Of a stretch of 64,000 nucleotides of DNA, positions 1-64,000 are shown piece after piece. Within the stretch, counting starts at the first letter, position 1; each line of letters begins with the position of its first letter. The notes under the pieces are model-generated. The model saw nothing but the letters and a program-made list of their open reading frames with translations. It was not told the origin of the DNA and searched no databases. A program made the translations under genes and the position numbers. The stretch spans positions 17,520-81,519 of the IMG/VR virus record IMGVR_UViG_3300033121_001080; one strand, given 5' to 3'. Origin of the DNA: a virus (taxonomy: Duplodnaviria > Heunggongvirae > Uroviricota > Caudoviricetes).

Positions 1-1546
1 ACTACAGAACCATTGACTTTAGGCCATGTAGCATCAACATAATAAGCAATTTCGTCATCATCGTCGTAATCAACAGCAAATGAACTGGAATATTGTGAGC
101 CACTATCGTAATACAAGAATTGCTCATAACCATCAAAAGATCGCAATAAGTCTTGACGTTGGCTTGCTACTTCATAAGCAGGATAATAAATGGCGGGAGA
201 AGTATATGTTGAATATGTAGGAGTTCCTTGAGCCTGCATCTTAACATTCCACCAATATTGACTTGCAACTCCAGAACCGGTGTAATTTGAAACTCCAGTG
301 GAACCGCTGTATAGTCTTGTTATAACAGAGATTGCGGACGCAGTTGGGTGCGGTCTTCCCGTTACAGATAACTTATACCATCCACCACCAGCAGGAGCAA
401 TAGATGATGTTGCTATAGATCCACTTCCCAATGTAGCATTACTAATAGATGCAGACGACAAATCAAATGTAACACCCATACGATGGGCACCACCAACATC
501 GGCATAGAATTGACCACGATAACGATCTGTTAAAGATGCGCTGACATATCCAGTAATAGTAACGTTTCCAGCATAAGAATCAGTAATAAGCTGATAGACC
601 ATATGCTGACCACCCGAAGATGATCCGGTGTCTTCTGTTATTTTATCAGCCGTCGCAGTTCCATCGGGTGCTATCGCAAGATTTCCTGTGACCGAGGCAC
701 CAACCTTTGTCCAAGTAGAACTATCTAACGACATTGAATCTGTCGTCAAATCAATCATAGATGCCTGATTGGCGATTGTGACAATAGATGCAGAATTCTG
801 AGCAATTACAGAATTGTAATGCTCAAGTAAAGTTAACTTATTTCTGAAAGCTTCGAGTCTCTTGGCTGCAGATCCAAAGAATACGAAATTTCTAAAATCA
901 CTATAATCTACGTTTAGTTCTGCTCCAGCCAAATCAGTAGTATACCATTGCTGCATCACCGTGTCGGTCGGTGCTACTGGATTGAATGCTCCACTTCCCA
1001 ATAATCCAGAAAGTGTTACTTTATCAACAGTGTTGCCTTGTTGGCCGGTAACCGAAATTGATCTATTTGGTGGACGAAGATATTCTAGAATTGGAATGTC
1101 TGGAGCACGAGTTACATATATCTTGTCAATGACAGGATATGATTTTTCTTTCGTAATGAATACGGGAGTGGATATTTGAATGGATGCCGGAAGTGGTCTA
1201 TACAACTTGACATACACATCTCCGATTGTTGTTGGAGATGCGGCAGGAACATATGCCCAATTTGTTATTAATGATTGATAATCATTACCAAAGTTTAATA
1301 ATGTCTTTAAATGACGATCTTGATCAAAGAAATCTTGGATTCGAGTACCAATTTTTTCGTTGATCGCCTGTGTAATGACATCAAATAATGGAATTTCAAT
1401 TGGATTAATTTGAACAGTGTGTCGTAAATTAACTATAGAAGGACCGAACGTAGGAACGGGCGGCAAAACATTAATCAATACATCATATGGTACTGATGTT
1501 GGAGAAAAACTTACAGGAATTGTAGACCCACTTATTAATGTTTGTG
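1..1546 (-). CDS. large tail-fibre/distal tail protein, N-terminal part (gene continues beyond window start)
   Basis: Uninterrupted minus-strand reading frame from ATG at 1546 to position 1 (MPQTLISGSTIPV...). Ser/Thr/Gly-rich. Sits immediately downstream of the baseplate genes. Confidence 0.55.
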
Positions 1547-1564
1547 GCATTTATTACGTTCTCC

Positions 1565-2005
1565 TTAAACTCGACCTAACGCATCTGAAAAATCAATTAA
1601 TGGATTGATATAGACTGGACCTGTAACATTTAATGGTGTAAATGATAATGTGATATCTTGATCCAAAAATGTATTTCCGGCTGCAACTGCTGCTTGTAAC
1701 GAAGCTTCATCAATACGATAGTATATTACTTGAAAATCTGATGGGGATATATCAAACGAAACAGGAGTTAACAAAGAATAAAATGACGGAACAGAGACAT
1801 CTACATGCAAGGAATTAAGAATACATTTATTGCTAATTGTTATATGTTTCGATTGAGTAACTATAGGAGTCCCGACATTATATGTTAACGATGCCGTTAA
1901 ATCACCATGAATTACATACATTTGATCTACAGATGTGGCTAATACTCCCCCCGGCGGTGGTGTATATGGTGAAATTGTTTGTACTCCAACGATTGTACTT
2001 GCCAT
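1565..2005 (-). CDS. hypothetical tail-associated protein
   Basis: 146-aa ORF within the structural gene run, TAA stop. Confidence 0.5.
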   Translation of the reverse strand: MASTIVGVQTISPYTPPPGGVLATSVDQMYVIHGDLTASLTYNVGTPIVTQSKHITISNKCILNSLHVDVSVPSFYSLLTPVSFDISPSDFQVIYYRIDEASLQAAVAAGNTFLDQDITLSFTPLNVTGPVYINPLIDFSDALGRV

Positions 2006-2058
2006 TTATAACTCCGTTTCTAACGCTTCTAGATGCCTCGTGGTGCTACGATCTACAG

Positions 2059-2856
2059 TTAACCGCCCGATGGGAGTATCCCAATTGGAATGCCCACCCC
2101 AGCGTCTCCTAGCGCAGCTACAACCTGAAGTTCGCACGTTGCTTTATTTAATCCCAATGCATATTGATCTACTACAGCCGGATCAAAATTTAACTTTACT
2201 ATCTGTGCCGTGTGCGGGTCCATTGTGATCGACGGCGGCACTACATTTAATCCCGGTGGACAAATGCACGTTACTAATACATAATTTTCTGATACGTTTT
2301 CAAACAATAAATCTTCAGATGGAATTGGCGTATGAGAACCCGCTGTATAATTTTTCTGAATGTTGGATGACACCGGAGTTACTCTAACAGCCTGTTCCGC
2401 CAATCTCCAATCAAACATAGCAATTCCACTACTAGCACGTTTATTATACCATTCTACTCTTATATTATGATACCCCTTGGAAACTGGCACCTTGACTTTA
2501 TATAAAGTTGGAGCTTGATCTATCCAAGAGCTAGCTGAAGTTGGCAATGATATTAAATTGCCATCAATGTAAAATCTCATGCCATCATCAGTAGTATAAA
2601 TAAATTCATACGTAGCTGTGTAGGAGAATAACCAACTACCGTCCCACGACATGTGACTACCATGATTAATATAAATAGGTAAACTTTTATTTATGCCATC
2701 ATATCTAATGTCAGAAGTAATCTTTTCACGAAGAAATAAGGATGAATCAAACAATAGATTGGATGGAACCGGGGGATTATCCGTCAGTGACGGTGAACCC
2801 GAAAATTCCATTTCTACCCATAAATTAGGATATATTGTCGTAGGATATTGTATCAT
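2059..2856 (-). CDS. hypothetical structural protein
   Basis: 265-aa ORF in the baseplate/tail cluster. Confidence 0.5.
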   Translation of the reverse strand: MIQYPTTIYPNLWVEMEFSGSPSLTDNPPVPSNLLFDSSLFLREKITSDIRYDGINKSLPIYINHGSHMSWDGSWLFSYTATYEFIYTTDDGMRFYIDGNLISLPTSASSWIDQAPTLYKVKVPVSKGYHNIRVEWYNKRASSGIAMFDWRLAEQAVRVTPVSSNIQKNYTAGSHTPIPSEDLLFENVSENYVLVTCICPPGLNVVPPSITMDPHTAQIVKLNFDPAVVDQYALGLNKATCELQVVAALGDAGVGIPIGILPSGG

Positions 2857-2858
2857 AA

Positions 2859-3668
2859 TTAAACCAACTTAAATCGCGGATCAATTTGACGCGAATTCTT
2901 AAAATTTATTATAGTGTCACTTAATGAAGATGACATGTAAGCTTGTAATTCTAGCATCTGTACTTTTGGATCATTCGATGTTGAAATTTTATCCAACGAA
3001 GCGGAAAACATAGATGACATCACATGGTTATATAGATCAACAAAAGATGCTTGACCACCGCAGTTAGATATTCTTTGTAATGTAGCCTGATCTAACTTTT
3101 GAGTGATATCTGTAATGGTGACGGCTTCCCCCTTAACCAAATCAGAATTTTGACCGGATATTTCATCAATTATACCTTCTGCGTATACTCTTGGTACTGA
3201 AGGAACGACAAATTCAAATATTTCAGTAGCAGTCTCGTTATTCTGATTAACAGGAGATAACTTCAATTCTGTTCTGGACGGAGAAATTTCTTTAACTAAA
3301 AGCTTTTGGTGACCGCGTGATCCAATCTCATCACTAAAGAAATAAATCGTAACTGAGTATCTACCCGGAGCCAATTTAGCGTATTCTATCACAGTTTCTA
3401 AATTAACATTGATATATTCAAAATATCCAGAAACATCGTACATAGTTGACAACATAATAGAGTTGTCAGTAATTGGAATTTTTACAGTAGATGCAAAACT
3501 TCCGTCTGGAAAGTAAAACCAAACTTCCAAATTGTCTTTTGGGCTGGTTCCAAACAATTTCATGACTTCTCCACGAACAACTAAATCATAGTCTTTCGTA
3601 GACAATCTATGAATTCTTTCATCTGAAGAATTATTTATCTGTGTTATAAAGTTGAGTTGATTAGCCAT
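2859..3668 (-). CDS. hypothetical baseplate/tail protein
   Basis: 269-aa ORF, tightly packed with its neighbours. Confidence 0.5.
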   Translation of the reverse strand: MANQLNFITQINNSSDERIHRLSTKDYDLVVRGEVMKLFGTSPKDNLEVWFYFPDGSFASTVKIPITDNSIMLSTMYDVSGYFEYINVNLETVIEYAKLAPGRYSVTIYFFSDEIGSRGHQKLLVKEISPSRTELKLSPVNQNNETATEIFEFVVPSVPRVYAEGIIDEISGQNSDLVKGEAVTITDITQKLDQATLQRISNCGGQASFVDLYNHVMSSMFSASLDKISTSNDPKVQMLELQAYMSSSLSDTIINFKNSRQIDPRFKLV

Positions 3669-3669
3669 A

Positions 3670-4074
3670 TTATCCCTTAAAATACGTTATTGATCGTGAC
3701 GGCGGAACAAACTCAGTAAATTTCGTGTTAATTCCAGTCGTAAATTTAGCTCTGTCTAAGATGTAAGTTTTAGACAACACAGGGAAATATTGCGGATTGT
3801 CGTGTGGGGTATTAGTACGAACAGACAAAAATTGAGCAATATCACGTTCATATTGATCAGCCCCGCTAGGCAATTGAGGTATAATTGTTGTGTCATAGAA
3901 TTTAATACTGGACGAGAACGTGACAGGATTATTCAAGAATGCATCAGTATATACAACCGCAGGATATCTAATTGTGGTTGGATCTGCTATAAATGATTGA
4001 TTCAAGTCAACCGGAGGTTCTGTAATCGTATTACCAGCCAATGAACTGGATAGTTCTTCTAGTGCTGTTGGCAT
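3670..4074 (-). CDS. hypothetical structural protein
   Basis: 134-aa ORF, end-to-start with flanking genes. Confidence 0.45.
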   Translation of the reverse strand: MPTALEELSSSLAGNTITEPPVDLNQSFIADPTTIRYPAVVYTDAFLNNPVTFSSSIKFYDTTIIPQLPSGADQYERDIAQFLSVRTNTPHDNPQYFPVLSKTYILDRAKFTTGINTKFTEFVPPSRSITYFKG

Positions 4075-5093
4075 TAACCATTTATCCTAAAGTAATAGTT
4101 GTTATCAAATTCATACGTGTATCCACCACTTATAACCTTAATCATAAGTTTGTAGTAACGGCGTGGGTACATCTTTTGTACTCTAAAGTTAAAGTAGTTT
4201 CCGTCTGCATCTACACTAATCTTTGAGTAATCGTCAAACGGAACAATTACTTCATTTGACTTTAAATCCACGATAGAATAATAAGATGAAGATGGTAAGT
4301 ATGAATTATTCCACTCAACAAAAGTACTACTAAATGTTTTGAGTGGGTATTGCTTTCTTGCTACCAAATCAACTCGAACAACTTCATTTGGATTATATAA
4401 CGGACGTAAATTTGACGGATACACTATTAAACCAGAACTGACGGATGCTGACATCGAGGAGGTGTCTCGTGAAGAATCATCCCATTTAGCAATTAACGTA
4501 GGAGAAAATACAGTATGTGTATCTTTAGAAAAGAATGAAATTTTTCCCTTGTTATACGAATCTACTTCTGATCCAGTTGGAAATCTAACCAAAAATCCAT
4601 TATTAGTTATTGTTCCCGATACCCAATTCAATATCATAGAAGTTACATCAAATGTAACGTCAGTTAATGGAGTTGTTAAAGTTGCGCTACTTGTTGGAGA
4701 TCCAGAAAATGTAGATCCAGAACTTCCCCAAAGAGATCCCGAATATCTATATACCCAAGTTGGTCCTTGCGATTCTTCTAGCATGTCTTGATAATAATAT
4801 CCCTGACCCTCAATCCAGCTTTCGCTAATTGGCATTAGTTGAACAACTTGATTTCTAAGTAATCGTTCTCCATTAGCAACAAACAATTTTAAATCAAACA
4901 CAGAATTTTGAGAAATGGTACCATTAGCTATACTAGCTGAAATTGTGTCGATATCAAATTGAATCAAAGATCGAATAGATTTCGTCCCCAATTCATTCTT
5001 ACCCACTTCTAAAATTTCATCCAATCCAGTCTCTCTTGATATAAATTCTTGATAGATACTGGCGTCTTGAGTTGGAAAATAAAATTGTCTCAT
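4074..5093 (-). CDS. baseplate wedge-associated protein (gpI/gp7-position)
   Basis: 339-aa ORF immediately downstream of the baseplate-J-like gene. Confidence 0.45.
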   Translation of the reverse strand: MRQFYFPTQDASIYQEFISRETGLDEILEVGKNELGTKSIRSLIQFDIDTISASIANGTISQNSVFDLKLFVANGERLLRNQVVQLMPISESWIEGQGYYYQDMLEESQGPTWVYRYSGSLWGSSGSTFSGSPTSSATLTTPLTDVTFDVTSMILNWVSGTITNNGFLVRFPTGSEVDSYNKGKISFFSKDTHTVFSPTLIAKWDDSSRDTSSMSASVSSGLIVYPSNLRPLYNPNEVVRVDLVARKQYPLKTFSSTFVEWNNSYLPSSSYYSIVDLKSNEVIVPFDDYSKISVDADGNYFNFRVQKMYPRRYYKLMIKVISGGYTYEFDNNYYFRING

Positions 5094-5103
5094 TAATTAT
5101 CTC

Positions 5104-7035
5104 TTATTGTATTGCGTTAGCAATAATATCAGTTTCAGGATATCGTAATTCAAAAATACATGGATCAAGAGATGGATATATAATACCATTATCTGTTGCG
5201 GCATCCAAATCGTACAAGAAATTCCAGTAATCTGATCCATCTCTATACTGATACTTGTTGAATACTTTCAATGAAGAAACATTTTGTACCCCGTCCACAG
5301 ATGCAATTTCTAACAACAAATCATTCAATATAATTGGTTGGTTGATGTCCCATTTACTAATATCAAAGAACTGAGTTATTGCATCAATACATCTTGCCAA
5401 TACTTCGTTCATATTGTAATTTCTGTACACGATGACCTTGAATTCTACCCCGATATTAACAACAAATGCATCCAAAATATTAATTTCGTCTGTAAGCATT
5501 CTATATGCTTCTAAGTAGTTTTTAAGATTTGTTTTGGTGTCTGCATTTAATGTCGTCAAACGCTTGTTGCCGTTGTATCCCAAAACATACAAATTAACTT
5601 TGTTTTGACCAACTGGTTCCGGCACAAAATCACCGGGACCGGGAGGTGTCAATGTATTCGTTGCTGTAGATATTGCCATTAGATGATCTTCTCTAGCAAC
5701 AAATGATTTAGCTACACCACCGTATTTAGCTGGCATTGCAAAACATCTGACAATATAATCTTCTGGAGTAACCAATCTATTTTGTGCATTAAAGAATGCC
5801 ACAGCATTTTGCTTAATCTCGTCAATGCTGTCCTGATCCTTACCACCGGTTGCTGGTTGAGAATTATTGACTGCAACTGTTAGTTTAATATCTTCAAACA
5901 ATCTCGCTTGAGCGGTTGAATATCCAGATGTGTCATTAAGAAACACCACATTATCTATTTTAGTAATAGAATTTGAAGGAACGTTGGAATCAATTCCCCC
6001 GCCAGTCGAGTACGTGATCGTTAATGTTGTATTAGATGGTGCCAATCCGTATGACTTCGAAGATAAGAAATTGGCTGGATCTAACGGAGTAGATGCCAAA
6101 TAATTTTCATATTCAGAGTTGGCGATGCGCTTTGCATCCAAGCTAACTCTGGAATCAGAATCATCTACAACACCAGAACCAAATTGAATTTCCAAATTAT
6201 AGTTCTTATCATATCGTGTTACGAAACGTCTAGCTTGCTTCTTCAATTTTAGTATATAAAAAGGTGCCGTGCTTTCGTTGGAAGCAGCACTTCGCAAATT
6301 GTTTTTATCTTCAAATACCATATCTTGAGCAAGATAATCAGTTTCGTACCAAGTATTGGAATTTGAATCTAATACTCGTAATATTTCTAATATGTTAGAA
6401 TCAGAAATAGTAATTTTTGAAAACTTCTGCGGTGCGCCAAATGTAGCAGTATATGTTTTTATCGTACCAGCCGTTGCGGTTACTTTCTTTTTAACTAAAT
6501 ATGTCAATGGATTGTTTAGACCATCAACAGAATATACAGTTACTTCGCGGTCTAATTCATTTGAAAAATCTATAACTTCAAGAGTTCTAAATTGTGTTTT
6601 AAATTGTGGTGATGATAGTATCATTCCAGAATCTATTTTTAACAAATATGTAGAATCTAATGCGTATGCGCTAGTAACATCCAATGCTGGACAAATTTGA
6701 TAAACATCTAGTGTCACAGATGCCGCCGTACGTGGCTTTGGTTTGTATCCAAATGACTGCGCGATGGATAAAACGTTATCGAGTTCTTGAGAATATTGTG
6801 GTAGGTTTTCTTTAAACTGTGCGTCTGTGTAGTATGACAATACATCACCAACATACGCTGCCATTTCAATAAACATCATGCCGGGGGATGATTCGTTAAA
6901 ATCTGTGTATGTATCAGGATAATACACCTTGGCAAAATCTATTAAACTTTGACGAAATTGTGGGAATGTCTTGTTTAAGTAATTAATCTCTTTTGATTTC
7001 GGAGAAAAAACTTTGTCTAATTTTCTGAGTGCCAT
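5104..7035 (-). CDS. baseplate J-like protein (T4 gp6 / P2 gpJ family)
   Basis: 643 aa. N-terminal FIEMAAYVGDVLSYYTD...SIAQSFGYKPKPRTAASV resembles the baseplate-J signature. Directly follows the gp25-like gene. Confidence 0.6.
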   Translation of the reverse strand: MALRKLDKVFSPKSKEINYLNKTFPQFRQSLIDFAKVYYPDTYTDFNESSPGMMFIEMAAYVGDVLSYYTDAQFKENLPQYSQELDNVLSIAQSFGYKPKPRTAASVTLDVYQICPALDVTSAYALDSTYLLKIDSGMILSSPQFKTQFRTLEVIDFSNELDREVTVYSVDGLNNPLTYLVKKKVTATAGTIKTYTATFGAPQKFSKITISDSNILEILRVLDSNSNTWYETDYLAQDMVFEDKNNLRSAASNESTAPFYILKLKKQARRFVTRYDKNYNLEIQFGSGVVDDSDSRVSLDAKRIANSEYENYLASTPLDPANFLSSKSYGLAPSNTTLTITYSTGGGIDSNVPSNSITKIDNVVFLNDTSGYSTAQARLFEDIKLTVAVNNSQPATGGKDQDSIDEIKQNAVAFFNAQNRLVTPEDYIVRCFAMPAKYGGVAKSFVAREDHLMAISTATNTLTPPGPGDFVPEPVGQNKVNLYVLGYNGNKRLTTLNADTKTNLKNYLEAYRMLTDEINILDAFVVNIGVEFKVIVYRNYNMNEVLARCIDAITQFFDISKWDINQPIILNDLLLEIASVDGVQNVSSLKVFNKYQYRDGSDYWNFLYDLDAATDNGIIYPSLDPCIFELRYPETDIIANAIQ

Positions 7036-7036
7036 A

Positions 7037-7408
7037 TTACAATACCAAAGTTATTGTATCGGTGATTTTAACGTTAGATCGTAAATTATACGAAATTGTT
7101 GCATATACTTTGTGTTCATCTTCATTTTTTGATATAGAAACATCCTTAATCAAAATGAAAGGCATCCACAATTGTACAGCTTCTTCTACACTGGCTCTTG
7201 CCGAAGCAATTGTGTTGTCTGTTATTTGCTCAAAAACCAAATTATGAATTGTGCAACCGAAGAGAGGCTGCATGATTCTCTCTCCTCGCTTAGTTAAAAT
7301 AAGATTAATCAAGTTGGATTTAATTTGCGTCAACGCATCCATTCCTTGATTAAAATATCCATTGTTGCCACGCTCCACTGGGAGCAGAATACCAAACGGT
7401 TTAGCCAT
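7037..7408 (-). CDS. baseplate wedge protein gp25/GpW-like (lysozyme-like)
   Basis: 123 aa. Motif TKRGERIMQPLFGCTIHNLVFEQ matches the GPW_gp25 core (xRGxRxxxPxFGC). Confidence 0.7.
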   Translation of the reverse strand: MAKPFGILLPVERGNNGYFNQGMDALTQIKSNLINLILTKRGERIMQPLFGCTIHNLVFEQITDNTIASARASVEEAVQLWMPFILIKDVSISKNEDEHKVYATISYNLRSNVKITDTITLVL

Positions 7409-7920
7409 TATACTGGTCGCAAGTTTCTAGCTTTTTCGTCCATCTTTTTCAAGATTCCGGAGTAATCTTTATTAAGTGCTTGTACCAAATAATCTGGCAC
7501 AGCATTTGGATCAATTGGACGTTCAACACCAGTGTCAGTAACTATTCTGTCAATAGTATTGATTGGTGATTGATCTCCATATCCGATCATCTCCTCAACC
7601 TTTGCTCTGTTTGCAAACGGCATAGGTGATCTTGCAACTTCAGACGTAAACGGACGACCGCCCAATGTTCTGTACTCTGTATCACCAATATCATCATCAA
7701 GCAAAAGTGTTCGAGATTCTTTCAACGGACGCTTTTTTGCTACTGGTGTGTTATTAGCTACAAATTTAGAAATTCTGCGATCAACTGTTTCGGAAATTAC
7801 TTCACCAAGCATAACAGGAATGTATTTGCTAATGTAGTCATTGACCACTTCACTTACTACATTATCTATTTCTTCCTTAACAATTTCTCGAATCATTTCT
7901 TGAAATTCTGATTTTTTCAT
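7408..7920 (-). CDS. hypothetical baseplate assembly protein
   Basis: 170-aa ORF, stop/start overlap with the gp25-like gene. Confidence 0.4.
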   Translation of the reverse strand: MKKSEFQEMIREIVKEEIDNVVSEVVNDYISKYIPVMLGEVISETVDRRISKFVANNTPVAKKRPLKESRTLLLDDDIGDTEYRTLGGRPFTSEVARSPMPFANRAKVEEMIGYGDQSPINTIDRIVTDTGVERPIDPNAVPDYLVQALNKDYSGILKKMDEKARNLRPV

Positions 7921-7921
7921 A

Positions 7922-9400
7922 TTATCCCTCTTTGGTTATCATATCTGTATACACATCATGTGTAGAAGTTAATGGTGGTACTGCTGGAACTGGTTCGTTG
8001 TGGACGCCATTTCCACCAACAAAACTAGACAAACTCAATATATCATTTAATTTTGTTGACAATGTTTGCAATCTGCTTGCTACATCTTGACTTAGTGCAA
8101 CCGGACTTCCACATGCAGATATGCCATGTTGGCCGGTGTTATCTAAATGCAACTTAATGAATTCCTGTAATATTTGTACTAAAACATCTCCAAATACCAT
8201 TGGATGCTTATAATTAGAGTCAGAACCAATGAAAATACTAGGAGATTGTAATGAAATTTTAGAGTTTGACAGTAAATTCAAATTGGAATTCGAATGTACC
8301 TTGAAATTTCCATCTACATCAACAATATACTGTCCACGCACCCAGTTTTTCTTGCCAGCCGCTACATTTTCCTTCACAGACCCGACTATATCATATAACA
8401 CATTTCCACCAACCAACGACACAATATTTCTTGTTGAATCTAATGTTATGTCTGTTGCAGAAGTTAAATTCACACCATTTCTAGCATGAAGCATTATTTG
8501 TTCTGTTCGTGAGTTCAAAACAACTCTGTCAGAATTAACTATAAATTGGCCACCACCAAATACAGATGGATAATTTTGAATAGACTTACCATGAACTTGT
8601 TCATTAACTGTCGCCAACCTAATCGGGACTATTTGATCTGAAACCATCCACAAGGATGTTTTATCCAAATTTATATCTTCAACAACTCTTCCGGCGTATG
8701 AATCTGGTACTGGCAGTGCATCGGCTGGTCCTACTCTAAATAACATGTTTGGTGATTGATTTTCATTTTCTGACGCAAATACGTTCTTATGAATTCTTTC
8801 GTCTAACCATGCCGAACCAAATCGTATAGAATTTCCAGTTCTGCCTTCTATAATTCTGTCGCCTTCCCAATGTCGCAGTCTGTAAACCACCTTATCCTTG
8901 CTAAAATATTCGCCCAATTTATCTTGATCTGCGGCCTCGTTCGAAGGAGCATATGCAGATTTAGCAATATTAGTATTGATTTCAGTTCCAATTAAAGATG
9001 GTCCAGTTGTAGAATGTATACCGAAATAAGCTTGATGTGTGGCGTTGTTACCAAGATTTATCTTTGTTGTGTAATAAAATCTGTTCAACGCTTTGAATAC
9101 ACGAACTATTTCATTTTTTAACGGAAATTCTTCTGAATTTGCATCTATTGGATATGCCCAATTAAGTTGTTGTTCGTTAGAAGTGGCATTGTAATTAATA
9201 GCTCTAAAACGAATAGAACCTACTGAATATCCAACGTCAGAATCAAATAATGGATGTTCGTCGTTAACAATAACATCTTCAACGATAGCTTCAACCATTT
9301 CTTCCCACTCAATCGTCGGATACAAGACTTGACGATTAAATAATGGGTTTTCAACTGAATAGATCGGCTTTGCCGTTGGTTTGACGCGCTTCCACGACAT
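7922..9400 (-). CDS. putative baseplate hub/structural protein
   Basis: 492-aa ORF upstream of the wedge genes. Confidence 0.4.
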   Translation of the reverse strand: MSWKRVKPTAKPIYSVENPLFNRQVLYPTIEWEEMVEAIVEDVIVNDEHPLFDSDVGYSVGSIRFRAINYNATSNEQQLNWAYPIDANSEEFPLKNEIVRVFKALNRFYYTTKINLGNNATHQAYFGIHSTTGPSLIGTEINTNIAKSAYAPSNEAADQDKLGEYFSKDKVVYRLRHWEGDRIIEGRTGNSIRFGSAWLDERIHKNVFASENENQSPNMLFRVGPADALPVPDSYAGRVVEDINLDKTSLWMVSDQIVPIRLATVNEQVHGKSIQNYPSVFGGGQFIVNSDRVVLNSRTEQIMLHARNGVNLTSATDITLDSTRNIVSLVGGNVLYDIVGSVKENVAAGKKNWVRGQYIVDVDGNFKVHSNSNLNLLSNSKISLQSPSIFIGSDSNYKHPMVFGDVLVQILQEFIKLHLDNTGQHGISACGSPVALSQDVASRLQTLSTKLNDILSLSSFVGGNGVHNEPVPAVPPLTSTHDVYTDMITKEG

Positions 9401-9401
9401 A

Positions 9402-9812
9402 TTAAACCTTTGGCTTTGCGGCGTCAGATAACTTAGTTAACTCTTGTTCCAATTCCTTCGTAGCTTCCACAAGCTCCTTACCAGCATTTCTAATTAACTG
9501 ATCTTTTTCTGATTCGGAAAGAATTTCACCGCCGCCCTCACCAGATTGATATGCCTCGGCTGAAATTACACGTTGGACGATAGTTGCAATTTTAACCAAC
9601 TGATCGTCATTTTTAACTGAAACATCGTAATAATCTTTGATTATCGGGGCGATATTTGCTACATCGGCTGGATTAACAATAAGTTTAGACATTTCACCTA
9701 TTACGGCTTTAATGTCTTTTCTCTTATCTCGGCTGATATTGTAAATATCCTCCAACAAAGAACTTAGAGTCTTTCCAGTAAAAACTTCGGTTTCTCCACC
9801 TTTCATATGCAC
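9402..9812 (-). CDS. hypothetical protein
   Basis: 136-aa ORF. An RBS-like ggaggtg precedes the ATG. Confidence 0.5.
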   Translation of the reverse strand: MHMKGGETEVFTGKTLSSLLEDIYNISRDKRKDIKAVIGEMSKLIVNPADVANIAPIIKDYYDVSVKNDDQLVKIATIVQRVISAEAYQSGEGGGEILSESEKDQLIRNAGKELVEATKELEQELTKLSDAAKPKV

Positions 9813-9842
9813 CTCCTGATGTTATACTAATAAATAGATTTA

Positions 9843-9871
9843 AAACACAAAAAGAGCGGAAAATCCGCTCT
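9843..9871 (-). terminator. rho-independent terminator (minus strand)
   Basis: Hairpin AGAGCGG-aaaat-CCGCTCT, followed on the minus strand by TTTTTGTGTTTT. Lies just after the stop of gene 9897..10655. Confidence 0.6.
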
Positions 9872-9896
9872 TTCTGGTCAATCTATAATTTTATAA

Positions 9897-10655
9897 CTAC
9901 CGATAAGTAAAGAATTTAGAAGTTGGGTCGTTAATTATGCCATATTCTCGGTAATCATTCAGTTGTTTGGTTATATGAAGCTTCATTTTACCCAAAACCT
10001 TGGTAATGTATGAAGTTTTACAATCGGTCATTTCTCGTATCATCAAATATACTGCTTTTTTATTGAAATTTTCCATGGTGTCCACTCGCTTGAATAATTC
10101 AATGACGGCGTTGGCTATTTCAATATCTCGCTTTTTCTTGAAATATTTGGTAACATTATGTTCCCAATATGTTATCATTAATTTCACGAATTCTTTCATT
10201 TCTTCTTGATTTTGTGTATCTGGAGCATTTAATACTAATGTTTCTTCAATTGGTAAGTCTGTCGGGCTGGCATGTTCATCAATATCGCCAAACAGAGAAA
10301 CAGAGCGTTTTTCATTTTTATATCCGTTATTATTGTGCAATATGAGATAGTTTTTGGCAATAACACTGAAATAAGAAAACGCCTTACCTTTATCTTTTGT
10401 ATATTTACTGAGGTGGATGCACAGAAAGGACACTACTTGCTTTTTGATATCGTCAAAAGAATAATTAATATATGGGAATTTGAATCTATTAATAATATTT
10501 TCTGCTAACTTATCAAACGGATATTCTATAAATTCTCTGTATATTTGCTCTCGTACTTCCGGATCGTCAGATTCATTGTATCTAATAATGGCATTTTGAG
10601 TTTCATCTGTAAAATACATTTTCTGAGCGGGGTCAGTTGACTTACGTTTTCTCAT
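9897..10655 (-). CDS. gp55-like late-transcription sigma factor (putative)
   Basis: 252 aa. Segment RFKFPYINYS...KYTKDKGKAFSYFSVIAKNY parallels T4 gp55 RFNFSGYTQS...KYKNPHAYITQACFNAF. Confidence 0.45.
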   Translation of the reverse strand: MRKRKSTDPAQKMYFTDETQNAIIRYNESDDPEVREQIYREFIEYPFDKLAENIINRFKFPYINYSFDDIKKQVVSFLCIHLSKYTKDKGKAFSYFSVIAKNYLILHNNNGYKNEKRSVSLFGDIDEHASPTDLPIEETLVLNAPDTQNQEEMKEFVKLMITYWEHNVTKYFKKKRDIEIANAVIELFKRVDTMENFNKKAVYLMIREMTDCKTSYITKVLGKMKLHITKQLNDYREYGIINDPTSKFFTYR

Positions 10656-10930
10656 TTATTATCACCAATTACTACTTCTAAGCTAAGGATTGCAGTCTTG
10701 ATTGTATCAAATATATCTCCTACTTCATCATCTGCCTGAAATGCTCCTTTCTCGTCAATCTCTTTTATGGTGACCAACACTCGTTGTAATTCTCCCAACA
10801 GACGTTCGTCAAATGCGTTACCTACTTCTATTTGACGTTCATACGCCTCCATTTTTCTGATTGAAATAACATTGGCATATATCGACAACCCCAGCAAAAC
10901 TAATACTACTAAAAATAAAACATATATCAT
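10652..10930 (-). CDS. small membrane protein
   Basis: 92 aa with a hydrophobic N-terminal helix. Confidence 0.5.
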   Translation of the reverse strand: MIYVLFLVVLVLLGLSIYANVISIRKMEAYERQIEVGNAFDERLLGELQRVLVTIKEIDEKGAFQADDEVGDIFDTIKTAILSLEVVIGDNK

Positions 10931-11511
10931 ATCTTGTTACCTCTTAAATTATAATTTCCAAATCGTATCATATACGTAAATACGGTAACTCCATTGCCAT
11001 CATAAATAGGATGGTTGTACTTTTCCGGATAAAATGCTGCCAAAACTCCTCCCGGCCCAACCAAATGTGCGCCTGCTAAAATTCCAGATTTAGTTATATA
11101 TACTCCATTTACAACTTTACCTGAGAATTCCTTGATTGTTTTGTTTAATATTTCAGAGTTTCGTTGTAAATTCTGAATCATTATAGAATCCTGAAGTGTT
11201 TCGTCTGACAAAAATGTATCAACATCATACACTCCATGAGATTCTAACGTCGATTTACTGAACTGATATTTACCGAAGTATGTTTGTTTTCCATACGTGG
11301 TAATAGCGTGTGAATTGTTACTACTTTCCAACTTAGCGATTGCCTTTAAATATTCCTCGTAATTTCCTTTGTATTTCAATTGTTTCAATGTCTTTGTTTT
11401 CTTGTGTACAACGTGAACTTCTTCTTTTTTGTTCACTGGTTCTACTAATGCTTTGATATTACACGCTAATAAAATACCTGTCAGTAACAGTACTTTATTT
11501 AATGTTTTCAT
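10927..11511 (-). CDS. lipoprotein, possible peptidoglycan-active (lysozyme/transglycosylase-like) protein
   Basis: 194 aa. Signal plus lipobox LLACN. Weak resemblance to the SLT/lysozyme Glu-Ser motif (KLESS...TYGKQTYFGKYQF). Confidence 0.35.
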   Translation of the reverse strand: MKTLNKVLLLTGILLACNIKALVEPVNKKEEVHVVHKKTKTLKQLKYKGNYEEYLKAIAKLESSNNSHAITTYGKQTYFGKYQFSKSTLESHGVYDVDTFLSDETLQDSIMIQNLQRNSEILNKTIKEFSGKVVNGVYITKSGILAGAHLVGPGGVLAAFYPEKYNHPIYDGNGVTVFTYMIRFGNYNLRGNKI

Positions 11512-12578
11512 AATAGATGTGGATGGGCCTCTATTAAACCGGACGAAGTAATTTTTACAAACTTAGCTTTCTTTCGATATTCTGCTAATGTACTTGCCCC
11601 GACATAACTCATGGACGACTTAATACCATCAGTTAGATCATCAATAATTGATTGAACCGGTCCTTTGGCTTCAATTATTTTAGATGCACCTTCTACATGC
11701 TCTGCTACTCCTTTGTGTTTAAGTTTAGTCGTTGCTGACGCCATTCCGCGATAAATTTTCATATTCTTGTTATATGGCCATTTACCTGCTACTAATGTAT
11801 CTCCCGGCGCTTCGTCAGTTCCTGCAAATAAACTACCGCACATAACGGTAGATGCTCCAGCGGCTAAAGCCTTTGCTGCATCGCCGGGGTATCTAATACC
11901 TCCATCTGATATAACCGGCACAGTTGCTACTTCCATTACATCAAAGATAGACTGTAATTGTGGTACTCCAATACCAGTTCTGATGCGAGTTTCACATACA
12001 GAACCACCTCCTACACCTACTCGGAGAGCGTCTGCTCCCCATTCCTGCAAATCTAGTGCTGCATCTGCGGTTGCAATTGATCCTGCTACAATGTCAAAGT
12101 TATATTCACCTTTGAGTTCTAGAAGCGAAGTAATTGCATTCTTAACGTATATATGATGCCCGTGTGCTACATCAATAACCAACACGTTTGCTCCTGCGGA
12201 CAGTAAAGAGCGGGCAGTTACAATGAGTTCTGAATTTCCGCCATTTGCCCCAATTGCTGCGGCGATAACTTCATTATTAATATCGGTATCTTCTTCTAAT
12301 TCATCAAAAACATTTTGCATGTATTCTTTAACTGTGGATATTGCTTGCATCTGTTCTTGAATCAATCTAAATCTATGAACGATTCCTACACCACCAGCCA
12401 TCCACATTGCGATGGCCATTTTAGAATCACATACTGTATCCATCGGGGCTGCAACCAACGGATTTTGAATCGGGAATCGTCGAGTAAACTGAGTTGCTAA
12501 TTGTATATCTGATCTTGACGAAATATCAGAATATGAAGGAACTATTTGTACATCATCAAACGTTAACGTTTCTTTCAT
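11508..12578 (-). CDS. GMP reductase / IMP dehydrogenase family protein (GuaC-like, no CBS domain)
   Basis: 356 aa. N-terminal LTFDDVQIVP. Catalytic Cys loop VGVGGGSVCETRIRTGIGVPQ. ISDGGIRYPGD...VMCGS matches the IMPDH/GMPR TIM-barrel. Confidence 0.8.
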   Translation of the reverse strand: MKETLTFDDVQIVPSYSDISSRSDIQLATQFTRRFPIQNPLVAAPMDTVCDSKMAIAMWMAGGVGIVHRFRLIQEQMQAISTVKEYMQNVFDELEEDTDINNEVIAAAIGANGGNSELIVTARSLLSAGANVLVIDVAHGHHIYVKNAITSLLELKGEYNFDIVAGSIATADAALDLQEWGADALRVGVGGGSVCETRIRTGIGVPQLQSIFDVMEVATVPVISDGGIRYPGDAAKALAAGASTVMCGSLFAGTDEAPGDTLVAGKWPYNKNMKIYRGMASATTKLKHKGVAEHVEGASKIIEAKGPVQSIIDDLTDGIKSSMSYVGASTLAEYRKKAKFVKITSSGLIEAHPHLL

Positions 12579-12584
12579 ATAACC

Positions 12585-13250
12585 TCACTTAATTGTTTCA
12601 TAAAGTGCATTTTGTTTTTCTTGACGATCTATATCTTTAAGATGAATGAGAGCGAATTCTTCTTCGGCTGGGAGTGCTGCTATTATTTTTGCTCCAACAA
12701 TGCGCTCATGAACTGCGGATTCCCACTTGATCTCCGGAGAATTTCTATATATTCGACCTTGCCAATCTGGCCACATTACTCTATCGTGTTCATCAACTTT
12801 CCATTCCCACTTAGCTATGTGTGTTGGAGTTAAACCAGTTACTTTATTAACTCTTGGAACCATGAACAAATCTACAGTTTGATTATTTTCTATAATATAA
12901 TGTAAATTTAACAATAAATTATCTGCAAGAATTTCATCAGCATCTATTTGAAATATATAATCTCCAGTACACAAACTATTTAAATAATTTTTGTGAGCCG
13001 CAAAATCTTTTTCAAATTTACGTTGTGATACTTTACAATATGATGAATTGGCAGAATGGTTTAGTATTTGTAGTTTTGATACCAATTGAAGATCGGTAGA
13101 AAAATCATCTAACACTACAATTTCATATTCTTCTTTGTCACATCTGTCGCTTCCTAATATCGTATGTCCGATGAACCAACTTAATTGAGATGATAACTTC
13201 TCAAAATATTCACCTTCATTATGTGTCGTTATTGCAAACGATATCTTCAT
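12585..13250 (-). CDS. family-2 (GT-A) glycosyltransferase-like protein
   Basis: 221 aa. N-terminal ISFAITTHNEGEYFEKL and VVLDDFSTD (DxD-type) motifs. Confidence 0.55.
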   Translation of the reverse strand: MKISFAITTHNEGEYFEKLSSQLSWFIGHTILGSDRCDKEEYEIVVLDDFSTDLQLVSKLQILNHSANSSYCKVSQRKFEKDFAAHKNYLNSLCTGDYIFQIDADEILADNLLLNLHYIIENNQTVDLFMVPRVNKVTGLTPTHIAKWEWKVDEHDRVMWPDWQGRIYRNSPEIKWESAVHERIVGAKIIAALPAEEEFALIHLKDIDRQEKQNALYETIK

Positions 13251-13287
13251 ATAACCTCTACTAATCTACATGATGTGGATTTCTTTG

Positions 13288-14166
13288 TCAATCTCTGACT
13301 CGAACTGGAGCGCCAGATAGTGGAATTGGCTGAACAACATCCGGCACTTCTGGTGGTGGAACAGTTTCTTCTACGGGTTCTGGTATTGGTTCTACGGGAA
13401 TTTCTTCGAAAACAGTTATTTCTGGTTTCTTTACGGTGTTTGATAAATGATTATACGATATTAACAGTGACAGCGCCAGTGGATCAAACACAAACACAAT
13501 AATAAGAATGAACCACTTGACGATTGTATCCAATGAAGTATTAAATGTCTTTGCCACGTACCAAAATGTACCTAACTTACCGTCTGTTGATATCTTGTTT
13601 TGATATTGTACTTTTTGGATTTCCAATGAATCTTTCTGCACTAACAGAGCAGATACTTGTTGTTGCAATACACGAACATCTTCCGATGCCTGTCTAATTG
13701 TTTTCTGTTGAGTTAAAAATCCAGATTTACCAACCAATGAATCTAATCTATTCTCTTGCTGACTTCTATATTGTTGAATTTGTTGAATTCTCGCATTATT
13801 AGCATCAATCTGGCTTGTCAATGTTTTCTGTCTCGTATCCAACAACGAAATTTCATTTTGTTGAGAATTATAACCAACTGCGGCACTTGCATATGCCGCC
13901 GACAAATAACCATATATGCCGATAGATGTTACTATACTCAATATGACAGATCCAACTAACAAATATACACGGAGCAATTTACTAACTGAATTCCAATTTC
14001 GATATATGAAAGATACTGAAACTAGTTTACCAATTTCAAGCGCGATTGCCATTGCCATGGCAGCAACTGGTGCGCCGATAAATAATTGAGATATTCCAGA
14101 TACAGAAAACCACGCAGCACATGCAGATATTAACAGACCGGATACTAAGATGACATATTTAAACAT
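13288..14166 (-). CDS. membrane protein with long coiled-coil
   Basis: 292 aa. Two N-terminal TM helices, a Q-rich coiled-coil, a C-terminal TM segment and a Pro-rich tail. Confidence 0.5.
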   Translation of the reverse strand: MFKYVILVSGLLISACAAWFSVSGISQLFIGAPVAAMAMAIALEIGKLVSVSFIYRNWNSVSKLLRVYLLVGSVILSIVTSIGIYGYLSAAYASAAVGYNSQQNEISLLDTRQKTLTSQIDANNARIQQIQQYRSQQENRLDSLVGKSGFLTQQKTIRQASEDVRVLQQQVSALLVQKDSLEIQKVQYQNKISTDGKLGTFWYVAKTFNTSLDTIVKWFILIIVFVFDPLALSLLISYNHLSNTVKKPEITVFEEIPVEPIPEPVEETVPPPEVPDVVQPIPLSGAPVRVRD

Positions 14167-14372
14167 ATTATTTTCAAGTGAAAGGGAGGCAATTGCCTCC
14201 CCTTGACTTAGATACTCCTAATTTAGTGGTGAACATCGAATAAAAATAACCTATTCGGATCACCTCCTTATGATGTGGAATGCGTCATTTTAGGGTACTC
14301 TCTGTCAAAAATGTATTAACATTAAGTTAGTATGCCGGATTAGCATACCCATATAAATATATGGAAATAATG

Positions 14373-15044
14373 TTATCGGACCATTTTTGCCCGAACATCG
14401 TCATATTCGATACAAGCTGCCATATGATCTGCCCAATGCATTATTCTGAACAAACTACAACGAAGTGGGAACGGCCCTGCTCCATACTGGATCAAGTACT
14501 TTTCATTGGATTTATCATATAATCCATCAGTCATCTTGATTGCCAAAAACTCATTTTGAGTTAGTTCAATACCATACTTCTGTAAATTGAACATGGTACA
14601 ATCTGAAGATGTGATATACTGGCGATCTTCGTTGTGCTTGAAGATTTCCAGCCTGTTGTTGCGGTGCCATTCACTGTCCTGTGGAACGTAATATGGTTCC
14701 TCTAGAGTGCCTAACTTACCAAGATCATGATGTAATGCACAAAAGACCAGTTCTTCCATTGTAAAATCAATGGTGCCACCCATCTTTTTGTACATGGATG
14801 CCATGTTTTTGGCGCAGCGAAGAACGTTGTGAATATGATCTAAGTAACCACCCTCATACGCGCAATGAAAATTAAGCTTGCCAGATGCTGGAGCTTCCTT
14901 AATTCTATCTTCAAAGTCTGCGTATAATTTAAGTAGTTTTGTAGTACGATCAGATGTTTCTCCAAATGTATCTTTGATTATCTGAATTAACGCATCGTAC
15001 TGTGCGTTGATGTGTGTTGAATCAACTGTTGATGAAAACCCCAT
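14373..15044 (-). CDS. HD-domain metal-dependent phosphohydrolase
   Basis: 223 aa. Spaced H...HD...D motifs: YLDHIHNV, FCALHHDLGK, HWADHMAA. Confidence 0.6.
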   Translation of the reverse strand: MGFSSTVDSTHINAQYDALIQIIKDTFGETSDRTTKLLKLYADFEDRIKEAPASGKLNFHCAYEGGYLDHIHNVLRCAKNMASMYKKMGGTIDFTMEELVFCALHHDLGKLGTLEEPYYVPQDSEWHRNNRLEIFKHNEDRQYITSSDCTMFNLQKYGIELTQNEFLAIKMTDGLYDKSNEKYLIQYGAGPFPLRCSLFRIMHWADHMAACIEYDDVRAKMVR

Positions 15045-15046
15045 GA

Positions 15047-15322
15047 TTACTTTTCCTCCGGAGGATTAAACGGTATTTTGATCTGGCGGGTGGGGCGAAG
15101 TACATCTTTATTTGGAACTGGAGTTGCTGCTGCAACTTGCTTAAGTTTTTCACTGAATTCTTTAGCTAATTTTTCTTGGCGGGCTTTCATTAGCTTAACA
15201 TTCCATAAATTGAGAGGAATTGCGATTGAGAATAAAACGAGTGGAACCCACCATGGGCCAACTTTAATTGCCATCCATATAATTAAGCTGAATATTACAA
15301 ATATTTCTCCTAAAAACATCAA
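15047..15322 (-). CDS. small membrane protein
   Basis: 91 aa with two predicted TM helices. Confidence 0.45.
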   Translation of the reverse strand: MMFLGEIFVIFSLIIWMAIKVGPWWVPLVLFSIAIPLNLWNVKLMKARQEKLAKEFSEKLKQVAAATPVPNKDVLRPTRQIKIPFNPPEEK

Positions 15323-15353
15323 AGACCTCCAAATGAAAACGGGAATGAATAGA

Positions 15354-15381
15354 ATCTACTCATTCCCGCTTCGTTTGTCAA
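15354..15381 (-). promoter_or_regulatory. sigma70-like promoter (minus strand), TTGACA-N16-TAGATT
   Basis: Reverse complement of 15354-15381 reads TTGACAaacgaagcgggaatggTAGATT. Sits upstream of 15047..15322. Confidence 0.55.
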
Positions 15382-15911
15382 GCCCCCAAATTTACATTGA
15401 CAGGATCAAAATATTTTGAGGTCGTCTTACTCCAAATTTCATACATCGTTGGAGTGTATGGAAGGCGCCGTAGCTTCCATCCAAGTTCGTGCAACTGCTT
15501 GTTAGCTTTCTTGTTGTTACAAGAAGTACATGCAGTAACAACGTTTTCCCACTCTGTCCTACCACCCAATTCCTGTGGGTAAACGTGGTCGATTGTCAAA
15601 ATGTTGCCTTCTGGCAACTTATCGCGGTGGCGATGACAATACTGACATGTGTGGTTGTCACGGATAAACATATGACGCTTATTCCACTTAGCAGGAGTTC
15701 TGTGAGTTGGCTTGACCTTGACGTAACTCTTAAGAACAATCTGGACCGGCACATCCCAAGTTTGTGTAGCAGAGCGAATACGCTCTGTAGGATGCGCTTC
15801 CAAAATCGTAGCCTTGCCCTTAAAGACGGTCAAGAGTGCCTGTATTACAGGGACTATAGATAATGGTTCATATGTTGAATTCAAAACTACGCATCTTACT
15901 CTCTGCCACAT
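15378..15911 (-). CDS. HNH endonuclease
   Basis: 177 aa. CQYCHRH...LTIDHVYP...N...CTSCNNKK (HNH/McrA-type). Confidence 0.8.
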   Translation of the reverse strand: MWQRVRCVVLNSTYEPLSIVPVIQALLTVFKGKATILEAHPTERIRSATQTWDVPVQIVLKSYVKVKPTHRTPAKWNKRHMFIRDNHTCQYCHRHRDKLPEGNILTIDHVYPQELGGRTEWENVVTACTSCNNKKANKQLHELGWKLRRLPYTPTMYEIWSKTTSKYFDPVNVNLGA

Positions 15912-15921
15912 AACGGTTCTC

Positions 15922-16365
15922 CTATTTTGTTAGTATATTTACATTGTGCCGCTTTATTAGTTTATTGCAACGTTCTGCGATTTCGTATTCTTCACGTTGA
16001 GTGAAATATGTTCTTAAATCTACCAACGTTTTTTCATAGTTCTGTTTATCTATCTTTGCCACTGTTTTGGTGCGCCCGATTCGAAATAATTCAACGGCGT
16101 CCCAATTATACTTAACTGCTTTTGTTAACTCGTTCAAAATGTATTTGAATACATACATTTTGTTATCTTCTGCGTTTACAAAGTTTTCAAACGTTGCCAA
16201 TGAATCTGTTGGTACGATGACCATTGGAGTTCCATTGTTGGTTTTTTCAACTTCTCTCGGTGCTTCTGGAGAGGCCGGTTGAAGATTACCGCCTATTTTT
16301 ATAATCGGTGCTTCTTTCTGTTTCTTCGGAAAAAGCAGCGAAAAGAATTCAAAAATTCCAAACAT
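15922..16365 (-). CDS. hypothetical protein
   Basis: 147-aa ORF. Confidence 0.45.
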   Translation of the reverse strand: MFGIFEFFSLLFPKKQKEAPIIKIGGNLQPASPEAPREVEKTNNGTPMVIVPTDSLATFENFVNAEDNKMYVFKYILNELTKAVKYNWDAVELFRIGRTKTVAKIDKQNYEKTLVDLRTYFTQREEYEIAERCNKLIKRHNVNILTK

Positions 16366-16662
16366 TTATGATACCTCTTTTCCAAAAGCGTATTTCTTTC
16401 CAGATGGAGAAACGTATTCTGCTCTTAAATGCCATCCTCGCGGACGCTTTTCATCAGGAATAGGCTTTGTTGTGGTTTCGGGTGGAGCAACCATTTTAGC
16501 AACACATGATGAACATGTAACAGCTTCTACATCTGGTCCAACTTCTACTAAATTATCCGAACATACTTTACACAAGAGTTCTTTATTTGGCGAATTTTTA
16601 TACTTCGTCGATAACTCCATCTCGCGTTTTGTCGGCATTCTTCGTTTCATTATCGATGACAT
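16366..16662 (-). CDS. hypothetical Zn-ribbon protein
   Basis: 98 aa. CKVCSD...CSSC. Confidence 0.4.
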   Translation of the reverse strand: MSSIMKRRMPTKREMELSTKYKNSPNKELLCKVCSDNLVEVGPDVEAVTCSSCVAKMVAPPETTTKPIPDEKRPRGWHLRAEYVSPSGKKYAFGKEVS

Positions 16663-16873
16663 TTTTTCTTATCTTTCTTTTCTGTATAAGCCACATTATT
16701 ATTGCAGCTTCATAATATTTTCTATCAATTGGTGCCAATCTCTTAGAAAATAGTTTAACATATCGTTTTGCTATTGTCAATTGTTCAATCGTAACGCAAC
16801 TTCCTATAACCAAAACAACCTTCTTATATATATCTTCTGCTGTTGCGTATGTTGCATTCATTGACCTCTCCAA
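16598..16873 (-). CDS. hypothetical protein
   Basis: 91-aa ORF. Overlaps its neighbour, so the start is uncertain. Confidence 0.35.
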   Translation of the reverse strand: MERSMNATYATAEDIYKKVVLVIGSCVTIEQLTIAKRYVKLFSKRLAPIDRKYYEAAIIMWLIQKRKIRKNVIDNETKNADKTRDGVIDEV

Positions 16874-16876
16874 AAA

Positions 16877-17170
16877 TTATTTGGAGGACTTACGACTATT
16901 CCTCCATTCGTAATATTCGTTGACAATATCCAGTAACTTAATATGTACAGACCTCTCCATCAATAATTCTTCCTTCGTTTTTTCTAAAGCTACCAATTCT
17001 GCGTCAATAACAGCAATTTCATTTGCTGCATGACACTCAACAGAATTGATAATGTTGACTTTTGTAGTAGGCTTAATCATACTATTCGGGTCAGGTTTGG
17101 TTGTTTTAAATGTAACTTCCTTTTCCACTGGCCTACTCTTTTCACTAGTGAACATTTCTAGAAAATTCAT
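16877..17170 (-). CDS. hypothetical protein
   Basis: 97-aa ORF. Confidence 0.4.
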   Translation of the reverse strand: MNFLEMFTSEKSRPVEKEVTFKTTKPDPNSMIKPTTKVNIINSVECHAANEIAVIDAELVALEKTKEELLMERSVHIKLLDIVNEYYEWRNSRKSSK

Positions 17171-17477
17171 ATATCCTCAAGGTTAAGTTAAACTTACTAC
17201 TATGGACTAGGAGGGAGTTGAACCCTCGTCCGAGACACACTACTAAAATATGCTTCTACACGGTTAGAGAATTTTTTAAGTTATCGATAATGCGAAGGAA
17301 TATTCTCAACCCGCACATTGTCTATCTGTTGTGGCCAATGTAAATCCACAGAAACGATTTACATTCATTCTTCACTTGATCGCTACAGGAGAGTGTGAAT
17401 TATCTCCAGAGGACTTGCTAATTACGCAGCAAGAGCGAGAGGTGCGTTTGCACTTAAAACTTTAAAACTGGTCGTGG
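17171..17477 (-). ncRNA. candidate small stable RNA / structured leader with tRNA-like T-arm minihelix
   Basis: 307-bp gap with no ORF. Contains GGAC-GAGGG-TTCAACT-CCCTC-CTAGTCC (a T-arm plus acceptor-like helix) on the minus strand. Confidence 0.25.
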
Positions 17478-17774
17478 TCAGTTTCCAACCATCCGTGCTA
17501 CAATATTTTTTCGTACTCCCGTCGAATCCGGTCTAGCCCGTTTATTCTTATTACGTTCTACTTGTTCTCTAACACACTTATCTACATGACTCTTAATTCT
17601 TTGAACTTTAGGTAAATGCTCCATAACAGTCAATTCATGGAGACTTGTTGGCTCAAAATGGATTTTGCAAATTGGGCATGACATATCCAACATGTCATTG
17701 TCATCAATATCTTCAATATTTGGAACTTTCATATTTGGTATATCTTTCCATGGAGTGTATGTTTCAAACTTCAT
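17478..17774 (-). CDS. hypothetical Zn-finger protein
   Basis: 98 aa. MSCPICKIHF. Confidence 0.45.
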   Translation of the reverse strand: MKFETYTPWKDIPNMKVPNIEDIDDNDMLDMSCPICKIHFEPTSLHELTVMEHLPKVQRIKSHVDKCVREQVERNKNKRARPDSTGVRKNIVARMVGN

Positions 17775-17804
17775 TACTCAATCTACCAATTGTAAAGAGT
17801 TTTG

Positions 17805-18161
17805 TCAAGAGACAACATCCTTCATTATTTCCTGAATTAATTCCGCAGTTTTTGTCGGTGCTTCAACAATTGGAGCCGGGGCCTCTACCATCGGCTCTCC
17901 CTTTGTTTTGACAATTCCCGCCGCTACCATTTCATTTACTGCACTGATCAAATCGGCGTCAGATCTATTTTTATCATATCTAAGACGATGTTCTAGATTC
18001 CGGTAATATGAAATAATATCTTCCATATTCAACCAGCGACCACTAGGGATCGCTCTTAACACATCTCCAAAACGAACAGAAATATCATGAAACGATGCTC
18101 TAGATATTTCTGCTTTCAGTAACCCATTTGATTGATATAAATCTAGTGTATATTTCATCAT
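17805..18161 (-). CDS. hypothetical protein
   Basis: 118 aa. Confidence 0.45.
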   Translation of the reverse strand: MMKYTLDLYQSNGLLKAEISRASFHDISVRFGDVLRAIPSGRWLNMEDIISYYRNLEHRLRYDKNRSDADLISAVNEMVAAGIVKTKGEPMVEAPAPIVEAPTKTAELIQEIMKDVVS

Positions 18162-18607
18162 TACTCTTTGAAAATGCGTCGTGAAACTTGGTATTCCAAT
18201 TCATAAAATAATTCTTGAACTGTTGGGTACATCCATTCTTGATACATTGCAAAATCACTTAGTACACTACATAAAACTACAACACATGCCAAAATTCTAG
18301 AATTATATTTACCATATTTGATGGCATCATTGTAAGTCCATTTAATTTCACCCACACTAAATGCCGCTTTTAATCCACGCCATAGTTGTTGTCTAATGTA
18401 TGGAGTTGGCTCTGCATCATATATTCTAACGCGACATCTTTTGCATTTATATAACCAACAAAAAAGATAATGACCGTCATAATCATGATGATGCCAATGA
18501 CCAATTGGTACATGATTAGGATTTTCTTTCCAATCATGACCTTTAAGAGAACATACAACTTCTCTCAAGAATCTGTGATGCCATTTTAATTTTTTATTCA
18601 TTCTCAA
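18161..18607 (-). CDS. hypothetical Cys/His-rich protein
   Basis: 148 aa. HWHHHDYDGH...CKRCRV. Confidence 0.45.
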   Translation of the reverse strand: MRMNKKLKWHHRFLREVVCSLKGHDWKENPNHVPIGHWHHHDYDGHYLFCWLYKCKRCRVRIYDAEPTPYIRQQLWRGLKAAFSVGEIKWTYNDAIKYGKYNSRILACVVVLCSVLSDFAMYQEWMYPTVQELFYELEYQVSRRIFKE

Positions 18608-18915
18608 TCGCTCACTCGTTTATTTACGAGTTTATCCAAAAAGGCGTCAGTTTTACGTTCAGCATCTCTATAAGATAAAGACTTTTTAAGTAATTCTCTA
18701 ATCTTCTTAAGAGATAAAGTTTTAGAGTTTGTACTAATAATATAATCTAAAAAAGTATCAACTTCATTACGAATAGCTAATTTTTTATAATAGTGTTCAG
18801 CAACTCTATCTTCATTATATTTCTGTTGCCATTCGCATCCATCACATTGATAACGGTCATATTCACCGTCATTACAAGTATGTTTTGGTTGTGGTTTAGT
18901 AATATCGATGGTCAT
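18604..18915 (-). CDS. hypothetical Cys-rich protein
   Basis: 103 aa. CNDGEYDRYQCDGCEW. Confidence 0.45.
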   Translation of the reverse strand: MTIDITKPQPKHTCNDGEYDRYQCDGCEWQQKYNEDRVAEHYYKKLAIRNEVDTFLDYIISTNSKTLSLKKIRELLKKSLSYRDAERKTDAFLDKLVNKRVSD

Positions 18916-19118
18916 ATATTATCTGCCTTTAAATAAAGCACCGATCATTACTAAAAATCCAGCTATAGCAATATACAATCCATTTGGATTGCCATGAACA
19001 TGTTTAACAAGTCCAAACACTACTACGCCAAATCCTAGTGAGTATATTAATCCCCACAATTCTTCTCTTGATGGCTTCCACATATAACAACCTTTCTAAT
19101 AAAGTTTTAGTAACTAAT

Positions 19119-19175
19119 AGTGGGATGCTTGTTGCCCATTTCGGGACCGGGCTTGCCCTAAAATCAGTTACTAAA
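19119..19175. repeat. GGGAT-N5-TTGCCC double-box repeat element, copy A
   Basis: agtGGGATgcttgTTGCCCatttcGGGACcgggcTTGCCCtaaaatcagttactaaa. Lies immediately 3' of tRNA-Ser(GGA). Confidence 0.6.
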
Positions 19176-19262
19176 CGGAATCGGAGAGATTCGAACTCTC
19201 GGTACCTTTAACAGTACACTTGATTTCCAATCAAGCGCGTTAGACCACTCTGCCACGATTCC
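19176..19262 (-). tRNA. tRNA-Ser (anticodon GGA)
   Basis: Minus-strand cloverleaf. Acceptor GGAATCG/CGATTCC, anticodon loop TTGGAAA, long variable arm, T-loop TTCGAAT. Confidence 0.8.
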
Positions 19263-19371
19263 AAACCGAGCCACCTACACCACTTCAGCGAGAAGTTTTC
19301 ATTAACTGTGTAACTTACGGTCCCAAGGCGGAAACTGCACACTTCCGGTCGTTAATGAGGCTCGAAGGATT

Positions 19372-19740
19372 TTACGGTTGAACTGGTCTATATATCCATT
19401 CATTACTTGGTTTATAGACCATTTCGTACACAACATCTGGATCGACATTATAAATATTAATGAAAACATTCAGCACAATTTCTTGACACAATACATGAAT
19501 TATTTCAGTTATTGCATCTACACCATTATATGGTGGCATTTTCTCGATTTCTTCCCAATTCAGCCATGGCACTTTTAAATTCGTCGGCTGACCGTTATGA
19601 TTGATCATGAATCTTCTGCAATAAATGTATCCATCAGGATTTTCGGGCATAGGACTGACAAATAAATCTAAATCTAGATTCCAATTTTCGAATATTTTGT
19701 TCCTAATTGCTTCTAGATATTGATTTTCTTTGTCAGTCAT
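19372..19740 (-). CDS. hypothetical protein
   Basis: 122 aa. Confidence 0.45.
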   Translation of the reverse strand: MTDKENQYLEAIRNKIFENWNLDLDLFVSPMPENPDGYIYCRRFMINHNGQPTNLKVPWLNWEEIEKMPPYNGVDAITEIIHVLCQEIVLNVFINIYNVDPDVVYEMVYKPSNEWIYRPVQP

Positions 19741-19764
19741 ATACCCTCAACTTATTTATAAATA

Positions 19765-20109
19765 TCAGCTTACAGGCTGTTTATACTTCGTATGATACTC
19801 CAACTTCGATAATACTCTTAGTTCGTTCATTTGATGGAGAATAGACTTAGTAGATATGACGGCGCTTTGATATTCTCTAGCACCAGACGTATAATACTTT
19901 CCCCACGTTGTTACCACCTCTGTCACTTCATGCGGCTTACGAATTTCCTTCTTATAAGCCTTCTGACGTTCTGTGAGAATTTTAAGAGTTTCTCTCCAAT
20001 TAATCACAAATTTCTTGTAATCATCTAGAGACTGCATTGATTCAAACTGAGTCTTAATTGTTCGAAACATTTTATAATTTTCGCTGTACTGCTCTGAAAT
20101 TGTTGACAT
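19765..20109 (-). CDS. hypothetical protein
   Basis: 114 aa. Confidence 0.45.
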   Translation of the reverse strand: MSTISEQYSENYKMFRTIKTQFESMQSLDDYKKFVINWRETLKILTERQKAYKKEIRKPHEVTEVVTTWGKYYTSGAREYQSAVISTKSILHQMNELRVLSKLEYHTKYKQPVS

Positions 20110-20240
20110 ATAATATACTCCATTAAAGTTTAGGTTAGTTTTACTGCATTTACTACATTAACTTAACATTAATGAATATATTATGGTGGTTTATGAATAA
20201 ACTATGACATATTTATCTCCTTTTCATTTAATTTTTATCA

Positions 20241-20313
20241 TGCTAACGGCGAGAATTGAACTCGCTTCACAAGTTTTAGAGACTCAGGCACAGAACCATT
20301 ATACCACGTTAGC
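20241..20313 (-). tRNA. tRNA with anticodon CUA (amber-suppressor type; Thr-tRNA paralog)
   Basis: Perfect 7-bp acceptor GCTAACG/CGTTAGC. T-arm GCGAG-TTCAATT-CTCGC. Anticodon stem TGAGT/ACTTG with loop C-U-CUA-A-A. D- and T-arms are near-identical to tRNA-Thr(GGT) at 22540. Confidence 0.55.
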
Positions 20314-20332
20314 TTAACACCATCTCCTCGAA

Positions 20333-20394
20333 AGGAATTGAACCTTCATTATCCACGTTAGGACCGTGGTGCCTTTCCATTAGACTACGAGGAG
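20333..20394 (-). tRNA. tRNA-Arg (anticodon CCT)
   Basis: Acceptor CTCCTCG/CGAGGAG. Anticodon stem CCACG/CGTGG, loop GTCCTAA. T-loop TTCAATT. Confidence 0.7.
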
Positions 20395-20792
20395 GATTTT
20401 TTAACAATCTTTAAATATCCTCTACCACTACCTCTATTAGCTCCACCGTATGTTGATTGTAAAGAATCACAATTTGGACAAATTAATCGTAAATTACTTT
20501 CAATATTATTTTTCCAATTACCATCGATATGATCTGCTACTAATGGTACAAGTCCAGTATGTGAATTTATTACAGACCAATCACACAATGCACAATGATT
20601 ATTATATTTGAGTCGCAAATAATTTTTAATTTGTGGTGTTACAACTCCATTTGAATTTAATCCGCTTATTTTACCAAGTTTCCAATTAGATATGTATTTT
20701 TTATACCATTCATCTTTTGCCAACTGTCTACATTTATTAGAGCAATATTTATTGCGTTTACTACGGCCCTTGCATTGATCGCATATTTTCAT
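20385..20792 (-). CDS. HNH endonuclease
   Basis: 135 aa. CDQCKGR...HCALCDW...ADHIDGNWKNN...ICPNCD. Confidence 0.75.
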   Translation of the reverse strand: MKICDQCKGRSKRNKYCSNKCRQLAKDEWYKKYISNWKLGKISGLNSNGVVTPQIKNYLRLKYNNHCALCDWSVINSHTGLVPLVADHIDGNWKNNIESNLRLICPNCDSLQSTYGGANRGSGRGYLKIVKKSSS

Positions 20793-20912
20793 CTATCTAC
20801 CCATTCTTGAGTATGATTTGAATAAAAATGTAATACTTGCATCGCATCGCAGTTTGGATTTTCGCAACAACGTACTAACGGCCCAAACCGCTTCCATTTA
20901 TGATACCCTATT

Positions 20913-21131
20913 TTACATGACAATTTCGTCAAAATACGCTTTATTGTTTTCACGTAAATACCCACTTCCTGTACAATTTGAACATTTTTTATCTTCCCGC
21001 CATTCTATCGATGGGAATGTTCCATACTCAATTATTCCATCGGTTGTAACATTAAGAACTGGCATATTATAAGATGGGAGAGTTTTTCGGCCCTCCCCCT
21101 TACATCTAGGACACAGCTTTACTATCATCAT
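20913..21131 (-). CDS. hypothetical Zn-ribbon protein
   Basis: 72 aa. CPRCKGEG...CSNCTGSG. Confidence 0.4.
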   Translation of the reverse strand: MMIVKLCPRCKGEGRKTLPSYNMPVLNVTTDGIIEYGTFPSIEWREDKKCSNCTGSGYLRENNKAYFDEIVM

Positions 21132-21795
21132 TTTCTAGTTCCGATTTCGGTGGAAGAAACTCTGTCTCATTAATATCAAGAATTCTGACATTATTCCACT
21201 TGACCGATCTGTGCATGTGGCCGCAGTACAGTCTAGGACGGCCTAGATTGTTCCACAGATGCTCTATACGCTGCGCTGAAACGTCTTCCCAGTCTCGGGG
21301 CAGACTCCAGCTTTCGCGCCGTATAGGGGTAAAGTTGTAGTCTATTGCAATTTTTGGTGGTGCATGAGTAACCAAAATATCAATTTTTTTGCCGCAATTC
21401 AACAATTTATTGACATCTTCCTCTGTCACTCGTTCATCTGGAAACCAGTCAATTTCCTTTGTTCTCCAGTACCGATCTACAGACTCACCACCACCAATAA
21501 ATCCAATTGTCCATCCATCAATTTCCATGACCGTTCCTCTCGGTACATAGAATAGATTTGGCTTTATTTCCTTTATTTCAGTAACACCACGAATCAATGG
21601 AAAATGTTCATGATTTCCATCAATAAAATAAACCGGATTCGGAAAATTCTGTGGAAAGTACTGAATGTTTTGAGGATACCACCCAAAATCTCCAACCTGA
21701 ATAAATGTCATGTCGGACGGAAGTTCCACTCTTTTTGGTAGTTTCTCGAAAAATTCAAACTCTCCGTGAATATCTCCGACAAAACAGATGCTCAT
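21106..21795 (-). CDS. calcineurin-like metallophosphoesterase (Ser/Thr phosphatase / 2',3'-cyclic phosphodiesterase-type)
   Basis: 229 aa. Motifs GDIHGEF, VGDFG, GNHEHF, and a second His pair (HAPP, GHMH). Confidence 0.75.
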   Translation of the reverse strand: MSICFVGDIHGEFEFFEKLPKRVELPSDMTFIQVGDFGWYPQNIQYFPQNFPNPVYFIDGNHEHFPLIRGVTEIKEIKPNLFYVPRGTVMEIDGWTIGFIGGGESVDRYWRTKEIDWFPDERVTEEDVNKLLNCGKKIDILVTHAPPKIAIDYNFTPIRRESWSLPRDWEDVSAQRIEHLWNNLGRPRLYCGHMHRSVKWNNVRILDINETEFLPPKSELENDDSKAVS

Positions 21796-21796
21796 A

Positions 21797-22003
21797 TTAT
21801 CTCACTTTATTATAACGTTCTCTTGCTCTAGCTTTTGCAATTCCTATTGATTGCCACTTTCGATTACATGTTTCACAACCACGCCCATTATTACAGGTAG
21901 GTGGTTGTGAAGCATCGTATTTATCTGCATCCCTGCATTTAATCATACTAACCTCCTTTGTGGCCGTCATTCTTATCCAATGTCTTTTTGAATAACTGAC
22001 CAC
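21797..22003 (-). CDS. small Cys-rich protein
   Basis: 68 aa. CNNGRGCETCNRKW. Overlaps the downstream ligase gene start, so the true start may be the internal Met. Confidence 0.35.
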   Translation of the reverse strand: MVSYSKRHWIRMTATKEVSMIKCRDADKYDASQPPTCNNGRGCETCNRKWQSIGIAKARARERYNKVR

Positions 22004-22481
22004 TTGCTACGTGAAATACAACTACACCTTCTGGCTGCATGAAACCGGGAGCAGCCTTACTACCATTCTGCTTCAAATCTGCAAGAGCAGCATCGACAGC
22101 AGCAGTATCAAACATACCTGTGTACAGGGTAGGAACAATTCCGCAGCAGGCAGGACGAACGTCATCTGTCCAGCGGCTAACGTTGAAGAGACTGAAACGC
22201 TTCTCTGTCAATCCATATCGACGCTGAATACCTGCGCCCCACCACTCTCCGAAATGCTGACCGAATCCAAGACCTGTACGAAGTTCATCTTCGTGTTCCT
22301 TGACCCAACGCGCAAATCCAAAATTATCGTCTTCTGGAGTGATCCAACGCGAACGAGAACCGGCCAATACCTGACCATCGTCAGTAACGTAGACCTGAGC
22401 GTTTGTGCCGTCAAGCTTTTCAGTGACGATCATTTCACGCGAAAGACGAAAGATTTTTGGAAACTCCTGAAATTCGATCAT
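21948..22481 (-). CDS. ATP-dependent RNA/DNA ligase-like nucleotidyltransferase (minimal KxDG domain)
   Basis: 177 aa. Motif I EKLDGTN, motif V PEGVVVFH, then KKTL. Visibly higher GC than its surroundings. Confidence 0.5.
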   Translation of the reverse strand: MIEFQEFPKIFRLSREMIVTEKLDGTNAQVYVTDDGQVLAGSRSRWITPEDDNFGFARWVKEHEDELRTGLGFGQHFGEWWGAGIQRRYGLTEKRFSLFNVSRWTDDVRPACCGIVPTLYTGMFDTAAVDAALADLKQNGSKAAPGFMQPEGVVVFHVASGQLFKKTLDKNDGHKGG

Positions 22482-22510
22482 ATAAACCTCTTGTAAAAAC
22501 TGTATACAAT

Positions 22511-22540
22511 AGTATACTCTATCTATGTTTGTTTGTCAAG
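22511..22540 (-). promoter_or_regulatory. sigma70-like promoter (minus strand) TTGACA-N17-TATACT
   Basis: Reverse complement reads TTGACAaacaaacatagatagagTATACT. Fires into the ligase/phosphoesterase genes. The -35 abuts the tRNA-Thr 3' end. Confidence 0.55.
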
Positions 22541-22611
22541 CCCTCACCGAGAATTGAACTCGATTTTCAACTTTACCAAAGTTGTGTAATGACCATTATA
22601 CTATGAAGGCA
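22540..22611 (-). tRNA. tRNA-Thr (anticodon GGT)
   Basis: Acceptor GCCTTCA/TGAGGGC (one G-U pair). Anticodon stem CAACT/AGTTG, loop TTGGTAA. T-loop TTCAATT. Confidence 0.75.
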
Positions 22612-22616
22612 GTTAA

Positions 22617-22658
22617 TAAAAAAGCAGGACAGCAGGATATTATCCCACTTGTCCTGCC
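22617..22658 (-). terminator. rho-independent terminator (minus strand)
   Basis: 8-bp stem GCAGGACA...TGTCCTGC, with TTTTTTATT on the transcribed strand. Lies downstream of gene 22699..22950. Confidence 0.6.
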
Positions 22659-22698
22659 TGCGTACCTACGAAATTTTTAACCTATATATGCTTTTCGG

Positions 22699-22950
22699 TC
22701 ATTTTATTTTTCTCTTACTTAAGTGATCTTTTAAAGATGTACGGCTTACTTCAGTTAAATTATATTCTACAATTTCTAAATCATCTGGCGCTGGTCGTGA
22801 TGGATAGTTCCATCGCATTGCAGCTTTTACAGATATAGTAATATCTGATGTTCGAGAAAAAAGTCTATCTGCTTTTCTAAACATGTGTTGCGAATCGACT
22901 GGATCGCCATCTTTATTTAGAATTTTAAATACAGTAGTTTTGTTTTTCAT
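22699..22950 (-). CDS. hypothetical protein
   Basis: 83 aa. Confidence 0.45.
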   Translation of the reverse strand: MKNKTTVFKILNKDGDPVDSQHMFRKADRLFSRTSDITISVKAAMRWNYPSRPAPDDLEIVEYNLTEVSRTSLKDHLSKRKIK

Positions 22951-22977
22951 ATGACCTTTTTAAGTTTGAAGTAACAT

Positions 22978-23040
22978 TGTTGGGATGTGGGTTGTCCATT
23001 TCGGAATCTCATTTGCCCGAACAGCATTACTTCAATTTAT
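22978..23040. repeat. GGGAT-N5-TTGCCC double-box repeat element, copy B
   Basis: tgtTGGGATgtgggTTGTCCatttcGGAATctcatTTGCCCgaacagcattacttcaa. Confidence 0.55.
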
Positions 23041-23851
23041 GGTAGCACATTCTTAGACATTTACGATATTCGGTCCAAGAATATCCTTTAAGCTTTTGAT
23101 TTTTGGAATCCCATATTCTACGACAGATTGTAGATCTAAAATATGACGGATATCCATGTTCATACAGACCCAACAGTTTCTCATATTCTTTTCGAGAAGT
23201 AGCAGTTTTTGCTGCTTCATATGGAATCATTATGATCTTATCGTAATTTTTTCCATTACCTAAAAATCTTTTGTGTTCTGGAGAGAGAGAACTATACGGC
23301 AACTTTTGTTGTATTTCCGCAATCTCTGGAATCTCCGATATCTTTTTATTTGGAAATCTAAGTTTATCCGTTCTTCTATAGAACTGAATTCTATCGTGCA
23401 ACGTTGCAACTCTAGGAGCAGCTTTGCGAGGCGCTGCTAAATGTTTTTTTCCTTCGTTAGCAATCTTCCAAATTACCATTACATCATTCTTGTCAGTCTT
23501 GACAATTTTCTTTTCGCTACGATTTCTAATACTGGCAGTTGATCTAGGAGCCACTGTTTTAAGAACATGTCCGTCATCTTCTGCGCGTTTAATCATTTCA
23601 TTCTTCGTGTTTGCGAAATATGATTCAAACGTTGATTCAATTACTATTCTATACTTTTCTGTAGCTTCATGTTGCTTCAGATAATCAAACAACTCAATTA
23701 AATTGTTAAATGGTCTGCTTCGTTTTCTAGTGTTCTTGAGTGGAGCAAACAGTGTAGTACCATCTTTGGTCACTGTAAGTTTCTTACCCCAATCTACTGC
23801 GAGTAACGGATATTTAGACGCATGTTTTGGCCAATTTAATTGCTTTGTCAT
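23027..23851 (-). CDS. hypothetical basic protein
   Basis: 274 aa, Lys/Arg-rich. Bracketed by the repeat elements (copy B on the 3' side, copies C, D and E on the 5' side). Confidence 0.5.
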   Translation of the reverse strand: MTKQLNWPKHASKYPLLAVDWGKKLTVTKDGTTLFAPLKNTRKRSRPFNNLIELFDYLKQHEATEKYRIVIESTFESYFANTKNEMIKRAEDDGHVLKTVAPRSTASIRNRSEKKIVKTDKNDVMVIWKIANEGKKHLAAPRKAAPRVATLHDRIQFYRRTDKLRFPNKKISEIPEIAEIQQKLPYSSLSPEHKRFLGNGKNYDKIIMIPYEAAKTATSRKEYEKLLGLYEHGYPSYFRSTICRRIWDSKNQKLKGYSWTEYRKCLRMCYHKLK

Positions 23852-23899
23852 TATGTTAACCTTTAATTAGTAATTAGTAATTAGATAACCAATGAATAA

Positions 23900-23950
23900 G
23901 ATGGGATCACTTTTGCCCATTTCGGGATGGCAGTTGCCCTAAATTACACA
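23900..23950. repeat. GGGAT-N5-TTGCCC double-box repeat element, copy C
   Basis: gatGGGATcacttTTGCCCatttcGGGATggcagTTGCCCtaaat. Confidence 0.6.
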
Positions 23951-23972
23951 TTGGTATTTGGGTGAATAGTTG

Positions 23973-24017
23973 AGTTGGGACGACAGTTGCCCATTGCGGG
24001 ATCACCCTTGCCCGAAA
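23973..24017. repeat. GGGAT-N5-TTGCCC double-box repeat element, copy D
   Basis: gtTGGGACgacagTTGCCCattgcGGGATcacccTTGCCCgaaaa. Confidence 0.6.
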
Positions 24018-24043
24018 ACAACTATTCAATGTAACAGTAACTA

Positions 24044-24104
24044 AAGTTGGGATGAGGCTTGCCCTTTACGGGATCATAATTGCCCGAAAATTAGTTACTT
24101 TAAG
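24044..24104. repeat. GGGAT-N5-TTGCCC double-box repeat element, copy E
   Basis: agtTGGGATgaggcTTGCCCtttacGGGATcataaTTGCCCgaaaattagttactttaag. Directly 3' of tRNA-Met. Confidence 0.6.
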
Positions 24105-24105
24105 T

Positions 24106-24176
24106 AGCGGAGGACGGACTTGCACCGCCGATTTCAACATTATGAGAGTTGCGAGATGCTTCTTCTCTACTCCGCG
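24106..24176 (-). tRNA. tRNA-Met/Ile2-type (anticodon CAT), C1xU72 mismatch
   Basis: Acceptor CGCGGAG/CUCCGCU with an unpaired 1-72 pair. D-stem GAGA/TCTC. Anticodon loop CTCATAA. T-arm GGCGG-TGCAAGT-CCGTC. Confidence 0.65.
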
Positions 24177-24194
24177 ATGGAATTCTTATATTTA

Positions 24195-24271
24195 TAGCAG
24201 AGGATGGATTCGAACCACCGATTTCCACGTTATGAGCGTAGCGAGATTATTGACCACTTCTCTACTCTGCG
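24195..24271 (-). tRNA. tRNA-Met/Ile2-type (anticodon CAT), second copy
   Basis: Acceptor CGCAGAG/CTCTGCT. Anticodon stem CTACG/CGTGG, loop CTCATAA. T-loop TTCGAAT. Confidence 0.7.
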
Positions 24272-24382
24272 ACGAAGTTTGCGGTTCCGACATTCTTTAC
24301 GGGCAGAGCTTCTTGGAGTCGTTGCCTCGGTACTCCCGCAGGGAGTGGTATATCGTCACGTTAATGGGACGAGTCTACCATT

Positions 24383-24745
24383 TTATAGCTTAAATATTTT
24401 ACAACTACTAAAACTTAAAACATAATTGTGTTTAGAAATCCTCATACTCTTTACTTCATTTTCATCAACTGCATAGACATAATATATAGTTTCATTACTA
24501 TCACCATTATGGCCATCTTCCCATTCATGTATAACTTTGAATAAGGACTTTTTCTTTTCCAAAGCTTCTGCTACTATCATCTCAGCTTCTAACTTCTGTC
24601 CCAATTCAATTGATTCTTGAATTGATACTTTCAGTTTTTCTATTCTATTTCGCAGTTCTTCCGAACCAGTGCGTGGAGTTGGAATTTTTTCCCATTCCGT
24701 AAAAAATGGATCACGTTCATCAAACAAATTATATGGTAATTTCAT
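24383..24745 (-). CDS. hypothetical protein
   Basis: 120 aa. Confidence 0.45.
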   Translation of the reverse strand: MKLPYNLFDERDPFFTEWEKIPTPRTGSEELRNRIEKLKVSIQESIELGQKLEAEMIVAEALEKKKSLFKVIHEWEDGHNGDSNETIYYVYAVDENEVKSMRISKHNYVLSFSSCKIFKL

Positions 24746-24954
24746 TAGGAACCGTAAAATCCTAGATAATTGTAGGCTTTGTATTCTGTGGCGTAGTCAA
24801 GATCAAATTCTTTGATTCGATACAAGAAATACCATCCATGTTCTGTTTCTATCTGACGCCAACCATTATCATGACGCCAAACCCATACTTGATGATATTT
24901 TCTATTCTTATAAAATTCTGTCATAGTATTGCTTCGTGTGGGGTCGAACCACAA
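24745..24954 (-). CDS. hypothetical protein
   Basis: 69 aa, Trp/Tyr-rich. Confidence 0.35.
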   Translation of the reverse strand: MWFDPTRSNTMTEFYKNRKYHQVWVWRHDNGWRQIETEHGWYFLYRIKEFDLDYATEYKAYNYLGFYGS

Positions 24955-24999
24955 TTTACGCTTTCAGAGAGCGGTGTCCTGCCATTAGACGATGAAGCA
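24929..24999 (-). tRNA. tRNA-Gln (anticodon CTG)
   Basis: U1-A72 acceptor TGCTTCA/CGAAGCA. Anticodon stem CGCT/AGCG, loop CTCTGAA. T-arm TGTGG-TTCGACC-CCACA. Confidence 0.65.
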
Positions 25000-25039
25000 G
25001 TTAGTAGGGCTGAGAATATACCCGTGGTGATTGATCTTT

Positions 25040-25960
25040 AAGAAGATTATCTAACCAGACTCCAAAGTCTAGTCGTTCCTCCAATTTCCACTCTCGCAAG
25101 AGAGTAATCAACCATAGCGGCGTTTTTTAAAGTCTCTGCATTGAGACTGTCGCGTCATGCTACTCAACCTTCGATCTACCGTTGACCTTGCGGGCCATAC
25201 ATGGTGCTACCCATTACGTGCGACCTCCGATTAAAGATCCTAGACCTTGGGAGTTTTGGATCTGCTATATTCACCTTGCGGTGTACAGCTTTTCGCTACT
25301 TTCACATCACGCCGAGAGCGTCTTTCCGTTTTTTATATATGGGATTTGAACCCACAATTCGATAGTTTTCAAGACTATTGCCTTTACCAATTTGGCTAAT
25401 ATACCTCTGAAGAAGTGCGCTCTCAGTTGTTCCAATATCTTTTGGATATCGAAATGCAACACTCCTCGTTTGAATTTCCCTTGCGAGTACTCTTCGGTTT
25501 TTCATGACCAATGCGTTTTTAAGGCGCACCAACCAATCAAACTCCCACGCAGCCCTTATCTGCAAAAACTCGAACCGTGTGATTATCGCTTGTCTATACT
25601 CTGTCGAATGTTGGTTTAATTGGAGCCCAGCACCACCTGTCAGTCTTCTATAGCCTGTTTTCCTTACGGAACATCGACTACAGTTTTTTCCAATTACACT
25701 CTTCCAATCTATCGCCATGTTGTGCATGACGCTTTTCTCTTTCGAGAAAACAGACTGCGACTTGCTTGGTTTCTCCTCCCTTGTAAGGGGGGCGGGATAG
25801 GTGTAGGCCCATTCCCTTTTATGCATATTGCTATGCATTGTGCAGTCCAAGCACTGTTTACATCCTATTTCAAAGAGCATGATGGGCAGTCGTTGTTTTG
25901 GCCACCCATCATTTGTTCTTACAAGCTACTATACTTACTGGATTCTGTCAAGTCCTGCAA
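25040..25960. other. ~0.9-kb GC-richer region without a convincing ORF; contains a tRNA-like T-arm (25322-25398) and may encode structured RNA
   Basis: Only odd-composition ORFs overlap it (a 192-aa Arg/Cys/Trp-rich frame). Inverted-repeat and GC-rich hairpin runs, e.g. GTAAGGGGGGCGGGATAGG. Lies between tRNA-Gln and the PEP-CTERM gene. Confidence 0.3.
25322..25398 (-). tRNA. tRNA-like element (aberrant acceptor; anticodon-arm ATAGT-CTTGAAA-ACTAT would read UGA)
   Basis: T-arm GTGGG-TTCAAAT-CCCAT and a D-arm-like GCC...GGC. The acceptor strands do not pair cleanly. Confidence 0.3.
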
Positions 25961-25961
25961 T

Positions 25962-26717
25962 CTATGCAGATGCTAACTGCTTGCGACGTTTGAAGAATCC
26001 CATTCCGCCCATACTAACTAAACCAGTTGCGATCAATGACATACTAGCTGGTTCTGGTGTTACGGTGGTACAATTTGCGACACGATCTGTACCGGGAATG
26101 TTACCTGTCCAACACTCAGTTGCTTTTCCATCTATTCCATTGATACCACGAAGTACGATATCCGATGAATCTGGATTCCACGCGCCACTGATCTTGAACT
26201 TGAACGTGACCCAATCTGCGTTATTTGTACTTAATGCTGTACATGGGTTGACATATAATGGGACTGAAGGAAGCTGTCCCGGTTCTGCACACCCACTTGC
26301 TATGCCGTAAGTAGGATTCTTTGATCCGAGAGTCTGAACTCTAAAATCTACACCAAATCCAACTCTAGCATTATTTGCTAATCGCCAAGCATTTGCTCCC
26401 TGTCCTACCAATGGACCACTTGTAGACAATGATCCAAGAACAACGCTTGTTCCACTAGTATTGTAAAATCCGATGCCATTAAAAATTGTTCCGGCATACG
26501 TACTAGTACCATCTGATGCTGCTGTATTACCTGACAGGTTCCACAATCTAACAATTACGTCCTGTCCTGTAACATTAATTGAAACTGCTGCACAGGTGGA
26601 GAATGTATCTCCACCACAAACTTTGTAGTTTTTGAACCCATCGGCTCTCGCCACTGATGGTAAAACTGCCAACATTCCTAAAACCGACGCGAACCTAGCA
26701 ACCTTTGTGTATTTCAT
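25962..26717 (-). CDS. secreted PEP-CTERM-anchored protein
   Basis: 251 aa. N-terminal signal MKYTKVARFASVLGMLAVLPSVARA. C-terminal VTPEPASMSLIATGLVSMGGMGFFKRRKQLASA, i.e. PEP + TM helix + basic tail. GC visibly above background. Confidence 0.7.
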   Translation of the reverse strand: MKYTKVARFASVLGMLAVLPSVARADGFKNYKVCGGDTFSTCAAVSINVTGQDVIVRLWNLSGNTAASDGTSTYAGTIFNGIGFYNTSGTSVVLGSLSTSGPLVGQGANAWRLANNARVGFGVDFRVQTLGSKNPTYGIASGCAEPGQLPSVPLYVNPCTALSTNNADWVTFKFKISGAWNPDSSDIVLRGINGIDGKATECWTGNIPGTDRVANCTTVTPEPASMSLIATGLVSMGGMGFFKRRKQLASA

Positions 26718-26914
26718 TTTGAACTCTTTTCTAACGTGGCGTCTGTTATTAGACGCACATTCAAGCTAACTACTTTCCTCCCTGTTGTCTATCCCTAATG
26801 GGATGTAGTCCTGTCGATTTTGCTTCAGGCTCTGATAGAGTCCACCATACATCAATTAAATCACAATTTTATTTTGAGATTGCGAATCTCGCTATTGTGT
26901 TAATTTTACTTTAA

Positions 26915-26987
26915 TACCGCCACGGAGAATTGAACTCCGGTTTTTAGGATGAAAGCCTAACGTCCTCGACCACTAGACGATGGCGGC
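26915..26987 (-). tRNA. tRNA-Glu (anticodon TTC)
   Basis: Acceptor GCCGCCA/TGGCGGT. Anticodon stem TTAGG/CCTAA, loop CTTTCAT. T-arm CGGAG-TTCAATT-CTCCG. Confidence 0.8.
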
Positions 26988-27176
26988 ATGTGTGACATTT
27001 TTATCCGAAATTTATGCATAGGGCTGATTTTGGCAAAACGCCTCGGACGGTCTGTAAATTATTTGTGTTAGCCGGTGCCTTCCGTCAAACTAATTTACAG
27101 TTTAACCCTTAAAAGGTTAGTTTAAACTAACATCACAAATATAAGGGCATCGTATTTAAGGTCACGAACCGATTGC

Positions 27177-27461
27177 TTACCGAAGCGCCTCGGTAAACAC
27201 TCCACGATCAAAGTCTTGACTCAAAAGAATTACATTTTTGAAATCATATTCATTGATCTTCGAATCAAATCCAGTAAACTCTAAAAATGCATCACATTCC
27301 TGTTTACTGAATCCATCATATCGTCCATTCGCAAAAATGAATGACGCGCCGACATGATTTTGTCCAAGTGTATATACTTCGTAACAAACTCCTCTAGTAC
27401 CAGCTTCGTTGCCAAGGCAAGGTACTTTGAGTTTTACTGTAGTTCCGACTACTGCGTACAT
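27177..27461 (-). CDS. hypothetical protein
   Basis: 94 aa. GC-richer codon usage. Confidence 0.45.
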   Translation of the reverse strand: MYAVVGTTVKLKVPCLGNEAGTRGVCYEVYTLGQNHVGASFIFANGRYDGFSKQECDAFLEFTGFDSKINEYDFKNVILLSQDFDRGVFTEALR

Positions 27462-27479
27462 AAAACCTCGTTTGTTAAG

Positions 27480-27553
27480 TGCGTCGTCTGAGACTCGAAC
27501 TCAGAACCTGACGGTTAAAAGCCGCCTGCTCTAACCAATTGAGCTAACAACGC
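27480..27553 (-). tRNA. tRNA-Lys (anticodon TTT)
   Basis: Acceptor GCGTTGT/ACGACGC. Anticodon stem GGCGG/CCGTC, loop CTTTTAA. T-arm CTGAG-TTCGAGT-CTCAG. Confidence 0.8.
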
Positions 27554-27691
27554 ATGATGTGTTGAGTATCTATTTTAATAGCTAAATTAACTAGTATATT
27601 CGCTATTCGTTAGTCTAGTATGGTCCTATCTATATATCGATTTCTATAGATAATAGATTAAGGGAACATCTTGCCATCCTCAACACACTTC

Positions 27692-27720
27692 AATCTACAT
27701 AAGTCATTGCTTCTTGTCAA
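27692..27720 (-). promoter_or_regulatory. sigma70-like promoter (minus strand) TTGACA-N17-TAGATT
   Basis: Reverse complement reads TTGACAagaagcaatgacttatgTAGATT. Sits upstream of tRNA-Lys. Confidence 0.6.
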
Positions 27721-27723
27721 GGG

Positions 27724-28329
27724 CTACATTCCTGCTTCGAGATCATGGAACTGATTTGAACATTGCCACATTGCAATACCAGCAGCCGCAGCTACATTAA
27801 ATGATCGCAACACTCCAAACTGATAAATAGATACAGTAAAATACTTCTTTCTAAATGACTCGGGGAATCCATTTGATTCATTACCAAAAACTAAACAAAG
27901 TGTCTTTCCAGCCGGAGCTAATTTAGTCCATCGAATAGAATCAATAAAGTTTCCGCCATGTTCAAGCAAAACTGGATAGAGATTTTCCTTCTCACAAAAC
28001 TCTACGAACTTATCATGATCGACATTACCGTCTGCATCCAATCCTTCAACACGTTCAATTGGAAGATAGTTCTGTGCGCCAACAAGGCTTCGACGATCAA
28101 TCTTACGACGACCGAATACATAGAACTTTTCTACTCCAAGAAGTGCGGCTGAACGGGCCATCATACCAACGTTCAAGTCACCTTCAACATTCAAGGCACA
28201 CACACGAAAAGGAAGTGCATGGCTTTCCTGAATCTTCTTCAATTCCTCAACGGACAAATGCTTATATTCGTCCTTGACATTGAAGTTATTTGAATTCTCT
28301 TCGAAAACGTCCTTAAACATTGAAGTCAA
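27724..28329 (-). CDS. SpoU/TrmH-family RNA 2'-O-methyltransferase (SPOUT)
   Basis: 201 aa. Motif 1 NVGMMARSAALLG, motif 2 LVFGNESNGF, motif 3 LRSFNVAAAAGIAMWQ. Confidence 0.75.
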   Translation of the reverse strand: MTSMFKDVFEENSNNFNVKDEYKHLSVEELKKIQESHALPFRVCALNVEGDLNVGMMARSAALLGVEKFYVFGRRKIDRRSLVGAQNYLPIERVEGLDADGNVDHDKFVEFCEKENLYPVLLEHGGNFIDSIRWTKLAPAGKTLCLVFGNESNGFPESFRKKYFTVSIYQFGVLRSFNVAAAAGIAMWQCSNQFHDLEAGM

Positions 28330-28371
28330 CTCCGTTGAAGTTGACTCAATATACTCAGTTTTTTTCTGGTG

Positions 28372-28680
28372 TCAAGGGGTATCTAGTTCTGACACCGGCC
28401 CGTTTTCAATAAATTTTAGTTCTTCATACGGTGTTACTGCTGCTCTGTAAAATTCAAGCTTTGCACATTCAAGAACTCCGACAATTCCGTTATAATCCGA
28501 ATAACTTGGTGGTCGTCTTACTGATATCGGATCATCAGGAGTTTCATTCTTTTTAAGAATAACTTGATGACATAATCTGGTGATTACGTAATTTAATTCA
28601 CCGGGAGTCAATACTTTACCTGCGAGTTCGTCAATCTGTCTATTGATTTGTTCGCGCACTGCTTGTTTTATATATGGCAT
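28372..28680 (-). CDS. hypothetical protein
   Basis: 102 aa. Confidence 0.45.
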   Translation of the reverse strand: MPYIKQAVREQINRQIDELAGKVLTPGELNYVITRLCHQVILKKNETPDDPISVRRPPSYSDYNGIVGVLECAKLEFYRAAVTPYEELKFIENGPVSELDTP

Positions 28681-28761
28681 AACAACCTTTCAAATTTTAT
28701 ACCTTCGGGACATGCTACGAATGTACGAATTTCATAGTATAGGACTACCGAAGGAATTGAG

Positions 28762-28832
28762 TTGGTTCCGGTGGGGTCGAACCACCATTCTAGGGTCCAA
28801 AGCCCTATGTCCTGCCATTGGACGAGGAACCA
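28762..28832 (-). tRNA. tRNA-Gln (anticodon TTG)
   Basis: U1-A72 acceptor TGGTTCC/GGAACCA. D-stem GTCC/GGAC. Anticodon stem TAGGG/CCCTA, loop CTTTGGA. T-arm GGTGG-TTCGACC-CCACC. Confidence 0.8.
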
Positions 28833-37038: not shown

Positions 37039-37303
37039 TATTGACGATCCTATCTATGTAATCCTGTGGATTCTGACCAACGCCAATCTCAGTAATATTA
37101 ATGAATCCATTTTCTGCTGTAATTATAGAATCTTCTCTAGCAACTGAACCACCTTCAATTTGGCTTTTATTCTTTACAGATGTACCATCAGTGCCGCCAT
37201 TTGTAAATTTACGTTCATCTTCTTTTTCGTTACGTTCACGAATAGGTTCGACGCAAAATACTCTACCATTTGGATACTTTATAAAGTAACGACCAGTACT
37301 CAT
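37022..37303 (-). CDS. hypothetical protein
   Basis: 93 aa. Confidence 0.4.
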   Translation of the reverse strand: MSTGRYFIKYPNGRVFCVEPIRERNEKEDERKFTNGGTDGTSVKNKSQIEGGSVAREDSIITAENGFINITEIGVGQNPQDYIDRIVNNGTTM

Positions 37304-37304
37304 A

Positions 37305-37964
37305 TTATTCTTCTTTCGGTGCTAATTTATTCTTTCGAATATTATATTTAGTCCAATGTTCTGATTCTTCCAATGTCTTAATGAACTCTGGTCGAACTAA
37401 CTTACCCTTGAAATATCCGTTCTTGGCATATCGTTTGACGACCATTCCTTCTACAGTATCACCAAATGCCGACTTCGCTGGCATCTGTTTCAACAATTGA
37501 TCTTTTGTAAAAGAGCCTCTTGCAATCAATGGTACCATATGGAAACCATACTTCTCACAAAATTCTTTTCGATCATCATAATCTAACCAGTCACCATCTA
37601 TTCTAACATCGAATACTAGAAAGTAATCTGGAAGCTTATCGTAATAAATAGTGTGGACTGCGTACAACAATTCACCATACAATATTACATTATTCGTCGG
37701 TAAAGCCATTATTTTTTCGTAATTCTGTAGATGTGCCCAGTTATTAAAAAATCCGAACTGTTCGTGTTCGGATGGGCCAACCAATGAATTTCGTTTTTGC
37801 AAAGCGAATCCATGTTTATGTCGAACTATGCCGACATTGGCACCATCTAATTTTTCTTCAATCACGACTTCTCCAACCAGCAATCGCTTGATCGTTGTGT
37901 CGTCAAGATTATACTTGCTTGTAACTGGAAATACATGATATGTCTTTTCATATTTTCTAAACAT
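37305..37964 (-). CDS. ATP-dependent RNA ligase (Rnl2/RNA_ligase PF09414-like)
   Basis: 219 aa. Motif I EEKLDGANV, motif III ILYGELLYA, motif IV LVFDV, motif V VEGMVVKRY, motif VI KGKLVRPEF. Confidence 0.7.
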   Translation of the reverse strand: MFRKYEKTYHVFPVTSKYNLDDTTIKRLLVGEVVIEEKLDGANVGIVRHKHGFALQKRNSLVGPSEHEQFGFFNNWAHLQNYEKIMALPTNNVILYGELLYAVHTIYYDKLPDYFLVFDVRIDGDWLDYDDRKEFCEKYGFHMVPLIARGSFTKDQLLKQMPAKSAFGDTVEGMVVKRYAKNGYFKGKLVRPEFIKTLEESEHWTKYNIRKNKLAPKEE

Positions 37965-38182
37965 AGTAATAACCCATAGCCGCGTTTCTGTTTTATGTCA
38001 TCATCTATCTACAACTTGCGTTGTCTCTTACGAGTGCCCCTACCTGATCTGTTGGACGTTGACATTGATCGTTTTGGGTTGCACAGCATTTTCCATGTGG
38101 TTAGACGCCTATCGGCTCCCACATCATCGTCCGTCTGTGACGCGAACTTCCTCTAACTTTTCAGTCAGCGATGACTCGGTTA

Positions 38183-38485
38183 TTAATTGTATAGCTTAAA
38201 TTCCGAAAACTTTCTCGGCCATTCTTCTCTTGGACAAAATGCAATAGCAATTTCTTCGTTAAAAAATTTGTCCTCAGTCACAATTACATTATCTGGTACA
38301 TTCTTTGCTGTGTCAAAATCTTCTTTACTGACTTTACATACAACTTTAAACCAATCATGTTCATACCAGTGCTGCATTCGTGGATCGTCTTTGAATTTCT
38401 TATGGCATCCAATTGATGCATGAGCCACCGAAACCATCGCAACGCCTAGCGGAATATCGCTACGAACTAAGATGTACATTTTCAT
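38183..38485 (-). CDS. hypothetical protein
   Basis: 100 aa. Confidence 0.45.
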   Translation of the reverse strand: MKMYILVRSDIPLGVAMVSVAHASIGCHKKFKDDPRMQHWYEHDWFKVVCKVSKEDFDTAKNVPDNVIVTEDKFFNEEIAIAFCPREEWPRKFSEFKLYN

Positions 38486-38499
38486 ATTAAACCTTTCAG

Positions 38500-38573
38500 T
38501 GAGGGTTGAGGGATTTGAACCCCCGACTTTTTCTGTGTAAAAGAAACGCTCTAAACCCCTGAGCTAAACCCCC
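38500..38573 (-). tRNA. tRNA-Val (anticodon TAC)
   Basis: Acceptor GGGGGTT/AACCCTC. D-arm GCTC...GAGC. Anticodon stem TTTCT/AGAAA, loop TTTACAC. T-arm GGGGG-TTCAAAT-CCCTC. Confidence 0.8.
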
Positions 38574-38589
38574 GAATTATTAAACTATA

Positions 38590-38663
38590 CAGGACCGACG
38601 AGACTCGAACTCGCAACCTTCTCCGTGACGGGGAGTTGATCTAACCAATTGATCTACGGCCCT
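38590..38663 (-). tRNA. tRNA-Asp-like (anticodon GTC) with C33 and 27-43 mismatch
   Basis: Acceptor AGGGCCG/CGGTCCT. D-arm GATC...GATC. Anticodon stem ACTCC/GGAGA, loop CCGTCAC. T-arm GCGAG-TTCGAGT-CTCGT. Confidence 0.45.
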
Positions 38664-39003
38664 AAAATTCTTCTACAAACCCCTTGTATATTCCCAAAAT
38701 ATATGGTTCTACTTCTTTATATCTGTATTCATGATTTTCCATAGGAAATCGTCTAACCCATCGTCGAGGTTTAACAAATATATAATCCTCATATGGAGTC
38801 ATATTATAATCAATTTCATCATGCCCATCATCAAATCCAACAGTACCAATTGGAGTTGGAACTACATCAACTCCTTCACGTATACAATTTAAATGTTCTA
38901 TATTTGGAGAAGCGCATTGTATTCCTACGCAAACATATACATTTGGAACTGTCGGGTGTAACACATATGAATCCCATGCACACAATGTATCTTTAAATTT
39001 CAT
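38662..39003 (-). CDS. hypothetical protein
   Basis: 113 aa. Confidence 0.45.
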   Translation of the reverse strand: MKFKDTLCAWDSYVLHPTVPNVYVCVGIQCASPNIEHLNCIREGVDVVPTPIGTVGFDDGHDEIDYNMTPYEDYIFVKPRRWVRRFPMENHEYRYKEVEPYILGIYKGFVEEF

Positions 39004-39022
39004 TTTCTATCCTATCTGTGAG

Positions 39023-39096
39023 TGCATCATCTGAGAGTCGAACTCAGAACCTGTCGCTTAAGAGGCGAATGCTCTAACCAGTTGAGCTAATGATGC
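39023..39096 (-). tRNA. tRNA-Lys (anticodon CTT)
   Basis: Acceptor GCATCAT/ATGATGC. D-arm GCTC...GAGC. Anticodon stem TTCGC/GCGAC, loop CTCTTAA. T-arm CTGAG-TTCGACT-CTCAG. Confidence 0.7.
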
Positions 39097-39314
39097 ATAG
39101 AAACCAGAGTGTGTTGTTACACCAAAATTGTGTCGTGGAAAGCCGATCACGCGACTACTACATTCCGTTTCCTAGTAGTTTGGGTGTTTCCCATATAACG
39201 CGCCCCATTTCAGTTTAATCCGCCGCAGCGTCAAAGGCCACGAACGGTAGGGGTTCAACTCTTTAAATGATGGCTACTTCTAAGCCTACATTCTCTGTTT
39301 CTTTTTTACTAAAG

Positions 39315-39389
39315 GGTGAACGACGGGATTCGAACCCGCAAATATCGGATTCACAGTCCGACGCGATAAACCTTTACGCCACGATCACC
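39315..39389 (-). tRNA. tRNA-His (anticodon GTG) with G-1:C73
   Basis: 5' extra G pairs with C73. Acceptor GTGATCG/CGTTCAC. Anticodon stem TCGGA/TCCGA, loop CTGTGAA. T-arm GCGGG-TTCGAAT-CCCGT. Confidence 0.8.
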
Positions 39390-39398
39390 AAGGGTACT

Positions 39399-39689
39399 TC
39401 AATTATATATTTCAAACTCTTCGGATTTAACGATGAATCCAAAATCACCATCTATACTAAAAAAATAATATGTAAATTTTTGACCAGCAATTCCATTAAA
39501 TAGCACTAAAAATCTATCATCCAAATCAATTTCCCAGTCTACAACAGTATTCTTTTTTACCCAAGAAATAGCTGGTGATTTATCTACATATACAGGTTTT
39601 ACACATTTATCTATATCCATGCCACTTTTATCATACACTCTAACTGCTGGAAGTACCATTGTTCCGGATTTTATTGTTACTATATTCAT
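39399..39689 (-). CDS. hypothetical protein, paralog 1 of a tandem pair
   Basis: 96 aa. TMVLPAVRVYDKSGMDIDKC...LDDRFLVLF...YYFFSIDGDFGFIV. Confidence 0.5.
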   Translation of the reverse strand: MNIVTIKSGTMVLPAVRVYDKSGMDIDKCVKPVYVDKSPAISWVKKNTVVDWEIDLDDRFLVLFNGIAGQKFTYYFFSIDGDFGFIVKSEEFEIYN

Positions 39690-39707
39690 AGTAAGTGTTT
39701 CTGTTGT

Positions 39708-40004
39708 TTAAACAATTATATAATCTCTATCAACTATAAATCCAAAATCACCGTCTAATTGAAAAAAGTAATACACATCTTTTCCTAATTGTGACTTAAA
39801 CAAAACGGTGAATCTTTCATCTAGGTCAACCTGCCAATCTAAAGTAGCTGTTAACTGTAGCCATTCCGTACGTTTTGATCTATTTACATTGGCTGGTAGA
39901 ATACATCTATCTACATCAAACCCACTTCTATCGTGTACACGAATTGCTGGTAGTACCACAGTTCCACGCTTTATCGTTGCTGTATCCATAATTATTATTT
40001 TCAT
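39708..40004 (-). CDS. hypothetical protein, paralog 2 of a tandem pair
   Basis: About 98 aa from MKIIIMD.... GTVVLPAIRVHDRSGFDVDRC...LDERFTVLF...YYFFQLDGDFGFIV. The longer frame overlaps tRNA-Gly. Confidence 0.5.
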   Translation of the reverse strand: MKIIIMDTATIKRGTVVLPAIRVHDRSGFDVDRCILPANVNRSKRTEWLQLTATLDWQVDLDERFTVLFKSQLGKDVYYFFQLDGDFGFIVDRDYIIV

Positions 40005-40009
40005 TATGT

Positions 40010-40082
40010 AAGCGGACAGCGGGATTTGAACCCGCGACATCTACTTTGGCAAAGTAGCATTCTAGCCACTGAATTATGCCCG
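40010..40082 (-). tRNA. tRNA-Gly (anticodon GCC)
   Basis: Acceptor GCGGGCA/TGTCCGC. Anticodon stem CTACT/AGTAG, loop TTGCCAA. T-arm GCGGG-TTCAAAT-CCCGC. Confidence 0.8.
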
Positions 40083-40340
40083 CATTGTTGGGAGCGTTCT
40101 ATCCAATTGAACTATCTACCAGCTTGTGGCCGATAACGGGGATTCGAACCCCAATTTCCCCCTGTACATGTGGGACGCTCTCTCCGATGAGCTACATTAG
40201 TTTTCGTCTCACGACGGAATCTACGGAGGGAATTGAACCCCCTGCCTTCCCAGTTTAAACACGAGTGGCGCTCTAGCCTATTGAGCTACAAATTAATTTG
40301 CATTAATCTGGAGGGATTCGAACCGACAACCTCCACTCTT
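40083..40340 (-). pseudogene. cluster of degenerate tRNA fragments (>=4 partial tRNA-like units)
   Basis: Contains D-arm-only, T-arm-only and non-pairing acceptor pieces, e.g. GCTGGTAGATAGTTCAATTGGATAGAAC, GGGG-TTCGAAT-CCCC, GGGGG-TTCAATT-CCCTC and GGAGG...TTCGAAT...CCTCC. None folds into a complete cloverleaf. Confidence 0.45.
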
Positions 40341-40359
40341 CTCTATAATACTACACCAC

Positions 40360-40620
40360 TTACTTCTTGTCAAGTGGTTTCTTTTTCTTCAACAAAAGTT
40401 CATCAAGCTGTTTTAATGATTGACGTTCTTGTTGTTTCTTTTCCCACTTACGTTGGTCCTTAAATGTCTTACCCATACATTGCCTTTTTGTAAACGGACA
40501 CTCGTGATAAAGAGTGGTGTTGTTTTCCAGATTACTCGGTGCCGCTCCCTTTATTGGAGAAGATTCCGTTTTGTGGTGGAACGTTGTAATTGCTGGAGAA
40601 TTACACACATGTCGTAGCAT
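40360..40620 (-). CDS. hypothetical small basic protein (doubtful)
   Basis: 86-aa ORF ending with ...KKKKPLDKK. A shorter 38-aa version from MGKTF... is possible. Confidence 0.25.
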   Translation of the reverse strand: MLRHVCNSPAITTFHHKTESSPIKGAAPSNLENNTTLYHECPFTKRQCMGKTFKDQRKWEKKQQERQSLKQLDELLLKKKKPLDKK

Positions 40621-40652
40621 ATACGCTCATGTATCGCCTGATTACGTTCCAG

Positions 40653-40726
40653 TGCGCGTGAGAGGAGTCGAACCTCCAACCTTATCCTTCGCAGGGATAT
40701 GCTCTATCCAGTTGAGCTACATGCGC
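40653..40726 (-). tRNA. tRNA-Arg (anticodon read as GCG, unusual)
   Basis: Acceptor GCGCATG/CACGCGC (one mismatch). D-arm GCTC...GAGC. Anticodon stem TATCC/GGATA, loop CTGCGAA. T-arm GGAGG-TTCGACT-CCTCT. Confidence 0.6.
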
Positions 40727-40727
40727 G

Positions 40728-41393
40728 TTATTCATCATCTATTTCTATATCAAAATCTTCTTCGTCGATCATTTCACCCAATTTATTCTTCATGTAGATA
40801 GATAGTCTGCCATATCCACTACCAGAATACATGCTTTGACTTTTTGCCTTTGACACTTTGACCCACAAATTATCACGGTTAATTCTTGCCCGCATTTCGC
40901 CAAGCAAAGATTCCACTTCTGCGTCTGGAATCCAGTGCTGCGTCACAATATTTGGTTCAATTGCGTAAACGTAATAAAAATCGTTTCGTACAGCAAATTC
41001 ACGAATGATCTTTTTAGAATACTTTTCAAATCTATATACTTCGCCGAAGTATGATTTCAACTTCTCAGTCAACTTGTCATATTTTTCAACAGAGATATGC
41101 TTAAGTCTCTGTGGCATATTTTCCCACTGACCAGTTTTCCAATTTTTAAACTTGAAGTCTTGACGGCGAGAATATTTGGTAACATTCACCATATCCAACA
41201 CCTGTCGCATATACGCCGCGTCACTTCTATTCTTTGCATCATCTCGCAATTCAAACTTGCGAATCCATCCCTGCTGGTAGGGTTCTACGTCAACCCATGT
41301 TCCAGAATCTTTTCTGCTTCTCCACAATTCATCATACTTGTCGAAGAAGCGAATCAACTCTTTTTCTTTTTCGTCACGATGATTGCGGAACAC
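40728..41393 (-). CDS. hypothetical protein
   Basis: 221 aa, acidic C-terminus. Confidence 0.5.
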   Translation of the reverse strand: MFRNHRDEKEKELIRFFDKYDELWRSRKDSGTWVDVEPYQQGWIRKFELRDDAKNRSDAAYMRQVLDMVNVTKYSRRQDFKFKNWKTGQWENMPQRLKHISVEKYDKLTEKLKSYFGEVYRFEKYSKKIIREFAVRNDFYYVYAIEPNIVTQHWIPDAEVESLLGEMRARINRDNLWVKVSKAKSQSMYSGSGYGRLSIYMKNKLGEMIDEEDFDIEIDDE

Positions 41394-41395
41394 AA

Positions 41396-41485
41396 TTAAC
41401 CTCTCTGTTTGCGTCTATTCTGACGCGCAAGACGTTTCTTAGAACCCATTTTTCTACGTCCACGATGTTTCTTTGGGTATGCCAT
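41396..41485 (-). CDS. tiny Arg/Lys-rich protein (29 aa)
   Basis: MAYPKKHRGRRKMGSKKRLARQNRRKQRG. Below the ORF-track cutoff, found by manual translation. Confidence 0.3.
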   Translation of the reverse strand: MAYPKKHRGRRKMGSKKRLARQNRRKQRG

Positions 41486-41509
41486 ATTATCCGTCCTCTT
41501 TAATTTAAG

Positions 41510-41583
41510 ATCCCCGAGTGGGACTCGAACCCACGATTAGAAGTTTAACAGACTTCCGCTGTCGCCGCTGTAGCCATCGAGGA
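41510..41583 (-). tRNA. tRNA-Asn (anticodon GTT)
   Basis: Acceptor TCCTCGA/TCGGGGA. Anticodon stem GAAGT/ACTTC, loop CTGTTAA. T-arm GTGGG-TTCGAGT-CCCAC. Confidence 0.75.
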
Positions 41584-41618
41584 ATATAAAGCGCAAGCAT
41601 TGATACTCTAACATCTAA

Positions 41619-42242
41619 TCACGCGCTTTTTACTAATTTATATCTTTTAGCCCATTTACGGACGGCATTATCACTTACTCCAAATTGTCTACCTAACTCA
41701 GACCAATTATGTTTTTCTATAAGTAATTGCAATTCTTCTTTTGTTGGACGTTGTACTTTTCTTCTATTTAATTTATCTTTATATCGCCAATTTTTATTTT
41801 TATCATACTTGTAAGATGTTGGTCTACATTCTTCTGAGCAGTATCGTTTTTGTTTATTAAATGTTTTTAAGCTGTTTTTGCAAGTCTTACATTTTCTATC
41901 TAATGCTGGAGTTCTATATGGTTCTGTTTTTATTTGCTCATATTTAACATCAAATGTAGAATCAAATACTGCTTGTATTAATCCAGCTTCAATTTCTCTA
42001 TGACAATTTGCACAAACTAATATACATTTTTTTAATTCTTCTACAATTATGTTCCACGTTGTTGGGTTGGCTCGAATTTTTCCAAATCCAAATTTTTTTT
42101 GTTCTGGATTTAAATGATGAAATTCTAATGCTTCATTACATTTATTATAACCACAACAAATACATTTGCCACCCATGGCGTTAACCATATAAGATTTTGT
42201 ATCTTTTCTCCATTTTTTAACTCTATCAGACGATATACTCAT
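41619..42242 (-). CDS. HNH homing endonuclease with C-terminal DNA-binding region
   Basis: 207 aa. CICCGYNKC...EFHHLNPEQK...CANCH. C-terminal GRQFGVSDNAVRKWAK. Confidence 0.8.
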   Translation of the reverse strand: MSISSDRVKKWRKDTKSYMVNAMGGKCICCGYNKCNEALEFHHLNPEQKKFGFGKIRANPTTWNIIVEELKKCILVCANCHREIEAGLIQAVFDSTFDVKYEQIKTEPYRTPALDRKCKTCKNSLKTFNKQKRYCSEECRPTSYKYDKNKNWRYKDKLNRRKVQRPTKEELQLLIEKHNWSELGRQFGVSDNAVRKWAKRYKLVKSA

Positions 42243-42317
42243 ATGTATCTCCTTTACATATAAGTAGTTCGTATGTGTAACAAAACATGTTACTGTTTTT
42301 TATCAACGTTCGAACTG

Positions 42318-42395
42318 GACCATCTGGACTCGAACCAGAATACGAGAATTTTATTCTCTGCCATATTAACAGTATGGGAGCTTGCCTATTAGCCT
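42318..42395 (-). tRNA. tRNA-like pseudogene
   Basis: T-arm TCTGG-TTCGAGT-CCAGA and a D-arm-like segment. The anticodon region is a perfect GAGAAT-AAA-ATTCTC hairpin. The acceptor does not pair. Confidence 0.3.
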
Positions 42396-42412
42396 ATAGT
42401 CCAAATTATTAT

Positions 42413-42976
42413 TTATCTACAATAAGTTTCTGTTTGACTATGACAATTAGAACATAAAAATCTAAGATTTTCTATTCTATTGTCAACATTATTTCCATTA
42501 ATATGATCTAATTCAAGTGTTATTTTTTTATTATTCCATTTATTTTTTACTTTTTTACAACATTCACATTCATATTTTTTATATTTTAATAATCTTTTTT
42601 TAGTAATATGATTTGATCTACGTCCAATAATAAAATATTCATCGTCAGATTTATGTTTATTTCGTTCACGAAAAACATTTTTGAAATGTGATGTATCTAT
42701 TTTTAATTCATTTATCCAATATTTTATTTTATTAAAATTATATTGAGAATTCTTTAATCCACATAATACTAAAACATCTGTTTTACACTGTGCTTGTTCT
42801 ACTGCTCTTAGTAAGACATAAACGTATTCTCCAGCTACTTCCCAATATTCTAAATCTCTTGGAGAAGTTAATTTATCTATCAAATGATCACAGTTAAAAT
42901 TCCATTGATAGTTTGGAAGCTTTTTCGTTAAATAACGCAACCTAATTTTTTGTTCATCTGATAAAACATTCATCAT
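42413..42976 (-). CDS. HNH endonuclease
   Basis: 187 aa. CECCKK...LELDHINGNNVDNR...CSNCH. Confidence 0.75.
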   Translation of the reverse strand: MMNVLSDEQKIRLRYLTKKLPNYQWNFNCDHLIDKLTSPRDLEYWEVAGEYVYVLLRAVEQAQCKTDVLVLCGLKNSQYNFNKIKYWINELKIDTSHFKNVFRERNKHKSDDEYFIIGRRSNHITKKRLLKYKKYECECCKKVKNKWNNKKITLELDHINGNNVDNRIENLRFLCSNCHSQTETYCR

Positions 42977-43217
42977 AATAATTTATAATAAGTTGATTTG
43001 GTGGACCGAGAGGGAACCGGAAGCTTTCCCTTCCACACGGCCAAAATTTGAAATCCTACTAAAGACGATGTTATGAATAACTATCGTCTTTCGCAGCGGG
43101 GACTTTCACCCCTCTAACCATCTGCGTCCATGGTTTTTTGACATTCCCTCCTGATACACACGGAGTAACCCAAAATCTTTCAAAAATTTGCCGTCGCACA
43201 ATCCTATGCTCAAGGCC

Positions 43218-43246
43218 CATAATAACTACTTTGTTTCGTTTGTCAA
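43218..43246 (-). promoter_or_regulatory. sigma70-like promoter (minus strand) TTGACA-N17-ATTATG
   Basis: Reverse complement reads TTGACAaacgaaacaaagtagttATTATG. Its -10 is weaker than in the other copies. Confidence 0.4.
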
Positions 43247-43261
43247 TAGTTGCGCTAACGG

Positions 43262-43338
43262 GATTCGAACCCGCATCTCTTTAGAGGCCGTTGTTCGACG
43301 TAAAGTGACTTGACCAAGTTATGTTAGCCCATAGCCCA
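43262..43338 (-). tRNA. tRNA-like pseudogene
   Basis: T-arm GCGGG-TTCGAAT-CCCGT, flanked by a 6-bp acceptor-like GCTAAC/GTTAGC. No canonical anticodon arm. Confidence 0.3.
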
Positions 43339-43533
43339 ATGTTAAACGACTCGGATTACTTTTCGGCATGTGTCCCGATTAGTTCTGTATGCACATCGTT
43401 TGTTATTTAAGTAGAAGCAACATACTGAAAGTAGTTGCGACACGCATTGACCCGTTTAAGGAGTTTCAGTGGCCTCATTCGTTAATCAAAGAGTATCATC
43501 TCCGAGATGCATCTCAGTTTGACTTCTACTTAG

Positions 43534-43608
43534 CTGTCCGAGTAGGATTCGAACCTACAAAACTTCGGGTTCAAAGCCCGAGGAGTCTGCCAATTCCTCA
43601 ATCGAACA
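43534..43608 (-). tRNA. tRNA-Gln (anticodon TTG), second copy
   Basis: U1-A72 acceptor TGTTCGA/TCGGACA. Anticodon stem TCGGG/CCCGA, loop CTTTGAA. T-arm GTAGG-TTCGAAT-CCTAC. Confidence 0.6.
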
Positions 43609-43772
43609 AGGTGATACTTCATTCCTGCTTTTCGTGCGGACCCGTTTCTCAGTGAGTGGAAATTCTCCCCACACGGGTCAACATGGGTTTAGTATCGATT
43701 TATAAATTGCGGTTCCCATCATAGTGACTAGCTACAATGTTAGGTTGTCATCCTAGAACCGTCTGTTATGTA

Positions 43773-43859
43773 TGGCGTCGGATGGATTCGAACCACCAAT
43801 GTCTACGGAGTAGATTCTGATCTACAGTCAGATGCCTTCAACCTTTCAGCCACGCCGCC
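43773..43859 (-). tRNA. tRNA-Tyr (anticodon GTA)
   Basis: Acceptor GGCGGCG/CGACGCC. Anticodon stem TCTGA/TCAGA, loop CTGTAGA. Long variable hairpin. T-arm GGTGG-TTCGAAT-CCATC. Confidence 0.8.
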
Positions 43860-43988
43860 AATTGTAACGTTATCTGATATTCTTTCGGGCTATGTCTAGC
43901 TCATACCCTCAGATAGCAACTTTTCAGAACTAAGAATGTGGTTTTCTCTCCACATTGCAGACCGTACTAAGTACACGTTACATGCTCA

Positions 43989-44060
43989 AGCTACAGGTGG
44001 GAATTGAACCCACAACCTATCGCTTACAAGGCGATTGCACTGCCGTTGTGCTACTGTAGC
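43989..44060 (-). tRNA. tRNA-Thr (anticodon TGT)
   Basis: Perfect acceptor GCTACAG/CTGTAGC. Anticodon stem ATCGC/GCGAT, loop CTTGTAA. T-arm GTGGG-TTCAATT-CCCAC. Confidence 0.8.
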
Positions 44061-44071
44061 ATTGTACTTCA

Positions 44072-44153
44072 CGGAAGCTGAGAGATTCGAACTCTCGGTG
44101 GTGTGACCACTTTAGTTTTCAAGACTAACGCCTTAATCCTCTCGGCCAAACTT
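44072..44153 (-). tRNA. tRNA-Ser (anticodon TGA)
   Basis: Acceptor GGAAGTT/AGCTTCC. D-arm GCCGAGAGGATTAAGGC. Anticodon stem TTAGT/ACTAA, loop CTTGAAA. Long variable hairpin. T-arm GAGAG-TTCGAAT-CTCTC. Confidence 0.8.
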
Positions 44154-44214
44154 CCAATGTATGCTTCTGAGATCCTTGGCATACGCAAGTGGGAAATTAG
44201 ATTTTACTCTAGTC

Positions 44215-44330
44215 ATCTCATATCATTATGGACGTAGGGGGAATCGAACCCACCATATCCGGGTACCCGGAGCCCCAGTTAGCCCAAGGAATGGACTATA
44301 CGAGAATCGAACTCGCGTTATGAACCAGTC
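44215..44330 (-). pseudogene. two adjacent tRNA-like remnants
   Basis: T-arm-like GTGGG-TTCGATT-CCCCC and GCGAG-TTCGATT-CTCGT with partial 3' acceptors. A palindromic CCGGGTACCCGG core. The 5' halves are missing. Confidence 0.35.
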
Positions 44331-44531
44331 ACGCCCATTAAACTGAAGTAAAATAGAAAGAAACTATTCATTTGAAACAAGGACTCGTTTATGCGAGTTG
44401 CAGTTCCTCATTCCTTTGCCTTTGCAAGAGGCCGTATCCATGGGTGTTTATAGTCAGTCGCCGTTGCGCGGAAACCGATCTATGTAACGTTTCGAAAAAC
44501 CCCCACCAAAATTCGTCTTTCTATTTTACAG

Positions 44532-44609
44532 TCGAGATGGCAGGATTTGAACCTGCGATATTTCCTGCTCCCAAAGCAGGCGCCGTAGACCAAGCTGGGC
44601 CACATCTCG
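44532..44609 (-). tRNA. tRNA-Pro (anticodon TGG)
   Basis: Perfect acceptor CGAGATG/CATCTCG. Anticodon stem CCTGC/GCAGG, loop TTTGGGA. T-arm GCAGG-TTCAAAT-CCTGC. Confidence 0.8.
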
Positions 44610-44682
44610 TAAATTACAGCAATTTCATCACGCAGTTTACTGTACAAATTTCTGCGGTCCTTTCGGACTATGTTTCTTCAAC

Positions 44683-44844
44683 TTACGTTTCTTTAGATCC
44701 CGTTGCATCCATTTCACGGATTGTAACAGTTTTTCGAATAACTTCTTGTCCATCTGTATCTCCTCTGGTCATAATGACCCATTCGGGATATCCACCAATA
44801 GAAGCACCTAATTCTCGTTTTGTTGCGCGGCGTTCGTTTGTCAT
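44683..44844 (-). CDS. small hypothetical protein (53 aa)
   Basis: MTNERRATKRELGASIGGYPEWVIMTRGDTDGQEVIRKTVTIREMDATGSKET. ATG about 7 bp downstream of a TAGATT -10. Found by manual translation. Confidence 0.4.
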   Translation of the reverse strand: MTNERRATKRELGASIGGYPEWVIMTRGDTDGQEVIRKTVTIREMDATGSKET

Positions 44845-44850
44845 GTAGCT

Positions 44851-44879
44851 AATCTATACTACCTTGTTTTGTTTGTCAA
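44851..44879 (-). promoter_or_regulatory. sigma70-like promoter (minus strand) TTGACA-N17-TAGATT
   Basis: Reverse complement reads TTGACAaacaaaacaaggtagtaTAGATT. Confidence 0.6.
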
Positions 44880-44888
44880 CCCCCAAAG

Positions 44889-44913
44889 TAAAAATCCCAC
44901 TTTTTGGGTGGGA
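44889..44913 (-). terminator. rho-independent terminator (minus strand)
   Basis: Stem TCCCAC/GTGGGA with TTTTT on the transcribed strand. Follows a small (~46 aa) minus-strand ORF at ~44.95-45.09 kb. Confidence 0.55.
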
Positions 44914-45143
44914 TTGAATATTGGTAAAGCTGCCTAGGAATTCAATCCCGTTAAGTTGTTTTAATCGTAATACCTGTTACTTGAAAATGACGCTTATTAT
45001 CTGACCACAATGAAGCTTCCGGCTGACTATACGCATAGCCGCCTGCATTATTGAGTTTCATTGGTGTTCCTGCGATAATTGTATCAATCATAGTAATTCC
45101 TATTGTAGCCGCTATGGCTATTTTATATAAGTATAACGGTAAA

Positions 45144-45881
45144 TCAGTTTTCTTTCACAAATCTATTATCTTTTATGGATCTAATAGATTTTGGATCAAT
45201 TTTATGCTTTTTAAGATGCTTCCGTACTGCGTTATCACAAACTCCGAGTTCCATCGAAACCTGTAGATAACTGGAGTTTTTGATTTTTTCAATTAAATCA
45301 TTAATTGATGGCCAGTTTACTTTAATTCTAGCTGTTCCGGCACATTTATTTGAACAATATAGTTGATTGTCACTTTTCAATGAAGTAAATTGTTTTTTAC
45401 ATATCAAACAATCTTTATTTTCTTGAAAATTTACATCTAAACTTTCTTCGTCAAATCTACGTTGTATTCTTTCTTGATAATGAATTTCTCTATGACAATT
45501 TGAACATAATAATTGACATTTTTTAAGTTCAATAACTAATCGATCCCACGAAATGCAATAAGCGTCTGCAATTCCAAATTCTTTTTGAGTCGGATCTAGA
45601 TGGTGAAAATCAAATGCGTCTGGACATTTATTATATCCACACAACGTACATTTTCCACCTAAAAATTCTATTGCTCGTTTTTTTACATTCCATATACGTC
45701 TATTAGTAACGCATATTTTACACATTAATGCAGATTTTCCATGTGCAGCAGGAATAAACTTTTTTCCACATTTGCAAATCATGATAACTCCTTGGTTATC
45801 TATAAGTATCATGATTTGAACCAAAACCGTCAAAGTAGTCCCGCTGAGATTTGAACTCAGAACCTTCGGTATATCTACCAC
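45144..45881 (-). CDS. HNH homing endonuclease with C-terminal HTH-like region
   Basis: 245 aa. CKCGKK, CTLCGYNKC...DFHHLDPTQK...CSNCH. C-terminal LGVCDNAVRKHLKK is similar to the 41619 gene. Confidence 0.8.
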   Translation of the reverse strand: MVDIPKVLSSNLSGTTLTVLVQIMILIDNQGVIMICKCGKKFIPAAHGKSALMCKICVTNRRIWNVKKRAIEFLGGKCTLCGYNKCPDAFDFHHLDPTQKEFGIADAYCISWDRLVIELKKCQLLCSNCHREIHYQERIQRRFDEESLDVNFQENKDCLICKKQFTSLKSDNQLYCSNKCAGTARIKVNWPSINDLIEKIKNSSYLQVSMELGVCDNAVRKHLKKHKIDPKSIRSIKDNRFVKEN

Positions 45882-45905
45882 TATAGCTTTCGCTACCTAT
45901 TTCTA
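45843..45905 (-). pseudogene. truncated tRNA fragment
   Basis: T-arm CTGAG-TTCAAAT-CTCAG and D-like segments. Only about 63 nt, with no anticodon arm. Confidence 0.3.
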
Positions 45906-46054
45906 GTTTGGTGGTCTGGACTTTATCTTTACCATGAGTAATTTCTTACTGTTAGGTAGCTCCTGTTAAGTCTCTACACCTTCCTCTTTTAGAGGCTTGG
46001 CTCGGTATTGCCATTTTAAAGGTTTCACCGAATTTAAGAGCATCTACGTTATTC

Positions 46055-46130
46055 TTTTCAGAATACGCACTCATATTTTTAAGACCGCTGCGCTGACCGG
46101 TTGCGCCACGGGACCATGTACTAAACGTAA
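46055..46130 (-). pseudogene. tRNA 5'-half remnant (Leu-UAA-like loop CTTAAAA)
   Basis: GGTCCCG-TG-GCGC-AACCGGTCA-GCGC-A-GCGGT-CTTAAAA with no matching 3' stem or T-arm. Confidence 0.3.
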
Positions 46131-46152
46131 TACATCTCTATTTCTTTGTCAA
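46124..46152 (-). promoter_or_regulatory. sigma70-like promoter (minus strand) TTGACA-N17-TACGTT
   Basis: Reverse complement reads TTGACAaagaaatagagatgtatTACGTT. Confidence 0.4.
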
Positions 46153-46284
46153 GAGGCTACGGTTCCTCATGAGTTTGTTCTAATTCTACCACTAATTTAA
46201 TTAGTTTAACGAACCAATAGATAAATAGTATACCTACTGCAATTCCTAATCCGAGTAGTGAAAATATAATATTAGTAAGCATAT

Positions 46285-46647
46285 TTACCTTAATTTATCT
46301 ATAATATAATGTCGTAATCTGTGACAATTACTACATCTCAATTGGCATTTATCCAATTCCTTTTGAATTTCTGCCCATCTATATATAGCTTTTCCGCTAA
46401 TTTTAAAGCTTTTTTGGGTGGGGTCTGTGTGGTCGAAGTCAAAGACGACTGGCGGGTATTCTTTTTCGCAGTCAACACATTTACCACCCAAATAATCTAC
46501 AGCTTTCTTTTTTACTTCTGCTGCCCGAGTCCGTTTAATACAAATATCACACTTTACTCGTTGATCTTTATATTTTGGATTTGGAACATATTCAGCACCA
46601 CAGTCACAGTTATATTTAATTGTCATGAAGTTCTCACTGTAGTTCAT
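46285..46647 (-). CDS. HNH endonuclease (small)
   Basis: 120 aa. CDCGAEY, CDIC, GGKCVDC...DFDHTDPTQK...CSNCH. Confidence 0.75.
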   Translation of the reverse strand: MNYSENFMTIKYNCDCGAEYVPNPKYKDQRVKCDICIKRTRAAEVKKKAVDYLGGKCVDCEKEYPPVVFDFDHTDPTQKSFKISGKAIYRWAEIQKELDKCQLRCSNCHRLRHYIIDKLR

Positions 46648-46658
46648 GACTATAAATA

Positions 46659-46958
46659 TTAGCTAACTTCTACAACATCTCCAATTTCGTCTTGAATGCT
46701 GCTTAATTTCTTAAGATCAGATTCCTGTAAATCTCCGTACCACAACTTTCCATGTTTCTTTGTAGAAACAAGAACGTTCGGAAATGTTTTCTTTGTGACC
46801 GGATAAATTATCCTACCAACCGGTCCAAAATGGGTTACGCACACATTAAAAGCAGTTTCGATATCTTCTTCAAATGTTGTGCCGAGTACATCAATTACTT
46901 GCGGTTGCTTCTGTTCCTTCGGTTCCATTATTATCCTCATATTGGTTAGCATACTCAA
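46659..46958 (-). CDS. hypothetical protein
   Basis: 99 aa. Confidence 0.45.
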   Translation of the reverse strand: MSMLTNMRIIMEPKEQKQPQVIDVLGTTFEEDIETAFNVCVTHFGPVGRIIYPVTKKTFPNVLVSTKKHGKLWYGDLQESDLKKLSSIQDEIGDVVEVS

Positions 46959-47310
46959 TGAATACTTCTTTACTTAAACACGGCCATCCATCATACGACT
47001 TCCTGCGGATTCCATACTTGCCAGTGATCATACAAGTTTGAGCGGAATCTTTTGCTACTGCACTACAAATCCATTTAGCAATACGACCGTCAAGTTCGTC
47101 TTTTGCTTGATTTTTTAAATGGATTCTTAATACTCCCTTATTATACGTCAATCTATCTATATAGTAGCTAGTTGATGACAACGCCATAGCTGCATCTGTT
47201 AATAACGACATCCACCCTTTAGGAAACGTTGCTAAAAACTTCTCGTCAGTAGTATCAGTATATTCGATATCCATCTTTTTCGCAGCTTCTACAATTTCGT
47301 AATAGTTCAT
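46891..47310 (-). CDS. hypothetical protein
   Basis: 139 aa. Overlaps its neighbour, so the start is uncertain. Confidence 0.45.
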   Translation of the reverse strand: MNYYEIVEAAKKMDIEYTDTTDEKFLATFPKGWMSLLTDAAMALSSTSYYIDRLTYNKGVLRIHLKNQAKDELDGRIAKWICSAVAKDSAQTCMITGKYGIRRKSYDGWPCLSKEVFIEYANQYEDNNGTEGTEATASN

Positions 47311-47571
47311 ACAACTTCCTTGGGGAAAATAAACAGGTTTATTAAGAATAGCTAATCAAGAATCAAAATATAGTCTATAGCCTCTTGCCGAAGCATTGCT
47401 CCCTTTTATGAATCAATAACTCTCAGAGTATCTATTTTATAGGGAGTATTAGAAAGAGGTTACATTGGCTTAGTTGAATGTAATAATCCGTGATTATCTT
47501 ATCGAAGAATGTATAAAAGATCAGCGATGTTCTGCGTATCAGTTATATAGACTTCTATCCCCTTGGAATGC

Positions 47572-48180
47572 TTATACGAGATTATATTTCTTCAAAATCT
47601 CTTCCAACTCGTCAGTGATCGCCAACTCAACAACTGAGTTGAGACGTTCAACTTCGTCGTGTAACTCGACAGAAGTCTTTTCAAGGGCATTAACCTGAGA
47701 CTTGATCGTCTCTAGATCGCTATCTGTAAGAAAATGATACGTCTGCACTTCTGCAGTATTTGCCGCTAAGGTGGCAAGACGATCTTTTGCAGCCGAAGTC
47801 TTGGTAACAACCAACTCGTCAGCTTCGCGTGGAAGTGCAGTTGCTACGCCACGAAGCATATTTAATTCTGCGTCAACAGAATTGATACGAGTAAGAAGTT
47901 CGGAGATTCCGCTGGAGTGATTCGCAGCGTTGATTGCTAAACGCAATCCTAGGTATGCGCCACTTAGCTCTGCCCACTCTTTAGTGGAGGCCAAGTACTT
48001 TTCTCGCGCCGTGTCGAGAACAGCGATTGGAGAAGCATCATACACACTAACATTGGCTGTGTAGGTGCCGTCTACACCGTAACGATAGCTACCGCCGCCG
48101 ATCTTGTTCTGCGCCTCGGTTAGCTTGACAAGTACCTTGCTGCGAAGCTTTGTAGCTTTACGTAATGTAACCTTTAACAT
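47572..48180 (-). CDS. coiled-coil protein (GC-richer)
   Basis: 202 aa. Heptad-rich, Ala/Leu/Glu-rich. No enzymatic motif. Confidence 0.5.
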   Translation of the reverse strand: MLKVTLRKATKLRSKVLVKLTEAQNKIGGGSYRYGVDGTYTANVSVYDASPIAVLDTAREKYLASTKEWAELSGAYLGLRLAINAANHSSGISELLTRINSVDAELNMLRGVATALPREADELVVTKTSAAKDRLATLAANTAEVQTYHFLTDSDLETIKSQVNALEKTSVELHDEVERLNSVVELAITDELEEILKKYNLV

Positions 48181-48334
48181 ATTTTATCCGTTCAGTTGAG
48201 TTTTTGAAAGTTTTCGTTCTTCTTGTACAATTAAATACGATAGAATAACATGTATTGCGGCTGCTCTACATTCAGCATTACCAATCTTAGTACTAGCAAT
48301 TGAATCGGCTCTTACAGTCAATTCAATAAGTCTT

Positions 48335-48568
48335 TCATCTGTTAGCATCGTAAAACCTTTTCATTTTATAAATGTCAATAAGTAGTATTATAAAAGCTCC
48401 CGTTGGATATGCCCACCACGGAAAATCCAGAAATCTAATAATAAGCGCAGTCACCAATGATCCAGCAAATAAACCACATGATATTGCATACTGTCGATTT
48501 ACCTTGGTTTCTTTGTCTTGATACGCGAACAGTTCTTTAATAATCTGAACTTCTCTAGATTCTGACAT
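48335..48568 (-). CDS. small membrane protein
   Basis: 77 aa from MSESREV... with two TM helices. The longer frame overlaps tRNA-Leu(TAA). Confidence 0.4.
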   Translation of the reverse strand: MSESREVQIIKELFAYQDKETKVNRQYAISCGLFAGSLVTALIIRFLDFPWWAYPTGAFIILLIDIYKMKRFYDANR

Positions 48569-48589
48569 TATATCAACCCTTTCTATCAG

Positions 48590-48675
48590 TGCCCGCAGAG
48601 GGAATCGAACCCCCACGATATGTTTCAATCGTCAGATCTTAAGTCTGATGCGTCTGCCTATTCCGCCATGCGGGC
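48590..48675 (-). tRNA. tRNA-Leu (anticodon TAA)
   Basis: Perfect acceptor GCCCGCA/TGCGGGC. Anticodon stem TCAGA/TCTGA, loop CTTAAGA. Long variable hairpin. T-arm GGGGG-TTCGATT-CCCTC. Confidence 0.8.
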
Positions 48676-48715
48676 ATTTGGAGTGGGAACTCTCTCCCAT
48701 ATTTCCCACTCCACA

Positions 48716-48744
48716 AAGCTAACTACTTCCTACCGTTCTGTCAA
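48716..48744 (-). promoter_or_regulatory. sigma70-like promoter (minus strand) TTGACA-N17-TAGCTT
   Basis: Reverse complement reads TTGACAgaacggtaggaagtagtTAGCTT. Sits upstream of tRNA-Leu(TAA). Confidence 0.45.
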
Positions 48745-48748
48745 GTGC

Positions 48749-49645
48749 TTACTTGTTACCAGTTACCTGACCCAAGTTCATCAACATTGGAAAGTTCTGA
48801 CCAGCAAATACCTGTGGGTATGTTCCATTCCACTTGTCGATTTGAGCGCGTTGAAGTTCAAGTTTCTTCCACTCGATAAGCTGTGGGGTAATAGATGCCA
48901 TCATAAGTCTATTGGCTTCTGCTTCACCCTTGGCTCTAGCAATTCGGGAATTAGCGTCACCCGTAGCTGTAGCAACTTGCTTGGATGCTTCTGCGGTTGC
49001 TGTACGAAGTTCGTTTTCAACCTGAATAGCCTGTTGAGTTGCCTGAATCTTGGCATTAATAGCCTGAACAACGTTCTGTGGTAATCTAATAGCTCCAACG
49101 AAACCTAGCTGAGACAATTCAACGCCGACTGTGTCTAGCTTGTTGTTAATTCTATCTCTAACTCTGTTAAGGAATTCCTCTTTCTTGACACCATAGATAG
49201 AATCTACCGAATATGTGGCACCGATTTCATTGAACGCATCTCGCGCAACGTTTCTCATGTATCCGTGAGTAAACAAACTTAAATCATCATTGCGGAACGT
49301 GTTGTAGAACGACGGCACTTTCTTTGGATTTAGAGAATATGACAAGGAAATATCTCCTGTAATTGTCATGCCTTCTCTACTGTTGAAAGTCATTTCCTCA
49401 TTCTTTTCAGAACCCTCGTCCTTTGAAGCTGTCCATACAGCGGTCTGGACGTATGTAGGATACTCGAAAATCTTGGTGGACCACGGAGCATACCACACCA
49501 TACCAGTCGTTACTGCGTTAGAATCAATACCCCTGTTCGAACCATAGAGATTGACCTTAATACCTACGTTACCGGGACTAATTGTGGTACATGCTGCTGC
49601 GAATAATACTAGTGCTGCTAGTGAAATGCTACGTAACCGATTCAT
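48749..49645 (-). CDS. SPFH/prohibitin (band-7) domain lipoprotein
   Basis: 298 aa. Signal plus lipobox LFAAAC. SPFH core ...LSQLGFVGAIRLPQNVVQAINAKIQATQQAIQVENELRTATAEA...RIARAKGEAEANRLM. Confidence 0.7.
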   Translation of the reverse strand: MNRLRSISLAALVLFAAACTTISPGNVGIKVNLYGSNRGIDSNAVTTGMVWYAPWSTKIFEYPTYVQTAVWTASKDEGSEKNEEMTFNSREGMTITGDISLSYSLNPKKVPSFYNTFRNDDLSLFTHGYMRNVARDAFNEIGATYSVDSIYGVKKEEFLNRVRDRINNKLDTVGVELSQLGFVGAIRLPQNVVQAINAKIQATQQAIQVENELRTATAEASKQVATATGDANSRIARAKGEAEANRLMMASITPQLIEWKKLELQRAQIDKWNGTYPQVFAGQNFPMLMNLGQVTGNK

Positions 49646-49675
49646 TTTGTTCGTTCTCTTTCTGAGAGTTGAATG

Positions 49676-49888
49676 TTATTTGTCTAACACATGCCGATAG
49701 ACATGTGATCCTGCGAATGCAAGTGTAAAGAGACAAATCAATACACCTACAAGACCAAGTACTACTTGTACATTTGATGGAGCGGAGATGAATTCCAAAG
49801 ATGTGTTAAACAACCACATCCAGAAAATTCCGAGTAATAGATAAAGCAGAGATATTGCAAATAGACTAAACGTGTTGTTCATTTTCAT
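49676..49888 (-). CDS. small membrane protein (possible SPFH partner)
   Basis: 70 aa with two TM helices, immediately downstream of the SPFH gene. Confidence 0.45.
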   Translation of the reverse strand: MKMNNTFSLFAISLLYLLLGIFWMWLFNTSLEFISAPSNVQVVLGLVGVLICLFTLAFAGSHVYRHVLDK

Positions 49889-50048
49889 TTGTACTTGTAC
49901 TTTCTGTTGAAGTTATAATTTCACCATCGATGTAATCAAGAATTTCTTGTTTGGTGTTTTCGATCTTTTCTGATAGATAAGAAACACCCGCCATAATAGC
50001 GAACAACAAGACAAAATCCATCATAAATCAACCTTTCTTTAGTGTGAG

Positions 50049-50122
50049 TGCCATCGGAGGGACTCGAACCCCCAACCATTCGGGTAGAAACCGAAAGCTC
50101 TGTCCAGTTGAGCTACGAAGGC
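50049..50122 (-). tRNA. tRNA-Arg (anticodon TCT)
   Basis: Acceptor GCCTTCG/CGATGGC (one mismatch). Anticodon stem TTCGG/CCGAA, loop TTTCTAC. T-arm GGGGG-TTCGAGT-CCCTC. Confidence 0.75.
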
Positions 50123-50137
50123 AAATTGCTAATAACC

Positions 50138-50377
50138 TCATTCTTTAGAATCAAAAATAACGAACTTATGTTCTGTAGCTTCTCCAGCTTCATTATGAAC
50201 TACACCGACCAAATCTGTGGAGTCTTTAGTAGCAACCCAGATGATATGACCACGTTCCTCAATAGCCATGGTTTCACATTTAAGCTGTAGAGTTGGTAGA
50301 TTGAAATTGGTACCAACTAGTCTAGAATCAGACGAATTAATACTAGGAAATAATACAGCTATATACATGAAATACAT
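50138..50377 (-). CDS. hypothetical protein
   Basis: 79 aa. Confidence 0.4.
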   Translation of the reverse strand: MYFMYIAVLFPSINSSDSRLVGTNFNLPTLQLKCETMAIEERGHIIWVATKDSTDLVGVVHNEAGEATEHKFVIFDSKE

Positions 50378-50404
50378 AAAACCTCTTTGGTTACTGACCC
50401 TACA

Positions 50405-50433
50405 ACAGTAACATCATGTATTCATTCTGTCAA
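50405..50433 (-). promoter_or_regulatory. sigma70-like promoter (minus strand) TTGACA-N17-TACTGT
   Basis: Reverse complement reads TTGACAgaatgaatacatgatgtTACTGT. Confidence 0.35.
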
Positions 50434-50460
50434 GTGGTCAATAATATAAATATCACATAT

Positions 50461-51165
50461 CTAATTTTTAGTAGATTTTATTTTAACTAATGGTGCTTCT
50501 GGTGATTTTATATGTTTTCTAGCTTCCGACTTTGATGTATATATAACTGGACGAGTTTCAAAATAATTATCTGATAATATTAATTTTCTAAAATCATGTT
50601 CTTTAGCTATTCGTTTTTTATGATCGTTATATATTGTACTATCGGTTTGTTGAGGCTCGTCTGAAGATTCTAAATGTATATGTTTTTTTATTGCAGCGTT
50701 CCATCGTTTACGTGGCATTCCAATTGGGCGTTCTTTTACAAAATTGCCTTTTCTATCATATATATCTAAAATTAATTGCATTAATTCTTCATCGGTATAT
50801 TTTCTTATTTCTATTTTTGGTTGTTCAGATGGAGTTGTAATAGGAATATTAACTATTGGTTTTATATCATGCTCTTTCATATGACACAATTCACATAATG
50901 TAGTTAAATCTTCGTCTCGTTCACACCATACATTTTTGTATGTTTTATGATGAACTTGTAAATTACTTAATGCATCACATTTAGTACACTTAGTACCATC
51001 CAACTGCAAGGCTACTACTCTTCGATGCGCCCACCAGTCTGTAGTTAGATAAAATGCGTGAGCATCTTTATTTCTATTTTTATTATTCTTCTTTTGTTTA
51101 ATAGAATAATATTTGTTAATATCGTGGATATATTGTTTAACAAATGTTAAATTAATTGGATTCAT
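50461..51165 (-). CDS. HNH endonuclease
   Basis: 234 aa. CTKCDALSNLQVHHKTYKNVWCERDEDLTTLCELCH. Confidence 0.7.
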   Translation of the reverse strand: MNPINLTFVKQYIHDINKYYSIKQKKNNKNRNKDAHAFYLTTDWWAHRRVVALQLDGTKCTKCDALSNLQVHHKTYKNVWCERDEDLTTLCELCHMKEHDIKPIVNIPITTPSEQPKIEIRKYTDEELMQLILDIYDRKGNFVKERPIGMPRKRWNAAIKKHIHLESSDEPQQTDSTIYNDHKKRIAKEHDFRKLILSDNYFETRPVIYTSKSEARKHIKSPEAPLVKIKSTKN

Positions 51166-51231
51166 ATAAATTGAGGAAAGATAGTCCGTACAACATAAAA
51201 CACTATATACTATATACTATAATAAAAGAAT

Positions 51232-51702
51232 TTAGATTGTAGAAAGTGCTTCTTTTATGTTGTACGGTGTATCTATCCAACATGTTTCATCTAAAGAAGC
51301 TACAACCATTATCATAGTATTAAACACCTTGCAAATTTTTGGAGTTTCTATTTTAATAGAAACTATGTCTTTATTTTGATATTCTGAGGTTATTTTATAT
51401 TTAGCAGATCGCCCAGAATTATTTTTTGTTTTCGTTTGATAACTTTTTTTACCAAAAGAATTAATTTGAAATTCAATAATTCCCATTTTTACTAAAGACT
51501 TTAGATACCAATCTAATCTACCATAACAAGATCGTAGTACATTAATGTTTAGTGTTGTCCACTGATATCCATTTCTGTGAGATCTAATGAGATAATTAAT
51601 AATCAAATGATAATATTCTTCTGAATACCCATCAGGAATATTATCAAATTTTGGAAAAGAAAGATCTTTAATTGTGTAAAATTCAACTTCTTTCATGAAC
51701 AT
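51232..51702 (-). CDS. hypothetical protein
   Basis: 156 aa. Confidence 0.45.
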   Translation of the reverse strand: MFMKEVEFYTIKDLSFPKFDNIPDGYSEEYYHLIINYLIRSHRNGYQWTTLNINVLRSCYGRLDWYLKSLVKMGIIEFQINSFGKKSYQTKTKNNSGRSAKYKITSEYQNKDIVSIKIETPKICKVFNTMIMVVASLDETCWIDTPYNIKEALSTI

Positions 51703-52066
51703 GTATTTCCGTAATTAATCTGTAAGTAATATTATTCTTAATTAAGACCGAGATCATATCTTTTGTACCCACAGACTTTTCAATATTATTATGAAAAGCT
51801 AGAGCTTCTGATATATCAGGATTCTCAGTCACCATCTGTCTATTTCTAATCGGACCAGCACCTTTACGATATCTGACCCAATCAGCCGGATACGGCTTAA
51901 TTGTCATACCCAACTCGTCACCAATCAGAGCAGCCATTTTGTCCGCTCCGCGACAATCGCCGTGAATTAAAATAATTTCTTTGGGATTTTCTAGGCTTGA
52001 CAGCACATCAGCCATAACCTCAACATTATTCCATTCTCGGTCGCCAGTGATCAGTATTTTTCTCAT
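51683..52066 (-). CDS. SLOG-superfamily DUF2493-like protein
   Basis: KILITGDREWNN...IILIHGDCRGADKMAALIGDELGMTIKPYPADWVRYRKGAGPIRNRQMV matches the DUF2493/YspA-type SLOG core. The start is placed at the internal Met because a TTGACA-N17-TATACT promoter (52073-52101) lies inside the longer frame. Confidence 0.7.
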   Translation of the reverse strand: MRKILITGDREWNNVEVMADVLSSLENPKEIILIHGDCRGADKMAALIGDELGMTIKPYPADWVRYRKGAGPIRNRQMVTENPDISEALAFHNNIEKSVGTKDMISVLIKNNITYRLITEIHVHERS

Positions 52067-52097
52067 ACAGGTAAGTATAACACTACTTTTGAATCTG

Positions 52098-53774
52098 TCA
52101 AGAGATGGATTTAAGCTCGACAAAAACTCGCGGATTATCAGGGGCAGCTAATAATATTGTAGAAAGTAATTCTGTTAATTCAGCTTCAGTTGCAAACGAA
52201 TCATCAAATTTATATGACATGTCATAAACTATAAAATACTCACCGGTAGTTGGATCTTGCCAGAATGAATTAATCGTAGGTGCCTCGATATCAGCATTTT
52301 TGTTCAATGTGCTTATATCAGCATCCATTTCGTCCTGTGTAACTGGAAAATTTTGTGTAAATGTAAATTGCCACTTCTGTTTTTGTTGACTTAACGCCGT
52401 ATCAAAATATCCGTACTTTGCATAGAAGTAATCTACAGGAATTGTAGTTAAATGCTGTATAGGTGGAAATATACGAACATTTGTAATCTTGTTTAATAGT
52501 TCCATGGACGCCAATGATCTACCAGTATATACTGATTTTATTATTTCTGACGGCAATTCCAATCCTTCGATCAAGGATTTAATGACATTTAACTGCAACC
52601 CAACTGATGATAGTATTTCGATGTAATTGGCCACTCCAACATCATGTGTTGTTTGTGTTGCTGTAGTTAATATATTATTAGTTTTGGCTCCGGTCACAAC
52701 TTGTGGAGAATAGATTCCATCTAAGTGACCTTCTACTATATGCTTATTTGGGCCGGAATATCCAGATGCTATTTGAAAATATGATATTCCCAACGGAAAT
52801 GCTATATTAATGTAATAATATTCCGTTTCTGTAGATCCCAAAGTATAACTTCCCGGTGGCTTTCGTCCCGGTGGCAACTTATACCGGAACCCATCCGATG
52901 TTATAACTGCGTTTGGGTATAATGCTTGTAGCGTCGTTTGGGGTATAATTTCAATTGGACCGAGTTCTTGTGTCGTCAATTGACCGTTAACATATTTTTC
53001 ATATACAGATTCCATTACTATAGAATTGAGTGGAATCTTGCCGGTTAATGTGATAATATCCGGAATTCTTGCATCTTCAGCTACAATAGAATTATTTATT
53101 TGATTCGTATACCATTTCGTTGTATCAGTAATGCCGCTTAAGTCTGCTCCGTCTACATACTTGGAATATTTCGATAACATCGTACTACTGAATATATCCA
53201 ATCCCGGTAAACTGATTCCAGAACCTCCCGGTATTTTGTCCACCACGTTCGAAAGAGTCTTCAAACTGACTGCAAGAGCCGCCAGCCCCGCTAGGAGTGG
53301 CATCGTTTGGCCCAAGATGCGGGCTTCCTGCATCGCTACAATCTGAGAGGCGTAAGAACCCACCGCCGTCTTTGCGGCGTCTGCTACTGGCAATCCGCCC
53401 AACAAGATAGATTCCACCGGAATGACCGGTGACAATTTAGTTGGATCAATTGTCGGAATACTTACTACCGCCGAACCTACTGCACCATTTATAGTTGCCG
53501 ATGGATCTGGTAAATCTATAGATGGTAGTTGAAATCCGGGGTCAGCCTTATTAATTTCTGTTTCAACTTCATTTATTGTTGAAGTTGGAATTTCAGGCAC
53601 ATCAACTAAATTAGTTTTGGGAATAACTTCGTGTGGAGACAACGGCATTATATTTGCCGGTGCCGGGGAGATTGATACTATATTAGTACCATAAACCTGA
53701 ACCGACTCATTTGGAATCAGTTCAGGTAATTTGGTTTTCAACTTATCTTTGTCGCTGTCCTTATAAATACCCAT
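52098..53774 (-). CDS. large hypothetical protein (558 aa), possible virion/ejected protein
   Basis: Pro/Thr/Ser-rich N-terminal third, an Ala-rich hydrophobic segment, no catalytic motif. Confidence 0.5.
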   Translation of the reverse strand: MGIYKDSDKDKLKTKLPELIPNESVQVYGTNIVSISPAPANIMPLSPHEVIPKTNLVDVPEIPTSTINEVETEINKADPGFQLPSIDLPDPSATINGAVGSAVVSIPTIDPTKLSPVIPVESILLGGLPVADAAKTAVGSYASQIVAMQEARILGQTMPLLAGLAALAVSLKTLSNVVDKIPGGSGISLPGLDIFSSTMLSKYSKYVDGADLSGITDTTKWYTNQINNSIVAEDARIPDIITLTGKIPLNSIVMESVYEKYVNGQLTTQELGPIEIIPQTTLQALYPNAVITSDGFRYKLPPGRKPPGSYTLGSTETEYYYINIAFPLGISYFQIASGYSGPNKHIVEGHLDGIYSPQVVTGAKTNNILTTATQTTHDVGVANYIEILSSVGLQLNVIKSLIEGLELPSEIIKSVYTGRSLASMELLNKITNVRIFPPIQHLTTIPVDYFYAKYGYFDTALSQQKQKWQFTFTQNFPVTQDEMDADISTLNKNADIEAPTINSFWQDPTTGEYFIVYDMSYKFDDSFATEAELTELLSTILLAAPDNPRVFVELKSIS

Positions 53775-54235
53775 TACTCAACCCCATCATCATCTTCTTC
53801 ATCATCTAATGGTTCATCATCGCGTGAAATCTGTTCGAAAAATTTTCTCAATGCTTCTAAATCAGCAGCATTAATTCCGGACGATGGATCATTCGAAATC
53901 TTTTCAAATAATTCTTCAATAGTTGCTGCGGTGTGTTTGCCATCTAACGACTTATAAAGAACTCGGCCCTGTGGAAGTCCTCTATTAAATTGCTGCTCTT
54001 TCAAAACATCATTGAACGAAGTTTCCATATGATTCAACTGCATGTTTGTAATGAGTTGTTGTAATAGATAATCTATCTTACCAGTCTTTGAAGCTACTTC
54101 GTCTACTGTCTGCTTTGTTGCTGTGGTGTCGCGTATCACTATAATTGATATGATAAGAGACGCCGCCCACTGTACACAAAATACAATTAAAAATACCAGT
54201 AGAAGTGTATCAGTAGAAATAGAAATGGAACTCAT
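53774..54235 (-). CDS. membrane protein with acidic C-terminus
   Basis: 153 aa. N-terminal TM helix. Poly-Asp/Glu tail. Confidence 0.5.
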   Translation of the reverse strand: MSSISISTDTLLLVFLIVFCVQWAASLIISIIVIRDTTATKQTVDEVASKTGKIDYLLQQLITNMQLNHMETSFNDVLKEQQFNRGLPQGRVLYKSLDGKHTAATIEELFEKISNDPSSGINAADLEALRKFFEQISRDDEPLDDEEDDDGVE

Positions 54236-54244
54236 ATGACCTCT

Positions 54245-54436
54245 TTAATTTGGATTGAAATTTTTGATGAAGTAATGACTTAATAAAAAGATGCTGCTTC
54301 CTAAATAGTATGCTATTACCATAAGTAATAGGTTTGAATTGAAAAGCGCAGCAGATGATAATATAACTGCCCAGTCTGCAGACCACGAATACGTAACTTC
54401 TAACGCTTTATCAACGTTCAATCCTAAAATAGCCAT
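54245..54436 (-). CDS. small membrane protein
   Basis: 63 aa with two TM segments. Confidence 0.4.
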   Translation of the reverse strand: MAILGLNVDKALEVTYSWSADWAVILSSAALFNSNLLLMVIAYYLGSSIFLLSHYFIKNFNPN

Positions 54437-54440
54437 GATA

Positions 54441-54728
54441 TTATCCTTCTTTGTGTTTTAAATGTTCTTCAACAAGAGCATAATATCTTTCTTTCCATTC
54501 GTTAAGATTTTTCTCTAACTCAACGACTTTATTTTCTAAGAATTCTATGCGATCTTGCAGTGACTCATTTAACTCTTTCATATCAGACAATACATTATCA
54601 GATTCTTTGTATTGTTTTGTATTTTGACGAAGAGATTTATCTAACCACTTTACAATGATACCACCAACTGCTGCGACAACCAATCCAATTATAGATGTTT
54701 GTTCATTTAAAAGGTCTGTCATAGTCAT
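54441..54728 (-). CDS. membrane-anchored coiled-coil protein
   Basis: 95 aa. N-terminal TM helix followed by a coiled-coil. Confidence 0.45.
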   Translation of the reverse strand: MTMTDLLNEQTSIIGLVVAAVGGIIVKWLDKSLRQNTKQYKESDNVLSDMKELNESLQDRIEFLENKVVELEKNLNEWKERYYALVEEHLKHKEG

Positions 54729-54761
54729 AAAATTTCCATATGGAATGGCTATACAACCCTT

Positions 54762-55190
54762 TTATAACCCGTCATGCAGCAATCCTAACCTCAAGTATAT
54801 CCATGCGTTAATTAAAAATAGTGATATAAAAATATATACATGTTCTTGACAGGGAGGATTATCGTCACAACCAAATGTAACTAAAACAAAGAATAAAATC
54901 CAAGAAATGGCCATTAAAAATGACATGAGCCGTCTATATTTAATTTTAGTACTGTACCATGCTGAAAATTGAAGCACACTAGCCACAGCAAACGCCAGTC
55001 CAATTGTGACAGCGGGCACATACCATGTATCCATTGTATAATTATATGGGACTATTACATTAGTGATTAATATATTAATTCCAATACACATTGATATTAA
55101 TGTACTAAAGATCTCCACCATGGTTGGCGAACATGTAAATATTTCTTTAAATCTATTGTGACTGTACAACAAATGTACAAATTCTGACAT
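54762..55190 (-). CDS. polytopic membrane protein
   Basis: 142 aa with four predicted TM helices. Confidence 0.5.
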   Translation of the reverse strand: MSEFVHLLYSHNRFKEIFTCSPTMVEIFSTLISMCIGINILITNVIVPYNYTMDTWYVPAVTIGLAFAVASVLQFSAWYSTKIKYRRLMSFLMAISWILFFVLVTFGCDDNPPCQEHVYIFISLFLINAWIYLRLGLLHDGL

Positions 55191-55242
55191 TTACACACCC
55201 TCAAAGGGAAACTTACTTGTATAAATATCAATAATTTTTACA

Positions 55243-55605
55243 TTAGTCTAGTATTTCTATATCAATTAAACTGACCAAAAAACCAGACTGATAAACATCA
55301 ACTAGTCGAATATCGTCTAGCGTAGATTGATCTGGTAATGCTATGAAAAACAATGTTACTTTGGTAGAATCATCTGTAAAATGACCCAATATCTGTTTGG
55401 GGTAAAAAATCCATGGTTCTTTTATTTCAATTAATGAATTCTCAACAACATCAGCATCGGAAATAGAAGTTTGATAATCTGGAGTAAAAATGACTATCTT
55501 TTCCATGGTTGCGCCAAATGGTGAATCGGGAAGTTTGGCTGGTAATAGTGCAGCTTTTTCCTTAATCGCTAGTTTTTTGGCGTTTTTAATATCTTCAATA
55601 TTCAT
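55243..55605 (-). CDS. hypothetical protein
   Basis: 120 aa. Confidence 0.45.
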   Translation of the reverse strand: MNIEDIKNAKKLAIKEKAALLPAKLPDSPFGATMEKIVIFTPDYQTSISDADVVENSLIEIKEPWIFYPKQILGHFTDDSTKVTLFFIALPDQSTLDDIRLVDVYQSGFLVSLIDIEILD

Positions 55606-55606
55606 A

Positions 55607-56071
55607 TTATTTCCTATCGTCTAGAACTTTCTTAGTGTGTTTGCAACCGCGTGTAATTCCACCCTGATATTTCCATGCAGGACAATTACACGACAGAGAA
55701 CCGTCCTTGTAAGTCAATACTTCATATTGAGTTTTTCCTTTACTGGATTCAACCATTGTCGTATATGCAATTTCTCCGTGACCAGAAATATATTCACCTT
55801 CGCGTGAATCTACTTCGTATACATCTTGTTCTAGACAAATGAACCCATTAATATCTTTGTTCCAATCTGGTTTGTCAATTAGTGCAACAAACCACGATCC
55901 ATCCGGACGCACTAAATATTGGGTATCATTAAATACCCATTCATGTGTCGTTTTAACACCTTTACCAACACCAGCAAAATAATTTTGGTAGCTATGATAT
56001 ACTGCTTTAGAATTAGTTGGAATTACAGTTGAACCAATTTTAATTCCGAATGTACCTTTAATTTTGTTCAT
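55607..56071 (-). CDS. hypothetical protein
   Basis: 154 aa. C-terminal CNCPAWKYQGGITRGCKH. Confidence 0.45.
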   Translation of the reverse strand: MNKIKGTFGIKIGSTVIPTNSKAVYHSYQNYFAGVGKGVKTTHEWVFNDTQYLVRPDGSWFVALIDKPDWNKDINGFICLEQDVYEVDSREGEYISGHGEIAYTTMVESSKGKTQYEVLTYKDGSLSCNCPAWKYQGGITRGCKHTKKVLDDRK

Positions 56072-56337
56072 AATATTACTATAACATCCTTTGTTTGGAC
56101 AACGAATCCTCGTTCGCCGTCATATTCGTTACTTTGATCGTGTAGCATAACCCATATAATATTTTGTTTACGAAATTCACTTTCTGAATTAATACGCTGG
56201 GAATCCAAAGTCCAATCAACATTAGTAATTCTTTTGTCTGCTGGGAATATATCACACAATTCCTCCCACGACCTAACTTCATCATTACCCCACCGCTCAA
56301 ATACAACAGTACCAGCCGGGATCATAAGTTTACTCAT
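56068..56337 (-). CDS. hypothetical protein
   Basis: 89 aa. Confidence 0.4.
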   Translation of the reverse strand: MSKLMIPAGTVVFERWGNDEVRSWEELCDIFPADKRITNVDWTLDSQRINSESEFRKQNIIWVMLHDQSNEYDGERGFVVQTKDVIVIL

Positions 56338-56657
56338 ACTCTCATATAATGGGTAAAAGGTCCATAATGACCAACCGCTCTAACAGAATCATCTGTTACG
56401 GGTCTGCCGAATTTATCGCTCCAATCCCATTTTGCATGATTTTCGATGTTGCCGAAGTACCATTTAAGATTTGGAGCCTGCGCTGATTTCTTTCCATAGA
56501 TAGATCCATCACCAGTATCAACGAAGTAACGTACTTCATTATTGATCAACACTCGTACATATCGCCGTCCAATTTGATAATGTACGTGATTCTTTTCCTG
56601 TTGATCGGTAAAGATCTGTTTGGTAAATGCCGTCAGCAATTCATTTGAATATGTCAT
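56334..56657 (-). CDS. hypothetical protein
   Basis: 107 aa. Confidence 0.45.
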   Translation of the reverse strand: MTYSNELLTAFTKQIFTDQQEKNHVHYQIGRRYVRVLINNEVRYFVDTGDGSIYGKKSAQAPNLKWYFGNIENHAKWDWSDKFGRPVTDDSVRAVGHYGPFTHYMRV

Positions 56658-56701
56658 GTTAGGTCCATTCAGTTCTGTTCAATGTAACACATTGGATTTT
56701 G

Positions 56702-57073
56702 TTAGTCAATAGGTACATAAAAAGTTTTAGATATAAAAAATGTTGGAACAGGAATCTCCGTTTTAATAAGTACATTATCTATATCCTTCAGAGATACAGT
56801 AGACACCCAAGAAAATCTAGCTGGATCTTCCAAATCTATTAACTCTGCCAATTTACTATTTATATTCAAGATATGATCATCAGTAAAATACCATGTCGAA
56901 AATAGAGATCGATATATATCCAGTCGAATTTGTGCAGACCATTTGAGTCCCCAAGAATTTTCATATTTTTTTGGGTCTAGTATGTTGTATGGTCGTATAC
57001 TAGTGCTGACGAAGTCCGGATTCCACAGACATGGATATACTATCGCGCCAGCGATTGTTTTAAATGTTTTCAT
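56702..57073 (-). CDS. tandem paralog family member 1 (most divergent)
   Basis: 123 aa. AIVYPCLWNPDF...WYFTDDHILNINSKLAELIDLE shares the N-terminal xxYPxx and central (F/W)YF(D/T)(E/D) blocks of the array. Confidence 0.5.
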   Translation of the reverse strand: MKTFKTIAGAIVYPCLWNPDFVSTSIRPYNILDPKKYENSWGLKWSAQIRLDIYRSLFSTWYFTDDHILNINSKLAELIDLEDPARFSWVSTVSLKDIDNVLIKTEIPVPTFFISKTFYVPID

Positions 57074-57408
57074 ATTTTAACTTCCTCTATATCCTGTATA
57101 CTAACCATACAACCAAGCTGCTCTTCAGTATTCAATATAAGTAACGTATCTTCAGTTGATAGCGATAGATGGAGCTGTCCCGATGGTCCCGAAGCAGGCA
57201 CATGTATTAGATCATGAGTAATAATTTGGGACTCATCAAAATAAAATACTTCTGTACATATTTTTAAGCAATCAAGATAATCAGAAGCATATGTTTGAAA
57301 ATCAACATTAAATAACGATATAGTATATCGCGCAACAAACAAAACAGGATCAATTCCTATTGCATATTTGAACGGATACACAGTAGAGTCTTTTTTAATC
57401 AATTTCAT
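57070..57408 (-). CDS. tandem paralog family member 2
   Basis: About 112 aa. TVYPFKYAIGIDP...EVFYFDESQIITHDLIHV. Confidence 0.5.
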   Translation of the reverse strand: MKLIKKDSTVYPFKYAIGIDPVLFVARYTISLFNVDFQTYASDYLDCLKICTEVFYFDESQIITHDLIHVPASGPSGQLHLSLSTEDTLLILNTEEQLGCMVSIQDIEEVKI

Positions 57409-57751
57409 GATATGATTCTTTACTGCAAATAAAACCAAAATACGAACAGTGTGTTTCGGGAATCTTTTCTAGTTTAACGACTGTAATATCATGTTCTCTC
57501 CACCAAAAAGTATTCTTTTTTGAATTCTGAAAAATATTTTCTGGAGTAATAATATCTTCTTCCGAAAAATAAAATTCTATCTTTGGATAATAAACATGTG
57601 CAACCATTAGTTTATCACGCGACGGAATCGGCGTATGGAAATTAATGACGGACCATGTCGGATCATATAGAGTAGCAGCATATGTGCCACCATTGCGACT
57701 TCCCTGCAAGATGCAAGGAACGATACTAACATTGGGTCGAAGTTCGTACAT
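57395..57751 (-). CDS. tandem paralog family member 3
   Basis: 118 aa. IEFYFSEEDIITPENI...WWREHDITVVKLEKIPE...YFGFICS. Confidence 0.55.
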   Translation of the reverse strand: MYELRPNVSIVPCILQGSRNGGTYAATLYDPTWSVINFHTPIPSRDKLMVAHVYYPKIEFYFSEEDIITPENIFQNSKKNTFWWREHDITVVKLEKIPETHCSYFGFICSKESYHEID

Positions 57752-58152
57752 TATATAATCTCTTTCGTGTCGTCGATATTTTGAAATGAAACTATAAAAC
57801 CGTAATACACTGGAAAGTTTGTGTTCACTTTTGTATCGGCTCTATATTCTAATTTTACAACTTCATAATTTCCCTTCCGATACCATGCCAAATATTCATT
57901 CGATTCTTGATCAATTAAATTCAGTGGTATAAAATTAGATTCGTCAAAATAAAACTCATCTGATACATAATAATGATACGCATCATTTATATCACTGGTC
58001 ATCTCTATAAATGCAACTGCTATATTTCCTACCATATCTTCATACGGCTTCTCCGGAGTATATGTCCAAATACAATACGTTCCATTTCTTGTATTTTCAC
58101 ATATAATAATCGGATATATACGAACGCCTTTATTAATGAATAACATTTTCAA
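57751..58152 (-). CDS. tandem paralog family member 4
   Basis: 133 aa. RIYPIIICEN...EFYFDESNFIPLNLID...WYRKGNYEVVKLEYR...YYGFIVSF. Confidence 0.55.
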   Translation of the reverse strand: MKMLFINKGVRIYPIIICENTRNGTYCIWTYTPEKPYEDMVGNIAVAFIEMTSDINDAYHYYVSDEFYFDESNFIPLNLIDQESNEYLAWYRKGNYEVVKLEYRADTKVNTNFPVYYGFIVSFQNIDDTKEII

Positions 58153-58545
58153 TTATCTCACCTCTATATCCGAGAATTTTGCTAAAAATCCTAAGTACTG
58201 TCGTCCATTTGGTAGTTTCTCCAATCGTACAGCAAACCTATTTGATCTCCACCAATCCCCCTTCTGATCATTATCAGTTCTTAACACAAATACTCCCATA
58301 ATATGCACTTGATCTTTTATAAGATCAATACAAAAATCTTCTCTTACTACAAATTCAAAAATACAGGCAGTTTGTTCAAGCTGCGGCATAAAAAATTTCA
58401 TTCTAACATAATCGGGCTGCCTATAAACATCTATATTTTCTAGATCAAATAAACCAATTTTATACGTACCATCATCTTGTAATTCCATTATGATAGGATG
58501 TATAATCGCACCGGCAATTAAGTATTGTTTTCTTATAATGTTCAT
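58153..58545 (-). CDS. tandem paralog family member 5
   Basis: 130 aa. IIHPIIMELQDDGTYKIGLFDLE...WWRSNRFAVRLEKLPNG...YLGFLAKFSDIE. Confidence 0.55.
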   Translation of the reverse strand: MNIIRKQYLIAGAIIHPIIMELQDDGTYKIGLFDLENIDVYRQPDYVRMKFFMPQLEQTACIFEFVVREDFCIDLIKDQVHIMGVFVLRTDNDQKGDWWRSNRFAVRLEKLPNGRQYLGFLAKFSDIEVR

Positions 58546-58550
58546 AATAA

Positions 58551-58973
58551 TTAAAAAACTACTTCATGGCATATATCCAAATATTCCATAATAAACCCGT
58601 AATATTGAGTACCAACTTCATCAATACGAGTCTCGTCAGTTTTATGTAATCGTATAACAAGATATCTTATATTATCGCACCACCAAACCGTCGATCTATC
58701 AACGCTGTGACATTTAATATCATCAACATCAACACGACAACATAAATTTGGTAGGCTATCAATATAAAATTTTTTTTCGACAATAAAAGCATGACAATAT
58801 TCATCTTGTTGATCATCGGGTGACCTACCAAGACTATACCATTGAGAAAAATAGCCGTTTTTATATTGAAATGACGCCATAGTATACGCATACCCAGAGA
58901 GCTTATGTGATCTCTCTAATATAACAGGCCAAATTTTTATACCTCGCGGTACGTAACAGTTAGTAACATTCAT
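58551..58973 (-). CDS. tandem paralog family member 6
   Basis: 140 aa. IKIWPVILERS...KKFYIDSLPNL...WWCDNIRYLVIRLHK...YYGFIMEYLDI. Confidence 0.55.
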   Translation of the reverse strand: MNVTNCYVPRGIKIWPVILERSHKLSGYAYTMASFQYKNGYFSQWYSLGRSPDDQQDEYCHAFIVEKKFYIDSLPNLCCRVDVDDIKCHSVDRSTVWWCDNIRYLVIRLHKTDETRIDEVGTQYYGFIMEYLDICHEVVF

Positions 58974-58983
58974 AATTAATAAT

Positions 58984-59376
58984 CTAAAAGTCGTTTAAGT
59001 CTGCTTCGATAATATCTGTATTTTTAGCAAGAAATCCAAAATAATGTTTTGTACTGCCGGGCACTAAATCCAATCGTACAGCCGAATATATACTGGAATC
59101 AGCCCACCAAACAACGCCAACGTCTGGATGATAATTTCCGGTCAAATTAACAAGATCAATGATATCAGCACTGTTAAAGTAAAACGGAGCCTTAACAGTT
59201 ACCAAATATTCAGGAAACTTATATATTGGCATATATGGTGCCGGAGCAGCTATTATAGTCTCGTTAGTTTCACTGATCGGGTCAAATATACCAATCTTGT
59301 ACGTGAAATTATTATCCCGTAATTTCATTACGAGTGGATATACTTCCGCACCGCTGTCTACATAAAGATCAGTCAT
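58984..59376 (-). CDS. tandem paralog family member 7
   Basis: About 131 aa from MTDLYV.... EVYPLVMKLRDNNFTYKIGIFDP...FYFNSADIIDL...VWWADSSIYSAVRLDLVPG...YFGFLAKNTDI. Confidence 0.55.
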   Translation of the reverse strand: MTDLYVDSGAEVYPLVMKLRDNNFTYKIGIFDPISETNETIIAAPAPYMPIYKFPEYLVTVKAPFYFNSADIIDLVNLTGNYHPDVGVVWWADSSIYSAVRLDLVPGSTKHYFGFLAKNTDIIEADLNDF

Positions 59377-59773
59377 ATCCCTCCTCGGTAATAATATATT
59401 TGTTTTTAACAAAAAACCCATAATACAGATGATTTGCCATTTCTACTTTGTGCAATTTAACAGCCGTATATATACTAGGATCATTCCACCACATATCAAT
59501 CTCACTCGGATCATGATTTCCAATTAACAATCCCAGCGGCACAGTATCATCACTAGTAAAATAAAATTTTTCTGTGGCTTTAACTTTAGTAACAAGTCCT
59601 ACGTATCTTGAAATATATGGTAAATCAGTCTTATTTGGATCATCATTATACAATATCTCATGAATAGGAAATGACGGATTCAACGATCCAATTTTATATT
59701 CAAATGAATTATTCAACACTTTAAATATAAGTGGATAGATACTTGTATTTTTGAGTATATAGAATTGCGTCAT
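59369..59773 (-). CDS. tandem paralog family member 8
   Basis: 134 aa. SIYPLIFKVLNNSFEYKIGSLNP...FYFTSDDTVPL...MWWNDPSIYTAVKLHKVE...YYGFFVKNKYI. Confidence 0.55.
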   Translation of the reverse strand: MTQFYILKNTSIYPLIFKVLNNSFEYKIGSLNPSFPIHEILYNDDPNKTDLPYISRYVGLVTKVKATEKFYFTSDDTVPLGLLIGNHDPSEIDMWWNDPSIYTAVKLHKVEMANHLYYGFFVKNKYIITEEGYD

Positions 59774-60168
59774 AAACTCATCACTTTAATCAAATATTTC
59801 TGATCAACAAGAAATCCATAATTAAGATACTTAAACCCCAAATTTAATTTTAAATTAACAGCTACATATAATGTTGGATTATACCACCACGCATCAATTT
59901 TAGTGGGATCATAATTTCCAACTAACTGATCCAATAGTACTATATTATCTTCATGAAAATAAAACGGTTTTTCTATTGTAACCTTAACAGAACTCACCTC
60001 ATATAGCGGCATATATGGCCAGCCGTCATCCATATTAGTATCCTGTTTCGGTCCAAATGATTCTATTTTCGGATCAAACGAACCAATCTTGTATTTAAAA
60101 TATTTAAAATTAGATAACGTCTTAAATACAAGCGGATATATTTCCGAATGTGCAAGTATACAAAGCAT
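59770..60168 (-). CDS. tandem paralog family member 9
   Basis: About 132 aa from MLCILAHS..., preceded by a GAGGAG RBS. EIYPLVFKTLSNFKYFKYKIGSFDP...FYFHEDNIVLL...AWWYNPTLYVAVNLKLNLG...NYGFLVDQKYL. Confidence 0.55.
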   Translation of the reverse strand: MLCILAHSEIYPLVFKTLSNFKYFKYKIGSFDPKIESFGPKQDTNMDDGWPYMPLYEVSSVKVTIEKPFYFHEDNIVLLDQLVGNYDPTKIDAWWYNPTLYVAVNLKLNLGFKYLNYGFLVDQKYLIKVMSL

Positions 60169-60629
60169 AACTCTCCTCGTTCTAATCAATGTAACAAAGT
60201 TGTATTGATTACGCAAGACCCAATTTACTTTTTTTCCGAAATTTTTTGAAATACCCACCGAAAACATCAAAATCTCTACCATATAATTACTGTTTAATTG
60301 TAAAGATATTCTAGCAGAATTTACCTATCCCATGCAAGCTCGTGGACTAGGCCGGAGTCCCATTGACACGGCAACTTTTTCCTAGTCACTATTAATTATC
60401 GGCCCTTTTTGCCGCGTCATTATGACACGGTTTAAATGGCACGAGCTTTGCAACATCGCAAATCCTGTGCCAAGCGGCGTGGCATAAGATTTGCTCTAGA
60501 GCACGTCGAGGCTATAGAAGTATGAAGAAAGTTTATCAATATTGGGTATTGACCTTCCCTCTCCCCTGTTGTATTATACTCTCGCCTGAAGTGAACGGGC
60601 CAAGTAAGAACCAAAGCAAGTGAGGATGT

Positions 60630-60845
60630 ATGAAGCTCGATTCCGCCACCACGACGCTGAACGTTTCCGAGGTTGACGCGGGCTCGCTGGAAGTGGTGAA
60701 GGTTCAGGAAGTGATGAAGGAAGGTCAGTGGGCGAAGTATGTTGTGCGGTTCACGGTGGACGGTGTGGAGATGGAAGGCACTCAGCAGGGGTGGCAGCAG
60801 GCCGATAGCTGGGACGATCAGATCACCGATTGCTGGACGGCCTGA
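60630..60845 (+). CDS. small GC-rich hypothetical protein (paralog of 61169..61546 N-terminus)
   Basis: 71 aa. LEVVKVQEVMKEGQWAKYVVRFTVDGVEMEGTQQGW. RBS GAGG. Followed by a strong terminator. Confidence 0.55.
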   Translation: MKLDSATTTLNVSEVDAGSLEVVKVQEVMKEGQWAKYVVRFTVDGVEMEGTQQGWQQADSWDDQITDCWTA

Positions 60846-60864
60846 CCGCTCCCCGCAAAATTCA

Positions 60865-60897
60865 AGCCAGAGGCTAACCCCTCTGGCTTTTTTGTGT
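60865..60897 (+). terminator. rho-independent terminator (plus strand)
   Basis: AGCCAGAGG-ctaacc-CCTCTGGCT followed by TTTTTTGTGTT. Confidence 0.75.
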
Positions 60898-61168
60898 TGC
60901 TACTTGGGCCGTGTCATTTTGACACACCGATGACAGTTTGTATCTTTTCCACATGGCATGAATAATGCTCTAAACTTTTTTTTGCAAATGTTGTGCCACA
61001 CTTGCCTATTTGGTTAAAGCACGCGCCATGGCATGACATTTGCGGAATCTGCAATAATTGTACCATGGAATTATGAAGAAAGTTTATATTGACTATTCTA
61101 TTGTGTTGTTGTATTATTGTCTTGCGCGAAGTAAGCGCCACGACAACCCCGCAGCAAGCGAGAATCCT

Positions 61169-61546
61169 ATGCTTAACCTGACTGGCATTCCCTCAGAGGT
61201 TGCGCTGGCCGAAGTGACTGAGTTTGACCGGGGGGAAGTGCTGGAAGTGCTTGAGGCCGGACAGTGGTATGCCTATGAATGCACCTTCCGCTATGGTGAT
61301 GTGGTGTGCAGCGGAACCATTCAAGGCGAGGGGCGGAACGGTGAGTATAACGATATTATCACCGATGTTACTCCCCTTCCCCGCAATGAGCAGGACCGGC
61401 ATGTGCCGGAATTGGATTGTGTGTTGGCGTACAGCGATAACTACGAGCGTCATCTGTGCCAGTTTGACGGTTCGTTGTACGTTGTCGAGATGCGCCGCAA
61501 CCATGGTGACAAGCACTTTAATGTCGTCAGCGGTTGGGCGCTCTAA
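61169..61546 (+). CDS. GC-rich hypothetical protein (paralog of 60630..60845 with extra C-terminal domain)
   Basis: 125 aa from MLNLTG.... VLEVLEAGQWYAYECTFRYGDVVCSGTIQGEG. The in-frame upstream MKKVYIDYSIVLLYYCLA... leader (from 61073) could instead be part of the protein. Confidence 0.5.
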   Translation: MLNLTGIPSEVALAEVTEFDRGEVLEVLEAGQWYAYECTFRYGDVVCSGTIQGEGRNGEYNDIITDVTPLPRNEQDRHVPELDCVLAYSDNYERHLCQFDGSLYVVEMRRNHGDKHFNVVSGWAL

Positions 61547-61605
61547 CCACTAGACAGGGGAGGGGAATCGCCCCTCCCCACTTGACGTTAGCTTGAGGTG
61601 TCAAA

Positions 61606-61866
61606 ATGTCTCGCTCTTGGAATCCCGACACGCTGGAATTCTCCCGTCCCTGTCCTCATTGCTCCACTGAGGTGACTCACACCGTTTCTTATTCCCCCAC
61701 TTGGGATGACAACGGTGTCGGTGCCGAGGATGTAGAGTGCAGCGTGGATACCTGCGAGGAATGCGGCAAGGAATGCACTCTCCCCACCGAACAGGCGCAG
61801 GAACTTGCCGACAAGGAAGTGCAAGGCGCCGCAGAATTTCGTCGGGATTGGCGGAATCAATACTGA
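61606..61866 (+). CDS. small Zn-ribbon protein
   Basis: 86 aa. CPHCSTE...C-x-VDTCEECGKEC. RBS GAGGTG. A terminator hairpin follows at 61886-61920. Confidence 0.55.
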   Translation: MSRSWNPDTLEFSRPCPHCSTEVTHTVSYSPTWDDNGVGAEDVECSVDTCEECGKECTLPTEQAQELADKEVQGAAEFRRDWRNQY

Positions 61867-61885
61867 CAGCCGAAGAAAGCAAGAA

Positions 61886-61920
61886 CCGGGCCAGAACATC
61901 GGCCCGGTTTTCTTTGTATG
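61886..61920 (+). terminator. rho-independent terminator (plus strand)
   Basis: CCGGGCC-agaacatc-GGCCCGG followed by TTTTCTTTGTATG. Confidence 0.65.
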
Positions 61921-61997
61921 TCTGTGGTATTCATGAAGTTACCTTGGACTCTATTGGTTAGAATAGAATCCAAGGTATTGTATTGTGTGCGGTACTA

Positions 61998-62309
61998 TCA
62001 CCGCTGCATGGTGCCTTCCAGATCGTTGCGCCGTTCCTCGCGTTCAGCCTCTCGTGCCATCTTGAGGCACAGACGGAAACGCTTCCGATCCCCCTTTGGA
62101 GTAAGCGGGAAAAAATACGCTACGCTCTTGGCAGGCCGATACTTGTCAAGTCTCACACTCGCATCGAGTGAGAAATCATTGTACCCGATTTCAAAACACA
62201 GACCACCGTTGAAACGTTTGGTGCCATATCGGTTATGTTTGCTTTTTCCGATCTGCTCGCCATCTTCGATTTTCTTGGCAACGGACATCCAGAAATCAGA
62301 TTCCTTCAT
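61998..62309 (-). CDS. hypothetical protein
   Basis: 103 aa. Last gene of a three-gene minus-strand operon. AGGTAAC RBS. Confidence 0.5.
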   Translation of the reverse strand: MKESDFWMSVAKKIEDGEQIGKSKHNRYGTKRFNGGLCFEIGYNDFSLDASVRLDKYRPAKSVAYFFPLTPKGDRKRFRLCLKMAREAEREERRNDLEGTMQR

Positions 62310-62318
62310 GATAGTTAC

Positions 62319-62495
62319 CTGTCCCCCACAATATAGCGGTTGAAGTAGTCGAGTGAACCCTCGTTGCCAATAGCATTGAGGGAATTGATATCAGCCTGAG
62401 ACAAATCGGACGGAATGGGATCAGCAGCAAGGCATTTCTCACATGTCTTGAAGTTTTCGTACACAGGCTGACCGCACTTGCAAAGCTTTGCCACT
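62319..62495 (-). CDS. small Zn-ribbon protein (59 aa)
   Basis: MAKLCKCGQPVYENFKTCEKCLAAD.... Found by manual translation, below the ORF-track cutoff. Confidence 0.4.
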
Positions 62496-62503
62496 GTGTT
62501 CTC

Positions 62504-62686
62504 CTAGCGTGAGTATTTACGAATATACGCCCAAAGCTTCTCCGGGTCAACCCCCAACACGTAGACTCCCACCTCGCACGATTCCACTACCAGATCGTCG
62601 GCTAGCATCTTTCGTGCCAGAATGGGGTCCACCGACAGAACTTCATACTTTGGTGCGTATCGAACAATCACCTTTGCTGCTGCCAT
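62504..62686 (-). CDS. small hypothetical protein
   Basis: 60 aa. First gene of the minus-strand operon. Confidence 0.45.
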   Translation of the reverse strand: MAAAKVIVRYAPKYEVLSVDPILARKMLADDLVVESCEVGVYVLGVDPEKLWAYIRKYSR

Positions 62687-62834
62687 ACAATGCCTCTTGA
62701 GTGAAGTGGAGCCTCTTTAGCTCTAATCGGAGTGGTCAGAAGCCACCGGTAAAACCCGGCGAAAGAACTCTTTTCTAACAATGCCTAGGCATTCGTCATA
62801 TCTGGCTTGCAGACACTCTCCACATGCTGAATAC

Positions 62835-62863
62835 AACCTAACAGCCTCGATTGCGCCTGTCAA
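62835..62863 (-). promoter_or_regulatory. sigma70-like promoter (minus strand) TTGACA-N17-TAGGTT
   Basis: Reverse complement reads TTGACAggcgcaatcgaggctgtTAGGTT. Divergent from the plus-strand promoter at 62911. Confidence 0.45.
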
Positions 62864-62910
62864 GTGAAAGTTTCTTCATAATCAATGATTGTAACAATTA
62901 GGTAACATAC

Positions 62911-62938
62911 TTGACTTTCGGTGGGAATGATGTAGATT
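62911..62938 (+). promoter_or_regulatory. sigma70-like promoter (plus strand) TTGACT-N16-TAGATT
   Basis: ttgactttcggtgggaatgatgtagatt, 25 bp upstream of the ATG at 62964. Confidence 0.55.
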
Positions 62939-62963
62939 AGAGGTAACTCAAACGGAGTAGTAT

Positions 62964-63236
62964 ATGGCCGATTTCTGTAATTCACTCATGGATGACCGCA
63001 GCCGACTCGAACAGGAAAACGAGGCGCTGCGTCAGGAGATTGCCGATCTCAGGCGTTCCATCGTGGACCTTGCTGTGGGGTCCGTCATGGACATGGGCAA
63101 CAGCGAATGTCTACGTGTCCAGATTGCCACGCTGACCCGTGAACGTGACGAGGCCAGAGCCGCTCTTGCCAATAACCCACATGGATGTTATTATCAGGAG
63201 CATCGTTGCATCTTCTGTGGAAAGGCTGACGAATAA
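62964..63236 (+). CDS. coiled-coil protein with C-terminal CxxC
   Basis: 90 aa. RLEQENEALRQEIADLRRSIVDL...CIFCGK. RBS GGAG. Confidence 0.55.
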   Translation: MADFCNSLMDDRSRLEQENEALRQEIADLRRSIVDLAVGSVMDMGNSECLRVQIATLTRERDEARAALANNPHGCYYQEHRCIFCGKADE

Positions 63237-63493
63237 TGTACAATTCAATGGATACCGCTCCCAGAGACGGTACATGCGTATTGCTCAATCGCAATCCTCC
63301 TCCCGAAGTTCTTGCAAAGATTAGACTTGGAGAGGTTCCGCCTGTGATTGGTTATTGGGGATGCCCAAACCAATTGAACGTGAGCAAGCCAAGATGGAGA
63401 TACGCACATGATTCCACGGTAATTAGCAGCGAGCGTTTCATATATGGGTGGCTTCCGCTTCCGAAACCATTCAAGCATCACACAGCACCATGA
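63236..63493 (+). CDS. hypothetical protein
   Basis: 85 aa. Start overlaps the upstream stop (TAATG). Pro-rich. Confidence 0.5.
   Translation: MYNSMDTAPRDGTCVLLNRNPPPEVLAKIRLGEVPPVIGYWGCPNQLNVSKPRWRYAHDSTVISSERFIYGWLPLPKPFKHHTAP

Positions 63494-64000: not shown

What the first reader, a model, noticed from the sequence alone, without database searches (positions are those of the whole stretch)
20241..20313. Well-folded tRNA with CUA anticodon (amber-suppressor type) derived from tRNA-Thr
The 72-nt gene has a perfect 7-bp acceptor, a canonical T-arm and an anticodon loop C-U-CUA-A-A (U33 and A37 in place). Its D- and T-arms are almost identical to tRNA-Thr(GGT) at 22540, so it looks like a duplicated Thr tRNA retargeted to UAG. 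Structural genes in this window are not interrupted by TAG, so full stop-codon reassignment is unlikely. Programmed readthrough of selected TAG-terminated genes is a possibility: 31259..31579 ends in TAG and directly abuts a tRNA. Suppression of host or competitor nonsense codons is another.
Basis: seen in the sequence. Interest (0 to 1): 0.7.

Follow-up and report, generated by a model that had tools for sequence, protein, structure and literature searches.

The report
Conserved amber-suppressor tRNA in a jumbo phage
A large environmental phage carries a well-formed tRNA that reads the UAG stop codon; related phages have kept it in the same place for a long time, yet every gene we could inspect still uses the ordinary genetic code, so this is a known kind of phage gadget whose purpose here is still open.

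Summary
Window 20241-20313 (minus strand) is a canonical 73-nt tRNA with anticodon CUA. ARAGORN calls it, Rfam scores it 51.5 bits, and the loop CUCUAAA sits on a 5-bp stem.

It lies 9 nt downstream of tRNA-Arg(CCU), inside a phage array of 46 tRNAs plus a tmRNA and a GOLLD RNA.

Three diverged relatives (neighbouring proteins 47-69% identical) keep the same order: Arg(CCU), CUA tRNA, Ser(GGA), tmRNA. Their stems are rewritten by compensatory changes (11 of 21 pairs, 98.8% paired) while the anticodon loop never changes. It is therefore a selected amber suppressor, not a recent accident. Two more distant syntenic relatives lack it.

The "retargeted Thr duplicate" reading is not supported. The Thr-like T arm is specific to the window lineage. 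Orthologous Thr(GGU) genes elsewhere look nothing like it. A model of the suppressor family cannot separate Thr, Glu, Gln, Arg or His as its origin. The closest known tRNAs are the amber suppressors of Lak and crAss-like phages, which have a different acceptor stem.

About 60 kb of phage genes, including roughly 10 kb of baseplate and tail genes, contain no in-frame TAG, and 12 of 86 genes stop at TAG. Wholesale recoding is unlikely here. Limited recoding outside the window could not be tested. This is a new member of a known kind.

The parts
20241..20313 (-). Amber-suppressor tRNA, anticodon CUA, 73 nt including discriminator A73; CCA not encoded.
   Evidence: ARAGORN. Rfam tRNA 51.5 bits. 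Orthologues with compensatory changes and an invariant anticodon loop.
20323..20394 (-). tRNA-Arg(CCU), 9 nt upstream of the suppressor. It is the conserved tandem partner and probably shares a precursor transcript.
   Evidence: The same tandem occurs in L017, L018, L021 and L022.
19175..19263 (-). tRNA-Ser(GGA), the next conserved member of the cluster.
17203..17539 (-). Phage tmRNA with tag ANAPLALAA, the conserved end of the cluster Arg-Sup-Ser-tmRNA.
   Evidence: ARAGORN and Rfam RF00023 at 101 bits. The same tag is found in L017 and L021.
21106..21795 (-). Metallophosphoesterase gene upstream of the tRNA pair. It was the anchor used to find orthologous loci. It ends in TAG.
   Evidence: Pfam PF00149 and phrog_1649. 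Homologues and their contigs.
20385..20792 (-). HNH endonuclease ORF inserted between the phosphoesterase and tRNA-Arg in this lineage only. Its TAG stop is U8-A9-G10 of tRNA-Arg.
   Evidence: PHROG HNH families. Absent at this position in L017 and L021. Stop context.
21948..22481 (-). RNA ligase-domain gene (177 aa) that ends in TAG. Together with the phosphoesterase it looks like tRNA-repair equipment.
   Evidence: Pfam PF09414 and phrog_548.
It has a Thr-type acceptor stem but suppressor-like D arm, variable loop and T arm.
22511..22539 (-). Sigma-70-like promoter match (TTGACA-17-TATACT, 11 of 12) upstream of the ligase, phosphoesterase, HNH, tRNA-Arg and suppressor. This is a consensus match only.
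   Evidence: The region as a whole is not enriched over shuffles, and no terminator-like site lies between this match and the tRNAs.

Best explanation
This is a genuine amber-suppressor tRNA gene maintained by selection. It belongs to the translation module of an uncultured jumbo myophage (46 tRNAs, a tmRNA, and tRNA ligase, phosphoesterase and methylase genes).

Shown:
- It has a canonical cloverleaf with anticodon CUA.
- It is kept in the slot Arg(CCU)-Sup-Ser(GGA)-tmRNA in at least three lineages whose neighbouring proteins are only 47-69% identical.
- Its stems have been rewritten by compensatory substitutions, while the loop CUCUAAA, the U31-A39 pair, the D stem with U13.G22 and the 4-nt variable loop stay fixed.
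- It evolves at the same rate as the flanking sense tRNAs.
- It is absent from the same slot in two more distant relatives, so it was gained (or retained) at the base of a subclade.

Inferred:
- It is transcribed with tRNA-Arg(CCU), cut out by RNase P and RNase Z, and given its CCA end by a host or phage enzyme.
- It is charged by a synthetase that reads the anticodon and the D-arm core rather than the acceptor end. The acceptor stem and discriminator differ freely between orthologues (N73 is A, U or G).
- Its Glu/Gln-type core and single-base distance from CUG and CUC make Gln or Glu the best guesses for the amino acid. Lys is possible.
- It then competes with RF1 at UAG.

The roughly 60 kb seen here uses TAG only as a terminator. 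The tRNA is therefore not the engine of a genome-wide code change. Its most likely selected job is to read a small number of in-frame UAG codons in phage genes outside this window, acting as a limited, timing-type recoding. General read-through of host UAG stops is the main alternative.
For: Real tRNA in the expected register.

Orthologues in synteny:
- L017 and L018
- L021 and L022
- the identical strain L009

Covariation:
- 4 sequences: 98.8% of cells paired, 11 of 21 pairs changed on both sides, 0 of 500 shuffles as high, and slid controls at or below 46% paired.
- 6 sequences including L023 and Lak: 99.2% paired and 14 of 21 pairs.

Divergence of the lineages:
- 13 syntenic proteins are 47-69% identical.
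- The suppressor is 68-75% identical at nucleotide level, against 69-73% for Arg(CCU), 67-82% for Ser(GGA) and 72-76% for the tmRNA.

Absent from the slot in L026 and L027.

Standard code in the window:
- Dense minus-strand ORFs with stops TAA 54, TGA 23, TAG 12.
- No long ORF is restored by TAG read-through.
- TAG read-through gains less long-ORF content than the TGA control, whereas it doubles that content in one Lak locus, L015.
- Genes with complete Pfam domains end at TAG.
- Baseplate genes are intact.

Family link to known phage suppressors:
- The longest blastn match in 50,697 phage genomes is the CUA tRNA of Lak phages.
- Held-out CUA tRNAs of crAss-like cr7_1 (annotated tRNA-Gln) and of Sinorhizobium phage Phosso score 61.5 and 62.2 bits with the family model, above every sense tRNA but one.

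Literature: phage suppressor tRNAs, and suppressors found without detectable reassignment, are described in bioRxiv 10.1101/2021.08.26.457843 and PMC7886860.
Against: - No in-frame TAG was found anywhere it could be looked for: the window, 2.8 kb of left extension, and 11 kb and 3.7 kb of two other lineages. The proposed target codons are purely hypothetical.
- In recoded phages described so far, structural genes are the ones recoded. Here about 10 kb of baseplate and tail genes plus a >1,400-aa ORF of unknown function are clean.
- TAG is not depleted as a terminator (12/86, 2/17, 2/6).
- No release factor or aminoacyl-tRNA synthetase gene was found among the roughly 50 larger window ORFs scanned.
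- Expression, charging and the inserted amino acid are untested.
- The L021 orthologue has a C2xC71 mismatch and a lower Rfam score (40.3 bits).
Confidence: 0.6

Rival explanations
1. The phage is a stop-codon-recoded (code 15-like) phage. TAG is a sense codon in many late, structural or lysis genes elsewhere in a genome of several hundred kb, and this tRNA drives that code switch as in Lak and crAss-like phages.
For: - The tRNA resembles the Lak and crAss amber suppressors in the D stem, the anticodon arm and the 4-nt variable loop.
- It has been conserved for a long time.
- In recoded phages some genome blocks stay in standard code.
- Only about 60 kb of this genome is visible.
Against: - About 10 kb of baseplate and tail genes, plus a >1,400-aa ORF, have no in-frame TAG.
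- TAG terminates 12 of 86 genes, including enzymes with complete domains.
- TAG read-through adds less ORF content than the TGA control, unlike the Lak control loci.
- No RF2 gene was seen.
Confidence: 0.17
2. The tRNA is aimed at the host. By reading through host UAG terminators it extends or destabilises host proteins, including defence proteins, while phage genes are buffered by nearby back-up stops and the phage tmRNA clears ribosomes that run to the 3' ends of mRNAs.
For: - The idea was put forward for crAss-like phages (PMC7886860).
- All 12 TAG-terminated phage genes meet another stop within 21 codons (median 7.5), whereas 17 of 74 TAA- or TGA-terminated genes run 25 codons or more.
- The suppressor sits in one conserved cluster with a tmRNA.
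- It explains conservation without any in-frame TAG.
Against: - The back-up-stop difference is not significant (Mann-Whitney p=0.37).
- The tmRNA is also present in relatives that lack the suppressor (L026, L019).
- E. coli strains that carry amber suppressors are healthy (general knowledge), so the damage to a host may be small.
- The host is unknown.
Confidence: 0.18
3. One reading: this is a recent duplicate of tRNA-Thr(GGU) whose anticodon was changed to CUA, and it is still charged with threonine.
For: - The window Thr(GGU) shares 10 nt of the D arm and 15 nt of the T arm with it, and gives the best pairwise alignment score in the window.
- The acceptor stem starts G1-C72, C2-G71, as in Thr tRNAs.
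- In relative L026 a Thr(GGU) gene sits next to Arg(CCU).
Against: - Orthologous suppressors have other T arms, U2-A71 or C1-G72, and N73 of A, U or G.
- The Thr(GGU) orthologues of L026 and L027 do not resemble the suppressor family.
- The family model does not separate Thr from Glu, Gln, Arg or His.
- Cross-isotype T-arm identity is common in the array.
- Going from a Thr anticodon to CUA needs two substitutions and removes G35 and U36, which are ThrRS identity elements in E. coli (general knowledge).
- The gene is old.
Confidence: 0.04
4. It is a neutral relic or pseudogene: a redundant tRNA copy that mutated to CUA by chance and is not used.
For: - No target codon was found.
- CCA is not encoded.
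- One orthologue has an acceptor-stem mismatch.
Against: - The anticodon loop is invariant while 11-14 of 21 stem pairs carry compensatory double changes across lineages.
- It evolves at the same rate as neighbouring sense tRNAs.
- Its Rfam score is well above the cut-off.
Confidence: 0.02

Closest known systems
Amber-suppressor tRNAs of TAG-recoded gut phages: Lak megaphages (MK250015 and related records) and the crAss-like phage cr7_1 (NC_055895, annotated tRNA-Gln).
   Same: - Phage-encoded, with anticodon CUA.
- Identical loop CUCUAAA on a stem ending ..AGU/ACU..
- D stem GUAU/GU(G/A)C or GUGU/GCAC with U13.G22.
- 4-nt variable loop.
- The Lak tRNA is the longest blastn match of the window tRNA among 50,697 phage genomes, and cr7_1 scores 61.5 bits with the family model.
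   Different: - Lak and crAss tRNAs have a Gln-type acceptor stem (U1-A72; G2 and G3 in Lak). The window clade has GCUAACG-A73, GUUGACG-U73 or CCGGGCG-G73.
- In those phages TAG read-through markedly lengthens ORFs in the fetched Lak loci. This window has none of that and uses TAG as a stop.
Suppressor tRNAs in phages without detectable reassignment: 'pre-emergence' or 'incipient code change' (Yutin 2021, PMC7886860; Borges 2021 preprint), phage G tRNA-Sup(UUA) (PMC12484599), and the Sinorhizobium phage Phosso CUA tRNA (PV764938, annotated tRNA-Undet).
   Same: A suppressor tRNA inside a large tRNA set of a phage whose visible genes use the standard code. Phage G also combines a suppressor with a tmRNA.
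   Different: - The published cases are described as recent point mutations or recent acquisitions. Here the suppressor has been kept across lineages about 58% identical in protein, so it is not incipient.
- The Phosso tRNA has a different body (GCUC/GAGC D stem and a 5-nt variable loop).
Classical bacterial and phage nonsense suppressors (E. coli supE, supF, su7; T4 psu1).
   Same: Anticodon CUA in the loop CUCUAAA, as in supF (recalled from general knowledge, not checked here). Competition with RF1 at UAG.
   Different: Those are single-step laboratory or spontaneous mutants of an identifiable sense tRNA with unchanged identity elements. This gene has no identifiable sense parent and is evolutionarily stable.
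tRNA-Pyl (the label ARAGORN gives).
   Same: Anticodon CUA only.
   Different: tRNA-Pyl has a 6-bp anticodon stem, a 3-nt variable loop, a very small D loop without G18G19, and a single base between the acceptor and D stems (general knowledge). This tRNA is canonical in all of these features, and no pyl gene is present in the window.

Membership tests
tRNA (Rfam RF00005) | Covariance-model score above the gathering cut-off over the full model. | tested here: met
   51.5 bits against 29, model positions 1-71, no non-canonical pair. ARAGORN agrees.
tRNA (Rfam RF00005) | Cloverleaf supported by compensatory changes in homologues. | tested here: met
   98.8-99.2% of cells paired. 11 of 21 pairs (4 sequences) and 14 of 21 pairs (6 sequences) changed on both sides. 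0 of 500 shuffles reach this, and slid controls are at or below 46% paired.
Amber-suppressor tRNA | Anticodon CUA at positions 34-36 of a 7-nt loop, with U33 and a purine at 37. | tested here: met
   The loop is C-U-CUA-A-A in the register given by both ARAGORN and Infernal.
Amber-suppressor tRNA | The anticodon is maintained by selection rather than being a one-off mutation. | tested here: met
   The loop is invariant in the window, L017, L018, L021, L022 and L023, while the anticodon stem is fully rewritten.
Amber-suppressor tRNA | It is expressed, aminoacylated and inserts an amino acid at UAG. | not testable with these tools
   This needs RNA sequencing, an acylation assay and an amber reporter or proteomics.
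Stop-codon-recoded phage (TAG as sense, code 15) | In-frame TAG in conserved genes, and a gain in coding density when TAG is read through. | tested here: not met
   No long ORF is restored. The TAG read-through gain is smaller than the TGA control, whereas read-through doubles long-ORF content in one Lak locus, L015. Cross-lineage alignments do not span any TAG. This covers only the window and about 17 kb of related loci.
Stop-codon-recoded phage (TAG as sense, code 15) | TAG is not used as a terminator. | tested here: not met
   12 of 86 window genes end in TAG, as do 2 of 17 in L017 and 2 of 6 in L021. These include a phosphoesterase, an RNA ligase and a SpoU methylase with complete domains.
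Stop-codon-recoded phage (TAG as sense, code 15) | Accessory code-change genes (RF2, a dedicated aminoacyl-tRNA synthetase). | tested here: inconclusive
   None was found among the roughly 50 window ORFs scanned. The rest of the genome was not available.
Gln-type phage amber suppressors (Lak and crAss type) | A shared body: U13.G22 D stem, 4-nt variable loop and the ..AGU-CUCUAAA-ACU.. anticodon arm. | tested here: met
   Alignments A1, A6 and A8. The held-out cr7_1 tRNA scores 61.5 bits.
Gln-type phage amber suppressors (Lak and crAss type) | Gln-type acceptor end (U1-A72, G2-C71, G3-C70). | tested here: not met
   The window has G1-C72, C2-G71, U3-A70 and A73. L017 has G1-C72, U2-A71 and U73. 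L021 has C1-G72 and G73.
tRNA-Thr derivative | Closer to Thr tRNAs, including orthologous ones, than to other isotypes, with conserved Thr acceptor elements (G1-C72, C2-G71). | tested here: not met
   With the family model, Thr(GGU) of the window scores 49.6 bits, a tie with Glu, Gln, Arg and His. Thr(GGU) of L026 and L027 falls below the reporting cut-off (E<=1e-4; lowest listed hit 24.6 bits). The 2-71 and 1-72 pairs vary among suppressor orthologues.
tRNA-Pyl | 6-bp anticodon stem, 3-nt variable loop, reduced D loop, and pylS and pylBCD genes nearby. | tested here: not met
   It has a canonical 5-bp stem, a 4-nt variable loop and a 9-nt D loop with GG. No pyl genes were found among the ORFs scanned.

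The most novel reading that the evidence does not exclude
A whole clade of environmental jumbo phages has kept an amber suppressor for a long time while itself using TAG as an ordinary terminator. On this reading the tRNA is not a step towards recoding. It is a standing weapon or regulator, for example causing read-through of host UAG terminators while the phage is buffered by back-up stops and its own tmRNA. Its charging would depend only on the anticodon and the D-arm core, because the acceptor stem and discriminator are free to vary. That makes it a naturally acceptor-agnostic suppressor scaffold, possibly served by a phage-encoded synthetase.
Probability: 0.15. Interest if true: 0.7.

Novelty: new member of a known kind. 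Interest (0 to 1): 0.45.

Why it matters
Phage suppressor tRNAs are usually read either as the tool of a stop-codon-recoded genome or as a fresh mutation on the way to recoding. Here a suppressor is old, under clear purifying selection, and sits in phages whose visible genes, including baseplate and tail genes, use TAG as a stop.

If the complete genomes also lack in-frame TAG, that would show suppressor tRNAs can be kept for another reason, such as host manipulation or regulated read-through. If they contain a few in-frame TAGs, it would be a clean example of minimal, stable recoding outside the gut phage groups studied so far.

The freely varying acceptor stem and discriminator also make this family a natural test case for how a suppressor gets charged.

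Tried and rejected
1. Exact and degenerate tRNA patterns gave no orthologue in IMG/VR or in GTDB genomes. The JGI metagenome collection gave nothing on the first scan and one distant member, L023, on the second. A looser anticodon-arm and T-arm pattern found only Lak-like contigs.
2. Megablast and blastn of the region against GenBank phages found no relative. tblastn of the baseplate and phosphoesterase proteins found only distant phages at 43% identity or less. The peptide-pattern scan of IMG/VR found nothing.
3. I could not walk out of the window to reach capsid, terminase or lysis genes. Public contigs of this phage are 28 kb or shorter. Three of them end inside the large ORF at the left edge, and two exact-protein look-ups failed. 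The homologue search with the left-edge protein returned nothing useful. The right edge runs into unrelated 48-55% GC sequence.
4. An apparent alignment across a TAG upstream of the glycosyltransferase gene was an artefact of the upstream reading frame. The gene starts at MKISFA.
5. The TAG stop of the phosphoesterase recurs in 4 of 5 lineages. L017 has TAA, and the downstream read-through peptides are short and unrelated, so there is no programmed extension.
6. I looked for a ribozyme or other RNA motif beside the tRNA, because theta and HDV-like ribozymes are reported next to phage suppressors. Nothing but tRNAs appeared at E<=1, apart from obvious chance matches.
7. Assigning an isotype from lineage-invariant positions gave no answer: His 17/24, Thr(GGU) 16/24, Gln(CUG) 14/24.
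8. Sample accessions were not found in the paper library, so the habitat and host remain unknown.

Full report
**1. The observation**

The window is 38% GC. ARAGORN finds 46 tRNAs and a tmRNA, all on the minus strand between 17.2 and 50.1 kb. Among them is a tRNA at 20241-20313 with anticodon cta, labelled 'Pyl' only because of that anticodon.

Rfam RF00005 matches the same coordinates over the whole model at 51.5 bits (cut-off 29).
- acceptor stem GCUAACG/CGUUAGC
- U8 and G9
- D stem GUAU/GUGC
- a 5-bp anticodon stem UGAGU/ACUUG
- loop CUCUAAA
- a 4-nt variable loop
- T arm GCGAG-UUCAAUU-CUCGC
- discriminator A73

The minimum-energy fold is the cloverleaf. CCA is not encoded.

**2. Context**

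The DNA is a phage.
- The region from 1 to about 10 kb encodes gp25-like and gp6-like baseplate wedge proteins, a PA14-domain protein and a very large ORF of unknown function (>1,400 aa, only a weak unknown-function PHROG hit) that runs off the left edge.
- The nearest deposited phages are only about 40-43% identical in the baseplate wedge protein: Microcystis phage Mel-JY01, the 484-kb uncultured phage LR756508 and Flavobacterium phage immuto.
- The tRNA region also holds a GOLLD RNA (25007-25467, enclosing a tRNA-Ser), two RNA-ligase genes, a metallophosphoesterase, a SpoU methylase and several HNH endonucleases.
- The suppressor lies 9 nt downstream of tRNA-Arg(CCU). Upstream are the RNA ligase, the phosphoesterase and an HNH gene. 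Downstream is a gene with a good ribosome-binding site.
- A promoter-like site sits upstream of the ligase, with no terminator-like site before the tRNAs. This is consensus matching only.
- From about 60.4 kb the GC content jumps to 48-55%, and independent assemblies disagree there. Only about 60 kb of the window is therefore safely this phage.

**3. Genetic code in the window**

- Minus-strand ORFs tile the phage part densely under code 11. Stops are TAA 54, TGA 23 and TAG 12.
- Reading TAG through restores no long ORF.
- As a calibrated control, TAG read-through roughly doubles long-ORF content in one Lak-phage locus (L015), with smaller gains in two others. In the window it adds less than the irrelevant TGA read-through does.
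- TAG terminates genes with complete Pfam domains, including the phosphoesterase, the RNA ligase and the SpoU methylase.
- The next in-frame stop after each TAG comes 1-21 codons later (median 7.5). This is not significantly different from the other stops.
Its TAG lies inside the tRNA-Met gene, and read-through would add five codons.
- Likewise the TAG of the HNH ORF is U8-A9-G10 of tRNA-Arg.

**4. Relatives**

Nothing similar is in IMG/VR, in GTDB genomes or, with one exception, in the JGI contig collection. Using the phosphoesterase as an anchor I recovered syntenic contigs.

- L017 and L018, and L021 and L022 (phosphoesterase 57% identical), carry Arg(CCU), a CUA tRNA, Ser(GGA) and a tmRNA with the same tag ANAPLALAA, in the same order.
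- Thirteen syntenic proteins are 47-69% identical between the window and L017.
- Against this divergence the suppressor keeps the loop CUCUAAA, the U31-A39 pair, G10-Y11-A12-U13/G22-U23-G24-C25 and a 4-nt variable loop ending in A.
- Meanwhile the anticodon stem goes from UGAGU/ACUUG to GCGAU/AUCGC or GCAAU/AUUGC. The T stem and five acceptor pairs change on both sides.
- On the cloverleaf, 98.8% of cells pair and 11 of 21 pairs show double changes. No shuffle reaches this, and slid controls are at or below 46% paired.
- Its nucleotide divergence (68-75% identity) equals that of the flanking Arg(CCU), Ser(GGA) and tmRNA.
- Two more distant syntenic relatives lack it. L027 has Thr(GGU), the phosphoesterase, then Arg(CCU) followed directly by an ORF. 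L026 has Arg(CCU), Thr(GGU), the phosphoesterase, Ser(GGA) and the tmRNA.

The suppressor is thus an old, selected gene of one subclade.

**5. Where it comes from and what it carries**

That resemblance is confined to the window lineage.
- The other suppressors have different T arms.
- Four cross-isotype pairs in this array share identical T arms.
- The Thr(GGU) genes of L026 and L027 have an ordinary D arm and a 5-nt variable loop, and fall below the reporting cut-off (E<=1e-4; lowest listed hit 24.6 bits) of a covariance model built from the suppressor family. The window Thr(GGU) scores 49.6 bits.
- The window Thr gene keeps a Thr-type acceptor stem like its orthologues. The simplest reading is intra-array exchange from the suppressor, or a similar body, into Thr, not the reverse.

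With the family model the suppressors score 80-89 bits. Held-out CUA tRNAs of crAss-like cr7_1 and of Sinorhizobium phage Phosso score 61.5-62.2 bits. Sense tRNAs form an unresolved group: Glu(CUC) 57.1 and 49.0, Arg(UCG) 52.1, Thr(GGU) 49.6, Gln(UUG) 49.0 and His 46.1.

The longest blastn match of the window tRNA in 50,697 phage genomes is the CUA tRNA of Lak megaphages. It shares the U13.G22 D stem, the anticodon arm and the 4-nt variable loop, but it has a Gln-type acceptor stem.

Within the window clade the acceptor stem and discriminator vary freely: GCUAACG-A, GUUGACG-U and CCGGGCG-G (plus GACCGAG-G in the more distant L023). This argues that charging depends on the anticodon and the core.
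- The U13.G22, A46, no-47 core is what the Glu and Gln tRNAs of these phages show. From general knowledge it is also the 'augmented D helix' used by E. coli GluRS.
- CUA is one base away from CUG (Gln), CUC (Glu) and CUU (Lys).
- I therefore rank Gln or Glu first and Lys next, and consider Thr unlikely.

This ranking is inference. No in-frame TAG is available to read the amino acid from.

**6. Mechanism**

Shown: a canonical CUA tRNA under purifying selection, embedded in a phage translation module, in genomes whose visible genes use TAG as a stop.

Inferred: it is co-transcribed with tRNA-Arg, processed, given a CCA end, charged in an anticodon-driven way, and competes with RF1 at UAG.

What it is kept for cannot be settled from 60 kb.
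- I favour a few in-frame UAG codons in genes outside the window, because one essential target is the simplest way to hold an anticodon fixed.
- Close behind is host-directed read-through, as proposed for crAss-like phages (PMC7886860).
- Wholesale code-15 recoding is unlikely, because baseplate and tail genes are clean and TAG terminators are not depleted.

**7. Comparison and novelty**

Phage suppressor tRNAs are well known in Lak, crAss-like and other recoded phages. Suppressors in phages without detectable reassignment have been noted as 'pre-emergence' or 'incipient' cases. Phage G carries a tRNA-Sup(UUA) together with a tmRNA. Phosso carries an unannotated CUA tRNA.

This is a new member of that kind. 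Two things are less ordinary. It persists for a long time in an apparently standard-code clade, and its acceptor end and discriminator are free to vary. Interest is moderate, and the decisive data are complete genomes and an amber-reporter test.

Noticed in passing
window 25007-25467 (-): A GOLLD RNA (Rfam RF02032, 179 bits, full length) lies in the middle of the tRNA array and encloses tRNA-Ser(UGA) at 25331-25405.
   Followed up: no
window 17203-17539 (-); L017:2640-2974; L021:3131-3462; L026:7251-7587; L019:19106-19447: The phage encodes a tmRNA with tag ANAPLALAA. The tag is the same in the two suppressor-bearing relatives and becomes ANETLALAA or ANETFALAA in relatives without the suppressor.
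   Followed up: partly
window ~60400-64000: GC content jumps from about 33% to 48-55%, and the tidy minus-strand gene order ends. One independent contig (L011) supports the junction as far as 62140, while another (L010) diverges at 60640 into an amidohydrolase fragment. This could be a genome end, an insertion or an assembly chimera. There were no database matches.
   Followed up: partly
window 22539-22610 (-) compared with L026:4956-5030 and L027:9917-9989: The window tRNA-Thr(GGU) has a Thr-type acceptor stem like its orthologues. Its D arm, 4-nt variable loop and T arm instead match the suppressor 2.2 kb away. This looks like exchange between tRNA genes within the array.
   Followed up: partly
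window 21948-22481, 37305-37964, 21106-21795, 27724-28329 (all -): Two RNA-ligase-domain genes, a metallophosphoesterase and a SpoU-type RNA methylase are interleaved with the tRNAs. This looks like tRNA repair and modification equipment.
   Followed up: no
window 12585-13250 (-) compared with L001:3819-4451: The family-2 glycosyltransferase gene is only about 64% identical in protein between strains whose flanking DNA is 98-100% identical. It looks like a swapped cassette.
   Followed up: no
L027:9512-9901 (+) (ENA ERZ27227667 k141_4355584, a distant relative): An ArfB/RF-1-type GGQ-domain ORF carries an in-frame TGA exactly where the conserved Gly of the H-x-P-T-G motif is expected. It could be a pseudogene, a sequencing error or a hint of TGA recoding in that phage. 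No homologue is in the window.
   Followed up: partly
window 31195-31266, 34187-34264, 40128-40200, 42314-42404 (-); also 34896-34978 and 43250-43331 (-): Four tRNAs called by ARAGORN (Met-cat, Trp, a 73-nt Tyr with a short variable arm, and a long Asn) do not reach the Rfam cut-off. Two further weak tRNA-like hits appear with the custom model. These may be atypical or decaying tRNA genes.
   Followed up: no
window 20385-20387 and 31259-31261: Two ORFs (an HNH gene and a phrog_1479 gene) terminate at TAG triplets that are part of the next tRNA gene: U8-A9-G10 of tRNA-Arg, and nt 6-8 of tRNA-Met. This overlap explains why TAG stops 'abut' tRNAs.
   Followed up: yes
L025:1986-2058 (PV764938.1 171983-172058, Sinorhizobium phage Phosso): A tRNA annotated 'tRNA-Undet(nnn)' in this cultured 469-kb phage is a canonical CUA tRNA (67 bits). 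It sits between cysteinyl- and seryl-tRNA synthetase genes.
   Followed up: partly
window 58984-60282 (-): Three tandem paralogous genes (145, 134 and 170 aa) share an IYPLVFK...YKIG.FDP motif. Their function is unknown.
   Followed up: no

What the first reader, a model, noticed from the sequence alone, without database searches (positions are those of the whole stretch)
25962..26717. Phage-encoded PEP-CTERM (exosortase-sorted) secreted protein
The ORF has a classical Sec signal peptide and a textbook PEP-CTERM tail: VTPEPA, then a 20-residue hydrophobic helix, then KRRKQ. It therefore needs a host exosortase (EpsH/XrtA). This pins the host to an exosortase-bearing Gram-negative lineage, not typical enterics. 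It also implies the phage decorates the host envelope or EPS layer, for example for superinfection exclusion or biofilm interaction. The gene and the adjacent ~0.9 kb are noticeably GC-richer than the phage backbone, consistent with capture from the host.
Basis: partly seen in the sequence, partly recalled or inferred. Interest (0 to 1): 0.75.

Follow-up and report, generated by a model that had tools for sequence, protein, structure and literature searches.

The report
Phage gene for exosortase-sorted surface protein
A large tRNA-rich phage carries an old, still intact copy of a Gemmatimonadales cell-surface protein that needs the bacterium's exosortase sorting machinery, which is a rare phage accessory gene and a clue to its host; the "GC-rich DNA" beside it is a GOLLD giant RNA, not captured host DNA.

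Summary
The ORF is real: 25962-26717, minus strand, 251 aa. It has a Sec-type signal peptide (cleavage after ARA25), a confidently modelled beta-sandwich domain with six conserved Cys, and a C-terminal PEP-CTERM tail. The tail passes TIGR02595 (22.4 bits, cutoff 16) but not Pfam PF07589. The PEP motif is near-invariant in 120 homologues.

Every named or genome-placed homologue is from Gemmatimonadota. In about 35 Gemmatimonadales genomes the orthologue sits in a fixed cassette just upstream of the XrtA-system polysaccharide deacetylase and FemAB genes. The phage copy is about 70% identical and nests inside this bacterial tree, so the gene moved from bacterium to phage.

GC3 is 32%, like the phage (29±8%) and unlike the orthologue (86%). 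The excess GC lies at codon position 2, so it reflects amino-acid composition. The adjacent 0.9 kb is a GOLLD RNA (179 bits) with an embedded tRNA-like element, inside a 46-tRNA plus tmRNA island.

The host is probably Gemmatimonadales but this is unproven, because the GC gap is at least 24 points. The function is inferred, not shown: an EPS-associated surface protein supplied during infection. An isolated acidobacterial jumbo phage, Tunturi_5 (gp179), also encodes an unannotated PEP-CTERM protein.

The parts
25962..26717 (-). Complete ORF, 251 aa plus TAG stop. It is the phage copy of a Gemmatimonadales PEP-CTERM surface-protein family.
   Evidence: ORF listed. 136 homologues, the best non-identical ones at about 70% identity with E about 1e-104. 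It keeps 69 of the 75 positions that are at least 90% conserved in the family. Two independent assemblies reproduce it in the same phage context at 99.9% identity.
26643..26717 (-). Sec-type signal peptide, residues 1-25, with predicted cleavage after A-R-A.
   Evidence: The n, h and c regions were measured. The AxA positions A23 and A25 are conserved in 120 homologues. AF2 pLDDT is below 60 here, as expected for a cleaved leader.
26067..26642 (-). Mature domain, residues 26-217: a beta-sandwich with six conserved Cys (C34, C42, C143, C159, C202, C216).
25965..26066 (-). PEP-CTERM sorting tail, residues 218-251. PEP is at 26049-26057, followed by an uncharged helix and KRRKQ. The TIGR02595 match covers 25977-26060.
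   Evidence: TIGR02595 22.4 bits, above the cutoff of 16. P221, E222 and P223 are invariant in 21 sequences and at least 90% conserved in 120. 77 of 120 family members hit TIGR02595.
25007..25467 (-). GOLLD RNA, conserved 3' half, directly downstream of the ORF.
   Evidence: Rfam RF02032: 179.3 bits against a gathering score of 150, E 9e-49, model positions 1-416 of 416.
25468..25961 (-). Probable variable 5' half of the GOLLD RNA. The 192-aa ORF called at 25302-25880 is probably spurious: its 3' part overlaps the GOLLD match and the tRNA-like element, but the ORF itself was never searched.
   Evidence: 44.5% GC. The RNA fold gives -142.9 kcal/mol, z = -3.33, and 0 of 100 shuffles fold as well. 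GOLLD RNAs exceed 800 nt and have a less conserved 5' region (PMC12286853). The 5' boundary was not mapped.
25331..25405 (-). tRNA-like element (ARAGORN: Ser, anticodon UGA, 75 nt) embedded in the GOLLD linker.
   Evidence: ARAGORN. Rfam tRNA 51.3 bits. It lies in the insertion between GOLLD model positions about 108 and 109. tRNAs in the GOLLD linker have been reported (PMC12286853).
26914..26988 (-). tRNA-Glu(UUC), immediately upstream on the same strand. A sigma-70-like site lies at 27036-27009. The ORF probably sits in a tRNA/mRNA polycistron.
   Evidence: The promoter-like site is a consensus match only, and fewer sites were found than in shuffles.

Best explanation
The ORF is an intact accessory gene that looks selectively maintained, in a large T4-like-baseplate myovirus. 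It lies inside that phage's tRNA/tmRNA/GOLLD island.

Origin. The gene was captured long ago from the XrtA-type exopolysaccharide locus of a Gemmatimonadales bacterium. Only this one gene of the bacterial cassette was taken.

Proposed mechanism.
1. The gene is transcribed with the surrounding tRNA genes (inferred).
2. The precursor is exported by host Sec, and the leader is cut after ARA25 (inferred from sequence).
3. The C-terminal helix holds the protein in the inner membrane. The host exosortase then recognises the PEP motif, removes the tail and passes the roughly 190-residue disulfide-bonded beta-sandwich to the cell surface or EPS layer. This is inferred from the defining properties of PEP-CTERM/exosortase systems and from the genomic setting of the orthologues.
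4. In the bacterium, the orthologue is probably a sigma-54-controlled, EPS-associated surface protein. This is by analogy with PepA of Aquincola and Zoogloea, which increases bound EPS and decreases released EPS.
5. The phage copy keeps up or over-supplies this protein once host transcription fails. That preserves or thickens the EPS-bound surface layer of the infected cell. The likely pay-offs are blocking secondary adsorption (superinfection exclusion, or loss of progeny on debris) and/or keeping the infected cell inside a floc of susceptible neighbours. This last step is speculative.

Host. The phage must infect an exosortase-bearing bacterium, most parsimoniously a Gemmatimonadales member.
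For: Real gene and real motif.

Phage context:
- gp25 and gp6-like baseplate genes, RNA ligases, PTH2, a SpoU methylase and HNH endonucleases.
- At least 597 IMG/VR relatives of the baseplate protein.
- The closest isolates are myoviruses.
- Two independent assemblies give the same ORF context.

Donor lineage:
- All 73 genome loci are Gemmatimonadota, and the named hits are Gemmatimonadales.
- The phage protein lies 11 nodes deep in a midpoint-rooted NJ tree, sister to the P0002-P0012 clade, on a long branch of 0.185 against a median of 0.08.

Exosortase link:
- The orthologue is fixed between HpsJ-like membrane proteins and the XrtA-system deacetylase (TIGR03006, 340 bits, cutoff 276) plus FemAB (TIGR03019, 297 bits, cutoff 260). 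Sigma-54 regulator and kinase genes lie nearby. This holds in about 35 genomes.
- Exosortase genes (TIGR02602, 150 bits, cutoff 105.55) occur in four Gemmatimonadales loci.
- A sigma-54-like -24/-12 element lies about 50 nt upstream of the p166-PEP gene pair in L004, and at a matching position relative to the PEP gene in 14-16 of 29 loci.

Purifying selection in the phage:
- GC3 is 32% against 86% in the orthologue.
- Only 31% of identical residues share a codon.
- Even so, 69 of 75 conserved positions survive, along with all six Cys, the AxA site and the PEP tail.

Functional analogy: PepA (PMC9850573).

Precedents:
- An isolated jumbo phage, Tunturi_5, carries a signal-peptide plus PEP-CTERM protein, gp179 (TIGR02595 19.2 bits, cutoff 16).
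- A large GC gap is not disqualifying. 49-kb stretches of Xanthomonas phage Xoo-sp13 and Agrobacterium phage Atu_ph07 are 40.0% and 37.9% GC. Their hosts are about 64% and 59% GC (my own knowledge).
Against: - There are no expression, processing or localisation data. Every mechanistic step after 'the gene is intact and conserved' is inference.
- Pfam PF07589 is below its gathering score.
- The window encodes no exosortase, so the protein depends wholly on an unidentified host.
- The window is 38% GC against 61-74% for every Gemmatimonadales locus.
- All 80 sampled IMG/VR relatives of the baseplate protein are 28-44% GC. The nearest isolates infect Microcystis and Flavobacterium. The present host could therefore be another phylum.
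- No other phage copy of this family was found in INPHARED, IMG/VR or the 5.8-billion-protein set. Conservation across phages cannot be shown.
- The mature domain has no informative structural relative, so its biochemical role is unknown.
- The phage's benefit is a guess among several.
Confidence: 0.72

Rival explanations
1. The gene is as described, but the phage's present host is not Gemmatimonadales. Either the gene crossed from a Gemmatimonadales donor into a phage lineage that infects another exosortase-bearing bacterium (for example a floc-forming Burkholderiales or a cyanobacterium), or the phage has since changed host.
For: - The GC gap is at least 24 points.
- All sampled relatives of the baseplate protein are low-GC.
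- The nearest isolates infect Microcystis and Flavobacterium.
- One contig, L164, joins this phage at window position 63453 to 62-69% GC urtABC DNA of Burkholderiales type (97% to a JGI protein, 92% to Pelomonas).
- Four of the six substitutions at family-conserved positions fall in the sorting tail. That could reflect adaptation to a different exosortase.
Against: - Every cellular homologue that could be placed is from Gemmatimonadota, and none comes from Burkholderiales or cyanobacteria.
- Gene capture normally happens inside the host.
- Of the 18 contigs that carry P0121, L164 was the only one of the three examined to leave the phage sequence; L163 and L165 follow the window (99.6-100%). 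The L164 junction falls in the middle of urtA with no att-like feature, as expected of an assembly chimera.
- Isolated jumbo myoviruses have comparable GC gaps.
- A 46-tRNA set covers all 20 amino acids, with 16 U34 anticodons. That fits an AT-rich phage in a GC-rich host.
Confidence: 0.3
2. The phage protein is a decoy rather than a functional surface protein. Mass-produced PEP-CTERM substrate saturates or blocks the host exosortase. That stops normal decoration of the EPS, loosens the matrix and helps progeny escape.
For: - Only the substrate gene was captured, without its cassette partners.
- The tail carries the few non-consensus residues: V224A, L229I, G235S, R243K.
- The gene is removed from its sigma-54 control.
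Against: - The mature domain is conserved as strictly as in the bacteria: only one change among its family-conserved positions, and all six Cys kept. A mere tail decoy would not need this.
- The tail substitutions are conservative and still pass TIGR02595.
Confidence: 0.1
3. The gene is a neutral passenger, a decaying relic of an old transduction-like capture with no present function.
For: - It is the only phage copy known.
- It lies in a hypervariable island rich in HNH endonucleases.
Against: - Synonymous sites are fully ameliorated, yet the reading frame is intact.
- 69 of 75 conserved positions, the signal peptide, the Cys pattern and the sorting tail are all kept.
- A relic of that age would be degraded.
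Confidence: 0.06
4. Artefact: a chance PEP plus hydrophobic run, or bacterial DNA mis-assembled into a phage contig.
For: Pfam PF07589 is below threshold. One chimeric-looking contig exists elsewhere in this phage.
Against: - Full-length homology at E about 1e-100 with a conserved motif.
- The pattern is absent from shuffles.
- GC3 is phage-like.
- The ORF is flanked by phage tRNAs and GOLLD on the same strand, and two other assemblies reproduce the arrangement.
Confidence: 0.02

Closest known systems
Chromosomal orthologues in Gemmatimonadales: an unnamed family of about 250 aa, annotated by NCBI only as 'PEP-CTERM sorting domain-containing protein'.
   Same: Same length and architecture: signal peptide, six-Cys beta-sandwich and PEP-CTERM tail. 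Identity is 45-70% over the full length. The phage protein nests inside their tree.
   Different: The bacterial genes are 66% GC with GC3 of 86%. They sit in a fixed cassette: OMP, p331, HpsJ-like, p166, this gene, XrtA deacetylase, FemAB. A sigma-54-like promoter lies upstream. The phage gene stands alone between a tRNA and a GOLLD RNA, has phage codon usage and lies on a long branch.
PepA, the flocculation-associated PEP-CTERM protein of Zoogloea and Aquincola (NF033554; PMC9850573).
   Same: A small secreted PEP-CTERM protein encoded next to exosortase/EPS genes under sigma-54 control. This is the experimentally supported model for what such proteins do: they bind EPS to cells and promote flocs.
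   Different: The phage protein does not match NF033554. Only 15 of 120 family members give weak hits (best E 9e-6, no score reported; curated cutoff 80 bits). The phylum differs, and this copy is phage-borne. 'Works like PepA' is an analogy, not membership.
gp179 of Tunturiibacter phage Tunturi_5 (XOB77622.1, PP885688.1), an isolated 309-kb myovirus of Acidobacteriota.
   Same: A phage-encoded protein of about 210 aa with an N-terminal signal peptide and a PEP-CTERM tail (TIGR02595 19.2 bits, cutoff 16). The phage is tRNA-rich, with 43 tRNAs, and comes from a phylum with exosortase systems.
   Different: The mature domain is unrelated, and only the tail aligns. That phage is 58% GC, matching its host. 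gp179 is annotated as hypothetical, and the describing paper does not mention PEP-CTERM.
Phage-encoded exported proteins that use host sorting machinery to alter the infected cell surface, for example T5 Llp and the Cor lipoproteins (my own knowledge, not tested here).
   Same: The concept is the same: a phage supplies a precursor with a host-type sorting signal, and the host machinery matures it at the envelope. The usual role is superinfection exclusion or receptor masking.
   Different: Those proteins use the lipoprotein (Lgt/LspA/Lol) route and are not recent host orthologues. Here the route would be Sec plus exosortase, and the protein is a captured host EPS-locus gene.
GOLLD RNA (Rfam RF02032), for the adjacent 0.9 kb.
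   Same: A full-length match to the conserved 3' half, location in a phage tRNA island, and a tRNA in the linker. All three are described features.
   Different: Nothing unusual was found. The 5' half was not compared with other GOLLD RNAs.

Membership tests
PEP-CTERM sorting domain (TIGR02595 / PF07589) | HMM score at or above the curated cutoff. | tested here: inconclusive
   TIGR02595 scores 22.4 bits against a cutoff of 16, which passes. PF07589 scores 13.4 bits against a gathering score of 20.7, which fails. NCBI names the orthologues P0053 and P0063 as PEP-CTERM proteins.
PEP-CTERM sorting domain (TIGR02595 / PF07589) | A Pro-Glu-Pro motif at the extreme C-terminus, then an uncharged transmembrane stretch, then a basic cluster. 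| tested here: met
   PEP at residues 221-223, 19 uncharged residues at 224-242, KRRK at 243-246, and the protein ends at 251. The motif is conserved at 90% or more in 120 homologues.
PEP-CTERM sorting domain (TIGR02595 / PF07589) | An N-terminal signal peptide, meaning the protein is exported before sorting. | tested here: met
   The n, h and c regions and the AxA site were found by inspection and alignment. No dedicated predictor was available.
PEP-CTERM sorting domain (TIGR02595 / PF07589) | The genome that expresses the protein encodes an exosortase (EpsH/Xrt). | tested here: inconclusive
   The window has no exosortase. The donor phylum has them: TIGR02602 at 150 bits against a cutoff of 105.55 in L047, with homologues in L058, L062 and L064. 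XrtA-system marker genes flank the orthologues. The actual host is not identified.
PEP-CTERM sorting domain (TIGR02595 / PF07589) | Exosortase-dependent cleavage and transfer of the protein. | not testable with these tools
   This needs expression with and without an exosortase, and mass spectrometry of the C-terminus.
Gemmatimonadales 250-aa PEP-CTERM family (unnamed) | Full-length sequence homology, including the six conserved Cys and the WNLSGN and GIGFYN blocks. | tested here: met
   E from 1e-104 to 1e-53, 45-70% identity, 88-100% coverage. 69 of 75 conserved positions are kept. The protein nests within the family tree.
Gemmatimonadales 250-aa PEP-CTERM family (unnamed) | Position in the XrtA EPS cassette, after p166 and before the XrtA deacetylase. 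| tested here: not met
   None of the other 14 cassette proteins has a match in the window. The phage copy lies between tRNA-Glu and GOLLD.
PepA flocculation-associated PEP-CTERM protein (NF033554) | HMM match over the mature domain at or above the 80-bit cutoff. | tested here: not met
   The phage protein gave no NF033554 hit at E up to 10. 15 of 120 relatives gave weak hits (best E 9e-6, no score reported; curated cutoff 80 bits).
GOLLD RNA (RF02032), for the adjacent region | Covariance-model score at or above the gathering score, in a phage or tRNA-island context. | tested here: met
   179.3 bits against 150, covering the full model. The match lies within an island of 46 tRNAs.

The most novel reading that the evidence does not exclude
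Phages can hijack the exosortase/PEP-CTERM pathway. On this reading, an uncultivated tRNA-rich large myovirus infects Gemmatimonadales, a phylum for which my literature searches turned up no described phage. It re-supplies a host EPS-locus surface protein to remodel the infected cell's matrix. A complete phage tRNA set plus tmRNA would bridge a gap of about 25-35 GC points to the host. With Tunturi_5 gp179, this would define a previously unnoticed class of phage accessory genes, exosortase-sorted 'surface morons', in soil, sludge and freshwater phyla.
Probability: 0.35. Interest if true: 0.7.

Novelty: new variant of a known kind. Interest (0 to 1): 0.55.

Why it matters
Exosortase/PEP-CTERM systems help make flocs and biofilm matrices in wastewater, soil and freshwater bacteria. 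Their biochemistry is still largely unproven.

A phage that has kept one such substrate under selection points to that protein as important at the cell surface during infection. It also offers a compact, portable test substrate for exosortase processing.

The gene is a rare single-gene host marker. Its family is confined to Gemmatimonadales, so it gives a testable host hypothesis for a large phage with 46 tRNAs, a tmRNA and a GOLLD RNA.

The result carries a methodological warning as well. Raised GC next to a gene in an AT-rich phage can come from a structured RNA or from amino-acid composition rather than from recent host capture.

Tried and rejected
- **Other phage copies.** tblastn of the protein against 50,697 phage records found nothing. 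A profile-guided scan of IMG/VR found nothing. The protein database holds only the identical cluster P0001; the next hit is at 70% identity.
- **Stop-codon recoding.** The ORF ends in TAG and the phage has a tRNA with a CUA anticodon. Recoding TAG lengthens ORFs no more than recoding TGA or TAA, and the major ORFs contain no in-frame TAG. Rejected. Read-through would add only 9 residues.
- **Recent capture judged from GC.** Rejected on GC3 and codon identity.
- **Independent host evidence.** The GC-rich module at 60.4-64 kb is made of ORFans. The high-GC DNA joined to it in contig L164 is Burkholderiales-type urtABC, and the join is probably an assembly chimera. Neither settles the host.
- **How common PEP-CTERM tails are in phages.** Tail-only tblastn with this protein's tail found Tunturi_5 gp179. 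A generic consensus tail found nothing, probably because of low-complexity masking. gp179 has no IMG/VR relatives.
- **Literature.** Searches for phage-encoded PEP-CTERM proteins found no report.
- **Syntenic relatives through the neighbouring SpoU gene.** Only one distant IMG/VR locus was found, and it has no PEP gene.
Full report
**1. The observation**

Its N-terminus is a standard Sec leader. It has three K/R in the first 8 residues, a 14-residue hydrophobic core with mean Kyte-Doolittle 2.05, and then A-R-A followed by D.

Its C-terminus reads TVTPEPA-SMSLIATGLVSMGGMGFF-KRRKQ-LASA. NCBIfam TIGR02595 (PEP_CTERM) matches residues 220-247 at 22.4 bits against a curated cutoff of 16. The shorter Pfam model PF07589 reaches only 13.4 bits against a gathering score of 20.7.

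The tail is not a chance pattern. It occurs in 1 of 304 open frames of the window and in 0 of 2909 frames from shuffled sequence.

P221, E222 and P223 are invariant in a 21-sequence alignment and at least 90% conserved in a 120-sequence alignment, together with the helix glycines and the RR pair. Of the 120 family members, 77 hit TIGR02595 on their own.

**2. The window is a phage**

- All 46 tRNA genes, which cover all 20 amino acids, plus a tmRNA and almost all ORFs lie on the minus strand.
- The window encodes gp25 and gp6-like baseplate wedge proteins, two RNA ligases, a cyclic-phosphate-processing receiver domain, peptidyl-tRNA hydrolase PTH2, a SpoU methylase, a metallophosphoesterase and several HNH endonucleases.
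- The baseplate protein has at least 597 relatives in IMG/VR.
- Its best matches among isolates are Microcystis phage Mel-JY01 (43%), a 484-kb uncultured huge phage (41%) and Flavobacterium phage immuto (40%).
- Two independent assemblies, one from JGI and one from Logan, reproduce the stretch tRNA-Gln / GOLLD / ORF / tRNA-Glu at 99.9% identity. The gene is therefore not a mis-assembly.

**3. What the gene is**

The protein has 136 homologues at E of 1e-3 or better. One cluster is identical and comes from the same phage. The next best hits are only about 70% identical.

Every hit that carries an organism name is from Gemmatimonadota. A scan of one genome for each of 185,579 species returned 73 loci, all of them Gemmatimonadota and mostly Gemmatimonadales MAGs. 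No phage record or IMG/VR contig encodes a relative.

About 35 of these genomes are 61-74% GC and share a fixed cassette:

- a sigma-54 response regulator, a histidine kinase and a VanZ-like gene on one strand;
- on the other strand, a 1030-aa outer-membrane beta-barrel, p331, an HpsJ-like membrane protein, its paralogue p166, this gene, the XrtA-system polysaccharide deacetylase (TIGR03006, 340 bits, cutoff 276), the FemAB-family XrtA-associated protein (TIGR03019, 297 bits, cutoff 260), DegT and further genes.

A sigma-54-type element, TGGCCCG-N4-5-TGC(T/A), lies about 50 nt upstream of p166 in L004 and at a matching position relative to the PEP gene in 14-16 of 29 loci.

Exosortase genes are present in four Gemmatimonadales loci, next to other PEP-CTERM tails (TIGR02602, 150 bits, cutoff 105.55).

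The bacterial orthologue is therefore a core part of an exosortase-type EPS locus. No curated family covers the mature domain; all NCBIfam hits are confined to the tail.

**4. Direction and age of the transfer**

- In a midpoint-rooted NJ tree the phage protein sits 11 nodes deep, sister to the P0002-P0012 clade, whose placed members (P0003, P0011) lie on high-GC bacterial contigs with the conserved cassette. Its terminal branch is 0.185, above the 90th percentile of 0.168. The gene therefore moved from bacterium to phage.
- Only this one gene of the cassette is in the window.
- The capture is old. The gene's GC3 is 31.7%, inside the phage distribution of 28.8±8.4%, while the closest orthologue has GC3 of 86%.
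- Of the 174 residues identical to that orthologue, only 31% use the same codon.
- Despite this, the phage protein keeps 69 of the 75 positions that are at least 90% conserved in the bacterial family. It also keeps the AxA site, all six Cys and the PEP tail. The six differences are mostly conservative (V224A, L229I, G235S, R243K), plus P108A and one in the leader.
- Together these results show long-term purifying selection within the phage.

**5. The GC argument and the adjacent 0.9 kb**

The ORF's overall GC is 43.8%, only about 1.5 SD above the other ORFs. The excess lies at codon position 2 (53% against 35±5%). This reflects a composition rich in Gly, Thr, Ser and Ala.

The adjacent segment is a GOLLD RNA. 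Rfam RF02032 matches 25007-25467 at 179 bits over the full model. A tRNA-like element is embedded in the linker at 25331-25405. The 494 nt between the GOLLD match and the ORF stop fold significantly better than shuffles (z = -3.3).

This fits published descriptions of GOLLD: longer than 800 nt, a variable 5' region, location in phage tRNA islands, and sometimes a tRNA in the linker (PMC12286853). The raised GC is therefore that of a structured RNA. Other tRNA-dense kilobases of the window show the same rise.

**6. Mechanism**

*Shown:*
- an intact, conserved gene in a phage, with export and sorting signals;
- orthologues embedded in XrtA-type loci.

*Inferred from the established properties of PEP-CTERM/exosortase systems:*
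- Sec export and leader cleavage;
- membrane retention by the C-terminal helix;
- exosortase cleavage at PEP and delivery of the protein to the surface or EPS.

*By analogy:*
- PepA of Aquincola and Zoogloea is sigma-54 dependent. When over-expressed it lowers soluble EPS, raises bound EPS and restores flocs (PMC9850573). The Gemmatimonadales cassette has the same regulatory flavour.

*Speculative:*
- I propose that the phage copy replaces or over-supplies this protein after host transcription declines.
- This would keep or tighten the EPS-bound layer, which could exclude secondary adsorption and/or hold the infected cell within a floc.

*Rival readings:*
- an exosortase decoy (about 0.1);
- a neutral relic (about 0.06);
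- an artefact (about 0.02).

**7. Host**

The donor is Gemmatimonadales, and I am confident of that. The present host is less certain.

*Against a Gemmatimonadales host:*
- the phage is 38% GC against 61-74% for the bacterial loci;
- all 80 sampled relatives of the baseplate protein are 28-44% GC;
- one contig, L164, joins the phage at window position 63453 to Burkholderiales-type urtABC DNA. Of the three P0121 contigs examined, the other two (L163, L165) follow the window instead, and the junction cuts urtA in mid-gene, so it is probably an assembly chimera.

*For a Gemmatimonadales host:*
- the family's strict taxonomic restriction;
- a complete tRNA complement with many U34 anticodons;
- isolated jumbo myoviruses with comparable gaps. 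Xoo-sp13 is 40.0% GC and Atu_ph07 is 37.9% GC over 49 kb. Their hosts are about 64% and 59% GC (my own knowledge).

I put a Gemmatimonadales host at roughly 0.6.

**8. Novelty**

Full-text searches found no report of phage-encoded PEP-CTERM proteins.

A tail-only tblastn did reveal one in an isolated phage. Tunturi_5 gp179 has a signal peptide and a PEP-CTERM tail (TIGR02595 19.2 bits, cutoff 16). It is annotated as hypothetical, and the paper describing the phage does not mention it.

The phenomenon is therefore real, recurrent and apparently undescribed. Conceptually it is a new route (exosortase) for a known kind of thing: phage accessory genes that encode exported proteins matured by host sorting machinery.

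**Verdict**

- Interest is moderate, at 0.55.

Noticed in passing
window 25007-25961 (-): GOLLD RNA (RF02032, 179 bits) lies directly downstream of the ORF. A 75-nt tRNA-like element is embedded in its linker at 25331-25405. It is called Ser(UGA) but lacks the long variable arm of a normal tRNA-Ser. The 192-aa ORF at 25302-25880 partly overlaps the GOLLD match and is probably spurious.
   Followed up: partly
window 17200-50122 (-): A very large translation island. It holds 46 tRNA genes covering all 20 amino acids (16 with U34 anticodons) and a tmRNA at 17200-17539 with tag ANAPLALAA. Interspersed are two RNA ligases, a cREC_REC domain, PTH2, a SpoU methylase (27724-28329), a metallophosphoesterase (21106-21795) and at least four HNH endonucleases.
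   Followed up: partly
window 20241-20313 (-): A tRNA with a CUA anticodon, so a potential amber suppressor (ARAGORN labels it 'Pyl'). The PEP-CTERM ORF and 6 other long ORFs end in TAG. Open-frame statistics gave no sign of TAG recoding. Read-through of the PEP ORF would add 9 residues.
   Followed up: partly
window ~60400-64000 (both strands): A compositionally foreign module of 48-52% GC, with GC3 of 57-76% in several small ORFs. It includes a tandem paralogous pair (60630-60845 and 61058-61546) and a lipobox/HExxH protein (63448-63891). There is no Rfam hit and no similarity to known phages. The 162-aa ORF is an ORFan, seen only in this phage.
   Followed up: partly
L164 (JGI 3300045396 contig), junction at window 63453: One of three examined contigs that carry this phage segment (18 were found in all) switches abruptly to 62-69% GC DNA. 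That DNA encodes a truncated UrtA plus UrtB/C/D of Burkholderiales type (92% identity to Pelomonas UrtC). It is probably an assembly chimera. If it were real, it would point to a different host or to a recombination event.
   Followed up: partly
L081 1961-2599 (+) = PP885688.1 125878-126516: Tunturiibacter phage Tunturi_5 gp179, annotated as a hypothetical protein, has a signal peptide and a PEP-CTERM tail that passes TIGR02595. This is an unannotated phage-encoded exosortase substrate in an isolated acidobacterial jumbo phage.
   Followed up: yes
L004-L046 (Gemmatimonadales loci), about 0.6 kb upstream of the PEP-family gene: A conserved sigma-54-like -24/-12 element, TGGCCCG-N4-5-TGC(T/A), lies upstream of the p166-PEP gene pair. 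p166 and the 141-161-aa protein before it are paralogous HpsJ-like four-helix membrane proteins. HpsJ is a family otherwise tied to cyanoexosortases.
   Followed up: partly
window 4074-5093 (-) and 12585-13250 (-): The 339-aa ORF next to the baseplate wedge gene has sub-threshold similarity to CBM96 and disaggregatase repeats, so it may be a polysaccharide-binding or depolymerase tail protein. A family-2 glycosyltransferase lies beside a GMP-reductase/IMPDH-like gene (11508-12578). Both may relate to an EPS-coated host.
   Followed up: no

Follow-up and report, generated by a model that had tools for sequence, protein, structure and literature searches.

The ASFV MGF110/360/505 families and the poxvirus host-range families are made up of tandem paralogs that have diverged and lie in variable parts of the genome; they act in host range or immune evasion. 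In phage T4, the neighbouring genes for IPI, IPII and IPIII encode small, variable, dispensable internal proteins that vary strongly among related phages and combine packaging with counter-defence, IPI* being an inhibitor of GmrSD; they bear a common N-terminal capsid-targeting sequence, which is cleaved after Glu (L/I-x-E). In SPN3US, 17 genes of the 20-member paralog family B (gp83, gp138-154, gp161, gp237) are consecutive, all members are presumed head proteins, PSI-BLAST served to recognise the members, and mass spectrometry detected family B proteins in virions (PMC5694885). Amplification of counter-defence genes has been described for T4 tifA vs. toxIN (PMC9391042) and, driven by SegB, for T6 vs. 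Septu (PMC13096335), and poxvirus K3L is given as a genomic accordion by Elde et al. 2012, as cited in PMC13359090. Large phages also swap anti-defence islands, for instance by island replacement in Schizotequatroviruses (PMC12028318).

In this work, we analysed an array of small genes in a 64,000-nt stretch of DNA (the window) from a tailed phage known solely from metagenomes. This is a large myovirus, since it encodes a baseplate wedge protein and its nearest relatives are phages of 160-484 kb. The preliminary description had reported nine consecutive, tightly packed minus-strand ORFs, and the ORF coordinates (56702-60282) bear this out. With corrected starts, the genes occupy 56702-60168 at the head of a long leftward gene block, with overlaps of 4, 8, 1, 14 and 4 nt and gaps of 10, 5 and 6 nt between them; no terminator-like sites were found on the coding strand within the array. 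The features of the locus are as follows:

59770..60168, minus strand: m1, 132 aa, firm member; the ORF runs to 60282, the likely start is Met39 at 60168
59369..59773, minus strand: m2, 134 aa, firm member; protein modelled by AF2
58984..59376, minus strand: m3, 130 aa, firm member; the ORF runs to 59421, the likely start is Met16 at 59376
58551..58973, minus strand: m4, 140 aa, firm member; 7 Cys, insertion in the first hairpin
58153..58545, minus strand: m5, 130 aa, firm member
57751..58146, minus strand: m6, 131 aa, firm member
57395..57751, minus strand: m7, 118 aa, firm member
57070..57408, minus strand: m8, 112 aa, degenerate member without the WW block; ORF to 57438 from TTG
56702..57073, minus strand: m9, 123 aa, perhaps a very diverged member; homology not proven
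60169..60629, no strand: intergenic control region, divergent, separating the array from a GC-rich block; highly variable across strains
60179..60216, minus strand: bracketing direct repeat, upstream copy, core TGTTACATTGATTAGAAC; 11 nt ahead of the m1 start
56672..56709, minus strand: bracketing direct repeat, downstream copy, core TGTTACATTGAACAGAAC; 15 nt ahead of the d1 start, overlapping the m9 stop

Shine-Dalgarno sites placed the starts at 60168 (m1, Met39), 59376 (m3, Met16), 58146 (m6) and probably 57408 (m8). For m1, AGGAGAG precedes the ATG at 60168 by 5 nt and the paralog alignment starts at the same ATG; since the Shine-Dalgarno site points to Met39, the 170-aa m1 is an ORF artefact. 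The m3 start is supported by GAGGAGGG ahead of the ATG at 59376. The product size, first put at about 120-145 aa, was thereby corrected to 112-140 aa.

Within the control region lie an operator-like palindrome, which in most strains reads CGTGTCATAATGACACG, extra TGACACGG half-sites and the inverted repeat I2; the region occurs in two haplotypes with about 9-11 differing sites. A sigma70-like plus-strand promoter lies at 60549-60577, while on the array strand no consensus promoter was recognised and no phage-specific motif was found. The bracketing repeat (family D6, 38 nt, 71% identity) has a core motif that occurs only twice in 64 kb, the pattern having been defined after the pair was seen; in the related contig L017 (see below), the d1 homologue has no copy upstream.

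Family membership was assessed by leave-one-out profiles, pairwise BLAST, hhalign, 2000 shuffles, alignment and an identity matrix. The profiles clearly recovered m1 (E = 2.9e-16), m2 (1.6e-22), m3 (6e-25), m4 (1.7e-8), m5 (5.4e-7), m6 (8.5e-13) and m7 (1.5e-11). In pairwise BLAST, m3 formed a hub joined to m1, m2, m5 (2.6e-6) and m7, and m7 was linked to m6 (1e-4); m4 by itself gave no significant pairwise match. As a left-out sequence, m8 reached 12.6 bits, making it the best non-training ORF of the window, and this score was attained by 0/2000 shuffles; hhalign aligned m8 end to end over 107 columns (P = 3e-5 to 3e-4), and the WW block and some of the first hairpin are missing from the protein. 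As to m9, it was missed by the leave-one-out profile, its score was attained by 207/2000 shuffles (p about 0.1), on par with unrelated downstream genes, hhalign gave P about 0.01, and the AF2 model built from the nine-protein alignment had a pLDDT of only 58.7. The database relatives of m9 are solely its own strain alleles, and membership is hinted at only by where the gene lies, its size and composition, and two motif-like blocks (IVYPCL, WYFTDDHIL). That m9 is nevertheless a genuine coding gene follows from strain contig L003, where a pair of mutually compensating frameshifts preserves the frame.

Judged by these comparisons, the array comprises seven firm members (m1-m7), one degenerate member (m8) and one unsupported one (m9), such that the original count of nine paralogs with common blocks holds for m1-m7 and, in degenerate form, for m8, while m9 drops out on the shuffles and hhalign. 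Pairwise identity was measured at 14-41% instead of the 25-40% first estimated. Neighbouring members are 28% identical vs. about 20% for distant ones (Spearman rho -0.38, p = 0.02); this greater likeness of adjacent copies upholds the earlier proposal of tandem duplication followed by deep divergence.

The array proteins are soluble, mildly acidic (pI 4.3-6.1) and aromatic-rich. Their N-termini differ (MLCILAHSE, MTQFYILKN, MTDLYVDSG, MNVTNCYVP and others), form strand 1 in the model and contain no conserved targeting or cleavage motif. The AF2 model of m2, obtained from a 7-sequence alignment, is mostly beta (pLDDT 81.0, pTM 0.78). Strand columns are more conserved than the remainder (mean 3.75/7 identical vs. 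2.54/7). The residues P, Y, F, W, L, G and F are invariant in the family, and the conserved positions (IYP, YKIG, FYF, WW, YYGF), located in predicted strands, are without exception hydrophobic, aromatic, Gly or Pro; no conserved polar residue that could serve catalysis was found among the paralogs. Two long loops vary in length and sequence from paralog to paralog. Such a conserved core with variable loops suggests a non-enzymatic binding scaffold, the family being a set of binding proteins with one rigid scaffold and differing surfaces, an idea that rests on this one model.

Searches for relatives returned the array itself. No significant match to the array proteins was obtained in Pfam, PHROGs, PADLOC, NCBIfam or PDB sequences, including the known anti-defence and defence-related families and solved structures among them, as the preliminary description had anticipated in assigning no characterised family. 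A word-indexed search of 5.8 billion proteins gave 4 matches and an exhaustive profile search of 1.84 billion representatives gave 7, all of them the array's own proteins (93-100% identical). The tblastn search against 50,697 phage genomes yielded nothing at E <= 1, and the IMG/VR search yielded no matches. Taken together, these sequence searches indicate that the array is a multigene family private to a single lineage of huge tailed phage.

The sole related phage contig found, L017, is distant and 10.7 kb long. It retains d1, d5, the membrane genes, a 558-aa gene, YAcAr and Band_7 at 34-68% identity, while the slot of the array holds NADAR and RNA-ligase genes; the family profile matched none of the L017 ORFs. 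Among near-clonal strains, in turn, the array is the most variable spot, with 12.9 differences per kb vs. 0.4 per kb in the backbone (in L003 alone, 25/1520 vs. 1/5289), arranged in mosaic patches. The absence from L017, together with this hot spot of recombination and diversity, shows that the array locus is dispensable and exchangeable, in agreement with its initial portrayal as a rapidly diverging family.

The strain alleles of m1 differ at 9-11 clustered sites within 59943-60053, whereas m2 is identical across all strain contigs. In L008, m2-m4 are 100% identical, the m5 allele is 93% identical with a 9-nt N-terminal deletion, and the m6 allele has only 66% aa identity and retains the scaffold motifs. 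All nine genes have open frames in all strain alleles, with in-frame indels in m5 and m6. Pooled over the few strain alleles, dN/dS comes to about 0.55, being 0.54 for scaffold and 0.55 for loop columns, and the highest value, 0.77, belongs to the m6 allele pair; dS is likewise raised in the variable patches. Values below 1 together with raised dS point to older alleles that were imported and are under relaxed purifying selection, and positive selection is not shown. Since dN/dS is also no higher in loops, diversifying selection is not demonstrated.

We tentatively regard the array as a panel of accessory host-interaction factors, i.e., inhibitors of host defence or host-takeover factors. One gene of about 130 codons would have been tandem-duplicated several times long ago, giving rise to the present strongly diverged copies. 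Overlapping or near-abutting stop and start codons, with a ribosome-binding site for each gene, point to co-transcription and translational coupling. The products are small, soluble, cytoplasmic and mostly beta, and the copies may be tuned each to a different target or target variant. Precedents for such a panel are the amplification of counter-defence genes by phages (PMC9391042; PMC13096335) and the swapping of anti-defence islands among large phages (PMC12028318). The array proteins show no likeness in sequence or structure to known anti-defence or takeover proteins. We also note that dN/dS below 1 without an excess in loops, as well as the head-protein nature of the giant-phage precedent for tandem paralogs (PMC5694885), speak against such a panel. 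Amplification with divergence, taken at first as the signature of an arms race, is not specific to it, given that the consecutive paralogs of SPN3US are presumed head proteins (PMC5694885).

Like genomic accordions, the array is a case of tandem amplification at an accessory locus of a large virus genome prone to recombination, and by this analogy it could be the long-term outcome of an accordion event whose copies then diverged. Accordions are, however, recent, near-identical, unstable and polymorphic in copy number, whereas the array has no surviving nucleotide-level repeats, a constant gene number and order, and deeply diverged copies. Tandem Repeats Finder reported no repeat array, and no recent DNA repeats were seen, the similarity being motif-level over <= 39 nt at 62-82% identity. 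Gene number and order are the same in all eight strain contigs (L001-L008) where covered, most of them spanning part of the array, which excludes an active accordion. A recent adaptive accordion was rejected on the lack of near-identical tandem DNA repeats and of copy-number variation across L001-L008, a small sample of short contigs.

The ASFV and poxvirus families are likewise lineage-specific, diverged tandem paralogs in a variable region, differing between strains; the hosts and protein families are entirely different, and the host-interaction role demonstrated there is inferred for the array. Just as anti-defence islands do, the array fills a backbone slot that holds other cargo in L017 and shows raised recombination between strains, but its cargo is one family expanded in place and not a set of unrelated genes of diverse origin. 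The array is a new multigene family of an already known kind.

The main alternative, which we consider unlikely though still realistic, is that the proteins are packaged virion components, such as internal head, ejection or minor decoration proteins, the diverged copies reflecting either a giant capsid that is structurally plastic or cargo that is injected along with the DNA. Comparable cases would be SPN3US family B, the inner-body paralogs of phiKZ and the T4 internal proteins. The small size, solubility and mild acidity of the proteins and the large-myovirus nature of the phage agree with this. T4 IPI*, both packaged and anti-restriction, shows that packaging and host interaction may overlap, and both T4 and the array have small, variable, dispensable proteins from adjacent genes of a large myovirus; unlike the T4 internal proteins, the array members have neither a conserved N-terminal targeting sequence or cleavage site nor homology to them. 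The nearest precedent, SPN3US family B with gp138-154 consecutive (PMC5694885), shares with the array a long run of consecutive, strongly diverged paralogs in a giant myovirus; in this and phiKZ-like families of head paralogs, member number varies greatly between related phages and T4 counterparts are missing. Profile search, tblastn and PHROGs revealed no sequence relationship between the two, and the array is located in an accessory, tRNA-rich region instead of a head module and belongs to one lineage rather than to a phage group. Moreover, the proteins have no homology to any virion protein family, the baseplate genes are about 50 kb away with tRNA, HNH and other non-structural genes in between, and L017 lacks the array while keeping the surrounding genes.

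It is rather improbable that the array is an evolutionary leftover of an old duplication burst, its copies drifting with little or no function and slowly degenerating. The loss of the WW block in m8, the barely recognisable m9, a dN/dS that suggests relaxed constraint, the dispensability of the locus in L017 and the lack of conservation outside the lineage are all compatible with decay. However, nine intact frames persist in every strain allele, even through the double frameshift in m9 and the indels in m5 and m6, dN/dS lies well under 1, and the core residues are retained at 14-41% identity in a protein whose model folds confidently. Besides, phage genomes usually rid themselves of useless DNA fast.

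It is very improbable that the array proteins work with the nearby membrane proteins in superinfection exclusion or lysis control. Four membrane proteins are indeed encoded at 53774-55190 on the same strand, but the array does not sit beside them, as had been stated, because four soluble-protein genes (d1-d4, about 1.5 kb) intervene; since L017 keeps the membrane cluster without the array, the two are not a fixed functional unit. Superinfection exclusion, one of the functions originally suggested, is unlikely because transmembrane segments and signal peptides are absent from all array members (highest 19-residue hydropathy <= 1.31). Finally, a diversity-generating retroelement or an assembly artefact of collapsed repeats, either of which might leave tight patches such as the 9 changes in 63 nt of m1 and about 22 in 85 nt of m9, is essentially refuted by the mixed substitution spectrum without adenine bias, the lack of a template-repeat copy amid DNA similarity that is only motif-level (<= 39 nt), the raised dS expected for recombination with older alleles, and the same gene order in independent JGI and Logan assemblies wherever they overlap.

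Returning to the panel of host-interaction factors, we may go one step further and suppose, as an unlikely extension, that the proteins represent an unseen fold born in this phage lineage, possibly de novo, and form a repertoire of binders, each directed against a different host immune protein or variant. If so, the array would be a phage counterpart of the immune-evasion multigene families of large eukaryotic viruses, in which the shuffling of alleles between strains refreshes the repertoire.

For large DNA viruses, tandem multigene families are one of the chief routes of adaptation to the host. The known phage cases are almost all fresh laboratory amplifications or virion paralogs, whereas the array is an old, diverged and intact expansion. 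Under either reading, the seven firm paralogs could be put straight into screens for binding partners. Should the copies prove to be head proteins, capsid plasticity of the SPN3US type would extend to an unrelated lineage of huge phages; should they inhibit host defences, the array would provide a new anti-defence scaffold and a natural example of an aged phage accordion.

The preliminary description of a nine-member array was largely right as to the array itself: nine ORFs follow one another on the minus strand at 56702-60282 (m1-m9, with m1 nearest 60282). Membership of the family, however, proved to be firm for seven (m1-m7), degenerate for m8 and unproven for m9. On the basis of Shine-Dalgarno sites and the paralog alignment, the starts were shifted for four genes (m1 to 60168, m3 to 59376, m6 to 58146 and, probably, m8 to 57408), giving products of 132, 134, 130, 140, 130, 131, 118, 112 and 123 aa for m1-m9. 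Some junctions overlap (by 4, 8, 1, 14 and 4 nt) and the others have short gaps (10, 5 and 6 nt), and no terminator-like sites were found on the coding strand within the array. We infer that the array genes are co-transcribed and translationally coupled.

The kinship of the members was evaluated by pairwise BLAST with a large search space, which linked m1, m2 and m3 at 1e-21 to 2e-17, m3 and m5 at 3e-6, m6 and m7 at 1e-4, and m3 and m7 at 4e-3, leaving m4, m8 and m9 unlinked to other members. When left out of the profile, m8 scored 12.6 bits; its alignment to the core profile runs from end to end (107 columns, P = 3e-5 to 3e-4), and none of its 2000 shuffles reached its score. These results make m8 a degenerate member, in which the WW block has been lost. 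As for m9, it was undetected by the leave-one-out profile, 207 of 2000 shuffles matched its score, and the unrelated controls d1-d5 (the next five genes downstream) did equally well; its AlphaFold2 model from the nine-protein alignment is of low confidence (pLDDT 58.7). Its unproven membership is based on position, size, composition and two motif-like blocks. Pairwise identity across the nine proteins, put at 25-40% in the preliminary description, measured 14-41%. Immediate neighbours share 28%, and members three or more places apart about 20% (Spearman rho -0.38, p = 0.02), a gradient that fits stepwise tandem duplication. At the DNA level, the similarity between paralogs is limited to motif-level remnants of at most 39 nt, which indicates no recent duplication or gene conversion.

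The statement that no characterised family could be assigned was borne out: searches of Pfam, PHROG, PADLOC and NCBIfam gave no model at the curated cut-off or with a convincing E-value, and PDB sequence profiles gave zero matches. A profile search of a 5.8-billion-protein collection returned four matches and an exhaustive HMMER search of 1.84 billion cluster representatives seven, all of them the array's own proteins at 93-100% identity; the database relatives of m9 were its own alleles alone. Among 50,697 phage genomes, tblastn with m3 and m6 gave no match at E <= 1; IMG/VR scans with m3 and with the 558-aa protein encoded downstream of the array (52098-53774) yielded no relatives, and the array region 56000-61500 had no megablast match among deposited phages. 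For the 558-aa neighbour, neither tblastn against phages nor a JGI metagenome scan with a two-sequence profile found a further relative. Deposited phages, searched with megablast and blastn, and E. coli genomes, searched with blastn, added no others. The family is new and extremely restricted, but large viruses with tandem multigene families are already known.

All nine proteins are soluble (highest 19-residue hydropathy <=1.31), mildly acidic (pI 4.3-6.1) and contain 11-18% aromatic residues. An AlphaFold2 model of m2 built from the seven-paralog alignment (pLDDT 81.0, pTM 0.78) shows seven or eight strands together with a pair of long irregular inserts, one near residues 31-65 and the other near 74-100. 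The conserved columns fall in the predicted strands (mean 3.75/7 identical vs 2.54/7 outside them). The model depicts mostly beta proteins with a predicted conserved hydrophobic core and variable loops. The residues invariant in all seven paralogs are P, Y, F, W, L, G and F, and the family alignment contains no conserved polar residue. This speaks for a scaffold whose surfaces vary rather than for an enzyme, and we infer a non-enzymatic binding function. An internal duplication of the two long hairpins (IYP...YKIG vs IY.AV...YYGF) was rejected, since sub-profiles of the N-terminal, middle and C-terminal parts matched one another in hhalign only at P = 0.12-0.54.

Eight near-clonal contigs from other samples (L001-L008) carry the locus at 95.8-100% identity, with the same gene set and order wherever they cover the array. 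Pooled totals, which count shared variants repeatedly, were 197 differences in 15,308 aligned bases (12.9 per kb) for the array vs 4 in 9,065 (0.4 per kb) for the downstream backbone; in single contigs the same comparison gave 25/1520 vs 1/5289 (L003) and 18/3467 vs 3/3776 (L002). The differences gather in patches, with 9-11 sites within 59943-60053 in m1, about 22 within 56944-57028 in m9, and 59 in the m6 of L008, an allele of 66% protein identity that retains IYP, FYFDES and AWY on a contig where m2-m4 are 100% identical. No reading frame is broken: the frameshifts in m9 form a compensated pair, and the indels in m5 and m6 are in frame. Hypermutation of the DGR type was rejected, as the substitution spectrum shows no adenine bias and there is no template repeat. 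The dN/dS comparison suggested in the preliminary description does not demonstrate positive selection: Nei-Gojobori values are 0.34-0.77 per gene and 0.55 pooled, with strand and loop columns equal. Together with the dS raised to 0.06-0.24 within the variable patches, they form the pattern that results when recombination brings in diverged alleles of older origin that are under relaxed purifying selection.

The 558-aa gene has one distant relative, P0009 (39% identity), on a 10.7 kb contig, L017. L017 carries same-order homologues of d1 (57%), d5 (36%) and three membrane-protein genes (34-40%), and also keeps, in order, the 558-aa gene and the flanking backbone genes YAcAr (49%) and Band_7 (68%). 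The array m1-m9 is absent, and the family profile matched none of the 43 ORFs of L017. Also absent are d2-d4 (55243-56337), the d1 and d5 homologues being adjacent at L017 4006-4891, so that no fewer than two distinct variable slots exist in the region. At its C-terminus (CNCPAWKYQGGITRGCKH), d3 resembles a SWIM-type zinc finger, though without a Pfam match. The array is a private, intact tandem family, and its locus is both accessory and a hot spot. Because the array paralogs (14-41% identity) have diverged as deeply as, or more deeply than, the backbone orthologues of the window and L017 (34-78%), either an old array was lost in the L017 lineage or change in the array is far quicker than in the backbone; of the two, quicker change is favoured, at least in part, by the strain data.

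The slot upstream of the d1 homologue (L017 2593-3992) holds instead an RNA ligase and a NADAR-domain gene, both of gene types linked to the reversal of damage inflicted by the host. Their presence fits a counter-defence cargo site upstream of d1. The L017 RNA ligase is 78% identical to window 21948-22481, and its gene position thus differs between the two phages. An 18-nt core, TGTTACATTGA-NN-AGAAC, inside a 38-nt match of 71% identity, has two copies in the whole window, just upstream of the m1 and d1 starts, so that the array is bracketed; the repeat is absent upstream of the d1 homologue in L017. It may be an insertion footprint or a shared leader, in a pattern defined after the pair was seen. 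As proof of insertion the 38-nt repeat was rejected, being short, two-copy and post hoc, though suggestive.

On its other side, the array, within a GC content of ~0.33-0.36, is abutted at 0.33 GC by a block at 60300-64000 where GC is 0.48 (the rise falls past 60.3 kb). Its small genes lie on either strand, and every one of them has a consensus sigma70-like promoter and a strong terminator to itself. Several independent assemblies place the block collinearly with the array, and neither deposited phages nor E. coli genomes contain a match to it; it may be a region of early genes or else an island that was acquired. One promoter module (ATGAAGAAAGTTTAT ... TTGAC(C/T)-17-TATTAT) occurs at 60514-60577 and 61065-61117 and, inverted, at 62859-62882; a copy precedes each of two small plus-strand paralogs at 60630-60845 and 61058-61546 (34% identity over 65 aa, E = 6e-6). 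A divergent intergenic, operator-like palindrome (60360-60430, 60898-60923) reads CGTGTCATAATGACACG in most strains, where the window has CCGTGTCATAATGACGCGG, and extra TGACACGG half-sites lie nearby; this is the most strain-variable stretch, with two haplotypes at ~9-11 differing sites. A 147-aa ORF at 63448-63891 (plus strand) has a lipoprotein-like signal (LLLLLACSP) and a HEMLHE metalloprotease-like motif. The JGI contig L002 departs from all others just past 60640, its positions 1-203 being a fragment with weak amidohydrolase matches, either through chimeric assembly or at an alternative junction, and four other contigs break at 62140, adjoining a 20-nt repeat (62123-62142). The independent Logan contig L001 (SRR32380191), identical to the window, has its position 1 at window 64000 and ends exactly there, near a strong terminator and repeat at 63874-63953, which suggests a repeat boundary or a physical genome end nearby.

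The window comes from a tailed phage of very large size. Up to ~60.3 kb, every long ORF lies on the minus strand, and the baseplate wedge protein (5104-7035) has its closest deposited relatives, at only 40-43% identity, in Microcystis phage Mel-JY01, the 484 kb uncultured phage LR756508.1 and Flavobacterium 'immuto' phages. A tmRNA lies at 17200-17539 (minus strand; tag ANAPLALAA, Rfam 101 bits), followed by 46 tRNA genes within 19175-50122, all on the minus strand with small ORFs between them. One, at 20241-20313 (minus strand), is of amber-suppressor type with anticodon CTA (ARAGORN call tRNA-Pyl; Rfam tRNA 51.5 bits). The window shows no sign of TAG recoding, and the merging of array genes through this tRNA was rejected: TAG is a normal stop in 12 of the 85 genes, reading it as sense gives no preferential ORF lengthening, and m3, the sole member with a TAG stop, is in a different frame from m4. 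Another tandem pair of small paralogs, a younger one, lies at 39399-39689 and 39708-40040 (minus strand; 51% identity over 90 aa). Among the tRNA genes are four HNH-type endonuclease-like paralogs, 36-46% identical:
32294-32827, minus strand, HNH-type endonuclease-like gene
41619-42242, minus strand, HNH-type endonuclease-like gene
45144-45881, minus strand, HNH-type endonuclease-like gene
46285-46647, minus strand, HNH-type endonuclease-like gene
In phage T6, homing endonucleases beside tRNA genes drive segmental amplification (PMC13096335), and by analogy the HNH-type genes may bear on the origin of the duplications in this genome.

The arms-race role proposed in the preliminary description is plausible yet unproven. 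Phages under selection amplify counter-defence genes (PMC9391042; PMC13096335), large phages exchange anti-defence islands (PMC12028318), and accordion-like expansion has been suggested as a general way for viral genomes to become large (PMC13359090); because of these precedents, the array products may play a role in host interaction or counter-defence. For the main rival reading, head proteins, an equally concrete precedent exists, since paralog family B of SPN3US has 20 members, 17 of them encoded by consecutive genes (PMC5694885), and the array products could be their counterparts. The array, however, lies far from the baseplate genes, within a tRNA- and HNH-rich region, its proteins have no conserved N-terminal targeting motif, and L017 does without it, although none of this is decisive. 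As regards the timing of expression, the T4-type late promoter (TATAAATA) showed no coding-strand enrichment, and the intergenic sequences contained no recurrent 9-mer. Confirmation of a binding or anti-defence activity, or of a fold that is truly new, would make the family far more significant.
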